Shown here: positions 1 to 64,000 of the stretch, one piece after another | How the letters are laid out: each line of letters opens with the position of its first letter | How positions within the stretch are numbered: the stretch's first letter is position 1 | Source of the DNA: Octopus bimaculoides | Taxonomy: Eukaryota | Length of the DNA: 64,000 bases | Direction of reading: 5' to 3' | Assembly (NCBI RefSeq): GCF_001194135.2 | Contig: NC_068985.1 | Location: 62,990,239 to 63,054,238 of the forward strand | Notes under the pieces: generated by a model | Databases searched by the model: none | What the model saw: only the letters and a program-made list of their open reading frames with translations | What the model was told of the DNA's origin: nothing | Translations under genes and position numbers: made by a program

Positions 1-1080
1 TCCTACCTCTACCCAGAATTCTTCACTGTACTCGTTGCCAACCCTCACCTTACTGACAGCGTCTCTGTACATGGCTCGCACAGCTCTCACTAACCATTCT
101 TCTATCCCTAGTTTCCTCATTGACCACCAGATAAGGGATCGGGGTACCCTGTCAAAGGCTTTCTCCATGTCAACGAAAGCCAGGTACAGAGGTTTATCCT
201 TGGCTAGGTATTTCTCCTACAGCTGTCTTACCAGAAATATAGCATCAGTGGTGCTTTTCCCTGGCACAAATCCAAACTGCATCTCATCTAAACTGATTCG
301 CTCCCTAATTAGTTGGGCTATTACCCTCTCCGTGACTTTCATTACCTGATCCAACAACTTGATGCCTCTGTCTTTGGTCCTCACGGCGCAGAACATTGAC
401 AAATTTTTTCTTATCTGCTTCCCCTCTGGCTAAATAAACCTGTCTCCTAGCTTCCCTTCTAGTAGTCTGATACAATTCCCTGCTACCTCCACTCTTCCAG
501 TCCTTCCAAGCCTGTTTCTTTAGTCTAATAGCCCTGTCAACCACACTGTTCCACCACCAAGTTACTTTGGGTCGAGAGGGGACTTTACACCAGCCACAGA
601 TCTGGTCGGTGGCACTCAGCAGGTTGTCCTGTAGGAACCTCCAGTTGTCTTCCATGTTGTATGATGCTATATCCCCTTCTATTTCATCAAATGCTTCAAG
701 TAGTATGTCTGTAAATCTCTGTCCGTTTGCTGGATCTTTAAGTTTCCAAACCCTTCTCCTCCAAGTCGGTCTACTTCTGAGCATCATTTTTGTCTTGATC
801 TCGAAGTCGCTAACTACTAAGCTGTGTTGAGGGGTACATTCTTCACCAGGGAAGGTTTTGGCATTTATAAGCCGCCCTCTTTCCTTATTTCTGGCGAGGT
901 TGTAGTCGATTTGGCTAGAGTGTCTGCCGGAGCGGTAGGTTACTAGGTGACAGGCAAGTTTCTTGAAGTTGGTATTGCAAACCATAAGATCGTTTGCATC
1001 ACAAAACTCTAGCAGTCTGGTTCCCTCCTCATTGCGGGAACCGAAGCCATAGCCTCCATGAATGTTTACACGCTTGTTCG
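1..1080 (-). mobile_element. RTE-clade LINE fragment (endonuclease C-terminal part through N-terminal RT), internally deleted, runs off the window edge
   Basis: Minus frames give HGGYGFGSRNEEGTRLLEFC...SQIDY (APE endonuclease) and RGIKLLDQVMKV...QFGFVPGKSTTDAIFLVRQL (RT). Deletion and frameshift near 370. Confidence 0.9.
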
Positions 1081-1380
1081 TGGTACTCTGCTGAAGATAG
1101 TCGCCGAACAAGGTATATTTTTATCTTGCTAAATAACTTGAAACCATGGTACAGAGTATAGACTGGTAAAAGTTTTTATTTTTCATTCTCTTTCCAAATT
1201 ATCCCTATTTTTGTCGTATAGAATTTTTTGCTGCTTTTTCTAGCGGGTTAGATGTCCTATTATAGGCATCTCTGTATTTTAATGAATAATATATATATAG
1301 TCTATTGACTAATTTTTATTCTCGCTGGACCACTGGTGGTAAATTAAATTTCTAAACTTTTTTTGCTGCCCTATGATTTA

Positions 1381-1412
<32 letters not shown>

Positions 1413-2538
1413 GGAGACAGAGAATGGGGAGGAGAGACTGCATTCTCATACACAGGTGCTCGGCAATGCAATATGTTTTAGATATTGGTAGTTGTAGTTA
1501 TGCAAAAATATGCTGAACTCTAGTGACATCCTTGCATATGGGAGCTGGTAAAGGTTAATTAATGACACCTCATGTACCTGACTGCTGAATTTAGTAGATT
1601 ACCATGGTGCAGACAGCTTTGAGGAAATCTTACTACTATGTGAGAAATGACATAACAAGCTCATTGTAAACAGGGCTCAGGTGCTCTACAACTTGTCAGA
1701 AAAGGTTAAAAGAGGAAACAAAAAGCAGACATACAAGGCAAGCAAAGAAAGACAATGGAAGCTTTAAGTGCATGCACAGTAGACAATAAAATACAAAAAA
1801 TAGAGGAAAGTAAACATTAAAAGTGTCAGTAAAAAGAAAGGAATCATATATACATCAGGAGTAGTATTGGTGAATTTTGGGAAACATGGAAGTTTAAGAG
1901 GGTCCAAAGATATAGAAAAGCAATAAAAAATAATTAAAAATTCATTGGAACACATTGGCACTAAGGATAATCTAAATTAAATGTCTTGACCTTATTTAGT
2001 TTTAGGATTAGAGATTAGTGTTAATTTGAGCGGTTAAATATCTAATATAAGCCCTGGAATTAGTGACCTTGTTAACAACAATTGAGCAAGCCATTACAGA
2101 GCAATTACTTGAAAATAAGCAGATTTTAAATAAGGTTTTACTGTCAATCTCTACAATAATAAACCCCAAGACAATGAAGGTGTCTCTTTAAATTTGCTCT
2201 ATAAATAGCAGATCACAGCCCCCTGTCTTATAAATGAAAGGACGCATTGGACAATATAGATGAAGTGGTAACACCTGGAAGGACTTGTGTTTGTATATGT
2301 CTGTCTCTACATGTTTGTGTGTGTGTGTGTGTGTGTGGAGTGTGGGGCATGTATGCGTGTGTTTGTGTTTTGAATCTATGTATTCATGTGTGCATGTGTA
2401 TATTTTTTGTGTGTATATGTGTGTTGAAGTTTAGTAATTGTTATAGATTATTGTTTTGCTTTGGTCCATCAATTTTAAAACTGAAGTTTTAGGGTCACCA
2501 TGCTGAGATACAGTGACATAATGTGAGTTTTGATTTAA

Positions 2539-2757
2539 CCCTTTTGATACCAACCGCCTGAAACTGCTTCTGGCTCTGTAGTACAACTGCTTTGTTTTCA
2601 AAAGCCCTAAATTAAATTCTGCCACCAAACCTTAATCACAATTTATGTTCTTAACATTAGCTTAATGATAACTAAGTTATTTTGCTATGTTCTTTGTTAT
2701 ATTTCATATTAATTGAAAGAAACACAGCATATCAACAGAAATATGGTAACAAAAATG
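2539..2757. mobile_element. piggyBac-like MITE (degraded)
   Basis: TTAA at 2535-2538 and 2758-2761 flank the imperfect TIRs CCCTTTTGATACC / GGTAACAAAAATG. Confidence 0.55.
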
Positions 2758-2797
2758 TTAAACCTGGTTGAAGCTGTACCGTTTTAGGTTTGATTTA

Positions 2798-2868
<71 letters not shown>
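2798..2868. repeat. (GA)n microsatellite
   Basis: Direct reading. Confidence 0.95.
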
Positions 2869-2873
<5 letters not shown>

Positions 2874-3744
2874 TCGTTCCCCATACTGGTTTGGTACTTT
2901 AATCATTGATCGTCTGACCTTGAGGGTTTTGAACCCAGAAAGCTGGATTAACAACTCAAATGATTTAAGGATATATTAGTCAAGGATCAATAACAAAACT
3001 CACTGTATAAGATAAAAAATATATATTAAAAACCGAAACTAGTTTTTATTGTTTTGAGGTAAATGAAATGTGCAGAGGTGTATTGGTGCCATATAAACAC
3101 ACTGAGGATATATTTAGCTGTGTAAACACACAATATTGAAAGAGCATCAAGGGTGATGTTTATTAACAGATTTTCATTAGTATGTTTGTTTTGTGACAAC
3201 ATAACTTTTTTAAAAACTAAATTGAATCACTTAACAGATTTTTAAAAATTTCAAAAGCAAAACTTCAATTTGAGACGGGCAGGTAAACATCAATGACTTG
3301 TAATAAAGATGCCTAATATAGGTATAAAGCCAGGAATTTCGAAAGAAGGGAGTCAATTGACTGTGTGGCTTTGGTTAAATGGGTTTTGATATATTTTACA
3401 ATGTTAAGATTGTGTGCTGTCCCATAATAAAAACAGTTCCAATGTCGTTTAAATAACATTTATTTTTACAGAAGTATATTACAATATTTACATACACAGT
3501 AGCTTGCTAATACTGTATTGTGGAGTACTAGAAGAAAATGTAGTTCATAGTTACATTAATAACAGAAAAGATTAGCTTCATGTGAGAGGCAGGAAAAATA
3601 CTCATTTCATCATAGTCAACAATTCCTTTAACTTAGGGTTGTCTGTACTTTCTATATATGCCTCTCATGTGTTTTTGACTAAGAATTGGCTGGTTACTTA
3701 TTTGTGTGGAAAGAGGTGTGGATATTGTGTTCATGGTACATGCT

Positions 3745-5110
3745 TATTATTTTTTATTATGCTGATGACCTTGCTCTAATTACTGAGTCACTATCAGAAC
3801 TAGAGGAAAAGTTTCAGGTGTGGAAGCAAGGATTAGAATTGCAGGGCCTTAGAGTCAACCTAGCTAAATCCAAAGTCTTAATAAGTAGGAACGCAGACAA
3901 ACCTTCCGGTAGATGGCCCTGCTCGATTTGTAGAAAAGGCATAGGTAGAAACGCCATAAGATGTACCCAGTGTAAGCTATGGACACATAAGAGGTGCAGC
4001 AATATCAAAGGGAGGCTACTGGGAAGATAGTTTTTGTATGTGGCAAATGCTCAGGTGCTATAAACACTGAAAATGTGCAGAGAACAGCTTCTGTCACATT
4101 CCAGGGAGAAAAACTAGACTTAGTTGATAGCTTCCTTTACCTAGGGGACCAAGTCAGTTGCAGGGGTGGATGCTCTGAAAATGTAGCTGCTAGAATAAGA
4201 ATAGCCTGGGCAAAGTTCAGAGAGCTCCTACCTCTGCTGGTGACAATGAGTTTCTCACTCAGAGTAAAAGGTAGACTGTATGACGCATGTGTATGAACAG
4301 CCATGCTACATGGCAGTGAAACATGGGCTGTGACTGCTGAGGACATGCATAAGCTTGCAAGGAATGAAGCCAGTATGCTCTGCTGGATGCGTAATGTCAG
4401 TGGTCATACACGACAGAGTGTAAGTGCCCTGAGAGAAAAGTTGGATTTAAGGAGCATCTGATGTGGTGTACAAGAAAGACGACTGCACTGGTATGGTTAT
4501 ATGTTGTGAATGAATGAGGACAGCTGTGTGAAAAAGTGTCACACCTTAGCAGTTGAGGGAACCTGTGGAAGAGGTAGACCCAGGAAAACTTGGGATGAAG
4601 TGGTGAAGCATGACCTTTGAACATTGGGCCTTACCGAGGCAATGACTAGTGATCGAGACCTTTGGAGATATGCTGTGCTTGAGAAGACCTGACAAGCCAA
4701 GTGAGACCATGGCCCATGGCCTATGCCAGTGGATGTAACCGGCCCACTTATGAGTCCCCTCTCATTCATTGGACAATGAACTTTGCTTGCAAAGACCTAT
4801 TAAGGTAAGTGAAAACAAATCAAACTTGCTGACATGGCTGATGACAGTACTGCCTGATTGGCACTCGTGCCAGTGGAACGTTAAAAGCACATCCGAGCGT
4901 GATCGTTGTCAGGGCCATGGATTGGCTCTTGTGCTGGTAGCACATGAAAAGCACCATTCAAGTGTGATCATTGCCAGAGTCGCCCTACCGGCACATGTGC
5001 TGGTGGCACATGAAAAACAACATTCAAGTGTGGTCTTTGCCAGTGCCGCTGGACTGGCTCCCGTGCAGGTAACATGTAAAAGTCACCTTTTGAGCTTGGT
5101 CGTTGTAGTG
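3745..5110 (+). mobile_element. 5'-truncated RTE LINE: RT C-terminus, PHD-like zinc finger, ORF end and repetitive 3' UTR (pseudogenised)
   Basis: YADD at 3758-3769, KSKVL, FLYLG, WAKFRELLPLL, GRGRPRKTW, ORF end VLEKT*QAK*. Frameshift near 4018 and several stops. Confidence 0.9.
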
Positions 5111-5114
5111 TTCT

Positions 5115-6055
5115 TCTGCATCTTGTGAGCCTTATGTACAATGATTGTTGTTGCAAGGTTTCCGCCAAAGTTTGCAGTCAAGATACTGTTATTGACACGT
5201 ATGATGCTGCTGAGTGCTATTTTAGCATTCTTATCAAAGATGATTCCTACAGAACCACATGCAGCACTGCTCTCATTCCTCCATGCTGATGTAATTACTT
5301 GGCTTTTTTCCTATTGGGTGTACTCTATCTCATCTTTGTGCATTATTTTGTGATCAGTTATTGCTAGGATGTTCATGCTGTAATATCTGAATAACTTTGC
5401 AAGTTCTAGTCTTTTATACTCCAATCGAATGGTGTGTACGTTTATAGTACCAATGTTTAAAAGTCTTTTGGCTTTTGCCAGTTAACCAGGTTTAACATAT
5501 GTTGATCTTTGCTGTCAGCCACATCTCTCCCATTAGAGTTTCAAGATATCATGTCATAAGTGCTGGATAAATCCTGACTTGCATTGACAACAGGTTGTAG
5601 ATTAGAGGCTTGAACCCTAGTGCAGCTAGTAAACCTTGTTATTTTGGCCTTTTGGTGGCTTAATACTGACAGGGGCACATACTCCTCCTGTAGATTGCAT
5701 TTCCTCATTAGTAGAGACATGATCTCCTTCAGTGACACATAAATTGCATATATTCAATAAATTAGTTTGTTGAAGCTTGCATCCATTGCATACCAGCCTC
5801 CTGCAATTCAAGGCTGGAATTTTTTATCATTGAAGTTTATTCTTTTAGGTACGTTTGGTCCAGGACTGTTTATTTTTATATTCACAGCTAACCTTCATAC
5901 CTGAAGGCCTTTCTCCTATCTTCCACCTGGGGACTTGGTGGATGGAAGTTTTCTCTCCACACCAGGGTCTGCCAAAAGATGATTTGGCTCAGTCTTCCCT
6001 ACCAAATGCCTTAGGGGCTCTCCCTGCAGATTTTCTGTAGGGGTTTACTCTCTTA
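5115..6055 (-). mobile_element. 5' part of a second RTE-like LINE (5' UTR plus endonuclease N-terminus)
   Basis: Minus frame 5475-5115 reads LLNIGTINVHTIRLEYKRLELA...ILAITDHK...ITSAWRNESSAACGSVGIIF...FGGNLATTIIVH, typical of an APE endonuclease N-terminus. The UTR boundary is approximate. Confidence 0.7.
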
Positions 6056-6174
6056 GCCTTTCATACTCATATGTTTATAAGCAGAAAGAAAAAAAAAAGG
6101 ATATAAGAGAATATAAAGATAATAATATAAAAATAAGAATATAAAAAGGAATATAAAAATATAAATATAGTATA

Positions 6175-6298
6175 GTAGGAATTCTGCCAGATCAGATTGG
6201 AGCCTGGTGTAGCCATCTGGTTCACCAGTCCTCAGTCAAATCGTCCAACCCATGCTAGCATGGAAAGCGGACGTTAAACGATGATGATGATGATGATG
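6175..6298 (+). mobile_element. RTE-type 3' terminal fragment with (GAT)n tail
   Basis: tcaaatcgtccaacccatgctagcatggaaagcggacgttaaacg(atg)n; the same sequence occurs at 45422-45485 and degraded on minus at about 7615-7765. Confidence 0.7.
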
Positions 6299-6324
6299 AA
6301 ATATAGACGGATGCTTAAAAATAT

Positions 6325-6368
<44 letters not shown>

Positions 6369-7009
6369 TACAAACATCCTGCACATATGTACATATTATT
6401 GAATGGCCATGCTTGGATAAGTGCATTGAAGACAAAGTAATTCTTTTGAATGCAAGTCAAACAGTGACCAGGAATCCTGTGTTCATCTATCTTCTCTGGA
6501 ACCTTCTCAAATCTCTGCACTAATTCTGGTATGCTTTCACTTTTGTAACCCCTTTTTATGCAAGAACATCATAAAACATGAGAGAACATTCTATAATATG
6601 GGGTGATATTACTACAAGCTGAATGGTTGGTATTCAGGGCACGTCACCTGATCTAGGTGTGGTCTGATCCTTGTTACTAAAGCTGTAAGGTTTTGATTCT
6701 AAGTTTTGTACAATTATATGACACTCTGTACTTGACTAGTAGTTTGCTTTATCAACTCCAGAGGGATTTTGTTGGGATTTGAACTAAGAATATAAAGAGC
6801 TTGAAAAATAATGAAAGACATTTAGCCACTGATTCTGCTTATCCACTGCTCTAATGATTTGTAATAATGCCACAAAAAAGCAAACAATTCAGTCCAAAAT
6901 GTCAACAAAAATTTTTTAAAAAAGCATAAAATCTCTATAAAAAGAAAACTTTTTTTTAATTGTGTAGAAAGTGACAAAATATATTTTAATAATCATTTCT
7001 ACTATAGGT

Positions 7010-7200
7010 ATAAGGCCTGAAAATTTGGGAGAGAGGGCTAGTTGATTACATTGACCCCAGTGCTCTACTGGTACTATTTCATTAACATTGAAAGAATGAA
7101 AGCAAAGTCTACCTTGATAGAATTTGAACTCAGAACATAAAGATGGACAAAATGCCACTAAGCATTTTGATCAGCATGCTAATGATTCTGATGGCTTGCT
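7010..7200 (-). mobile_element. SINE family B, old CpG-decayed copy
   Basis: Aligns by eye to 57275-57483 (B-box gagttcaaatt, ggggtcgat...aatcgac block) with CpGs mutated. A similar copy lies at 8470-8640. Confidence 0.7.
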
Positions 7201-10200
7201 GCCTTAAAATATATTTCAATAATGAAGAAATGGTTAGACTCAGAACATAAATATAACAAGATATGAGCATCAAATTTTTTATACACCCCATTTTTCTTAA
7301 ATGGAAACAAGGAAAATTTTTTAATTGGAACTTGAAGTTATAACATCTAGTCATTATTGAGTTTTTCAGTTTCAAGATATTAATTAGTTAATCTATTATA
7401 GCTTGATTAATTTCATAATTGAGTTTTTCAACATTATTCTCAAATAAAATTTACCCCAATTAGTGTCTGAAAGTACATACAAATGTAGAAATTTATTGGA
7501 TTTTGTTTTTCTTTCTAATTCACAGCATTAATCTTAATTATTCCTCAACTGGGAAATTTTCTGATGTCTTTGATATGACTCTCTCCATTAATGCCTATCA
7601 TTGCAATCTCTTTGACATCATTCAGTGTCTGTTTTCCGTACTGGTATGGGTTGAACAACTTGACTGGCTCTGGAAAATCATAGGGTTGCATTGAGCCCCT
7701 GTGTCAGCTTTGGCATGGTTTCTGTGGCTGGATGTCCTTTATAATGCCAACCACTGATCACTAGTGAGGTCACTAAGTAACTTTCAAAAGAAGAAAAGAG
7801 CAAGAAGAAGGAAAAAGGAAAAAGCCTCCTCCACTAAATGGATATCTGAGAAGAGTATAGGAGAAGTGGTGCTTCTATGCCAGGTATTGAGAGGCTGAAG
7901 TGTAAAGGGACAAACTGAAGCTATAGAAAAGATACAAGACTGCCCCACATTAGGTGGGTGGTAGTAGCTGGAAATAAAACAGATAGTAGTGGTGGGATAT
8001 CTGGGCATCACAACATACAAAAAAGGTGCATATAAAGGAGGATATAGTCAGTGGATCAGGGGTGAGAGGGGGAAGTTTTATAAGAGTGTTAAGGGTAAGC
8101 AAATAAATGGTTAGAAATAAAAGAATGTATATAGTGATAAGCAAGGGTGAAGGTGCAGTTGATGGGAAATACCAGTATAGAGAGGGGTGAGATGAGAGAT
8201 GTAGGAGTGGTTTAGGAAGAAGTATAGGTCAAAAAGTAGGGGAATGACGTGTAAATTGTAGGAGAGGTGAGGAAGGATATGTAGCGGTACATGAGGTGTG
8301 GGTGGGGCATAGTAAGTGGGGTGTGATGGCAGATATGAAAGTGTATTGAGAATGATAACAAATATGAAAGGTATTAAGGATGGAATGATATATGTGCCAA
8401 TTCTGCCCTCTGTTGATCGCAGCAGTTGAGTAGCACCTTCTAAGAAAGATACAAGACTGAGAATTTGGTGTTGGGGTCAGTCGATTAAATCTACCTCAGT
8501 ACTTGACTGGTACTTTATTTTGTCAAACCTGGAAGGTTGAAAGGTTAAATTGAAATTGGCAGGATTTGAACTCAGAACATAAAGAGCCAAAACCATACTG
8601 CAAAATATTTTGTGTAATGCACTAACAATCCTACCAATCCACATAATTAGTAATAATACCTGAATTTCTGTAAGCTTAATTTTAATGACAGAATTTTTGT
8701 TGTTGTTGTTTAGCTCCAGGACAGTCCTGATTGAGTAGTACTATGATTATAGACGTTCTAGATGTGATCATCCTCTTCTTCATGCAAAATATATCTAGGA
8801 CTACACTATCTAACATATTCCATTTTGTTTAATGATGGCTGGAAGATTTGGTTGCTATTTGTAGCATCAAATGCAGCCATGCTGAGGTGTCCTGAATGGC
8901 TTGTTATACAGTTGTTGTTTAATATCAGAGTAAGATGACTTGGTCACAGTCTGGAAGGGAAGGACACATTAGGTAATGTAGTCCTAGTTAGTCCTAACAT
9001 GACAGGCTGGTCACAGCTGATCTACTAGATTTGCTCAATCAGGATTGAGATGGAGATACATAACAGCAATGACAGCTGTCTTGTAATCACCCTGTTACTA
9101 TTTCTCTTGCAACTAACACTAAATTGGTTTCAACTATATCACTTTGTCATAATCATTATCATAGTAACTTCAATGATCAACACGTTCAGTTGTTTCTCTA
9201 CCCACTTATAAACATGACACTAAAACACCTCACTAGTTGCCTGTCTTCCTAAGTGTCAGGGTGCGAAGTAACATTTAATATAACAACAAATCAACCATGA
9301 ACCAACAATGCTCTGCAGCTGTAACTGCATCATTAACAAGTGGGTAGCTGCAATATTAAAAACAAAATACTTATCATTTCCTCAAGAAAAAAACACAAAA
9401 TGTTGTCAAGCAAATTGTCTTTCAAGTCACCATTTCTGTCTTGAGTATAACAGCAATACAGTTAGAGCAACTCATTTCTCTTTTGCCAATCCTTTGTAGT
9501 GTACAATAATTGCATAACAATAATATTTAGTTTCCTTGAATGAGATAAAAGAATCTCTCCTTTCACTCATTCTTTTTAACTTGTGCCTGCTCAAAAAGTA
9601 AATGCAGCTTCATATACTAATAACAACAATGTGTTAAGATGTATCTCACCAATGAGAAGTTAAAGGAAAACTTGCCATGCTGTGACTGAATTAATCCTGG
9701 TCATGCCCACTGTGGCCACCACTGAAACTATCTGATACACAAACATGAATTGTTTATGTACAGGGAAGCAGTATGTCTGGATTGTTAAAATGGATCTTAT
9801 ATGACAAACATTGCATGTTGGGATGTACTGTATAGTTTCTCAGTTTTGCAGAGGTATGGAATTAACTGGAATAGATTATACCTAATTGTTTCACTGACTT
9901 CATGAGTACCATAAATATGCTTACTTAGGGGTTGGCCTAGTGTTAAACAAGAACAGAACAATGCCATTAAAGGGAAAATAAAGTGATTCCTGATGAATAA
10001 TTTCGTAGGACAAAGTGAGTGCTGTTGTTTAGCTCTCAGTCATTCTTGATTGAGTTGATCTATGATTTAAGGCAGTCCAGCTGTGACCATCCCACTTACT
10101 TATTTACAATCCATTCAATATGTTCTTCCTTTTTCAAAATGGTAGAGTGTGATTTGAGGGAGATTAAGTTGTAATTTTAAGCAAGATGACATGTAGAGGC

Positions 10201-10739
10201 TGTCATTTTCTTCCATGTCTGTGGTGTGCCATGAAGATAACGGCATTAATATAAAGGTTAATGAAATCAGAGATGACAGAACGCTGACTCTCACTAATGT
10301 TGTTGACATTGAATAATCCAAACTATTACAACTGTGAAACTTGATAGGGATTTGTTTATTGTAAATGCAAAATGGATTTGAAAGGGCAAAAATATAATTA
10401 TGAAAAATCTATAGAACAAATCAAATTAAGGGTTTACTGTATATCTGTGTATGCATTACTATTGGGTAGTTTGCTGTATATTTTTGTACAAATTACTAAA
10501 TGATATTATAGTAAGAAATATATTATATCTTTACAGTGATATTGTAGCAAACTCATAAGAGGCGGAGAGAGAATGTAGGTTCGTTTGCCCGAACATGAGA
10601 AATTATTGATTTCTCATTGGTTAAAAATTACTGCCCATATATGAATTCTGAACTTCATTGAAGAAGTCTTTCACGAGGTATGGTTTTAGGATTTGTGTAT
10701 GAGCAGTTATAAAAACCCTGATTTTTGGGAAACTCTCCA

Positions 10740-10860
10740 GTGATCATTGGATTGACACTCAAATCCATGACACTCACTCAAGTGATCGTTGGATGCCACT
10801 CAAATCCACGACACTCACTCAAGTGATCGTTGGGTTGTGACTCAAATCCATGACACTCAC
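10740..10860. repeat. Minisatellite, 3 units of 41-42 bp
   Basis: gtgatc(a/g)ttgg...actcaaatcca(t/c)gacactcactcaa starting at 10740, 10782 and 10823. Confidence 0.85.
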
Positions 10861-11437
10861 CCTCTTGAGTATCGGCTAATATTTATACCATGTTCAATAC
10901 TCAAATCCGACAATATTGAATTGTTATGAACTCTTATAACTAGAATGAAAGATTAGTTAGTATAAAATTTAAGTTGTAATTCTCTACGACGAAATAACTT
11001 TATTTCTAACTGTTCTATGAATGCCAAAAATGTACATAATAAACTGATGTAGAAATTTAATTCCTTTTACTTCTCGTTTCTTTCAACTTGTTGAATTTAT
11101 TTCTGTATATTAATGAAACTGTATTTTTTTATGTGTAACAGTCAAAAAAATATAATCTATATCCTCAACATACATGTACGTATGAACGCACGTTCAGCAT
11201 TTTGGTATGTATACATCATAACATTTACGCAGCCTAAACTAAGAGTTATGCTTAGTGATAAATACTTATAATTAAGTTATAAGTAACGAGATTATCATTA
11301 TAGCTTTTAATTAAGAAACAATAATATTTGTTATAACTTACGATTTGTTATAACTTACATTGTAAATAAAGATATAGTATATTTCTCACTATCCGACCTG
11401 TTATTTACATAAAAATATATTTGTAAGTAAATATATT

Positions 11438-11455
11438 ATTTTTCTTTCGTTTCAG
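11438..11455 (+). promoter_or_regulatory. 3' splice acceptor of the giant exon
   Basis: Polypyrimidine tract atttttctttcgtttcAG; the last in-frame stop (TAA 11428-11430) lies just upstream. Confidence 0.8.
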
Positions 11456-14400
11456 GTTCTCTATTTACAATATTTGACAAGTCAAAAGATGACAGAACAT
11501 CTGGTATATTGATGCATTTCAAAGATGATGCTTCATCAGTCGAAACTTCAGTGAATTTGTTTTCTAGTTTTACACAAACTCAAGCCAAATCATTCCCTCA
11601 GCAATATCAACTTGAAGTTCTTCTTAGTCCTTCTAGTTCTTCTTATTTCCAGTCTAGTTCATCTATTTTACTTTCCTCAAATAATTTACAAACTAATGGC
11701 CCCTCAGTTTCTTTGGCATCATCTTTAGTTGAAGCTTGTCTTTCAATTTCTATGTTTAACAGTCTTACTGCCAATATTGAAGACCCTAATAATTTGCATT
11801 CCATTGAAATATCACAATCCGAATTTGTATCTGAAGGTGACAGCTCCATTTCAGATATTCTTAGTCCATATTTCCAACCACTTGATAACTTTTTTTCTAT
11901 ATCTAATTCTTTGTTACTAAATTCAACTAGCCAAATATTGAAATCTATTTTAGCACTAGAAAATTTAAATGATTCTATGGCATTGGAAAACTTTCCTGTT
12001 GTCAAAATGAAACCATTAATGAAGGAGCAGAACATCAACCAAAGTAAATTTGATTCACAGATTTATACCAGTTTTACTGGAGTCAATTCTTTAAATATTA
12101 ACAGTAGACTATTGAATATAAATACTAGTTATGCACATAATTTTAAACAACAGCCACACACTCAAATTAATTCAGACTCTCCATTTGATGAAATGATGTC
12201 AGAATCACAATTATTTTCATCATCATTTACTGTGAAATCATCACAGCCTTATATATCCCCTATTTTTCAAACTAAAAGTAAACTTCTCTCAGAGATGCAA
12301 ACTCGATCAGATTTTAATCTTAATGCAAAACAATATTTTATTCAGAAGAATATTAATTCTTTATCTACATTGAAAGATCTTATAACCAAAAAGTTTGTCC
12401 CTACTGAGACAGAGAATCTACATGGAGCTCTAATAATTTATTCTACCCAACAAATGCTATGGGCTAATTCTAAGACAGAAAGTATGTTACCATATCAATA
12501 TGATCAAACTAAACTATTTGTTCTTCATCCTTCACAATCACAAATTTCTCAAATAGATGAAATAGAAAGTCTGTATCCAATCAATAAAAATCAAATATTC
12601 TTATACAGTGACCATTTCTTGGGATCTTTTCAAAGTGCAATATCCCAGAGTTATTCAAGCCCATTTAAACATTTTACCACAAATGAGAGATCATTTTCTG
12701 ATTTGAAGTTCTCTCTATCAGGAAAGACTTTTGCCTCAGTAAATGATCCAGCTTCTTCCACTTTTAGAAGACCTATTACCAATTCGGATTATTCATTGGA
12801 ATCTAATTCATTACATCAGCCAAAATTTGTCAAACTAACCATATCTCAGTTGATCTCAGCTTATTTTGATGAATCTCAAATACGTTTTGATAGTAAAGAG
12901 CTTTTATATATGGCAACTGCTGCTACCATTTCGGAAATACCTCAACAACAAACAAAATGGTTAAGTAACTCTTTCAATTTTCAGAAATCTTTTCACAATA
13001 ATTTGTATCAATTTATCATACCAATGTCTCATTTTAATGATAATCAATCATTACTACCATCATTAAAGTCTGAAACTTGGGATATATTTAATGAATTTTG
13101 GAAATCAAAACTTGAGCCAGTGATAATGAAATCATCTGAAGCTAATCTTTTTGGCTCTAATAGTGATAATTTAGTTCCATCTTTGAGACATCAAACAACA
13201 GATGTTGTAAATCCTACCCAGAGCATGTTACAACATTTCTTGGAGAATTTGTATACAGAGTCTGATACAAAAGAATCTCCATACTTATCAAATACAGAAA
13301 TATTGGAACCATCTGAGACTGTGAGTTTAGTTAATGTTGAGGACTTTTTGTTGAGGACCTTACAAAATATTTTCCCATTATTTGTGTCTTTAGGAAGAAC
13401 TAATACAGACACTTCCTTTACTTCATCTTCAGAAGAATTATTTCATTTACTAAATTCAGGTCTTTCATTTCATACTCAACCTTCTCACAGCATGGAACTT
13501 TTACAACCATCTACTCACACATACATTCCTATTACTGATTTATCTGAACTATCTTTAACTTCTTCACAGATTCAAATGCCATCAAGTTTTCAAGGTCCAG
13601 TTAATTTTGATCTTATGAACAAATTTTCTTCACCTAATATGATCTTTTACTCAGATTCTGAACAAATATTTCAAACCTCTCCTGAAAATTTCCAACCATC
13701 TCTTACCAAATCAAATGTCTTCAGTGAGGGGCATGATAGTTATATTTATGATAGCTTACACTCAAAATTGGAAATTATTACAGCACCAAAAGATTCATTT
13801 GATAAAACTCAGAGTTATTCCAATCCTGTTATTTCCAGCCATATTCCAGAATTAATTGATTCATATTCAAGTTTTTCAACTTTAGAAATACCTGAAAATA
13901 CTTATTTCTCTACGTCTTTATTACCTCTAACATCATTGAAGTACTTAATTAGTACATCATTAACTCCCGAAGTAATTTATTCAAATCCTTTTCTGCCTAA
14001 TTCCATTCAGTTTGATAAACCAAAATTTTCACTATATTCTCCTGAAATAATTGAAATATCTTCTATGATTGATCAGTTTACACAAGAATTGCCATTGATT
14101 ACAACTTCAGTTATTGAAAATACCATAGAATCAAATTTCAAATATTCTCCAACATCTACTTCTTCACAAAGTTCAAATTTCATTAGTTCCACAGAAAATG
14201 GAAATACTTCCATATTGGCATCATCCTACTCCAGTAATTCAGTGAATCCTGTTTATGATTCTTCAGTGATAAATGTTGCTGTCACCAATTTTACCATGCA
14301 TAATAGTTTGGTATCAACCTTACATTCTGACATTGACTATCAACTGGAATCTATATATTCATCATCAGAATCTGTTTATCTATATTCATCTCAGACACCA

Positions 14401-14848
14401 CTGTTTGTGTTGTCAAGTTTTATTAGTGAAGATAAAGAATCTAACCATTTAATTCCAGAATTTAGCTATCTGTATTCATCTCAGACATCTATGCTTGTAT
14501 CATCAAGTTTTATTAGTGAAGATAATTCAAACCCCAAATCTTCCTCAAATATATCTAATTCTAGTGTATTCGCTTCAAATAATTTAACACTTTCATCCAA
14601 ACAAATGGCAACTTTGTTGATATCAAATTATACTTTAGCATCAATTAATATCAATACTTCAACAAAACAAGAGTCATTGAATAATAACTCTGAAACAAAG
14701 CGAATTTCAAATCTTTTGACTGCTACAGAAAGTAGTTCCATGCAAAAAGCTGAATTTTATGCTTCTACTTCATCTGTATTGGAAATGTTTTCTCGAAACA
14801 TGCAGCTCAACAACAGCCTTTATTTTCAACATTTTTGGATTGTTACAA
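11456..14848 (+). CDS. Giant internal coding exon, about 1131 aa, Ser/Thr-rich mucin-like extracellular region of an unidentified protein (partial gene)
   Basis: Uninterrupted 3.4-kb ORF in AT-rich DNA, bounded by ttcAG| and |GTAAGC. Length 3393 = 3 x 1131, phase 1 at both ends. Very high Ser, a single Cys, and clustered N-x-S/T sequons near the C-terminal end. Confidence 0.85.
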
Positions 14849-14854
14849 GTAAGC
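14849..14854 (+). promoter_or_regulatory. 5' splice donor GTAAGC
   Basis: ACAA|GTAAGC; encoded composition changes abruptly afterwards and (TA)n/(GAT)n-like tracts follow. Confidence 0.7.
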
Positions 14855-15830
14855 CAATTTTAGTGATATTTCTATTTTTACTTGGTCACACAAAATACTT
14901 TACTGTTCTGTGTCTTTCACATTCTTCCTATATATATATATATGTTAATGTCTTATTTATAGTCAGAAATATGGTAGAATCTGCTGTTGCTGATGATGAT
15001 AATGACAGTGATGGTGACGATATGATTCTCATTGTAGAATCTGTTGAAGCATTGCTGTATAAAGAAAGCAAAACATGAAGTTTGGTTTATTTCCTTGGGC
15101 CCGAATGTCAACATGTCAAATACTAAACTTAATATCAGTGACATGGAGCATGGCACTGCAGGGACCTTGGCAGATATGTAATACAGGAGATGGTACATCT
15201 TGTTTAATTTTATTGCGATTTTCTTTCTGTTTATTTTGTTTCCTCAAAGATTTACTATTTGGTGGCCAGCTTGGAGTTCCTAACATATCTAATCTTTAAG
15301 ACCCAATTAAAACATATGTTGCTAACCCACCAAGTTTGTTGAATTTCCATTTTTTAATTGTATTAACTTGTTCTGAACCTCCCCACCATCTGAGGCACTT
15401 TCATGCAGAGCTTTGTTTCCTTTCCTTATAACTACTTTTGTTAATCTCTTCCCCTTTTCACTTTTGCTGCTGTTTCTAGCACAGTGAGTGTCTCTATAGA
15501 TACTACCATATTGGCACATTTTTAGCAGGTCTCCTTTTATTGGTTTGTAGGTGTTAGATGTGAACAGAAACCATTGTTCTTCCTCTATAGGGAAGTCTGT
15601 GAATCAGTCTGTTAAGGTTTCTAATAGAATCTAAAAGAACTGTGGTTTAAAGATAATGTAGCAGCACAGAACCTCAAACACTGGGGGTATTCAGATATTG
15701 TTCACGATTAACAATGTTTAAAAAAGGGACAACCTTGAAAAAATGATTATTTTCAGGGAAGAAATTATTATTTATGATTCTGTAAAATTATGAATATTAT
15801 AATTGATATGTGTGTATGTGTATATATATA

Positions 15831-15857
15831 TCTATGTATATAAAACTGAGGACGTGT

Positions 15858-15928
<71 letters not shown>

Positions 15929-16030
15929 CCCACAGAACTTTTGAAGTTCACAACCGATTTTCTCCAAATTGGGAACATACATTACTTATGTTCCAGAGAT
16001 AGTTTTAGACTCTTAAAATTTTTCACATAA
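15831..16030 (+). mobile_element. Possible non-autonomous Helitron-like fragment with internal (TG)n
   Basis: Starts TCTATGTATATAAAACTGAGG, then (TG)n, then aaccgattttctccaaatt. The assignment rests on pattern recall only. Confidence 0.35.
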
Positions 16031-16154
16031 TGAAGAAGGGGACCCTGGGAACAGAAAACCCCTTTTCCTGGGTAAACAATACAAGCAATTGCGTAACTTG
16101 GTTGCTTTGTTGGTTCAAGGGACATATTGATGACATTTTTTCTACCTCTATATA

Positions 16155-17002
16155 TTGGGTCATCCCATAAATAACACAGTTTTTTATACTTCTTTTATTT
16201 TTCAAAATTATAAGATAAACAAGGTTCCTTTTTAATCTAAAATTTATGATGAAAAATACTCTTCCAGTACTGTTCTGACTTCATCTACAGAATTCATATT
16301 TTTTCCATCCGAATGATTTTGAGGACTGCGGAATAAATGATAATCAGATGGGGCAATATCTGGCAAATATGGTGGGTGGAGCATTGTTTCCCATTCAAAC
16401 TGCTCCGGCCTTTGGAATGTCATACTTGCTGTATGTGGCTGAGCATTATCCTGATGGAAGAACACCTTTTGTCTTGAAACCAAATATGGTCGTTTTCCAA
16501 TGGCACACAGGTGTTAATGAATGGTTGAATGACCAAATCCAAGCTTCTCTGTTAGTTCCTCAACAGTTACAATGGAATTTTGTTCCATCAGGGTTTGTAG
16601 GATGTCCTCATCAAGCTCTACAAATCTTCCAGGATGAGACTCATCTTCTAGGCTGTAGTTTCTGGCTCGGAATTTCTGGAACAACCATTGACACTGGCTT
16701 ACTCTTATTGTCCAATCCCCATATACTGCATTAATATGCCTCACACTTTCCATTGCATTGTTGCGTTTATTGAACTCATAGAGCAAAATATGCTGAATAT
16801 GCTCCTTTGTCACTTCCATTATAGCTTTGAAAAAATGACTGTTAAAATTGAAATGCACTCTTCAAAATTTGCACTAAGAATAAGTACAAGGTAAAATTAC
16901 TACCTGCTTTTATAGTAAGCTGATGCAGCTAGTTTATCCTGTTCTCCTCCGACTTTTAGTGCATGTAATTGAAAAAACTGCATTATTTATGGGATGACCC
17001 AA
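16155..17002 (-). mobile_element. Internally deleted mariner (DD34D) transposon, 848 bp
   Basis: About 30-bp TIRs TTGGGTCATCCCATAAATAA(CA/TG)CAGTTTTTT; TA on the left, TG on the right. Transposase MEVTKEHIQHILLYEF... and HQDNAQPH...HPPYLPDIAPSDYHLFRS with D34D spacing. Confidence 0.93.
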
Positions 17003-17233
17003 TGTTATGCTTTTTCTCTACTGATCTGTTACGGAGCTGAATTGATGCTGCTTTCCAGTGATTGATAGTTATCTGAATTCACTGCCAATCAACAGTTTTT
17101 GTAGCAAAAATCTCAGATGGTTCTGAGATTTTAGTACTGTAGCAAAGCTGTAATCAAATTGTATTACAGTAGCCAGTAGTTGTTCGTGTGTTCTGATGCT
17201 GACAAAATGACAGACGTGGGCAGCAGAACAATT

Positions 17234-17450
17234 GTGGCTGCATGGTAAGAAGTTTGCTTCACAACCACATGGTTCCAGGTTTAGTCCCACTGTGTGACAC
17301 CTTGAGCCGACCAAAGCCTTGTGAGTGGATTTGGTAGATGGAAACTGAAAGAAGCTCGATGGATGGATGGATGGATGGATAGATGACGGACAGACAGACA
17401 GACAGACAGATGGCCATAGTCTAGTGACTGAAACAAGTAAAAGATAAAGG
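17234..17450 (+). mobile_element. SINE family A, old deleted copy with (GGAT)n(GACA)n insert
   Basis: A-box ggctgcatggtaag, B-box-like ggtttagtccc, gtggatttggtaga block, tail tgactgaaacaagtaaaaga. Confidence 0.75.
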
Positions 17451-17654
17451 ATAAAATATATACTCTCCAGTACCAAAAAATTGTACAAAATATACTAGAA
17501 TCAGCAATAAAACAAACATGCAAATTAACTAAATATTATTTCTCATATAAATCTGTCCAACTATGAAGAAAGTATTAAATCCTTTCATTAGGCAAGCTTT
17601 TGATCTCTGCCTTACAGGGCATTAAAAAATCAGCGCTTCAGAAGAAAACAAGGA

Positions 17655-17785
17655 ATTCTGGTTTAAGCACCCCATATAACTCCTCATAACTTTTTTATTT
17701 TTTCAAATTTTCAGAAAATTTTTGTGAATTTGTGTTCTACGCATGGGAATTCATATGATTAAGGAAGAAAAAATTTTTTTTAACC
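17655..17785 (+). repeat. Left arm of a ~130-bp inverted repeat (partner at 21853-21969)
   Basis: attctggtttaagcaccccatataac... matches the reverse complement of ...gttatatggggtacttaaaccagaat. Confidence 0.75.
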
Positions 17786-17934
17786 CCATAAATCTTAAAA
17801 GTTCCACTCTTTTTCGAATGTTTTTTTGAATTCAGAGTTTGAAATACAGACCGTTCTTGAGTGCATCATTATTCCATTAAATGAGTTTATGGGGAGAAAA
17901 AAATAGACACATAACAGAATGATAAAGAAATGAG

Positions 17935-18139
17935 TGTAGCTTTGTTAAGCTATACACAAATAAACTCACAGAGATGAGAATGTATTAGTGAAAGATCTAT
18001 TCCCATAAGTACATCAGGGTGACAGCCACCTCTTTAAGGCCAACTCGACTGAAAGTCTACTTCACTGCAGACCAGATCCCTAGCTAGCCTGCAGCAAAGT
18101 TCCTGTCTGAAGTTTGTCTGTCATAAACCCTGCCCTACA
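17935..18139 (-). repeat. 3' LTR (205 bp)
   Basis: TGTAG...CTACA termini, adjacent to the polypurine tract. Confidence 0.9.
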
Positions 18140-18152
18140 TAGCTCCCCTCCC
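18140..18152 (-). promoter_or_regulatory. Polypurine tract GGGAGGGGAGCTA
   Basis: Immediately internal to the 3' LTR. Confidence 0.85.
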
Positions 18153-21100
18153 GCTAGAACTGTTGACTGTCATTGGAACCAGGAAGACGTTTTAATTGGA
18201 GAGTGGACCAGGACCTGCATCCCCTGTCAACAAGCCAAAGTTCATCAGCACACCAAAGCACCCCTTGGCAACTATGAACCACCACAGGCCCGTTTCAGCT
18301 GCTGAGATTTTCTTTTGGGGTGGTGTGGATTCCCAGCATCACCATGCAGTTGGGCCTGTTAAATCTGGTTGTCAGGGATTCCTTCAAGTGGCAGTGAAAT
18401 CTCTCCATTCCGTTGGCTTGTGGATGGTAGGCTGTTGTGCAGTTCATTGTGATTCCAAAACGGTCACATGTCTTCCACAGCTTTGATGTGAATTGTAGAC
18501 CCCACTCAGATGAGATGCTATCTGGGACACCAAAATGGGTGACTCAGTTTGCAATGAAAGCTCAGCTGACTTCTTGTGTTTCTGTGCTGCAGGCCAATGG
18601 GTATAGCGGTCTACCAAGGTCAATGAGTGTAGCGGTCTACCAAGGTCATTAGGTATAAGCAACCTTGTGATGGTTGACAAGGGTGCTGACAAGGTCGATA
18701 TTGATGTGGCTGAAACAGGCGTGGTTCATAGTTGCCAAGCGGTGCTTTGGTGTGCTGATGAACCTTGGCTTGTTGACGGGATGCAGGTTTTGGTCTACTC
18801 TCAAATTTGCTTGGCCATACCATGCCAAATAAATCTGCTTGACAGCAGGTGCTGTGTGGTTGTAGTACCTGGGTGGGACAGTCTGTGAATGACATCGAAA
18901 ACTTTCCTGTGCCAGGATGATGGGACAATTGGTTGTGGCTTCAGACAGTAGGGTTGTGCCGTTGGAGCCAATGTGCACATTCTGCAAGGAAAGTAACATG
19001 ATGGCAGTGCGGTAGGACCTGATCTCATCATCTGTCTGTTGGGCTGTAGCCATAGTCACGTAATCCAGGCCTTCTGTTATTGGAGCTAGGTAGGTGTGAG
19101 AACAGGTCGGAGCACAAGAGAGTGCATCGGTGACTGGGTTGTCTTTTCCAGCTATATCTTGGGCGTCTGTAGTATAGTCAGAAATGGTTGGTAGCTGTCA
19201 TTGCTGGCATGCAGACCAAAGCTCTGAGAGCTTGCTCATAGCAAAAGTGAGTGGTTTGTGGTCTGTGAACACTGTAACCTTGCAGCCTTCAAGGAAATAG
19301 CGAAAGTGGCAGACACCTAGATGGACAGCCAGTAGTTCCCTGTCAAAAGCACTGTATTTCTGTTCAGGGGGGTCATAGTTGTTGACTGAAGAAGGCGAGT
19401 GGTCACCACTGACTGTTGATGTGTTGTTCTAAAATACCCCCAAAGGCTGTGTCTGGGTCGTCAACTGTAAGTGCAGTCCATGCTGACAAATGGAGATGGG
19501 ACAGCATGATTGCTTTAGCCAGGGCCTGTTTTGTGGATTTGAAGGCTGAGATCATTGCACCATCCCACTTCACCTGTTTTTTTAACCATCTTTTGACAGT
19601 GCCTTGTATAGGAGTTTCATCACTCTTGCTGCAAAAGGGATGAAAAAAATGGTAAAAGTTTACCATGCCCTTGTGTAGAGCCTTGCTTGTGGTGGGGTGT
19701 GGAAAGACATGATAGCTTTTCACTTTTTCCAGCAGGGGTGTAGCATCTGCATCTGTGATTCGATGTCCCAAGAAGTCAATTTCTGTAACACCAAAAACAT
19801 ACTTGGCAGGGTTGATTACTAAGCCATACTGTTCCAGTCTATCAAAAAGAGTCATTAGGTGCTTCTTGTGTAGCTCTGCATTTTGACTTGTGATAAGGAT
19901 ATCATCTAAGTATGCAAAGACAAAATCAAGACCTCTGCATACTGTGTTCATCAAGTGGAAGGATTGTGCTGTGTTTTTCAGGTGAAAGAGTGTACATAGG
20001 AATTCATACAGACCAAAAGGAGTGATCATGGTGGTTCTCAGTACATCATCATCATCTTGTCCTGGTATTTGATGGTAACCTCAGATGAGGTTGACCTTCA
20101 GGAAGACCGAGCACCCAGCAAGTTGGGCTGAGAGATCCTGTATGTGTAGAATGGGGTGCAGTCAGATGTTGTATCTGCATTGAGACGGTGGTAATCTCTG
20201 TGGGGTTGATAACCTCCATTGGGTTTGGGGGACACATGCAGGGATGACAACCAGGGACTGTTTGATTGGCGAACTATGCCCAACACCTCCATATTGTCAA
20301 ACTCGGCCTTTGCGATAGCAAGTTTGTCTGGTGATAGATGATGTGCGCAGCTGTGCACTGGGAGGGACTGGTGGTGGGGATGTAGTGTGTCACTGTGGTG
20401 TATTGCAGGGATGGAGAATGTCGAGGTAGTGAGATTGGGGTGACTCACAAGGAGGTTTGAGAATTCATTCTTGGTCTGAGAGACGGTTGCTATGCGGNNN
20501 NNNNNNNNNNNGGGGGGGGGGGGGGTGCAGATGTTGCCAGAGACACAGAAGTGTATGTGTTGCTGTTGATGAGTCGTCTACCCTGCAAATCAACCAGTAG
20601 CAAGTGTGCTTGCAAGAAAGTCTCCTCTGATAATGGGCTGATGGACATCAGTGATGGTGAATGCCTATGTGTATTTTTGCGAGCCAATGTTGAAAGAAAG
20701 GATGTGATGACTGTACACCTTGATTGTAAACCTGTTGCAGCTGTTAAAGGTCGACCTCACTTTCCATAATGGAGGTCCCTTGCCAACGTTGAGATCACAC
20801 TGACTTCTGCTCCTGTGTCAATTAGGAACCTACATCTGGAGCTCCGATCACAGACATAGAGGAGCAGTTGATTGCATCTGCCGGCCACCAGGGCATTCAA
20901 TGGCAGCCAGCCTTGGAGTTTCCCTGAGCCAATGGGGAAGGGGTCCTGAAGCTACATGGTTGTTTGCTCTTTGTAGTCTTTTTCCTGAACTTTGTATGGT
21001 AGAAGCACAGGTTGTCTTGCTTAACTCTACCATGTCTTGGGTCCAACCCTGTGGTGTTTACCATAACATCACTGGATAAAAAATGCTTGTCGGCTGCTTT

Positions 21101-21551
21101 CACTAACTGCTGCAGGTCCTTGATCTCGGTCTGAGTTATGAGAGCTTGGACCTGGAGTGGTAACTTGTGGAGGAATATTTCCCTAATGCCAACATCTTGT
21201 CCATCAACTTCGAAGGCTTAGAATTACCTAATTCCTCCTCCAGTATCTTGGCTGCTGCTTCTTGTTCACTGCACCGGAATGTATTCACCAGTCTGTCTTT
21301 TAATGTGTATTTGTGTGTTGCTGGGGATTGGGTTAAAATGTCCAGCATCCTCGTTGCCGTATCTTCATACAGTGCCGCTACAACATATGAATATTTTGTT
21401 AGGTCTGCAGTTATTTTGTGTATGTTAATTTGGGTTTCTGCCTGTGCGAACATAGCTGAGCCCTCTTAGGCCAGAATTGTGGTAGCTTCAGTGTTGTTTT
21501 GTGATTGCTTGCTATGTTTATTTCGATAGCAAGAGCTGTTGTTCTATCACA

Positions 21552-21563
21552 CCGGGGTCACCA
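21552..21563 (-). promoter_or_regulatory. Primer binding site TGGTGACCCCGG
   Basis: Begins with TGG, 2 nt from the 5' LTR end. Confidence 0.85.
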
Positions 21564-21565
21564 GT

Positions 21566-21783
21566 TATAGCTTTGTTAAGCTATATACAAATAAACTCAT
21601 GGAGACAAGAATGTGTTAGTGACAGATTTATTCTTTTAAGTACATCAGAGTGACAGCCGCCAGTTATTTCTACCTCTTTGAAGCCCACTTGACTGGAAGT
21701 CTACTTTGCTGCAGACCAGCTCCCTAGCTAGCCTGCGGCGAAGTTCCTGTCTACAGTTTGTCTGTCATAAATCCTGCCTTACA
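21566..21783 (-). repeat. 5' LTR (218 bp)
   Basis: Aligns to 17935-18139 with about 27 substitutions (hand count) and one ~13-bp indel. Confidence 0.9.
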
Positions 21784-21852
21784 CAAGGATGGTATCAGGT
21801 GGTCGTGCTATGTGCTAAAATCAACAGTTAAATCACCCTTAAACCACACACA

Positions 21853-21969
21853 TAAAAAAGACATTTTTTTTGCATAATCCTGTGTGTAGAACATAAATTT
21901 GCAAAAGTTTTTTGAAAATTCTGAAAAATAACAGTTATGAGTTGTTATATGGGGTACTTAAACCAGAAT
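21853..21969 (-). repeat. Right arm of the inverted repeat flanking the Gypsy element
   Basis: Reverse-complement similarity to 17655-17785. Confidence 0.75.
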
Positions 21970-23662
21970 ATGTTGACAGCATGTCAGCTGGCTCAAAAGC
22001 AAGCAGTAAAAAGTATGCTTTTTTCTGCTTTTTCCTCTGTGACCTCCCAGTCTACTTTTATCTCTCTTTTCCACCTCCCTTCTCAAAAAGAACACTACTC
22101 ATTTTTCCTAACAATAACTGAAATTAAGCAGAAAAAAATCTTCTTGTCTCTGCCTTCCCTCATTTGTTTACCTCTGCCTGTCTCCCTTTTGTTTTTTTCT
22201 CTACATGCTTCTTACTTGAAAAGGTAAGTAAATAGTATGGCATGCAGTGCATGTGTTGTATACCTACACCCTTCAAAATCAATATTTAAAATGAGATCAT
22301 TAGTTGTATTGCTGCTACTATTGAAGTTGAAATTAAGGCAATGATAAAAAAACAAAAAAAAAAAACATTATTTGTTGCTGTTATGTTTGATGAGGATATG
22401 GATCTTTGAATGAAATCTCAATTGTTACGTATTTTGTGATTTGTTGATGAATTTCCCAAAACGTACTGAAGAATTGAACTGATTTACAAATAAATTTTGA
22501 ATGGTTTAATATTTGTATTATTTTCTCAGATTTCTCTTGTAACTAATAACAGTCTTCATGACGATATATATATATATATAATATATATATATATAAATGA
22601 AACAAAAATGCAATAGAGGGCCTTAAAACATTTGGACAGATAGACGATACAAAGGCAGACAAGAGAAACAACAATTAGAAGGACAGGCAAAAAAGAGACA
22701 GGTCATTCTTGGCTTTCTTAATCAGTCAAGTCCCAGAAGTCATGACTATTTCGGGCAGTTACGCTTGAGATGGTTCGATCTGATTGCCCCCCAAAAAGCC
22801 TAAACTAAGAGCATTAAACCCCTTTGTAAGAAAGCTAGCGAATGTGTACAGCAACAAAGACAAAAAAAACCAAACAAACAAAAAATAAACCGGAGAACAT
22901 GGTACACAATTATGAATACAAACAACAAGAAATAACAACAGGCATCTTTCAACTGAGAACGAATCAAATTGAGCTGGTGTGTATGAAGTGAAAGCCTAAA
23001 GGCAGGAACATGGGAGATGGACACAAGAGGTGTTGGCAGTTAGCAGATCATGGCTGGCCAGACACTGGTCACGTGGAAGGAGGAGAGATGGGTAGGGATT
23101 GAAGGATTAGAAAAAAAAAAAATCAATGACAAAGAGAAAGGTACAGGGGAGATAAATGAGTGGGAAATAGTGGGAGTTAAAGAAAAAGAGGGCCAAGAAA
23201 TGTGAGAGAGGGGGAGCGAGAAAAAGGAAAAATGAGAGGGGGAATAAAAGATAGAGTAAGAGTCGTACAAAATTTAGATACATACATATAAGTTGAGCAC
23301 AAGGGTGTACATGCGTATGTATGTATATACATATATCATCATCATCATCATCGTCGTCGTCATCATCGTCATCATCATCATCATCATCACCATCATCACA
23401 GTCCTCATCTTCTGAGGAGCTGTGATAGCACATACTTCCGTATAGAAAGAATGACGCCTCCAAAACCGACAATCGAGGTGTCCGTTTCGCCTGCCTACCC
23501 CGCCTGAGGATTGTCTTAAGAGCGTGAAGCTCTAAGTGAAGGAACAGTACGAACTTCAACTATAACCCTATGTATTACAATGTGTGTGTGTATGTGTATG
23601 TGTGTGCACGCATGTGTGTGCGTGAATGCGTACGTGTGCGTGTGTGTGTATAGATAGATAGC

Positions 23663-23774
<112 letters not shown>

Positions 23775-24399
23775 CACATAGATATATATAGATACATATA
23801 TACATACATATATACATGTGTATGAATGTATATATATACAGACATACATGTACAGAATAGGATTGTCCTGAAAAATGATACAAAAACGTGTATGCCTTTC
23901 TAATTAATTAACATATGTTATTCAGAATATACATGCCGGTAGGGTAACATTCACGAGAAAGGCAGACGATACAACAGAAAAGCTAGCACACTTTATACGT
24001 AAGAAATTAAGATTAAATGCGACGTCAAAGTTTCGCCGAGAACACCTCCTCAGAAATACAGACATGTAAATATATATCCAAATATATATGCATGTGTATA
24101 TATATATATATATATATATNNNNNNNNNNNNNNNNNNNNNNNNNNNNNNNNNNNNNNNNNNNNNNNNNNNNNNNNNNNNNNNNNNNNNNNNNNNNNNNNN
24201 NNNNNNNNNNNNNNNNNNNNNNNNNNNNNNNNNNNNNNNNNNNNNNNNNNNNNNNNNNNNNNNNNNNNNNNNNNNNNNNNNNNNNNNNNNNNNNNNNNNN
24301 NATATATGGGAGAATGTACGAAAAAACAACAACAGACGAGGACAGGTGGTGTAAATAACAAAAGGATGTATTAGTATGACGCTCGGGAATACGGAAAGT

Positions 24400-24434
24400 C
24401 TTTGACGTTTCGAGCTACGCTCTTCAACAGAAAG
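24400..24434 (-). ncRNA. Minimal type-I hammerhead ribozyme-like motif with variant core CUGUUGA
   Basis: CUUU-CUGUUGA-A-GAGC(GUA)GCUC-GAAA-CG-UC-AAAG, inside a ~190-bp repeat (24304-24490). Confidence 0.55.
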
Positions 24435-24777
24435 GAGAAAAACACGGAGAAAAAAAATTGAATAGTGTTCAGTCAACGGTCAATCATATATATATATATA
24501 TATCGGAGTGGCTGTCTGGTAAGTTGCTTGCTTACCAAGCACATGGTACCGGGTTCATTCCCACTGCCGACCAATGACATGTGAGTGGATTTGGTAGAGG
24601 GAAACTGAGGGAAGTCCGTTGTATATAAGTATATATATATATATATGTATGTTTATATGTATTTATGTATGGACGTATGTATGTATATAAGTATACATAT
24701 ATGTTGTAACTACATGTAGATTGTTAGCAATTTTTTTCCTCCGTCTTCCTTTTCTCTGGGACATTCCTCTGTCTCCT

Positions 24778-24814
24778 GTTTCTGAAGAAGAGCTCTTCGC
24801 TCGAAATGTAAAAC
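24778..24814 (+). ncRNA. Minimal type-I hammerhead ribozyme motif with canonical core
   Basis: GUUU-CUGAAGA-A-GAGC(UCUUC)GCUC-GAAA-UG-UA-AAAC: stem I, core, stem II, GAAA and a UH cleavage site. Confidence 0.65.
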
Positions 24815-24934
24815 TAACTTTCTTTCCTTCCCCGAGCGTCTATTAATAATTTGCATGTACCACGTCCATGCATTGTTCTTTTGTGTTTTTTCTTCGTTTT
24901 GTTTTTGGTTGGGGATTTTATATATATATATATA

Positions 24935-25072
24935 TAGTTTGCTTCCCAACCGCATGGATCCGAGTTCAGTTGCACTGCATAGCACATTGAGCAAGCGGCT
25001 TCTACTATAATCACGGACCGACCAAAACCTTGTGGATGGGTTCCGGTAGACAGAAACTGAAAGAGGCTCGTC

Positions 25073-25130
<58 letters not shown>

Positions 25131-25365
25131 GCGAGTGTCTTGGTGTTTATATTAGACCCCTCGCTACGATTTCACAACCCATGTTTGGTGTATTTATGTC
25201 CCCATAACCAAACGGTTCGGCAAGAGGAGCCGGTAGAATAAGTAACAGTCTTTAAAAAAAAAATATTAATGCTGTTGTCAATTCGTTCGACCAAATTTCT
25301 TCAGGGCTGTACTCCAGCGTGGCCGCAATCCTATAACTAAAACAAGTAAAAGATAAAAGAGATAA
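24935..25365 (+). mobile_element. SINE family A, diverged, with internal (AT)n
   Basis: Head, internal microsatellite and tail blocks are collinear with 41009-41450. A truncated copy lies at 24503-24625. Confidence 0.75.
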
Positions 25366-25672
25366 ATAGTTTGATAAATATATAGATTGATTGATTGATT
25401 GATAGGTACATACGTACGTACGTGTTTACGTATTCATACATAAATATGTATGTATGTATCATCGTTATCCTCATATACATATACGTTCATCTATCTATCT
25501 ATCTTGTTTCTTTATTGCCCACAAGGGGCTAAACATAGAGGGGACAAACAGTGACAGACAAAAGATGAAAGATAAAGTCGACCTCGGCGAAATTTGAACT
25601 CAGAACGTAATACCACTAAGCATTTCGCCCGGGGTGCTAACGATTCTGCCTGCTCGCCGCCTTATCTATCTC

Positions 25673-25773
<101 letters not shown>

Positions 25774-25799
25774 CAGTGTGTATTTATGTGTGTATGTAT

Positions 25800-25859
<60 letters not shown>

Positions 25860-25910
25860 ATATACACACATATACATATACAAACACATAAATATATATC
25901 AGATACACAC

Positions 25911-25957
<47 letters not shown>

Positions 25958-26597
25958 ACTTACATATACATACATAAACATACATACACGTTCACATGGA
26001 GATTAACTGAGAGAATGAAGATTCTTCTGTCGCTGTGTATAATTGAGGAAACGAAGAAGAAAATACAGAAGAGAAAATGCTACATGTTCAGTGATACTGT
26101 TGTTTTCACATGGGAGCGAATATCTTATTTATCTACGCGTACATGTAGGTGTGTGTCTGCGTATATGTGTGTATGTGTGTGTGTGATTGTGTGTGTGTGA
26201 TTGTGTGTGTGTGATTGTGTTTCTGTGTATTTGTGTGTGTTGTGTAATTCTATAACGTAATCTAATTTTTTTTTGTTTTTGTTTTTTGTTTTTTGCTTTT
26301 CCAGTTTTTTTTTTTTTCGTTTTTTTTTCTTTTTTGTTCTTGCACATTTTTCACGCCTGGATTATTGAATGATTACAAGTTCGTCTGACGTTTTATTTTG
26401 TTCCGTTTCGTAACAAAAATTGAAGGAAGACAAAAATAGCTGAATTACAAAACCCTTGGTGACGAGCAAGAAGGCAAAATGTCATGGCGACATTTCAAGC
26501 AGAGGAAATTAACCAACCAATCCATTAATTTTCTTCTTTCTCTCTTTCTTTCTTTCTTCCCTTCTTTTTTCCTTTTCTTTTCATTTCATTTTGTGCT

Positions 26598-26664
26598 ATG
26601 ATGATGATGATGATGACGATGACGATGATGATAATGATGATGATGATGGTGATGATGATGATCG

Positions 26665-26712
<48 letters not shown>

Positions 26713-26728
26713 CAATGATGATGATGAA

Positions 26729-26784
<56 letters not shown>

Positions 26785-27000
26785 GGATGACGGTGATGAC
26801 GGTGATGATGATGATAACGATGATGATGATGATGATGATGCACAGAAGAAGGAGGAAGAGGAAGGAGGAAGAGGAAGAAGAGGAGGTTGGAAATGAGGAG
26901 GAAAAGGAGGAGGGAGAAGTGATGGAAGAAGACGAGGACGATTATGACGACGACGATAGCGATAACATAAATGATGATGATGATGATGATGATGGCGATA

Positions 27001-27046
<46 letters not shown>

Positions 27047-27235
27047 CAAGGACGATGACGACGACCGCAACGACCACAACAATGATGAAAATCACGAATG
27101 TGAAAACGACGACAGCGATGACGATGCCGAAAGTGACGGCCATAACCACCACCACTAACAACAACAACAACAACAACATTACCACGACAGCGATGACAAT
27201 GACGATTATGATGAAGATGATTAGAATAACGATAA
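26598..27235. repeat. Composite trinucleotide array (GAT/GAC)n with (GAG/GAA)n and (CAA)n blocks
   Basis: Direct reading. Confidence 0.95.
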
Positions 27236-27602
27236 TTATGAGTGTGTTTTACGAAGAGGATTTGCGTTATGATGGACGCCCGCCGAAGACGACGTATGAG
27301 CATTCAGCTTTTGCCGAACGACCTGCAACAATTATTCGTTTATAGTTATCAAATGTATGTATACTGTACATTAACTCACTCCACCCCATCAAATCATCTT
27401 TGTCCAAACAGATCCACTGTGTACCACGTGTCAGGAGTCAATGTGATCGCAGAACAACGTGAAATGGAGTGTTTTGCTCAAGGACACAATGCACTACCTA
27501 GTCTAAGAATTGAAACCACGATCTGACGATCGTGAGTGTAACACTCGAATCACTAGGTCATGTGTGGTATAGTAGTAATATATTTAATATTTTACCTTTT
27601 AG

Positions 27603-28140
27603 GGCGGCGAGCTGGCAGAAGGGTTAGCACGCCGGGCGAAATGCTCAGCAGTATTTCGTCTGTCTCTACGTTCTGAGTTCAAATTCCGCCGAGGTAGACT
27701 TTGCCTTTCTGGGTCGATAAATTAAGTACCAGTTGCATACTGGGGTCGATCTAATCGACTAGCCCCCTACCCAAACATTTCGGGCCTGGCGCCTAGAGTA
27801 GAAACGAATATTTTACTCTTAATCTTTCAGGGTTGATAAAACAAGTACAAGTTGCGTACTGGGGGATCAATATAATCGACTAACCCATCCCTCAGGATTG
27901 CTGGCCTTGTGCCAAAATTTGCAATCAGGGCGACGAGGTGGCAGAACTGTTATCGGGCCGGACAAAATGCTTAGCGATATTTTCCCCGAATTTACGTTCT
28001 GATTTCAAATGCCGCGGGGGTCGACTTTGCCTTTCAAGGTCTTGGGGATAATAGAATAAGTACAAGTTGAGCACCGGGGTTGATGTAATCGACTTGCTCC
28101 TCCCCCGATACTGCTGGCTTTGTGATAAAATATGAAACCA
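27603..28140 (+). mobile_element. Cluster of SINE family B copies (about 3, same orientation)
   Basis: ggcgagctggcagaa A-box region, gagttcaaattc B-box, gactttgccttt...ggtcgataaa-taagtaccagtt...ggggtcgat block repeated. Confidence 0.8.
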
Positions 28141-29183
28141 ATATTTTGCTCTTGATGCTCTACATATTTAAATAATGTATAAGTAAAATGCGTGCCCACT
28201 TTTACATCCTTGGTTTAAATTTTGCCAAGGTGGCACTTCGCTGTTTTGTTTTTTGGGGGTGTTTTTTTCCTTTCATTTTCGGCACAATAAGAACTAGGGT
28301 TGATACCAAGAGCCCTAGAAAAATATAGTGGGTTATATTATTGACCCAATCATATCGACTTGCTAAATTATTGCAGAACCAGATTGTAACAATAAATACG
28401 ATGCAAAAATAGCCTTTCGTGATTTCGTCACCTCTTGCTCGCCAGAATTTTTGGCTGCCGGCATAAATTAGCTTCCGATTAAATGGCGAAATTGTGTTGA
28501 TAACTTAGGTGCATACGTTGATTAACTGCATTGCTTTTTGTTGAGATAAATTAAAATAAACTTTCAGCTCAAAATCGGACATTTTATTCTTAATTTACCT
28601 TCCTCGGATTTCGCACTAAGTATTATTTCCAGTCCTTATCTGAAAGCTATTTTCCTGGAATTCCTTTCCTGCTCATTTTCCTCACAACCGTTGACTGATT
28701 ACTTTCCAACAGACCATGAGACAAGCAGTAATCAACACTAATAACTAGTGGTGAATATAATAAAAACGGACATGAACAAAATGGTTTAAATAGTACCGGG
28801 GTTTATAATACTACACGCACTTACTAAAATGGCCCTGCTAGACCCTATTCAAGCCCCTATTCAACGTAGGCCACTTTCCACTCAGTAACGTAAGTCACAC
28901 TACTTAACTACATAACACACAATACTTGCTCAAGACTATTCATCTCTCATATCACAACAATCGACGCTGACACTATGTAATGTCACACACGTATCACAAC
29001 TCACAGTCTTTACACTTGCTGTCCCATAACATAGCACGACCCGCACACGCTACACATATACTCTACATACTTTACACCTTTCGAGTGTTGGGCCGCACGG
29101 AGGTAAAGTGGCCAATGCTGGTGGCACACGAAAAGCTCCTTTTGAGTGTTGAGCCTCACAGAGATATTATGTTGTGCTTGAGA

Positions 29184-29327
29184 AGAAGGCCCATCAAGCC
29201 AAGAAGACCCATCAAGCCAAGGAGACCCATCAAGCCAAGAAGACCCATCAAGCCAAGAAGACCCATCAAGCCAAGAATACCCATCAAGCCAAGAATACCC
29301 ATCAAGCCAAGAAGACCCATCAAGCCA
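29184..29327 (+). repeat. Minisatellite, 8 x 18 bp (AGAAGACCCATCAAGCCA), embedded in RTE-derived sequence
   Basis: Flanks tgttgtgcttgaga...agtga match the RTE ORF end at 4671-4704 (tgctgtgcttgagaagacctgacaagccaagtga). Confidence 0.85.
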
Positions 29328-30096
29328 AGTGAATTTGGCGAGGATGGCCCGTATGAATGGGCTCATCCTGATCATACGCTTGTAAGCCAGAGGAGTCGAG
29401 AATGAGAGAGGCACCTGCTGAGGTGCCCCTGCCGGTCGAGGTAACCATGATGTATGGGGTTCCTTGGTCGTCCTTCAGAAGAACTCCCCACTTATGCAGA
29501 ATGTTATTGTCGAATTTTTGTTGTTAATTATTCTTGTTTCTTTTCTTTTTTTATATACATGAATTTTTGTGCTAAGCCCCACTTGTCCTTTGTGTTGTGT
29601 TGCATTGTCCCCTTTTGTTTTGTGCTTGACCCTTGTGGCCAATAAAGGAAAGATTATTCCACAGATATCCTTTACAACAACCAACATAACCACCCGAGCA
29701 ATTGATAGGAAGTCACACACCGACTCACTCCTATCAATGATCCACCGATGTAGACGCCACATAAAGTTCATTCCATGTGCGTAAGTGAACATGCATGTGT
29801 ACTTGAACATGTATGTGAGAGTATACCTGTATGTGTGTGCGCGTGTGTTTATATGTGTTGCTTTATGAGGATGCAATAATAAGTGGTGTTGCGCATGTTC
29901 GCGAATATGTAGTAGATAACCTAATAAAGAGCCTTAATAGAAGATATCTTGTTAAAGGGACATAATAAAGACATCGTTAAAATCATTCAAATGTTTTTGC
30001 TGTTATCATCTTCCGGCAGTTTCCGCAACAGGTTTTCGTCAAGTAAACAAAAAGAATATCAAATATTAAAAATACATCAAAAGGCCCCCGCTAAAA

Positions 30097-30147
<51 letters not shown>

Positions 30148-30582
30148 NNNNNNNNNNNNNNNNNNNNNNNNNNNNNNNNNNNNNNNNNNNNNNNNNNNNN
30201 NNNNNNNNNNNNNNNNNNNNNNNNNNNNNNNNNNNNNNNNNNNNNNNNNNNNNNNNNNNNNNNNNNNNNNNNNNNNNNNNNNNNNNNNNNNNNNNNNNNN
30301 NNNNNNNNNNNNNNNNNNNNNNNNNNNNNNNNNNNNNNNNNNNNNNNNNNNNNNNNNNNNNNNNNNNNNNNNNNNNNNNNNNNNNNNNNNNNNNNNNNNN
30401 NNNNNNNNNNNNNNNNNNNNNNNNNNNNNNNNNNNNNNNNNNNNNNNNNNNNNNNNNNNNNNNNNNNNNNNNNNNNNNNNNNNNNTGTATATACATACAT
30501 ACACACACATATGCATATGCAAGCAAACACGTGCACGTAGAGGTACAAATACGTGAATACATATATATATATATATATATAG

Positions 30583-30614
<32 letters not shown>

Positions 30615-30750
30615 ACAAGCACGCACATCATAGTTTCATTTCTTTAATTTATATGCTGATTTGAAAGTTCCAATCTTATTGTTGCTTTTTCATTTTATTG
30701 TTATTGTTGTTGCCTTTATTATCATCATCATTATTATTATTATTATTATC

Positions 30751-30795
<45 letters not shown>

Positions 30796-31254
30796 CATTA
30801 TTATTATTATCATGTTTTTTTTGTTTTTTTTGGTTTTAAGTTTACCTTCTTTTTTTCCCCCTTCTTCTCCGCAAGTATATTGGATTGATGAAGGTTTCTA
30901 CTGATAACTTTAAGCTGTCGGTGACAATTCGCCTTTATTAATTACCGCTTGACGGATTCTTATTTCACTTCCTTAATTACAGTTGACAGCTTGCAAGGGT
31001 GAAACTAGGAATAATCATGACGTTTTAATGAGATTCCTGGTTCTATTGGAAAGTCTTCGAGGCAGGGTGCCAAACCACAGACATTAAAATGTGAAATATG
31101 TAACCATGCAAAATGGACAGTTGGTTTCTTGGTTAGTGAAGGGAGAAAATAGTATTCTGAAAAAATAATAAAGTAATGGAAAGAATATATAGTGAAAAAT
31201 ATGAAAAATAGTGCACAAAATCTCGTAAATATTTAGTTTATACAAAATGACGGT

Positions 31255-33030
31255 TAGTGTGCAAGCAACAGGAGCTGGCGAGCTGGGGGAAACGTTAGCG
31301 TGGCGGATAAATAATGCTTAGTGGTAGTTTTTCCAGCTCTTTATGTACTGTGTTCAATTTCCACCGAGGTTGAGTTTGTCTTTCGCTCTTTCAGGGGTCG
31401 ATATCATAAAGTACCAGTCAAGTACTAGAATCGATGTAATTAATTTCCCCCATACCCATAAAATGAAATGTATGACAAAAAAAAAAAAGATAAATTTACC
31501 TTGCTGCATTTCTTCCGGCTCTTCACGTTCTGAGTTCAAATTCTGTAGTGGTCGCCTTTGCCTTTTTTTCTTTCGGGGTCGATAAAATAAGAAACAGTTG
31601 AGAACTGAGTTCGAGGCAATCGGCTAAACGCTTCTCCTAACATTGCTGGCCTTGTTCCAAAATTTGAAATCATCTTTTCGTTCTGAGTTCAAATTTCACC
31701 GAGGTCGACTTTGCTTTCCATCCTTTCGTAGTCGATAAAATAAGTATCAGTTGAACATTAGGGGTCGATGTATTTCGACTTCGCCCCTANNNNNNNNNNN
31801 NNNNNNNNNNNNNNNNNNNNNNNNNNNNNNNNNNNNNNNNNNNNNNNNNNNNNNNNNNNNNNNNNNNNNNNNNNNNNNNNNNNNNNNNNNNNNNNNNNNN
31901 NNNNNNNNNNNNNNNNNNNNNNNNNNNNNNNNNNNNNNNNNNNNNNNNNNNNNNNNNNNNNNNNNNNNNNNNNNNNNNNNNNNNNNNNNNNNNNNNNNNN
32001 NNNNNNNNNNNNNNNNNNNNNNNNNNNNNNNNNNNNNNNNNNNNNNNNNNNNNNNNNNNNNNNNNNNNNNNNNNNNNNNNNNNNNNNNNNNNNNNNNNNN
32101 NNNNNNNNNNNNNNNNNNNNNNNNNNNNNNNNNNNNNNNNNNNNNNNNNNNNNTTCCCCCATACCCATAAAATGAAATGTATGACAAAAAAAAAAAAGAT
32201 AAATTTACCTTGCTGCATTTCTTCCGGCTCTTCACGTTCTGAGTTCAAATTTCACCGAGGTCGACTTTGCTTTCCATCCTTTCGTAGTCGATAAAATAAG
32301 TATCAGTTGAACATTAGGGGTCGATGTATTTCGACTTCGCCCCTACCCCGAACTTACTGGCTTTGTATCAAAATTTAAAACCAATATATAAATAAGACGC
32401 TGAGGATTGCAAAATTGTTAACGCACCGTACGAAATGCCTTTTAGTTACTAAATTCTATGTTCTGATTTCAAATGCTGCCGAGGCCACATTTACCTTTCA
32501 TCATTCTGGGTCCAAGAGAATCAAGTATCAATCATCATGTAAATGAGTTGATTGCCTTCAGGCAACCTATTTTAGGGGTCATTATATAAATCAAAGGAAG
32601 GCAGGGAACCCCAGAATCGTTAGCCCATCAGGCAGTATGGTTTGCTGCTTTTCGTCAGGTCTTTATGTTCTAAGCTCAAATTCTGCCGTAGTCGACTTTA
32701 CCTTTCATCTTTTCGGGGTTGCAAAAATAAGTATCAGTTGAACACTAGGGTCAATGTAATCGGCTAGCCCCCACTCCCACAAAATTTCAAGCCTTGTGCC
32801 GATAATAGAAAGGACTATGTGCATTAAAGCGGCAAGCTGGTCGAATCATTAGCGCGTTCGGATAAAACGCTTCGTAGGGTTTTCAAATTCCGGCCAAATT
32901 AACTTTGCCTTTCATTCTTTAGATACCGATACAATAAGTTCTACTCAAAGTGCTACTGGTATTGAAATAATCAACTTGCTCCCCTCCTCTCAAAATTGCT
33001 AGCCTTGAGTCAAAATTAGAAAGAATTGTA
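31255..33030 (+). mobile_element. Head-to-tail pile-up of SINE family B copies (about 6-7), spanning an assembly gap
   Basis: B-box gttctgagttcaaatt and the ggggtcgat block recur about every 150-220 bp in the same orientation. Confidence 0.8.
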
Positions 33031-33042
33031 TATATCATTATC

Positions 33043-33211
33043 AGGCGTAGGAGGGGCTGTGTGGCAAGTAGCTTGCTTACCATCCACATGGTTCCAGGTT
33101 CAGTCCCACTGCGTGGCACCTTGGGCAAGTGTCTTCTACTATAGCCTCGGGTCGACCAAAGCCTTGTGAGGTGAGTGGATTTGGTAGACGGAAACTGAAA
33201 AGAAGCCCGTC

Positions 33212-33267
<56 letters not shown>

Positions 33268-33470
33268 ATGTATGTATCTGTGTGTATGTGTTTGTGTGTC
33301 TGTGTGTGTACCCCCAGCATCGCTTGACAACCGATGGTGGTGTGTTTACCGATAGAATAAGTGCTAGGCTTACAAAGAATAAGTCCTGGGGTCGATTTGC
33401 TCGACAAAAGGTGGTGCTCCAGCACAGCCACAGTCAAATGACTGAAACAAGTAAAAGAGTAATAAAAGAG
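33043..33470 (+). mobile_element. SINE family A, near full length, internal (AT)n(GT)n
   Basis: tRNA-like head ggctgtgtgg.aagtagcttgc...ggttcagtcccactgcgtggcacc; tail tgactgaaacaagtaaaaga. Confidence 0.85.
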
Positions 33471-34211
33471 AAAGATGAAACCGGTTCTATTTGGTTTAAT
33501 CAATCTCTAAGTTCAGAAACCTTTACACAACCTCTGATGTTTTCTTTGAAAAGATATGTCTTCTATACGAAATTTCAGTTATTTGCTGTAGAATTTTCAT
33601 TTTTACTTTATATTTGGATACTTTGGACATAAACGTTCCTATTCATGAAAAAAAAAAAGCGGACGGAGCATATTTCAATTCAGAGGAGTGTCGTGGGGAT
33701 AGTGGATGTTGTGACATGCAAAACAGTAATGCAAAATTTACCTCTTTAAAGTGCTTTGTTTCCTTTATCAATTTAAAAACTCGTTTTCAACAGCTGTTGT
33801 GCGTCGCTTATAGAATATCGATCATTTAAGACTACCATTTAAACCATGTTACAACACTTCGCGTTTTCTCCGTGTAGCTGAAGGTGTCATAACTACGCTC
33901 CGTATTTCTTTTCTTGCATGATAAGGGATTTTTTGATGCTAAAATATCGAAATATGATGTAGAAGTGTGAACTGTCGTTTTATATTTTGTTTTCAATGCT
34001 TTATTTTTAACTTGAATTGTTGTGGCTTTCTTAATTCCCTGCAACACTGTTTTACACAAACTGCATTGTAGCGTTGTAAAGAGGAGAGTTAAAGATGACC
34101 TCTTCAGCATCTAAACCCAGAGCATACAGCTAAGTTACAAAAACTGCAACACCGTTTGTCCGATGCTCTAACAACTCTACCACTCATAGTTTATATAACC
34201 ATTATCAATGA

Positions 34212-34430
34212 ATGCGCGTTGCTTAGTGGGTAGGGTATCCAGCCCATGATTGTAAGGTTGTGATTTCGATTCCAAGCTGCGCGTTCTGTCCTTGAGCAAG
34301 ACATATTTTTCATGTTCCTGCAGTCCACTCAGCTGGCAAAAATGAGTTGTACCTGTATACAAAAGGCCAGCCTTGTCACATTTGTGTGACGCTGAATCTC
34401 CCTGAGAACTATGTTAAGGGTCCCAGTAAA
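34212..34430 (+). mobile_element. SINE family C, 3'-truncated
   Basis: Matches 41628-41950: gcttagtgg, ccttgagcaagaca, gtccactcagctgg.aaaaatgagttgtacctgta. Confidence 0.75.
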
Positions 34431-34462
34431 CCCTTATTTTGTTCAATATTTTTCATGTTTTT

Positions 34463-34835
34463 ATTACCTCCGCCTTAGCGAAGGTGGAGGTATCGTTTCC
34501 AGTCGTGTTTGTTTGTTTGTCCGTGGACAAGATATCTCAAGAACCGCTGGATTGATTCAGATGAAACTTTCAGGGATGTTTGGCCTCGTGACTGGCACGA
34601 ACTGATTAGATTTTGGAATCAATCTGGTCACCGGACAAGGATTCGGGATTATTTTTCCTGTTTTTTTTTTTTTACTTAATGTTTGAGAGAGGTCGGGTTA
34701 ACTTTTAGTATTCTCGTTTGTGAGAGCAGTCGAGTTTATTTCAGATATTCTCATGTTAAAAATCATTTCTGGCTAATCGCTGAGAGGACGTTGGTGTTGT
34801 CTTGGTAGAGGTTTGCGCTCTGAGTGCTCTTTTAG
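34463..34835 (+). mobile_element. Non-autonomous Helentron-type element (HINE/DINE-1-like)
   Basis: 5' hairpin ACCTCCGCCTT-AGCG-AAGGTGGAGGT (34466-34491), then (GTTT)n, 3' subterminal inverted repeat CTTGGTAGAGGT and short hairpin GCGCTC-T-GAGTGC; T-rich flanks. Confidence 0.75.
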
Positions 34836-35100
34836 CATAAAACACTGAAATAATCAAGGAAACATCAGTTAATTTTGGACGTTGGATTTACTCATAATTG
34901 GTTGCATATGTACAGTACAGTATAAACATGGTAATTGATGCATAAGCGGGGGGGGGGGGCAACCAGATATTAAAACTAATGTATATTGTGAAATATACCA
35001 TAATCTACCATGTGCACGAGTTTCATTAACATTGAGATAGCAGAACCCCAAATATTGGGGTAGCCTAATACTTTTGGCCAAAGCTGTATATATATATATA

Positions 35101-36337
35101 CACACATGTCAGAAGTAAATATATACCCCATAAAACATCGTTTTCTGTTTATTCTAACTTGTAAAGTTTTATATTTCTTTTTAATTGACATTTTTATGCT
35201 TCAGATTCTATATGTGACTGTTTAATCATGCCATGTACAAAAGAAGCCTTAGAACTGTCTGAATTTCAAACAGGCCGTATTGTGGGTCATTCTGAAAGTG
35301 CATATAGCCAACGTAAAATTGCAGAAAACCTTGGGATCCCGCTTTCGACAGTTAATAGGGTGATTGTGCATTTCACCAGATAGGGGACGAAGTTCACATC
35401 ACCTTGTCCAGATCAACCAGGGCCCTCTGACAGGACCCTTCTCTTTGCTAAGAGAAGTGTGGAGGATAATCCTCGTTGCAAGACCTCTGACATAGCAGAG
35501 CAAGTTGATGTCAGTCCCAGAACAGCTGTCAGGTATCTCCACAAACTTGGTTACTATGGCAGAGTAGGAAGAAGGAAGCCACATCTTTGACCAGCCAATA
35601 TGAAGCGGAGAAAAGATTGGGCCAGTGAGATGGTGGAGAGGACATTAGCATTTTGGGACACTGTCATATATTCTCCGATGAGTCTAGATTTGCTGTATTT
35701 CCTAACAGTGGTCGAGTGTGGGTCTGGAAACTCTGTGATCAAGAATTTGATGTGAAAAGATTGCAACCAGCAATGAAACACAGCAGCTATTCTGTGATGG
35801 TCTGGGGAACAATTTGGAGCAATGGTTGATCAGAGCTGGTGGAGTGTGAAGGAAAGATAAACTGAAATAAATATGTGTCCATATTGCAGAAAGGACTTCT
35901 TCCAAGCTTCTTCAGTGGGGAAATGATTAAAGAAGACTTTATTTATGGAAGACGGGATTCCTTGTCACATGGTTAAAATGACCCAAGATTTGTTGGAAAA
36001 GAATGGCATTAGAAAGCTTCCATAACCAAGCCAGTCACGAGATTTGAACCCTATTGAACACCTCTGGGGCATAATGGACAGGACACTTCATAAACAGAAC
36101 AACAAAGGATTTTTTGAGATTATTGCATGAAACTTAGCAAGAAATTCCGCAATAGAATATTCACCATCTGATCAGTAACATGTTTAATATGGTCCTTGCA
36201 CTGAAAAATGCGAAGAGCATGTCTACTAAATATTAAATATTCACATTATAACTACTAACAAATAATTTGAATGTATAATTTCGGATTTAAATAAATTTTA
36301 ATGATTATTAGGGTATCTATTTCTTCCATGTCTGTGT
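35101..36337 (+). mobile_element. Full-length decayed Tc1 transposon (DD34E), ~1.24 kb
   Basis: ATG at 35228; [14 protein letters not shown]; VIYS-DESRF (D at 35677); MEDG (D at 35951); DLNPIEHLW (E at 36056; 34 residues after the D). Degraded TIRs sit in (TA)n flanks. Confidence 0.9.
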
Positions 36338-36514
36338 ATATATATATATACCCTCACACCCCCGCACACACCATCACAACTTACCTGCACTTCACCCCTC
36401 CATCCACCTCACTACTTCATACCTTCAGACATCGCACATTTATTCGCACACATACACAAATAAGGACACACAAACATACATTAATACATACATACATAGA
36501 CAGATAGACAGATT

Positions 36515-36557
<43 letters not shown>

Positions 36558-36830
36558 CTACGCGCACATTCACTTATTTTTGTAGTTTATATGCACACAT
36601 GACAAACACATATAAACACACACACACACACACANNNNNNNNNNNNNNNNNNNNNNNNNNNNNNNNNNNNATATATACATATATATATATATGTATATAT
36701 AATGAATATACTCTATACTGCTCTATAACTATGCATGTAGGCGTTAGTGATATATGTAAGTGTTCGCGATTGACAAAGTTTATGTGATAGACTTAACTGT
36801 TTGCGTTTATATATGCAAACATATATACAT

Positions 36831-36876
<46 letters not shown>

Positions 36877-37552
36877 ACACACACATACACACACATAATT
36901 TACAATTTAAAAATCATATATCCGTTTGTAGATAATGTTTGCTATAATCCTGACACAGTGTTAATGGAAAGGTTCATTGGAATGGTTTCATGCCACCTCG
37001 TCCAAGTAGTTCTGAAGCCTGATAATTTAACAGACCGGATAATGGGAGTTATGCCTTTTTCAATGCTATTAATGGAATAAATGATAGTGAAGCACTAACA
37101 AAAGAAGGTCAAACCTATATCGACAATTTGCTTCGTAGTAATTTTGGATTTTATTTTTTCTATGGCGTTTGTCTAGTAAGATGTCTGTCTGTCTGTATGT
37201 GTGTATAACAACAAAGAAAGAAGCGAAATGATAAGTAAATATGTTGTGTATGTGAAAAAAACTGCAACCATTGTAATTGCAAAATTATTTCAGATACTTT
37301 GCGGTAGAGATCATTCTTCGTTTTCTTCTAGAGTCAAACTATAGCTTCCATGTCCCCGAGACTATTTTGACTATTATTAAATGAGCTGGCAGAATCATTA
37401 GCACACTCTGGGAAAGGCTTAGTAGTTATTAGGTCCGTCCTTGGGTTCCGAGTTTAAATTCCACCGAGTTCGGCTTCGCCTTTCATCTTTTCCGATTCGA
37501 TAGGATAAATACCAGTTGAGCACTGGGATCGATGTAATTGACTTAACTACTC

Positions 37553-38146
37553 TTACACTTTTACTCTTTTGCTTGTTTCAGTCATTTGACTGCGGCCATG
37601 CTGGAGCACCGCCTTTAATCGAGAAAGTCGACCCCAGGACTTATTCTTTGTAAGCCTAGTACTTATTCTATCGGTCTCTTTTTGCCGAACCGCTAAGTTA
37701 CGGGGGCGTNNNNNNNNNNNNNNNNNNNNNNNNNNNNNNNNNNNNNNNNNNNNNNNNNNNNNNNNNNNNNNNNNNNNNNNNNNNNNNNNNNNNNNNNNNN
37801 NNNNNNNNNNNNNNNNNNNNNNNNNNNNNNNNNNNNNNNNNNNNNNNNNNNNNNNNNNNNNNNNNNNNNNNNNNNNNNNNNNNNNNNNNNNNNNNNNNNN
37901 NNNNNNNNNNNNNNNNNNNNNNNNNNNNNNNNNNNNNNNNNNNNNNNNNNNNNNNNNNNNTATATATATACATACATACATACGACGGGCTTCTTTCAGT
38001 TTCCGTCTACCAAATCCACTCACAAGGCTTTGGTCGGCCCGAGGCTATAGTAGAAGACACTTGCCCAAGGTGCCACGCAGTGGGACTGAACCTGGAACCA
38101 TGTAGTTGGTAAGCAAGCTACTTACCACACAGCCACTCCTGCGCCT
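37553..38146 (-). mobile_element. SINE family A; gap falls in the internal microsatellite
   Basis: Tail at 37553-37709 and head at 37961-38146, collinear. Confidence 0.85.
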
Positions 38147-39001
38147 ATATACTCTTGGGTAAGAGTATATATAAAAAAAAAACTGCATCTCTCTGCCAAG
38201 CCATATGGAGCCAGTGTGACAGAGCAGGCTCATCAAACCAGTATGAGCTCAAGCTCAAATTCAGGACTTCCACATCAGAGCGTGGATGGTGAAGAACATA
38301 CGCTGAGGCCTTTGTCCTGCGATGGACTGAATATAGGAAATCCAGTATAATGTGAGTGAGGGTGTATGTTTGTGCATGTGTGTGCTTGTGTTTGTGTGTG
38401 TACGTGTGTCTATGTGTGTGAGTGAGTGTGTATGTTAGTGAGTGTGTGAGTGAGTGGGTGAGTGAGTGAGTGAATGAGTGGGTGAGTGAGTGAGTGTCTG
38501 TGTGAGTGAGTGAGTGTGGGGCAAATAGCTTAGCAGTATTTCTTCTAACTTTGTCTTTCTTTAACTTCGTCCTTTATCCTTTCAGGTTCGATAAAATAAA
38601 TATCAATCGAACACTGAGCTCGTTATAATCGACTATCCTTCTGCCACTAGATTTCATCCCTCATGCCTAGGGAACGAGCTATTCGAATCATTAGCTCCAC
38701 CAGAGACAAAATTCTGAGTCGCATTTCTTCTGGCTACATACCTTCTGCGTTCAAATTCCATCGTAGTCCACTTTGCCCTTCATCCTCGCAGGATCGCAAA
38801 ATTAAGTAGCAGTCAAGCACTGGTGTTAACATAATTCTTTCTCTGAAGAAGGAGCTGGTTTCTAACAAAGATAAAACTGGAATGTAAATAACGAAAGCAA
38901 TGTCACATTTTAAACATGAGAAAAGTCTTGCATAATTTTACTGTTCCACTTACAGATTGAATATTTAATGTGCGAGTTAGTAGGTTGATTTCTTTTTCGT
39001 G

Positions 39002-39077
39002 GGCAGTTTAGCTTAATCGGTCTAGAGCACCGCGACGCGTAATCATGGAGGTGTAAGTCCGAGTCTCATAGCTGGCC
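39002..39077 (+). pseudogene. Isolated tRNA-Thr(CGT)-like sequence (tRNA pseudogene or tRNA-like Pol III unit)
   Basis: Acceptor GGCAGTT/AGCTGGC (6 of 7 pairs), D-stem GCTT/GAGC, anticodon loop CG-CGT-AA, T-arm GTAAG-TCCGAGT-CTCAT; TTTTTT at 39086-39091; no SINE body follows. Confidence 0.55.
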
Positions 39078-39740
39078 GTCAACACTTTTTTCTGCAAAAT
39101 AGGTGTAGTTTATCCTGTTCAGGCTATATTATTAGCATTATCCTGCGTTTGAGAATTTAAAATCACTTCTTTAACTTTTATTTCAACATTTACTTACAAA
39201 ACCCACGTGTGTGCATCTATTCATATTATAATCTCAGATGGAGAACTTTTGAATGTCTTACAAATCTTGACTGTGCCACTAATAGATTGGATTTTGGAGA
39301 ATTCGCGTCAGTTTCTTTTGCCCTTTCTCTGTGAAACCGAGGATTTCTAGTTTCTTTGTACGAATGTGTATGCATGTATGTATGTATGTATGTATGTATG
39401 TATGTATGTATGTGTGTATGTGTGTATATATGTATGTATATATGTATTATGTGGAATATATGCATGTAAGTATGCTATTTATAATGGCTGTTTCAAGGTT
39501 CGCCAATGCTAGCCCGCCGGCCTGTTGCAGTCGTAGAATCGACTAACACTTCTTCTAATTGCGATAATATATATTAATTTTACCCCTACATACAGCATTG
39601 AATCCTTCATTCATTACGCATTTTATACTTCTTAAGGAAGATATTTCGTATACATACATACATGCATATATACATACATACATACATAAATACATACATA
39701 CATAAATACATACATACATATGCATACGTTTATATGTGTG

Positions 39741-39842
<102 letters not shown>

Positions 39843-41008
39843 CGTTATCTCAATCTCCATCACTCTCTCTCTCTGTCACTCTTCTCGGTCTCTCGTCTAT
39901 AAATATGCATATAAGTGACTTTACATTTTCAATCTTGACTTTAACACCGTGATGAAGAAATTTTAATATTTTATACCTGAGATCCCCACGTGAGATGGCT
40001 AATTAACTCTACGAAAACCGTTTATTTTCTTTGGTGAAGAGGTGACGGATTAGAAATCTCCTGAAAGCAAACAGCAATGAGATGTTCCTTTCAAATTCTA
40101 ATTGATAACCAAGTCCTTATATCGAGTAGTGTTAAGTATATTCCCTAGCAACCCTATTTTAATTTAAACGAAGGTTTATCTTACATTAGAATCACCTTGT
40201 GACTAAAGCAGTGAACGCAGTTGGCTTGGTGGTTAGGAGTGTTCCGCTCACGATGATATGATCATGAGATCTATTCCTCGATCAAGCAGTGCATTGTTTT
40301 TTCGGGAAAGACAGTCTATTTCAACTCAGTTGTAATGCCTATCAACTGTTTTCTTGTAAACACCCCACCTCTCTCTCTCCTTCTAGCTATCACATCCTGA
40401 GTTCTTCACAAGATAAAGGCTGAGAGGGAGTCTAAGTCTATCCACGTTTACATAGTCACCTAAAGCTATCAGCGGAAGCATGGTCCATATTGGTTTCAAA
40501 TTTTGGCACAAGGACACCAATTTCCGTGGAGGGGATAAGTCGATTACTTCAACTCCAGTACTCAACTGATACTTATTTTATCGACCGCAAAAAGATGAAA
40601 GATAAAGTCAGCCTCGGTGGAGTTTGAACTCAGAACGTAAAGGTCACACGAAATGCGGCTAAGTAACTTGTCCGACGTACTAATGTTTCTGCCAGGTCGA
40701 CGCTTTACAAGCCTGATAAAGATGTCACAATAAACCTTATTAAGACAATAGTAATTCTAATGGTTTCAAATTTTGACACACGGTCAGAAATTTTAGGGAG
40801 TGAGTGTTAGTTGCGAGGTTACATGTTTCATAATTTAAGTTTGCATGTTTTTCGAAATAACTAAGGGTTGAAGCTGATTAAAGTTTCGTATTAAATATTT
40901 GAGAGGATTAGTAATGTTCGTTGATTAATTATCATCTATCCGATAGATAACGATAAATTCTATGGTTGTCATGCAACATCTTACAAGAAGCAAACTAATT
41001 CCATAAAT

Positions 41009-41182
41009 AGGCGCTGGATTGGCTGTGTGGTAAGTAGCTTGCTTACTAACCACATGGTTCTGGGTTCAGTCCTAGTGCGTGGCACCTTGGGCAAGTCTCT
41101 TCTACTATAGCCTCGGGCCGACCAAAGCTTTGCGAGTGGATTTGGTAGGCGGAAACTGAAAGAAGCCCGTTGTATATATGTG

Positions 41183-41219
<37 letters not shown>

Positions 41220-41450
41220 ATGTGTGTGTGTGTGTGTGTGTTTGTGTCTGTATTTGTCCCCTCAACATTGCTTGACAACCGATGCTGGTGTGTTTACGTC
41301 CCCGTAACTTAGCGGTTCGGCAAAAAGAGACCGATAGAATAAGTACTAGGCTTACAAAGAATAAGTCCTGGGGTCGATTTGCTCGACTAAAGGCGGTTCT
41401 CCAGCATGGCCGCAGTCAAATGACTGAAACAAGTAAAAGAGTAAAAGAGA
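41009..41450 (+). mobile_element. SINE family A, young full-length copy
   Basis: Intact head, (AT)n(GT)n slot and tail; CpGs retained. Confidence 0.9.
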
Positions 41451-41627
41451 GTATTAACCCGGCGCAGCATAACGAGTTTACAAGTGTTTATCTGTTTCAG
41501 AAGAGAAATTTTAGTTGTATCTAAAACATCATCGCGCTACTTTTCTTCTCGTCTGATTAAATAATAATTTTTAATATAACCTGTAACATAGTTGAATATG
41601 TCACCCTTGGTGTATATCTGGTCTATT

Positions 41628-41950
41628 GTGAAGGCGCGTAGCTTAGTGGTTAGGGGTATTCGGCTCATGATGGTAAGGTCGTGAGTTCAATTCCCGGCGA
41701 CGCGTTGTGTCCTTGAGCAAGACACTTTATTTCACGTTGCTCCGGTCCACTCAGCTGGTAAAAATGAGTTGTACCTGTATTTCAAAGGGCCGGCCTTGTC
41801 ACACTCTGTGTTACGCTAGATCTCCCCGAGAACTACTTTAAGGGTGCACGTGTCTTTGGAGTACTCAGCCACTTGCACGTTAATTTCACGAGCAAGCTGT
41901 TCCGTTTGTCGTATCAGCTGGGACCCTCGTCGTCGCAACCGACGCAGTGT
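41628..41950 (+). mobile_element. SINE family C, full length (tRNA head plus CORE/V-like central block)
   Basis: A-box gcttagtggttagg, B-box gagttcaattcc, gtgtccttgagcaagacactt block, tail shared with 49928-50110. Confidence 0.85.
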
Positions 41951-42219
41951 TCCTTTATATCTGGTCCTAGCTTTATCGATACCAGAAAAGGATAGACGTG
42001 CATTTCATCTTGGCTGGATTTTCGAAAAGATTTACCTTATTGAGTCTGGAAGCGGGAAAGAGAAGATTCCATGGGTTTTCCACGATTTTCAATACTTGGG
42101 AGCCTGGTGTCATTGGTGTTCGTTTCAAATTATTGCTAGCAATTAACCACCAGGCAGAAACGAGAAAAGAGGAATCTTGAGAACCGATCCTCTGAAGATG
42201 AATGATTATATATATACAG

Positions 42220-42337
42220 TCGAGCAAATCGATCCCAGGACTTATTCTATCAGTCTGTTTTGCCGAACCGCTAAGTTACGGGAGCGTAAACACACCGCCA
42301 TCGGTTGTCAAGCGAAGTTGGGGGAACAAACACACAA

Positions 42338-42390
<53 letters not shown>

Positions 42391-42505
42391 NNNNNNNNNN
42401 NNNNNNNNNNNNNNNNNNNNNNNNNNNNNNNNNNNNNNNNNNNNNNNNNNNNNNNNNNNNNNNNNNNNNNNNNNNNNNNNNNNNNNNNNNNNNNNNNNNN
42501 NNATA

Positions 42506-42556
<51 letters not shown>

Positions 42557-42751
42557 GTATATATATATATATACATATGCATATATACGACAGGCTTCTT
42601 TCAGTTTCCGTCTACCAAATCCACTCACAAGCCTTTGGTCGGCCCCATGCTATAGTAGAAGACACTTGCCCAAGGTACCACGCAGTGGGACTGAACCCGG
42701 AACCATGTGGCTGGTAAGCAAGCTACTTACCACACAGCCACTCCTACGCCT
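42220..42751 (-). mobile_element. SINE family A; gap falls in the internal microsatellite
   Basis: Collinear with 41009-41450 on the opposite strand. Confidence 0.85.
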
Positions 42752-43276
42752 ATATGTATAAGGTATGCATATATATATATATATATATACGCATATGTGT
42801 GCGTACGTGCGTGCGTGCTTGCTTGCGTGAGTGTGTGTGCGTGTGAGTATACATACACCATAGGGTCTACCCAGCATCAACCTAATGACTGCCTAAATAT
42901 ATACGGCATCTGTTGTGCTGAGATTCTGTTTTTTGTACAATAGACTTTATAAATTATTCGTAAATGCATCCAGAAATTCTTTGATATTTAATCATATGTA
43001 CGATATTAAAAGTATTGAATGAAGACGATATATGGCAAGGCGTGTGTTATAAACGTTTCTTTTATATGTGTAATTCGCTTTAACACACCATTACGGATCA
43101 AAGCTCATACCAAGCTAACTGTAACGAAAACTACACGTAGATACTTTGTATATATATATTTACATAAGCACACATATGCATTACAGACACGCGTACGTAT
43201 ATACACACGCACACACCAGCACGAACACAAATACTTGTTATCTTTATTTACAATGTGGCTTACGTGTGTGTGTGTG

Positions 43277-43338
<62 letters not shown>

Positions 43339-43794
43339 NNNNNNNNNNNNNNNNNNNNNNNNNNNNNNNNNNNNNNNNNNNNNNNNNNNNNNNNNNNNNN
43401 NNNNNNNNNNNNNNNNNNNNNNNNNNNNNNNNNNNNNNNNNNNNNNNNNNNNNNNNNNNNNNNNNTATATATATATATATATATATATATATGCATATAT
43501 ATATTTGTAATATATTTATGTATATATATATGTGTGTGTGTATGTATATATATGACATATTCATAAATATGCATGCTTGTTTACGATATATATATATATA
43601 TGTATATGTATATGTATATAAATATCTGTATATACACATACAAAGCACACGCGCACAGGCAAAAATACACCCATATATACATAAACATATACACACACAC
43701 ACAGACATATATAATGTGCCCCTATGTATCGTAAATAAGCGTGTATATTTATGAATGCGTATGTACTTACGTGCCTATGCATCTGTGTATGTGC

Positions 43795-43837
<43 letters not shown>

Positions 43838-44534
43838 TGTTTGTGCGTATGTATCTATGCACGTATATATATATATATATATGTATGTGTTATTGTTAGC
43901 TACTAATCAAAATTCATTACCAGTTACTCGACAATAAGGCTTCAATGATATGGTTCGTAAAAGATTCTGAAATATAAATGAAAATCAATGATACTGCGGT
44001 TCTTCGGTACATTTAATCACAGTAATATATTATCTACAGGGGCTAATAATATATACATACTCCAGTACGACTGTGTGTCTATATACGGGTCTATGTATAT
44101 AGAATCGTACAAATGTGTATAGCCGCTGTGTGTGCGTGTGCATGCCTTTGTAGAAGTTAATATAAAGTTACCTGTTAGCTGAGTACATTTCATTTAAATA
44201 TTCTTATATATGGAGACAGAGATTAATATGAAATTTCTTTTGCATATAAATGCGTCCAGTTGTTTGTATTCTATTGAGTACACAACCACGGATTTCATGT
44301 GTATTTATGTACGTATGTATATATGTATGTGAGTGTATGGATGTGTGTGAGTGTATGTATGTGTATGTGCGTATGTGTTTTTGCGCATGTGTCCGTGTAT
44401 GTGCATAAGTGTGTCGTTCATACACCGTTAAACACACGTATATGTGTATATATACAAAATATACACATACGTGCATACATAGGTACATACATACAAACAT
44501 ACATACGTACATACATACATACATACATAAATTC

Positions 44535-44948
44535 TTTTATTCTTTTACTTGTGTCAGGCATTTGACTGCGGCTATGCTGGTGCACCACCTTTAGTCGAAC
44601 AAATCGACACCCCGGACTTATTCTTTGCAAGACTAGTACGCATTATTTCTGCCTCTTTTACCTAACCGCTAAGTTGCGGAGACGTAAACACACCAAGATC
44701 GGTTGTCAAGCGATGTTGGGGGTACAAACACAGACACACGAACATATACACACACATACACATATATATATATATACATATATACGACAGGCTTTTTTTA
44801 GTTTCCGTCTACCAAATCCACTCACAAGGCTTTGGCCGGCCCAAGGCTATAGTAGAAGACACTTGCCCAAGGTGTCATGCAGTGGGACTGAACCCGGAAC
44901 CATGTGGTTGGGAAGCAAGCTTATTACCACACAGCCACTCCTGTGCCT
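44535..44948 (-). mobile_element. SINE family A
   Basis: Collinear head, microsatellite and tail. Confidence 0.85.
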
Positions 44949-45484
44949 ATATATGTGTGTGTGTGAGTATGTATGTATGTATGTATGTATGTATGTATGT
45001 ATATATATGTATATATATGTATGTATATATATATGTATATATATGGTCGTGGTGAGAGGGATAACTCCCTTGGCAAACAGGACACAGTCGTGTGTCGATA
45101 AGCCAGCTGGAGGAGATGTCCTCCTGGGGCTAAAAGCAACAGTAACATCCACCCCTAGGGGTCAGCCACACTTAAGTGGCAATATACTACACTTTATCGT
45201 GCAGTTACTGTTAATACTTCATTTAGAGAATTAACATTGCTTGTTTTCACCTTTTCAATATCAGTGAAGAATNNNNNNNNNNNNNNNNNNNNNNNNNNNN
45301 NNNNNNNNNNNNNNNNNNNNNNNNNNNNNNNNNNNNNNNNNNNNNNNNNNNNNNNNNNNNNNNNNNNNNNNNNNNNNNNNNNNNNNNNNNNNNNNNNNNN
45401 NNNNNNNNNNNNNNNNNNNNNTCAAATCGTCCAACCCATGCTAGCATGGAAAGCGGACGTTAAACGATGATGATGATGATGATG

Positions 45485-45518
<34 letters not shown>

Positions 45519-46104
45519 AATGCATGTACTGTATGCCTTACTATTTTTCCACGATAAATAATTTTTGTGTGTAATACATAATTGATTATTGATAATTTTC
45601 ACTAGATTCATTGTAGTCATACTTACTTTTGTTTCGCATTCCTTCATATTTTCGTATAAATTGTAAACAATAATATTTTACAAGTGTAAGTAGTGAAAGC
45701 TCATGTTTGCTTTGCGAGAAAAGAAGGAAAAGTTGTGAATTAATTGCTTTCCTGTTCTTTTGAGAGGAGAGCGTCAACAAGAAAGACAACACAAACGAGT
45801 TGCCAACAGAGAGAGAGACGAATTTTTCTTCTTCCTTTCAGTTATAGTAAAAGCAATGGTATTAGACTCTTCGTAACTATTATTGCCTTCGAGAATCGAG
45901 AGTCAAAAAGGGAGACAAAATAAACGGGTGAGTAATTAACAGAAAGGCAAAAGAAAGCAATTTTTTTACTATTTACTTTCAGTCATAGTAAGAGCAGTGG
46001 TGTTATTTTCTTTGTAGTTTATTATTTTCGAGAAGGGAGCATTAAAAAGAGGGACAAAACGAAGAATTAGTGTGTGGTCAAGAAAGAACAAGACAGGGAA
46101 AGCA

Positions 46105-46461
46105 GATATTTCACTGCTTGCTTTCAGCCGTGTTAAGTTGCCATGCTGGAGCATCGCCTTTATAGTCGAGCAAATCGACCCCAGAGCTTATTCTTTGTAA
46201 GCCTAGTACTTACTCTATCGATATATTTTGCCGAACCGCTATGTTACGGGGACACAAACACACCAGTATCGGTTGTCAAGCGATGCTGGGGTGATATACA
46301 TATATATACATATACGACGGGCTTCTTCCTGTTTCCTCTACCAAATCCACTCACAAGGCTTTGGTCGGTCCGAGACGACACTAGCCCAAGGTGCCACGCA
46401 GTGGGACTGAATCCGGGACCATGTGGTTGGTAAGCAAGCTACTTACCACACAGCCACTCCT
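46105..46461 (-). mobile_element. SINE family A with short internal repeat
   Basis: Collinear head and tail. Confidence 0.85.
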
Positions 46462-48560
46462 CAAATCTGAAGTGATATTGAAAACGATTAGCACTTTGCA
46501 AGTGATATTCAAAACAAAATCATTTAATTGTTTAGATGTTACAAGTGAAGGTGTAATTAAGCCATTAATAGAGAAAACAGCATTTGTTGCTGTTATGTTT
46601 GGTGAGACTAACAGACCTTCGAAGGAAATTTTAACTGTCACACGTTTTGCGATTGGTTGATGAGAAAGAAAGGCTTCACGGTAGGTTTAATGGATAAGTC
46701 GATATCAATAAAGACAGAAAAGTTGCATCACTAACTCCCGAATGTCGAATTTTATTCCAAACTTTAAAAAGAATTTCGACTTTTTTCTCAATGTCGACGG
46801 CTTGAATAGCCCCGTACTGGATGAAATCGCTGGAAGGTGATTTCCGAAGTTACCTGAATTAGAATTATTCATCTCGACAAGTATTCATTTTGTCCAACGA
46901 AATTGCTTTGCTTCGTGAGGTATTTTCAACCATATTACAAAATCCAGATGATTTTGCACAGGCAGGGGGGACTCATTGCAATCCTAGAAGACGTTTTGTG
47001 GCTTTACGAGCCAAATTGTGTGACTCAGAGATTCTGTTTTCGATTCTTCAAAACATATCCCTTAATATTTCGAAGTGTTTTTTTGAAGTTCAGAGATTCG
47101 AAAAGCAATTAGCGTATACTGTAGTGGTAGGTGTAATTTTTGTATTAATCGAGATTAGGCTCACTGCATATATTTCTGTTGTGTCGATGCCCCCATGCGA
47201 AGAAGTAGGATCTCCCAAGACATATAAATAGAGGTAGTCTGGCCGTGGTAGGTGTGTTGAGTAGCAGTTGAGTAGTGTTGAGTAGCAGTCGAGTAGCAGT
47301 TGTGTAGCGGTTGAGTAGAGATTATCCGAAGGTGCTAGATAGCAGTAGCTTGAGACATAACAATTTCAAACAGAAAATATTAAACATTAGATTTATTTAA
47401 AGGCAGAACATGAATACATATATAAATTATCAAATCTTCACTGGTCAAGCAGCAATGGGATAGGGATCGACTTAACTGTGATTGCTCGGCCATTAGTTAT
47501 TTTCAAGATACGAGACTGACGAAGTTTTGTTCTTGATTTTCTTGGTTAGAACCGAGTTGTGTTCTCTTCGAATGCCATGAGAACTCTGGTTGATTTCTAA
47601 CGCTAAACTACTTAACTGGAGAAAAAGTGCATATCTCAAGGACAATTGGGATGATGTTCTAATTAGTAGTCGGATCTCCTGCAAACCGATTGGTCGAAAA
47701 AAAAGGTGTTCAGGCAAAGATTTCATGCCTCAACTATGGCTCATTCATGATAGTAAAACGATAATTTAATGAAAGAAATTCAAATCATAGGGCTCACCAC
47801 AATATCAAGAACAACAAATTTGAAGAATTTTACTGCCAGGCTCTGGATGGTGTCGCTGAACCACTAAAGAAGCGTGGTCGACATAAAGAACTAGAAGTTG
47901 CTTTAAAACTTTTGTTTAACAACATTTTGCATGAAGTTATGTTTGATGAGACTACAGACCTTCGAATGAAATCTCAGCTGTCATACGTTTTGTGAATTGT
48001 TGATGAGAAGGAAAAGCCTCAGGAAAGGTTTTTTTTTTCGGATGCGTCGATGTCAGTAAAGATTGAAAAAATTTATAACACAATTGTGTAAAATTTTCTA
48101 GTTCAAATTAGTTGCAGTTTTGAATCCGAAGCTTTTTCACTCTTACGACAAAAAGTTTTGATGGAAGCATTTTCGTCTTTGAATATCTGTAAAAACATTA
48201 AATTTAGATGGATTGAAATACGAGCTAAAACCCATTTATGCTGCAGATTTTGCAAAGTAAGTGTCAAACATTCAAGAAATTGCAGATATAATACGGAAGC
48301 TTGAACTAAAACAAGCTGTGGCCAGAGTTACAAAATTACGATGTCTGATTCTGACTATATCTACAACTGCTTCCTGTAATATATAGCTTTTTTCGTTAAA
48401 GCGAGTAAATAGTTATATGAGGTGTTCTCAAAGTAAAGAGTGATTCAATAATTTAGTTTTCATTTTCGTAAATAAAGACCTTTTGAAGAAGATAAAGGTA
48501 GAACGTAGTGCTGATACATTTTATACTAAGGTGATCGATGAATTTGCCGTCAACCCCTAC
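46462..48560 (+). mobile_element. hAT transposase remnants (ZMYM1/DUF4371-like), two rearranged segments
   Basis: SDIQN...FVAVMFGET (46601); *NYSSRQV (46860); VMFDETTDLRMKSQLSYVL*IVDEKEKPQERF (47945); dimerisation-like LILTISTTASC...LKRVNSYMRCSQSKE*FNNL (48340-48480). Confidence 0.85.
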
Positions 48561-49145
48561 CACTGTTCATCTCAGGTTAGTGATCAGCACAACCCCGAGC
48601 AATAGTTGACCACCTAACTTTATAAAGACTGTTAATGCCAAATTCAGTGAATTTCACATTAAAGGGGATATTCGCCCCCTCTCCTCTCTGTCCAGTTTAT
48701 CACATTCTCTCAATCAACTGAAGGAGAAACATTTTCCGGCTCCTCCGCATGAGTAGCTACACTGGACCGACCCACCAGGGTTTGTACAACCTGTTTTTAC
48801 CTCAGACAATGTCAGGAAGGCGACTGCATCCTTCCCGGCGGGTTCTGGTGCTGTGATCGATGGCTTACGACCTCAGCATCTCAAAGATGGTATCTTCCTG
48901 TCAGCCGGTGGCGCTGGTCTTGAGACCTTGGAAAATCTAACACAGTTCATAAACTTGTTCTCGTCCGAGTACCCTTTCCTACATTCGTCCCCTGTTCTTT
49001 AGGGCTAAACTATTTGGTCTCACCAAGCCCAAAGGTGACCTCCGCTCCATAGCCGTTGGTTATACTCTGCGACAGTTCACAGCAAATGTGTGTCTGTCCT
49101 TAGTTTCTAACTGCCTGTCCGCTGATTTTTTCCCTATTCAGTTAC
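48560..49145 (+). mobile_element. CRE-clade non-LTR retrotransposon RT fragment
   Basis: LKEKHFPAPP...VRKATASFPAGSGAVIDGLRPQHLKD, then after a frameshift IRPLFFRAKLFGLTKPKGDLRSIAVGYTLRQFTANVC...FFPIQL. Confidence 0.8.
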
Positions 49146-49149
49146 TCAC

Positions 49150-49640
49150 ATAACTATTTAAATCATTAAGTGAAGTCGGATGCCCAGGGGCATTATCTAA
49201 AATTAAAAGAATTTTGAAATCTAAATTATAATTTTTTTGCAATCTTTTTCAGATGTGGAACAAAAATGTATATTGAACAATTCTTCAAACAACAGCTTTG
49301 TTGCAAAAGCCCTTTTATTCGGTTTCCAAATTACTGAAAGAGATATGCCTTTTTATGCTCTTGGGTTCATTATACGATTAATTAGCATCGTTTTTAATTT
49401 GCATTCAACTTTGGCATTGCCTCCGAGTAGAAGTGTTAATTTATCCTTGGGTGCTTTATAACCTGGTGTCGTCGCCTCTTTTCTTGCCAGAAAATTCTTG
49501 TTGACATTTTATTCTCAGAATAGGCAAGTTTCGTCGACATTGCGGATTTGACGATAATCCTACCAATTTTCTCCAATTATATCTGTGAGCTGATAAATGT
49601 GGTTTTTCACTTATGGCCAATCGTACTTAAAAAATAGAAA
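49150..49640 (-). mobile_element. Tigger/pogo transposase fragment
   Basis: Minus strand: QIRNVDETCLF...PGYKAPKDKLTLLLGGNA...CKLKTML...NPRA*KG...VIWKPNKRA...FKILLILDNAPGHP. Confidence 0.88.
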
Positions 49641-49927
49641 ATGACACAAATGAATAAAATTCTTTAAAAAAAAGCACCTATTGTTTTGTTTTATTTAATT
49701 AAAAAAAACGATCAAAATTTACTTCAACTTGTAAATTTTATTTTTATTACAGTGAAACATTAGATACTATAAAAAAAAATCAAGGAAGCAGTAAAACCAC
49801 ATGAAATTCGTGGACTGCTGTTTTATCTTAGAAAAAAGTTATAATTATAAAATGCAAAACATAAAGAAAAAAATAGAAGGATCTCACCGATGCCTTTTTT
49901 TTTTATAAACGAGCTTTCCTGTATGAG

Positions 49928-50313
49928 TTGTTGTTGGCACTCCGTCGCTCACGACGTCGAGGGTTCCAGTTGATCCGATCAACGGAACAGCCTGCTCGTG
50001 AAATTAACGTGCAAGTGGCTGAGCACTCCACAGACACGTGTACCCTTAACGTAGTTCTCGGGGATATTCAGCGTGACACAGTGTGACAAGGCTGACCCTT
50101 TGAATTACCGGCACAACAGAAAGAGTAAGAAACAGTGAGAAAAAGTTGCGGTGGAAGAGTACAGCAGGGTTCGCCACCATCCCCTGCCGGAGCCTCGTGG
50201 AGCTTCAGGTGCTTTCGCTCAATAAACACTCACAACGCCCAGTCTAGGAATCGAAACCGCGATCTTATGACCGTGAGTCCGCTGCCCTAACCACTGGGCC
50301 ATTGCGCTTCCAC
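49928..50313 (-). mobile_element. SINE family C' (different tRNA head and body, tail shared with family C)
   Basis: Head gtggaagcgcaatggcccagtggttaggg...ggtttcgattcc; second copy at 63490-63782. Confidence 0.85.
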
Positions 50314-50589
50314 ACACACTGAACAAAACACATGGATTTTAGAAAATTTTTTATGATTTTGTTTCTGCATAAAATGTTCTTTAAAAATAGGCATGCTTCA
50401 ATATGGCTACGATATCCCTTTCAAATGTTGACACCAGGGCTGAAATTTAGGGTGAATGGGTCTTGTCGATTTCATCAACCCCAGTACTTGACTGGTACTT
50501 AATCTATCGACCCCGGACGGATGAAAGCAAATTCAACCCCGACCGAATTTGAACTCAGAGCGCAACTGCGGGCCAAATACTGCAAAGCG

Positions 50590-51015
50590 TCTCACCCGAT
50601 TTGCTAACAATTTGCATAAGAGTCCGACAGCCCCCATCTGGAAGTTCTGGCTTTCTTCCGGAGTTTTGTTTCGACGAGGAGGTTATTCTCTCTTTCTCAA
50701 ATGCTGTCATTACTTTCGAGACAAAACTTCTAGATACAGCAAACATTTCGTCTGTTTTCGTTACGCTAGCGCCTGCCATACGAGCACCAACAATTTGACC
50801 TCTTTGAAAGAACGATAGATCTGTCATTTTAATGAATTTAAATTACCTTTTTCTGATGATATCTGAAAAGAAGCAGCAATTTTAGCAAAACAACTTCAGC
50901 AACACTAATAATAAATCAAAAACATAAAAATAAACAAGCTTTTTACGGTTTTATAGATATTTCAAAATTATGATGCTATGATGCTAGGTGTTTCCATTAT
51001 TTTGTCCAACCCCTG
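50590..51015 (-). mobile_element. 5' end of a Tc1-like transposon (TIR plus HTH), truncated by a SINE B copy at ~50430-50590
   Basis: TIR CAGGGGTTGGACAAAATAATGGAAACACC; MTDLSFFQRGQIVGARMAGASVTKT...SGRKP. Confidence 0.85.
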
Positions 51016-51519
51016 CATANNNNNNNNNNNNNNNNNNNNNNNNNNNNNNNNNNNNNNNNNNNNNNNNNNNNNNNNNNNNNNNNNNNNNNNNNNNNNNNNN
51101 NNNNNNNNNNNNNNNNNNNNNNNNNNNNNNNNNNNNNNNNNNNNNNNNNNNNNNNNNNNNNNNNNNNNNNNNNNNNNNNNNNNNNNNNNNNNNNNNNNNN
51201 NNNNNNNNNNNNNNNNNNNNNNNNNNNNNNNNNNNNNNNNNNNNNNNNNNNNNNNNNNNNNNNNNNNNNNNNNNNNNNNNNNNNNNNNNNNNNNNNNNNN
51301 NNNNNNNNNNNNNNNNNNNNNNNNNNNNNNNNNNNNNNNNNNNNNNNNNNNNNNNNNNNNNNNNNNNNNNNNNNNNNNNNNNNNNNNNNNNNNNNNNNNN
51401 NNNNNNNNNNNNNNNNNNNNNNNNNNNNNNNNNNNNNNNNNNNNNNNNNNNNNNNNNNNNNNNNNNNNNNNNNNNNNNNNNNNNNNNNNNNNNNNNNNNN
51501 NNNNNNNNNNNNNNNNNNN

Positions 51520-51604
<85 letters not shown>

Positions 51605-52529
51605 ATATATATATATATGTATGTATGTATGTATGTATATATATATATATACATGCATATATGTACATATACATGTATGTGCATATGTGTGTGTGCGTGT
51701 ACGTGTTAGTACATCCACGCACACATTCAAACACATACTTAAGTATACACACGTTATATACAGAAATTTCTATCATTAATTCGCCACATTTGATATCTTG
51801 TCAAATAATAGGTCCCTCCAGGCTTTCAGTCTACCAAACACCGAACCACTCACTACCTACTTTTGTCATCTGAGTGCAGCGTACTCACCACGTGCCTCAA
51901 CCACTGTGTAGCCAACATTAATTTATATTAAAGATATCCAATAGCAACTTTTATTATTGTATATATCATGTCGTTTCCTACATACATAACACACATACAT
52001 ACATACTTACGTACATACATACATACATACATACACACTTACGTACAATCTTGAAATAAAACTGAACAATGACATACATACATTCATATATATATATTCA
52101 TTTATATATATACACACACATATATGTATATATCTAATTTGTGATAAATGGATATATGTCAATTATGGGTTGAGTAAAGCGCGTTCACACTTTGGGCTAC
52201 GTGGTGTTATCCGCTGTTGGGGTATATTTCCTCTGGATCTACGTCAGGAATTGAGCAGTGTTAGTTGAGATAAGGATAATCGATGAAGGAAACTGAAGAT
52301 AGATGTAGCAATAATCTTTATTCAACGCGAAGATCGTTTCGACCCATCCTGCAATTATCCGATATAAGTAGGATGTTGTGCTTCTATTTGTGTTGCATCA
52401 TTACGTGCAGTTTGTGCCTCATCAGGTGCATGCATAAAAAGGGGGATGTCTCGCTAGATAAAAATGTAGAAGAAAGATTACATTAAGATTAAGGCATAGG
52501 AGTCTACGATCGTCATACTGAATAAAGAC

Positions 52530-52670
52530 TAGTTTCCGTGGCATGGAACGTTCGGACATGTTGGTTTAAACCATTTAGCATATAGTCATAGTGTGCGATA
52601 TGGCTTGTAGCAGGCCTTGTACGGTATGTGGCATTGATAAGTTACAACAGCGACGAAACATTGATGAAAG
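52530..52670. repeat. Unclassified repeat, near-identical to 61411-61535
   Basis: About 115 bp align with only 2 substitutions, followed by a short indel. Confidence 0.85.
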
Positions 52671-53031
52671 TTTCTGCTAGCTCACCGACTTAATGAAAAA
52701 TAAAATTGCGAATTTACAACGGAAGCTGTTCAGAAACATTTCGTATATACGTGTGCGCGCGCGCATGACTTTGCGTTTTTCTCCATGCCACTTAACAATC
52801 GGTGTTGCTTTGTTTACGTCCCCATTAGTTAACGGCTCGGCATTAGAGAACCATAGGATAAGTACGACACAAAAAGAATAACATGTATTGGGTTCTATTT
52901 GATCGATTAAAACACTCTAAGGATGTTGCCCCAACCTGGCCCGCAGAGCAACGACTGGAACTAAGCGAAACAATAAAAGGATTAGCAGTTATCGTCGTCG
53001 TTAAGTACATTTTTTTACTGACACTTTTTAT

Positions 53032-53844
53032 CGGGGGCGGACTGAGCCGTCGGTCAATCGGGCATTGACCGAAGTCTCGGAGTACTGAGGGGCCTACACT
53101 CTACATGTTGACTCTACTAAAACACACATTCAAAGGGGCCCGGTAAACAGTTGTGCCCGAGGGCCCTTAATACTCTCAGTCCGCGAGCTGGCAGAATTGT
53201 TAGCACGCCGGGTGAAATGCTTAGCGGTATTTCGTCTGCAGCTACGTTCTGAGTTCAAATTCCGCCGAGGTCGACTTTACCTTTCATCCTTTCGGGGTGA
53301 ATAAATTAAGTACCAGTTACGCACTGGGGTCGATATAATCGACTTCATCCCTTTGTCTGTCCTTGTTTGTTCCCTCTATGTTTAGCCCCTTGTGGGCAAT
53401 AAAGAAATAAGAAACGTTAGCACGCCGGGCGAAATGCTTAGTGGTATTTCGTCTGCCGCTATGTTCTGAGTTCAAATTCCGCCGAGGTCGACTTAGCCTT
53501 TCATCCTTTCGGGGTCGATAAATTAAGTACCAGTTACGTACTTGGTCGATGTAATCGACTTAATTCTTTTGTCTGTCCTTGTTTGTTCCCTCTATGTTTA
53601 GCCCCTAGTGGGCAATAAAGAAATAAGAAACTTTAGCACGCCGGGCGAAATGCTTAGTGGTATTTCGTCTGCCGCTACGTTCTGAGTTCAAATTCCTCCG
53701 AGGTCGACTTTGCCTTTCATCTTTTCAGGGTGGATAAATTAAGAACCAGTTACATACTGGGGTCGTTCTAATCGACTGGCTCTCTCCCCCAAAATTTCCG
53801 GCCTTGTACCTAGAGTTGAAAAGAATACTCTCAGTCCGCCCCTG
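53032..53844. mobile_element. hAT-type MITE (~158 bp native) carrying a nested SINE trimer
   Basis: 15-bp TIR C(G/A)GGGGCGGACTGAG; perfect 8-bp TSD CTTTTTAT at 53024-53031 and 53845-53852. Confidence 0.9.
53185..53823 (+). mobile_element. SINE family B head-to-tail trimer
   Basis: Units at 53185-53410, 53411-53626 and 53627-53823; one 16-bp TSD AATACTCTCAGTCCGC at 53169-53184 and 53824-53839. Confidence 0.9.
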
Positions 53845-54225
53845 CTTTTTATAAACTCTGTTCCATAATTATCATTATTAATGTTATATAAGTATTAGAA
53901 TTATTAAAATGAGAATTGTTTTATTCTTATTCTATTCTCTTTTCGTCTTTAGAATGTTAGAAAATTCCAATATTTATGGAGACAAATTTTTTAAAATTGC
54001 TATCATTCCATGAAACGGAAGAAAATATTACATAATCCGAGGATATAAAATGAAAATAATACATCGTACGAAGGCATGCGAAAGTATATTCGTTTTATAT
54101 GACATCTCTTTTGATTTGTGAGATTAAGGACGAACATAACAGGGAAGATATTAAGTGCTTTGGAGCAAGATATATGTATTCTAGTTAGAACTGCACAGAA
54201 AATAATAATAACGATAACAATAATG

Positions 54226-54298
<73 letters not shown>

Positions 54299-54885
54299 GC
54301 GAAGAAGTGAATAGCAGGAAATAATGAGAAAAATATTCTCTATATGCACAAAGCATGAAGCATGAACATGTACATATATTCATGCGCACGCGCAAAAGGC
54401 AAAAGAGATATATATTTGCACCGCGATGCTATTAGATCAAATGTTTTTCTAATCTAAGTGCGATCGTGTGAGATTGTATGGCAGTTGGGAGCTTCTTTCT
54501 GTTTCGTAACAATCTGCTTTCATAATCTCACTAAATAACATAATGTGAAAGAGAGTTAAGGAACATGTTATACGTGTTAAATCCCATGACTATAGGTGTG
54601 TGTATGTGTGCGTGTATGTGCGTGTATGTATGCGTGTGTGTGTGTTAGTGTGCGCTTGTTTCCAGAGTAACATCTAGCAAGCGTTCATTCACGGGTGGAT
54701 GCTGAACAGTAATACTGAAACTGTGTGTTGTGTATTCATGCAAGCATTAATTCAGATGAATACCTTAAAGCATATTGAAAATATCCATCTACAAATCGGC
54801 TTTCTGTTCTGTGCACATCACATCTTGTCATTGTTCTACACAGCAATGACATAACGCGCGCACATACTTATAGGCATAATATATG

Positions 54886-54941
<56 letters not shown>

Positions 54942-55401
54942 TTATACGTATTTATGCATGTATGAATACATACATACTTACGCGCATATGAATTCACTGG
55001 GTTATAGACATAAGCATGCACACGGATGCATACACACACGTACACAAATGTATTAATATGTGTATAATCTTTTTGACATATCTATCATTCTATTTCAATG
55101 TATTATCGCTTCGCTTTTAAACTGGAATTATTTCCATATTCATTGAGCTCTCTGCTAAAACGCTTTACGCTAGAAAATATCTCTGTTATGGTTGCAAAAT
55201 ACTTGTTCTTATTAATATAACACCGCATTTTTTTCTTTCTTTTTTACACAACTTTACAATACCATTTCACACTTTCAGAAATTTACGCTCTTTGTAAAGT
55301 ATTTCACACGTAGTAAGGATTTGAGTACTTGATATTTTTTCTTTTTTTTTTCGAACCCGTGAATACAAAGGAGATAGCCGTCCCTTCACAACATACGGCC
55401 G

Positions 55402-55449
55402 TATTCCTCAACTTCAAATTCAAATTATTGAATTTGAAGTTGAGGAATA
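55402..55449. repeat. Perfect 22-bp inverted repeat with 4-nt loop
   Basis: TATTCCTCAACTTCAAATTCAA-ATTA-TTGAATTTGAAGTTGAGGAATA. Confidence 0.95.
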
Positions 55450-56619
55450 TAGCGGAGAAGATGCATAGAATGGCCACATTTATTTTTCATCTATTACGAG
55501 GTTCTTACAATTCATAGTTGGTGGCAATCATGTATAGCACTATTTCATTCTTTTTCAAAATCTTAAGCATGACATAACCTGTAACTTATTAGATATAACG
55601 CGAAATGGGGCATATCATTAAAATTAAAAACGATATTAATTACTTTCCGTTGGAAATTCATGGAATATTGTTTAAGGATTTATTTCTTCATAGGACGTTG
55701 GCAGTTTATGTCTTAAATTATTTTCGTATATTTCGGCTGGATTAAATTTAATCATAATATAGGGCTCTGTGACTGTTCGGAGGGAAAGAACAAAACATCC
55801 GTACACTGGAAGCTTGATCCGAGTTCTTGCAACAGTATGGAATCTGCTCAAAATACCCAAGTCGCTAGGTGGTGTCGTTGAACCAGATGGTAGATTAAGT
55901 CTACTTCCTAAGTAGGTCACGGCCGGATTTGAACTCAAAGCACAAAGACCCGGAGCAAATACTGTACAGCTTCTGATCCAGCTTTCCTTATAATTCTGTC
56001 AATCGAGTATCTAGTAGAGGACTTTTTATCGACCTTAAAAAAAGATAAAAAGTAAAGTCAACATCGGCAGAACTTGACTACAGAGCAGCGAGTTTCAGAA
56101 GTAATACTCCGTGACATTCTATCCAAGACTCTAACGACTCAGCCGTTTCATCTCTCCTAGTGATTAGAGCAAAGCTATATGCTGTAGTATGTGAGAAAAA
56201 AAGTAAATGCTATCAACAAAATATATTATATTCTACTATATTTTCGGGGTCGATAAAATAAGTACCCCAACTGAGCACTGAGATCTGTGCAATCTACTGG
56301 CCCACTCCTTCGATCTTACTGGCCTTGTGTCAAAATTTGATACCATTATCATTATTATTATTATTATTGATGTTGTTGCTGTTGCTGTTGTTGTTGGTAA
56401 GCCGGCAAGCTGGTAGAATCGTTAGCACTCTGGACAAAATGCTTACCGAAGTTTCCTCTGTTTTTATGCTTTGAGTTCAAATCTCACAAGTTATCTGTGT
56501 TGCTCATTCTTTTGGGGTTGATGAAATAAGCACCAGTTGAGCGCTGAGGGGCGATTTTAATCGACTAGCTCACAGACCAAGATTTCGGGCCGTGTAGCTA
56601 TAGTAAAAATTATTATTGC

Positions 56620-56656
<37 letters not shown>

Positions 56657-56861
56657 GTTGTTGTTGTTGTTGTTGTTATAATTTCTCATTTGAACTCTAG
56701 GAGTTGATGTAATCGACTTGCTCTTCCCCCAAAATTTCATCATCTTCATCGTCCTCCCTCTCATCTTCATCTTCCCCTCATCTTCCTCATTCCCCTCCTC
56801 CTTATCATCATCATTATCATCATCATCGTCATCATCATCGTCGTCATCATCATCATCATCG

Positions 56862-56893
<32 letters not shown>

Positions 56894-57274
56894 TCTTTGT
56901 CGTGAACGCAAGCATTTTCTCAGCGCTCCTCTTAAAAGTTATTTTCTTCTGCAATTAATTAATTTTTCCTCTTTTCCTTGTTTCAGTCATTAGACTGTGA
57001 CCATGCTGGGGCACACACTCTTGACGGATTTGAACAATTAAATCTTATTTTTTTGTTAAGTCTTGTACTTATTCTATCGGCACCGTTTGCCGAACCGCTA
57101 CTTTACGGGGACATAAACAAATTATCCTCAGTTGTCGAACTGTAGAGGAAGACAAGAATTGACATGCATACTCATGCACACAAACACACATATCTATTCA
57201 AACACACACACTTACACTCATATACACACACATAATTACTAATAATATGCAACAGGCCACCACATAGTTTCCTA

Positions 57275-57483
57275 TTTGTTTATTGCCCACAAGGGGCTAA
57301 ATATAGAGGGGACAAACAAGGACAGACAACGGGATTAAGTCGATTACATCGACCCCAGTGCATAACTGGTACTTAATTTATTTACCCCGAAAGGCTGAAA
57401 GGCAAAGTCGACCTCGGCGGAATTTGAACTCAGAACGTAACGGCAGACGAAATAACGGCGTGCTAACGTTTCTGCCAGCTCGC
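57275..57483 (-). mobile_element. Young SINE family B copy inserted within an older SINE A (56975-57620)
   Basis: Full tail and head with CpGs retained; SINE A tail lies to the left and SINE A head to the right. Confidence 0.8.
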
Positions 57484-57954
57484 ATAGTTTCCGTCTACCA
57501 AATTCACTAACATAGCAATAGTCGGTGCGATGGAATAAAAAAAAAACACTTGCCCGAGGTGCCGCGAAGTGATATTGAACTCGAAACCACGTAGTAGCAA
57601 AGTGAAGTTCTTGAGCACAGAAACATGCTCAATGAAAAATTACTTGATGCATAAACAGAAACTTTTTGGTGGAGTTCTTTTTACCAAATGATATTTGATC
57701 TTTGACGCCCTTACTCTTGGGTAGTGAAGAGAGGTCGTCTTTGTACATTTGTATTGTGTACACATAGTTTTGCAAATATTCAATTTTGTTTTCTCTATTT
57801 GAGGTTAAATTTGGCCAAATATGGGGTGCCCAGACGCTGACTAAGGGATGCGTATTTTCCTCCTCAGCCGATACGCTGCGATTTTTGGTTTTTCTTTACT
57901 AAATTTTTAACCTGATTTGATATATCTCAAAATGTTCCCTATATACACTGTTTA

Positions 57955-57989
<35 letters not shown>

Positions 57990-57991
57990 TG

Positions 57992-58033
<42 letters not shown>

Positions 58034-59111
58034 TGCGCGCGTGTGTGGTGAGGTGTATGGATGGATGTCGGGTAGAAAACACGGATTTAGTTGGCAGTCA
58101 TTGCGGTAGACTCTAAGTGTCTCGCCCGCTTCATGAGTCACTGTTGATCTCACGTTCGCAGAAACGACCAGTTAGAAGTCAACCTGTCAGCGACGACCAC
58201 GCTCGACTAACGAGTAGACGCGCATCATGTATGTATGTATGTATGTATGTGTCTGTGTGTATGTATGTATGTATGTATGTATGTATGTATGTGTGTATAT
58301 ATGTATGTATGTATGTATGTGTTTGTGTGTATGTATGTATGTATGTATGTATGTGTGTATGAGTATATGTATGACATACTGCACCCGTGATGACGCTCAG
58401 ATTCGGTGTTCTGTAGTTGTGGGAAGCGTGGAGTTAGCCCTTAATAACCATTATTCTCAGGTCCGTTCTGACCCGGAAGCAAAGTGCCTATTAAATGCCT
58501 ATCTATTAGTTAAATAGATGGGCCCCTAATAAGTATTTGACAAAACCGCGAGAAAAATAGTTATTATAGGAGAAAGATATTCTGATATAAAATTGCAATG
58601 AAAATAACACAAGTCATTTTCCATTGTTTGTCATTTAATAGCTTTTCAATTCTTGATCCATTTTGTATTTAATAAAGTCTTATAGCGATGGATGCAGGGC
58701 GTGAAAAGATTTCTTTCATCGTTTATTTGTTTCAGTAATTGGACTACGGCCATGCTGGGGTATCATTGAAGGGTTTCGTCAAACAAAAGGACCTCAGTAC
58801 ATATTTTTTTTTTAAGCCAAGTACTTAGTTTAACGCCCTCTTTTGACGCACCACACATCACGGGCACATAAACAGACCAACACCTGCTCGCAAGCAGTAG
58901 AGAAACAAACAGAAACACACACATATAAGGCAGTAAGCTGGCAGAAACGTTAGCACGCCAAGTGAATATGTAGAAACGCGGCCTGCCGGATACCTATTTA
59001 ACATAAACCACCTTATCTTTGCAAAACACTCTGGCCGGTGAGTAAAATGGTTCGTCAGTAAATCATAAATTTGAAAGAGAAGCGAAGAACACTCTAAGTT
59101 ATAGAGCAGTT

Positions 59112-59170
<59 letters not shown>

Positions 59171-59894
59171 NNNNNNNNNNNNNNNNNNNNNNNNNNNNNN
59201 NNNNNNNNNNNNNNNNNNNNNNNNNNNNNNNNNNNNNNNNNNNNNNNNNNNNNNNNNNNNNNNNNNNNNNNNNNNNNNNNNNNNNNNNNNNNNNNNNNNN
59301 NNNNNNNNNNNNNNNNNNNNNNNNNNNNNNNNNNNNNNNNNNNNNNNNNNNNNNNNNNNNNNNNNNNNNNNNNNNNNNNNNNNNNNNNNNNNNNNNNNNN
59401 NNNNNNNNNNNNNNNNNNNNNNNNNNNNNNNNNNNNNNNNNNNNNNNNNNNNNNNNNNNNNNNNNNNNNNNNNNNNNNNNNNNNNNNNNNNNNNNNNNNN
59501 NNNNNNNNNNNNNNNNNNNNNNNNNNNNNNNNNNNNNNNNNNNNNNNNNNNNNNNNNNNNNNNNNNNNNNNNNNNNNNNNNNNNNNNNNNNNNNNNNNNN
59601 NNNNNNNNNNNNNNNNNNNNNNNNNNNNNNNNNNNNNNNNNNNNNNNNNNNNNNNNNNNNNNNNNNNNNNNNNNNNNNNNNNNNNNNNNNNNNNNNNNNN
59701 NNNNNNNNNNNNNNNNNNNNNNNNNNNNNNNNNNNNNNNNNNNNNNNNNNNNNNNGTAAATTGCGAAAAAAACAATCAAACTGTTTTTGCAATGGCTTGT
59801 GTTAATAAAAGATAAAAAATTATCAGTGATTATTTGATGAAGAATATGGACTGATAATTATTTATTCATAGAAGTGTAAAGGGAAACTCTGTGT

Positions 59895-59934
<40 letters not shown>

Positions 59935-60728
59935 GTGTGTTTGAGTGGGTATGTGTGTATTTGTTAGAGTGTCTGTGCTTGAGTGAGTGTTCGTGTGTAT
60001 ATAAATGTATGTGTGTATTTCTCTGCACGTGTGCGTTTGTGTGAGTGGGGAATTTGTGTCAGTGTGTATATATGTGGTGAATGTATGTCACTGTATATAT
60101 GTGCACTTGTGTGTATGTCTCTGTATGTGTATGTCCCTGTATGTGTATGTGGGTGTGAGTGGATGAGTTTGTGTGTCTGTACGTGCGTGAGCGTATGTGA
60201 ATGTGTGAGTATGCATATAATTTGTGATGAATGTGTGTGCGTGTGTGTCTTTCATTATTTGTAAAAATTCCGTAGGTGTTTATAAAAAGTACAAATTCTA
60301 AAGCCATTATTTAACCAAACATGAGGAATACGAAAATTCAAAAGAAAACACAGCAAAACAGATCGCTGTATTTAGACAAGTTATAGCATTTTTTAAACAA
60401 TCTTTACACAAACAGCAATATATTTTCAAAAGACATTAATGGAACTACTTGATTTAAGGAAACCAGTTATGAAGTGTGTATTATAATTGCGTAGAAAGCA
60501 AAACAAAATACACATCGAAAGCTTTCCTCAAGATAGTGTTGCAAGAATTTTAATTCTGGAAGAAATCAAGATGGTTTGGGAATAATAGCTCACGAAAGAG
60601 AAAAATCGCTGACGTAGTAAAAGGACATGGCTAACAACAGCTAAGTATCCTTAAAACATTTAACATCAAAATTTCTGTTAGAGATGTAGATGAGACAAAC
60701 ATACATGCGTGCGTGAGAGAGAGAGAGA

Positions 60729-60848
<120 letters not shown>

Positions 60849-61703
60849 ATGATAAATACAAGTTTATATCATTTATTCCTGCTACGGAAAACTAGAGGGA
60901 AGAATTATATAAACTTACGTCTGTCGTACTTTCTCCTACTTTTGCACTCTCTATATCAAAATTAGTCATTCCACTACTTACAGTATTATACCAAACCGCT
61001 ATATAAAAACAAAGAGAGATAAATAAGGGATATTAGTTCAGACAAGATACTTCATAAGCTCTCTGCAGGTAAAGTACTTCAGACTAACAAAAAAGTCTAA
61101 CGATCGGTAGTGTACGCACCCAAATATATATGCGAAACAGCTGTAAGCCTAGAATAAATAAATAGATAGATAAATAAATAAATGTATATAACCAATTATT
61201 TCCATTTATTTTACATATAAGTCGCAACAATGACGAAATACCGTTGTTTGTTGCTTATGAGTTGCCTCGCTTGACTATGACTTTCAGATGATTTTAATAT
61301 CAGACGCATTGAGTGTATAGCCGACCCACGAACTAACAACGCATTTACCTTATGTATGTGTGTTCGATCTTGTTTATATACCTCGAGCTGCTTCTAATTC
61401 ATATTTGAATTTTTCCGTGGCTTGGAACGTTCGGACATGTTGGTTTAAACCATTTAGCATATAGTCATAGTGTGCAATATGGCTTGTAGCAGGCCTTGTA
61501 CGGTATGTGGCATTGATAAGTCGAAACATTGATGTCTGTCGCTCCGAGACAGAACATGATGTGAGTTGACTCGCCTGACTATGACCTACTTTCAAGTGAT
61601 TTTAAAACAAATACCGGGCGCATAGAAAATATATTATCTTACGCACGAACTATTAACACATACTTCATGTAAGTGTGTTCGATTTCGCTTCTTTCTCTCT
61701 CTT

Positions 61704-61739
<36 letters not shown>

Positions 61740-61963
61740 NNNNNNNNNNNNNNNNNNNNNNNNNNNNNNNNNNNNNNNNNNNNNNNNNNNNNNNNNNNNN
61801 NNNNNNNNNNNNNNNNNNNNNNNNNNNNNNNNNNNNNNNNNNNNNNNNNNNNNNNNNNNNNNNNNNNNNNNNNNNNNNNNNNNNNNNNNNNNNNNNNNNN
61901 NNNNNACAGGTGGGGCGGAAAACAAATAGATGTATTAATATAACGCTCGGGAATTGAAAAAGT

Positions 61964-61999
61964 CTTTAACGTTTCGAGCCTACGCTCTTCCACAGAAAG
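61964..61999 (-). ncRNA. Third hammerhead-like motif, variant core CUGUGGA
   Basis: CUUU-CUGUGGA-A-GAGC(GUAG)GCUC-GAAA-CG-UU-AAAG, in the same repeat family as 24304-24490. Confidence 0.5.
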
Positions 62000-62055
62000 G
62001 AAGACAGATAGAGACAAGGAGAGAAAAATGTGTGTAGTGGTTAGCGATCTATCAT

Positions 62056-62095
<40 letters not shown>

Positions 62096-62267
62096 CATAA
62101 TTTCCAATCACTTTTTTTACTTTATTTTTTCTTTTCTGTCTGTCTTCTGGTGAAAGACTAGCATCCCAAAGGTCAAAGCGCATCTTTCATTCTTTGAAGC
62201 GTTAGACTCATGCAACATATGTTGATTTCTTGAAATCTTGTGTCCCCCCACCCCCGTTACATATACA

Positions 62268-62660
62268 ATGCCCGTGGCTGTGGTAAGAAGTTTGCTTCCC
62301 TACCACATGGTCCCGGCTTCAATCCCACTGCGTAGTACCTTCGGCAAGTGGCTTCTACTATAGCCTCGGGCCGACTGAAGCCTTGTGAATGGATTTGGTA
62401 GACGGAAACTGAAATGAAGCCCGTCGTATGTGTGTTTGTGTGCGTGTTTATGTGTGTCTTTGTGTCTGTGCTTGTCCCCACAACCATCGCTTGACAACCA
62501 ATGTTGGTGTGTTTACGTCCGCGTAACCTGGCGGTTCGGCAGAGGAGACCGGTAAAATAAGTACCAGGCTTACAAAGAATAAGTCCTGGGGTCGATTACT
62601 TCGAGTAAAAGGCGGTGCTCCAACATGACCGCAGTCAAATGACTAAAACAAGTAAAAGAA
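62268..62660 (+). mobile_element. SINE family A; another copy starts at 62817 and runs into the gap at 62995
   Basis: Collinear head, (GT)-rich slot and tail. Confidence 0.85.
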
Positions 62661-63489
62661 TATCTTTACTGGGATGTGCTTGTCAGCTGCACCAGGCGCT
62701 GCACTGTCATGACTTTTACTCAAGAATAAACACAAGCTTTATGTTGTTTCTCTATGGAAAATAAGGTTTCACTTAATCATTGTTTCAAAGAACTATGATA
62801 CGCTTTAATTAGAAACAGGTGTAGGGGTGGCTGTGTGGTAAGTAGCTTGCTTACCAACACGTGGTTCCGGGTTCAGTCACACTGCGTGGCACCTTGGGCA
62901 AGTGTCTTCTACTATAGCCTCAGGCCGACCAAAGCCTTGTTAGTGGATTTGGTAGACGGAAACTGAAAGAAGCCCGTCGTATATATGTATATATNNNNNN
63001 NNNNNNNNNNNNNNNNNNNNNNNNNNNNNNNNNNNNNNNNNNNNNNNNNNNNNNNNNNNNNNNNNNNNNNNNNNNNNNNNNNNNNNNNNNNNNNNNNNNN
63101 NNNNNNNNNNNNNNNNNNNNNNNNNNNNNNNNNNNNNNNNNNNNNNNNNNNNNNNNNNNNNNNNNNNNNNNNNNNNNNNNNNNNNNNNNNNNNNNNNNNN
63201 NNNNNNNNNNNNNNNNNNNNNNNNNNNNNNNNNNNNNNNNNNNNNNNNNNNNNNNNNNNNNNNNNNNNNNNNNNNNNNNNNNNNNNNNNNNNNNNNNNNN
63301 NNNNNNNNNNNNNNNNNNNNNNNNNNNNNNNNNNNNNNNNNNNNNNNNNNNNNNNNNNNNNNNNNNNNNNNNNNNNNNNNNNNNNNNNNNNNNNNNNNNN
63401 NNNNNNNNNNNNNNNNNNNNNNNNNNNNNNNNNNNNNNNNNNNNNNNNNNNNNNNNNNNNNNNNNNNNNNNNNNNNNNNNNNNNNNNNN

Positions 63490-63782
63490 GTGGCTGAGCA
63501 CTCCACAGACACGTGTACCCTTAACGTAGTTCTCAGGGATATCCAGCGTGACACAGTGTGACAAGGCTGACCTTTTGAATTACAGGCACAACAGAAACAG
63601 GAAGTGAGAGAAAGTTGTGGTGAAAGAGTACAGCAGGGTTGGCCACCATCCCCTGCTGGAGCCTCGTGGAGCTTTAGGTGTTTTCGCTCAATAAACACTC
63701 ACAACGCCCGATCTGGGAATCGAAACCGCAATCCTATCACCACAAGTCCGCTGCCCTAACCACTGGGCCATTGCGCCTCCAC
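63490..63782 (-). mobile_element. SINE family C'
   Basis: Closely similar to 50017-50313. Confidence 0.85.
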
Positions 63783-64000
63783 AGTAACGAGCATGTTCCT
63801 TAAAGAATTCACAGCGTCTGACAAAAAGAAAAAAAAGGCGGGAATGTCAAAAGGCCACGTTGAATTACGTTTGCTTAATGGTATGTCATAGTCGCTACAA
63901 AACTGGGGACTACACAGCAAACAATTTCCCCTGTGTCTGACACATAGAGCTCTTCATCTGTAGTATAACACCATAGTCTTCCCTCCGGTTACCAGCATGC

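What the first reader, a model, noticed from the sequence alone, without database searches (positions are those of the whole stretch)
11456..14848. 3.4-kb symmetric phase 1-1 exon encoding a 1131-aa Ser/Thr-rich, almost Cys-free stalk
Seen: canonical acceptor and donor, length divisible by 3, no stops, one Cys, and little internal repetition. Established: phase 1-1 exons typify modules of extracellular proteins and can be skipped without frameshift. Long S/T-rich stalks occur in mucins and adhesion GPCRs such as ADGRG4/GPR112. Inference: this is a large glycosylated spacer of a cell-surface or secreted protein, perhaps an alternatively spliced length switch. It is probably lineage-specific and poorly annotated.
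Basis: partly seen in the sequence, partly recalled or inferred. Interest (0 to 1): 0.72.

Follow-up and report, generated by a model that had tools for sequence, protein, structure and literature searches.

The report
Octopus KIAA1549 gene's giant ectodomain exon
The 3.4-kb stretch is a real, expressed exon of Octopus bimaculoides that encodes the long serine-rich outer part of the octopus counterpart of the human membrane protein KIAA1549; it is an ordinary member of a known family, but the public annotation splits the gene in two.

Summary
Window 11456-14848 (+) is a 3393-nt, phase 1-1 exon with no stop codon, one Cys, 19.7% Ser and 7.3% Thr. Transcript contigs stop exactly at both boundaries: four RNA runs at the 5' boundary and seven at the 3' boundary.

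The genome is Octopus bimaculoides. The letters beyond the boundaries encode the end of a signal-peptide exon (..ELLPSYSLPS) and the start of the next exon (IIKVRSDIDV..). That next exon carries the Pfam KIAA1549 domain (PF12877), one transmembrane helix and a long cytoplasmic tail. The exon is therefore exon 2 of the octopus KIAA1549-family gene. It encodes the ectodomain region that in human KIAA1549 is a disordered, mucin-like, O-mannosylated domain. Its last 15-37 codons already belong to the conserved juxtamembrane domain, which carries an RKKR furin-type motif about 82 residues before the membrane.

The stalk sequence has no detectable relative outside Octopus. No contig shows exon skipping or internal splicing, but skipping could not be tested directly. 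It is not an adhesion GPCR or a classical mucin.

NCBI annotates two "uncharacterized" genes about 270 kb apart on opposite strands. This is most likely a scaffolding error.

Verdict: a new member of a known kind, of modest interest.

The parts
11431..11455 (+). 3' end of intron 1: polypyrimidine tract and AG acceptor (ttatttttctttcgtttcag)
   Evidence: Sequence read directly. RNA contigs from X2, X3, X4 and X6 start at 11456, preceded by exon-1 sequence.
11456..14848 (+). Exon 2 of the octopus KIAA1549-family gene: 3393 nt, phase 1-1, 1130 full codons plus two split codons
   Evidence: Open frame and composition. 100% match to O. bimaculoides XP_052823700/XP_014776960 and 92% to O. sinensis. 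RNA contigs end exactly at both boundaries.
11458..14802 (+). Ser-rich, acidic, nearly Cys-free ectodomain region ('stalk'). It has 14 N-x-S/T sequons, no Pfam domain and no homologue outside Octopus.
   Evidence: AlphaFold2 gives mean pLDDT 24.7 with almost no secondary structure.
14347..14525 (+). The only internal repeat: a tandem duplication of 90 nt / 30 aa (..YLYSSQT..SSFISED..), 78% identical
14803..14847 (+). Last 15 codons (QLNNSLYFQHFWIVT), the start of the PF12877 (KIAA1549) match. In the O. sinensis orthologue the match starts 37 residues before the exon end.
   Evidence: Pfam match on the spliced O. bimaculoides segment: 62.3 bits against a cut-off of 24, starting at residue 26 of a segment whose first 40 residues come from this exon. 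P0003 match 1148-1332, with the exon ending at residue 1184.
14849..14854 (+). Donor site gtaagc of intron 2
   Evidence: Seven RNA runs continue from 14848 into TCATTAAAGTTAGAAGCGATATCGATGTAA, which is L001 10050 onward.
14233..14239 (+). Cryptic in-frame (phase 1) internal donor A|GTAATT. It corresponds to the junction used in the chimeric O. vulgaris model P0004. No use is seen in O. bimaculoides contigs.
   Evidence: No joints within the exon.
14963..15078 (+). Terminal coding exon of NCBI's models for LOC106873933 (IRNMVESAVADDD...KESKT*), reached through a 114-nt intron. It has no RNA support here.
   Evidence: P0001/P0005 C-termini. No 14848->14963 joint in 8 contig runs. Zero raw reads over 14849-15300 in X19-X21.
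1..11430 (+). Part of intron 1. Exon 1, which carries the signal peptide, lies about 18 kb upstream of the window start (L002 10001-10148).
14855..64000 (+). Apparent intron 2, or sequence up to an assembly misjoin. It contains no further exon of the gene, 13 N-gaps, a reverse-transcriptase fragment and microsatellites.

Best explanation
Shown. Window 11456-14848 is the constitutively included second exon of the Octopus bimaculoides member of the KIAA1549 family (Pfam PF12877). The mRNA joins three parts:
- a signal-peptide exon about 29 kb upstream;
- this 3393-nt exon;
- a set of downstream exons that encode a juxtamembrane domain, one transmembrane helix and a cytoplasmic tail of about 550 residues.

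The exon supplies nearly the whole ectodomain. That is about 1100 residues that are Ser-rich, acidic, almost Cys-free and non-repetitive, with no predicted fold. It also supplies the first 15-37 residues of the conserved juxtamembrane domain.

Inferred from human KIAA1549 (PMC13570299, PMC11292533, bioRxiv 10.1101/2025.08.18.670743). The stalk is a disordered, heavily O-glycosylated region, probably O-mannosylated by POMT1/2 in the ER, that holds or presents the protein's outer end. After ER exit a furin-type convertase cuts at the conserved RKKR motif, about 82 residues before the membrane, in the membrane-proximal SEA-like domain. The stalk is then either shed or stays non-covalently attached, as in a signalling mucin.

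The stalk is conserved within Octopus (92% identity, all indels in frame) but diverges beyond recognition outside the genus, as composition-constrained spacers do.

Annotation. NCBI's two genes, LOC106873933 and LOC106878674, are the two halves of this one gene. Their divergent placement about 270 kb apart in assembly GCA_001194135.2 is most likely a scaffold orientation or placement error.
For: Exon reality: open frame with P about 4e-38. Exact contig boundaries across 8 RNA runs from 5 studies.

Joins: the loose end before 11456 translates to ELLPSYSLP+S, which equals residues 38-47 of O. sinensis P0003 and the end of exon 1 in L002. The loose end after 14848 equals L001 10050-10079 and translates to IIKVRSDIDV, which is P0003 1185 onward.

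Family: PF12877 scores 59 bits (P0003), 48.5 bits (P0006) and 62.3 bits (spliced O. bimaculoides segment) against a cut-off of 24.

Topology: a single hydrophobic TM segment, P0003 1311-1345, and a signal-peptide-like N-terminus.

Furin-type motif: RKKR at P0003 1230-1233 with the TM from about 1315. It aligns with RRKR in the distant homologue P0009. The human site RMWR1211 lies 88 residues before TM 1299 and is reported conserved from human to placozoa.

Stalk nature: no Pfam hit. AlphaFold2 gives pLDDT 24.7 with no domains. Ser is 2x enriched and Cys 25x depleted.

Conservation: stalk 92.4% identical to O. sinensis, against 93.5% for the SEA-like domain plus TM and 95.2% for the tail. There are five indel events, all in frame.

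One gene in relatives: the O. sinensis gene spans 138.6 kb and the O. vulgaris gene 169 kb, each on one strand.
Against: Glycosylation, furin cleavage and disorder are not shown for octopus.

The composition is a poor fit to a classical mucin or a typical disordered region:
- S+T is only 27% and Pro 4.7%.
- 34% of residues are large hydrophobic or aromatic.
- Every 100-residue window falls on the 'ordered' side of the charge-hydropathy boundary.
- Only 30 of 1121 ten-residue windows have 6 or more S/T.

The low AlphaFold confidence comes from an alignment of only 4 sequences, so it does not prove disorder. The SEA-like fold was not recovered (pLDDT 45). Only one SEA-like domain is detectable, against three in human.

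In the public assembly the two halves lie on opposite strands. This contradicts a simple cis gene unless the assembly is wrong.

Contigs drop rare isoforms, so 'constitutive' means only 'the dominant form'.
Confidence: 0.78

Rival explanations
1. The exon is an alternatively spliced cassette. Because it is phase 1-1, skipping it would join the signal-peptide exon in frame to the IIKVRS exon and give a stalk-less receptor. Alternatively, internal splice sites might shorten the stalk.
For: The phase 1-1 symmetry is real, and exon 3 also starts in phase 1. An O. vulgaris NCBI model (P0004) uses an internal acceptor near 11853 and an in-frame internal donor equivalent to 14233; that donor sequence A|GTAATT is present here. 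Contigs that include downstream exons have 2-4 times the mean depth of mid-exon contigs. Examples are X3 at 66.8 against 16.6 and X5 at 33.8 against 8.95. This could reflect transcripts that lack the exon, or simply 3' bias.
Against: No joint inside the exon and no skipping-type contig appears in 8 RNA runs. Every contig that reaches 11456 or 14848 is spliced to exon 1 or exon 3. Both O. sinensis isoforms keep the exon and differ only by 37 residues in the tail. The last 15-37 residues of the exon belong to the conserved domain, so skipping would truncate that domain. P0004 is a chimera of three unrelated genes, so it is a doubtful model.
Confidence: 0.12
2. NCBI's annotation is right. LOC106873933 is a separate gene that encodes a secreted Ser-rich protein, ending in the small exon 14963-15078 with no membrane anchor.
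For: Gnomon models XP_014776960 and XP_052823700. The frame stays open through a 114-nt intron with a good acceptor (tcttatttatag|TCAG) to a stop at 15076-15078. In the assembly the KIAA1549-domain gene lies on the other strand.
Against: Seven RNA runs splice 14848 to the IIKVRS exon and none to 14963. No raw read covers 14849-15300 in about 5.4 Gb read from three runs. O. sinensis and O. vulgaris have a single collinear gene.
Confidence: 0.04
3. The two halves really do lie about 270 kb apart on opposite strands in O. bimaculoides, and the mature mRNA is made by trans-splicing of two separately transcribed pre-mRNAs.
For: Coordinates in GCA_001194135.2: exon 1 to exon 2 is on the + strand at 62.97-63.005 Mb, and exon 3 onward is on the - strand at 62.702-62.620 Mb. 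The junction uses canonical GT and AG sites.
Against: The assembly is full of gaps: 13 N-runs in this window alone, one of them exactly 500 N. The two gene models date from the fragmented first assembly. Two congeners have collinear genes. From general knowledge, genic trans-splicing of this kind is very rare in animals.
Confidence: 0.04
4. The stalk is not a disordered glycosylated spacer. It is a folded, lineage-specific ectodomain, for example beta-rich, whose fold the tools cannot see because the alignment is too shallow.
For: Hydrophobic and aromatic content is 34%. All windows fall on the ordered side of the charge-hydropathy plot, and dense S/T clusters are few. Sequence conservation within Octopus is as high as in the juxtamembrane domain.
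Against: AlphaFold2 gives pLDDT 20-33 throughout with almost no secondary structure. There is no Pfam domain. Having one Cys in 1130 extracellular residues is unusual for folded ectodomains. The equivalent human region is experimentally a disordered O-mannosylated domain.
Confidence: 0.12

Closest known systems
Human KIAA1549 (UPF0606; Pfam PF12877) and its paralogue KIAA1549L
   Same: Same order of parts: a signal peptide, a long Ser/Thr-rich ectodomain without recognised domains (human O-Man domain 62-864 plus S/T-rich 865-950; octopus about 1100 residues), a membrane-proximal SEA-like domain with a basic convertase motif 82-88 residues before a single TM helix, and a long cytoplasmic tail.
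   Different: There is no detectable sequence similarity in the stalk. Only one SEA-like domain is detectable against three in human; the Pfam match covers profile positions 101-280 of 676. The motif is RKKR rather than RMWR. The octopus stalk is Ser-rich but not Thr-rich or Pro-rich, and it is rather hydrophobic. O-mannosylation and cleavage are untested. Whether the human stalk is also encoded by one giant exon was not checked.
Transmembrane (signalling) mucins such as MUC1, and alpha/beta-dystroglycan
   Same: Type I membrane proteins with a long O-glycosylated spacer, a cleaved SEA-type juxtamembrane domain, a TM helix and a signalling tail. The KIAA1549 papers draw the same comparison.
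   Different: There are no tandem PTS repeats, only one 30-aa duplication. S+T is 27% and Pro 4.7%. No Pfam SEA hit and no G-S-hydrophobic autoproteolysis motif was reported. In human KIAA1549 the glycan type is O-mannose, not O-GalNAc.
Adhesion GPCR ADGRG4/GPR112
   Same: A very long Ser/Thr-rich N-terminal region; that it is encoded largely by one giant exon is recalled, not tested here.
   Different: The octopus protein has one TM helix and no GAIN, 7TM, pentraxin or other adhesion-GPCR domain.

Membership tests
KIAA1549 family (Pfam PF12877) | Significant match to the PF12877 profile in the protein that contains this exon | tested here: met
   62.3 bits (E 4e-17) on the RNA-supported O. 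bimaculoides splice product, 59 bits on O. sinensis P0003 and 48.5 bits on P0006, against a cut-off of 24. The match starts inside the exon.
KIAA1549 family (Pfam PF12877) | The exon and the PF12877-encoding exons are on one mRNA | tested here: met
   Seven RNA runs continue from 14848 into L001 10050 onward, the IIKVRSDIDV exon.
KIAA1549 family (Pfam PF12877) | Type I topology: N-terminal signal peptide, single TM helix, long cytoplasmic tail | tested here: met
   Only one hydropathy peak, P0003 1311-1345. The N-terminus MDMVPSDDIFKTSQLLILIFWIILNSQVQC|HK has a short hydrophobic core. No dedicated signal-peptide predictor was available.
KIAA1549 family (Pfam PF12877) | Basic proprotein-convertase motif in the membrane-proximal SEA-like domain, about 88 residues before the TM (human RMWR1211, TM 1299) | tested here: met
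   RKKR at 1230-1233 with the TM from about 1315. It aligns with RRKR in P0009. The literature reports conservation from human to placozoa. Cleavage itself was not tested.
KIAA1549 family (Pfam PF12877) | SEA-like (ferredoxin-like) fold of the juxtamembrane domain | tested here: inconclusive
   The AlphaFold2 model from 2 sequences has mean pLDDT 45, too poor for a fold search.
KIAA1549 family (Pfam PF12877) | Dense POMT1/2-dependent O-mannosylation of the N-terminal ectodomain | not testable with these tools
   Known for human. It needs glycoproteomics of the octopus protein.
KIAA1549 family (Pfam PF12877) | Sequence similarity of the stalk itself to other family members | tested here: not met
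   phmmer against 1.84 billion representatives gave one hit, Octopus vulgaris. The word-based search gave 4 hits, all Octopus. This region lies outside the Pfam model, so it does not decide membership.
Classical mucins (PTS tandem-repeat domains) | Tandemly repeated Pro/Thr/Ser-rich units with very high S+T+P content | tested here: not met
   No tandem array, only one 30-aa duplication. S+T is 27% and P 4.7%, and the longest S/T run is 5.
Adhesion GPCRs (ADGRG4-like) | GAIN domain with a GPS site, followed by a seven-helix membrane domain | tested here: not met
   Pfam on the full-length orthologue finds only PF12877, and there is one TM segment.

The most novel reading that the evidence does not exclude
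The divergent placement of the two gene halves, about 270 kb apart on opposite strands of O. bimaculoides chromosome CM046605.1, is real, and the KIAA1549-family mRNA is assembled by genic trans-splicing at the exon 2 donor (14848).
Probability: 0.04. Interest if true: 0.8.

Novelty: new member of a known kind. Interest (0 to 1): 0.3.

Why it matters
KIAA1549 is the partner in the KIAA1549::BRAF fusion of childhood pilocytic astrocytoma and is a retinitis pigmentosa gene. Its normal function is still unknown.

A clearly assignable cephalopod orthologue shows what the family keeps and what it lets drift. It keeps a long, Cys-free, Ser-rich ectodomain, a basic cleavage motif at a fixed distance from the membrane, and one TM helix. 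The ectodomain sequence is free to change.

Practically, the result corrects the O. bimaculoides annotation in three ways. LOC106873933 and LOC106878674 are one gene. The annotated terminal exon 14963-15078 is unsupported. The chromosome-scale assembly probably has a misoriented or misplaced scaffold here.

It does not reveal a new kind of system.

Tried and rejected
- Pfam on the exon product at E<=1 found nothing.
- tblastn and a 5-mer search for the flanking exons in the window found none, so they lie outside it.
- A word-indexed homologue search with the C-terminal half gave one distant hit, P0009. The same search with a 3-sequence alignment gave none. No deep alignment could therefore be built.
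- AlphaFold2 of the juxtamembrane region gave pLDDT 45, so no fold search was run on it. AlphaFold2 of the stalk gave pLDDT 24.7.
I did not attempt it by another route.
- Orthologous DNA for dN/dS could not be fetched because the O. sinensis and O. vulgaris genes exceed 100 kb.
- Self-BLASTP for internal repeats returned only the diagonal. The DNA repeat finder was used instead.
- Raw-read runs X19-X21 express the gene too weakly to say anything about minor isoforms.
- Rejected readings: adhesion GPCR, classical mucin, and a stand-alone secreted protein as annotated.
Full report

Yes, at exactly the stated coordinates.
- The sequence reads ...tttctttcgtttcag|GTTCTC at 11455/11456 and TTACAA|gtaagc at 14848/14849.
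- The exon is 3393 nt. The reading frame starts at 11458, so both ends are in phase 1. It has 1130 full codons and no stop, while the other five frames have 59-138 stops.
- The open frame runs from 11431 to 15075 (1215 codons). In DNA of this composition the chance of that is about 4e-38.
- There is one Cys against about 27 expected from base composition. Ser is 19.7%, twice the expectation. Thr is 7.3%, as expected, so the region is Ser-rich rather than Ser/Thr-rich. Pro is 4.7% and the net charge is -47.
- The only internal repeat is one 90-nt tandem duplication at 14347-14525.

**2. Is it expressed and spliced as proposed?**

Fourteen runs labelled RNA of one organism hold the exon's words. 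I laid the contigs of eight of them, from five studies.
- The contigs cover the exon without any internal joint. They stop exactly at 11456 (X2, X3, X4, X6; also X5, whose contig has only 2 letters before it) and at 14848 (X1, X2, X3, X4, X5, X7, X8), then run on into sequence that is not in the window.
- The 30 letters before 11456 read CGGAACTTCTTCCAAGTTACTCTTTACCAA. Joined to the exon, they translate to ELLPSYSLP-S-SLFT.
- The 30 letters after 14848 read TCATTAAAGTTAGAAGCGATATCGATGTAA. These give ..WIVT-I-IKVRSDIDV.
- No contig reads into either intron.

**3. Whose exon is it?**

- The translation is 100% identical to Octopus bimaculoides LOC106873933 and 91-93% identical to O. sinensis and O. 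vulgaris proteins.
- The O. sinensis protein P0003 (1864 aa) shows the whole gene. It has a signal-peptide-like N-terminus (47 aa), the product of this exon (residues 48-1184), a region matching Pfam PF12877 'KIAA1549' (59 bits, cut-off 24, residues 1148-1332), one hydrophobic TM segment (1311-1345) and a tail of about 520 residues.
- The flanking exons are not in the window.
- Exon 1 lies at L002 10001-10148, about 29 kb upstream of the exon.
- The downstream loose end is identical to L001 10050-10079. That is the first coding exon proper of a second NCBI gene, LOC106878674 (P0006, 733 aa, PF12877 at 48.5 bits).
- The spliced O. bimaculoides segment scores 62.3 bits on PF12877, and the match starts 15 residues before the end of the window exon.

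The exon is exon 2 of the octopus KIAA1549-family gene. It encodes almost the whole ectodomain plus the first residues of the conserved juxtamembrane domain.

**4. How it most likely works**

Human KIAA1549 is a type I membrane protein with these parts (PMC13570299; bioRxiv 10.1101/2025.08.18.670743; PMC11292533):
- a signal peptide;
- an unstructured, mucin-like O-mannosylated domain (aa 62-864, at least 92 O-Man sites, made by POMT1/2);
- a further S/T-rich stretch;
- three SEA-like domains, the last with a furin site RMWR1211;
- a TM helix at 1299-1319;
- a cytoplasmic domain.

In human cells O-mannosylation is needed for ER exit, and furin-type cleavage follows in the Golgi. The cleavage motif is reported conserved from human to placozoa. 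The protein's normal function is unknown, although it is found at the photoreceptor connecting cilium (PMC12969115).

The octopus protein has RKKR at 1230-1233, 82 residues before its TM helix; the human distance is 88. The motif aligns with RRKR in the only distant homologue I recovered, P0009.

I infer three steps:
- The exon's product is the glycosylated spacer of this receptor-like protein.
- It is probably O-mannosylated.
- After cleavage at RKKR it is either released or held non-covalently, as in signalling mucins.

AlphaFold2 gives pLDDT 20-33 over all 1130 residues with almost no secondary structure. This is consistent with disorder, but the alignment had only four sequences.

**5. Cautions**

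- The composition is not that of a typical mucin or disordered region. S+T is 27% and Pro is low. Large hydrophobic and aromatic residues make up 34%. All 100-residue windows fall on the ordered side of the charge-hydropathy boundary, and dense S/T clusters are few.
- The juxtamembrane model was too poor (pLDDT 45) to test the SEA-like fold.
- Only one SEA-like domain is detectable. The Pfam match covers profile positions 101-280 of 676 in octopus and starts at about position 125 in P0009.
- No glycosylation or cleavage data exist for octopus.

**6. Conservation**

- An exhaustive HMMER search of 1.84 billion representative proteins found only Octopus. The stalk sequence is therefore genus- or lineage-specific as far as this collection shows.
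- Within Octopus it is 92.4% identical, with five indel events, all in frame. That compares with 93.5% for the juxtamembrane domain plus TM and 95.2% for the tail.
- The single Cys is invariant in the four sequences.
- dN/dS could not be computed because orthologous DNA was not retrievable.

**7. Length switch?**

Phase 1-1 is real, and exon 3 starts in phase 1, so skipping would keep the frame. Even so, nothing supports a switch:
- No contig shows skipping or internal splicing.
- The annotated O. sinensis isoforms both keep the exon.
- The exon's 3' end is part of the conserved domain.

Two points leave a minor isoform possible. An O. vulgaris model uses an internal phase-1 donor that is also present here (A|GTAATT at 14233/14234), but that model is a three-gene chimera. 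Contigs that include downstream exons have a higher mean depth, which may only be 3' bias.

**8. Annotation and assembly**

- NCBI ends LOC106873933 with a small exon at 14963-15078. No contig joins 14848 to 14963, and three raw-read runs have no read over 14849-15300.
- In GCA_001194135.2, exons 1-2 lie on the + strand at 62.97-63.005 Mb. Exon 3 onward lies on the - strand from 62.702 Mb downward.
- The O. sinensis and O. vulgaris genes are collinear, at 138.6 and 169 kb.
- The window alone has 13 N-gaps, one of them exactly 500 N, and it starts right after a 4957-N gap.

A scaffold orientation or placement error is by far the likeliest reading. Real trans-splicing is the low-probability alternative.

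**9. Verdict**

The region is an extracellular spacer that is lineage-specific and poorly annotated. The proposed families were wrong, and the splicing switch is unsupported. The exon belongs to a new (octopus) member of the known KIAA1549 family. Interest is modest: 0.3.

Noticed in passing
window 14849-64000 with L001 and L002 (GCA_001194135.2, CM046605.1 at 62.61-63.05 Mb): The two halves of one transcript are placed about 270 kb apart on opposite strands and are annotated as two genes, LOC106873933 and LOC106878674. This is probably a scaffolding error in the chromosome-scale assembly.
   Followed up: partly
window 20498-63489 (13 N-runs, e.g. 51020-51519 = exactly 500 N; 59171-59755; 62995-63489): 3319 N in assembly gaps. 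They explain the 'ORFs' that are open in several frames on both strands in the mechanical ORF list (around 30.1, 31.8, 37.7, 42.4, 43.3, 51.0, 59.1, 61.7 and 63.0 kb).
   Followed up: yes
window 26598-27046: An (ATG)n-type microsatellite of about 148 copies at 78% purity. It gives the stop-free ORFs on both strands at 26.6-27.3 kb.
   Followed up: partly
window about 15855-15926: A (GT)n microsatellite attracts RNA contig depths above 100,000 and hundreds of odd joints. This is cross-mapping of simple repeats, not expression of this locus.
   Followed up: yes
window 19403-20029 (-): A 208-aa ORF with the end of a reverse transcriptase domain (PF00078, 46 bits) and the start of an RNase H-like domain. 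It is a retroelement fragment that the assembly annotation calls a gene.
   Followed up: partly
window 53199-53777 and 29183-29329: A 216-nt unit repeated 2.7 times that, by eye, resembles a tRNA-derived SINE (GGTTCAAATTCCGCCGAGGTCGAC-like box); no tRNA or SINE search was run. There is also an 18-nt unit repeated 8 times.
   Followed up: no
window 12670: A C>T variant (His to Tyr at stalk residue 405) is carried by the contigs of runs X3, X5, X7 and X8 but not by X1, X2, X4 or X6. It is a non-synonymous polymorphism.
   Followed up: partly
window 10397-11312: Short RNA contigs with depths of 28-200 and many mismatches lie in intron 1 just upstream of the exon and are not joined to it. They are probably expressed repeat copies from elsewhere in the genome.
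   Followed up: no
P0004 (O. vulgaris XP model 'myotubularin-related protein 13-like isoform X8'): This NCBI model fuses DENN-domain, reprolysin/ADAM-type and KIAA1549 parts, and enters and leaves the orthologous giant exon at internal sites. It is probably a chimeric gene model.
   Followed up: partly
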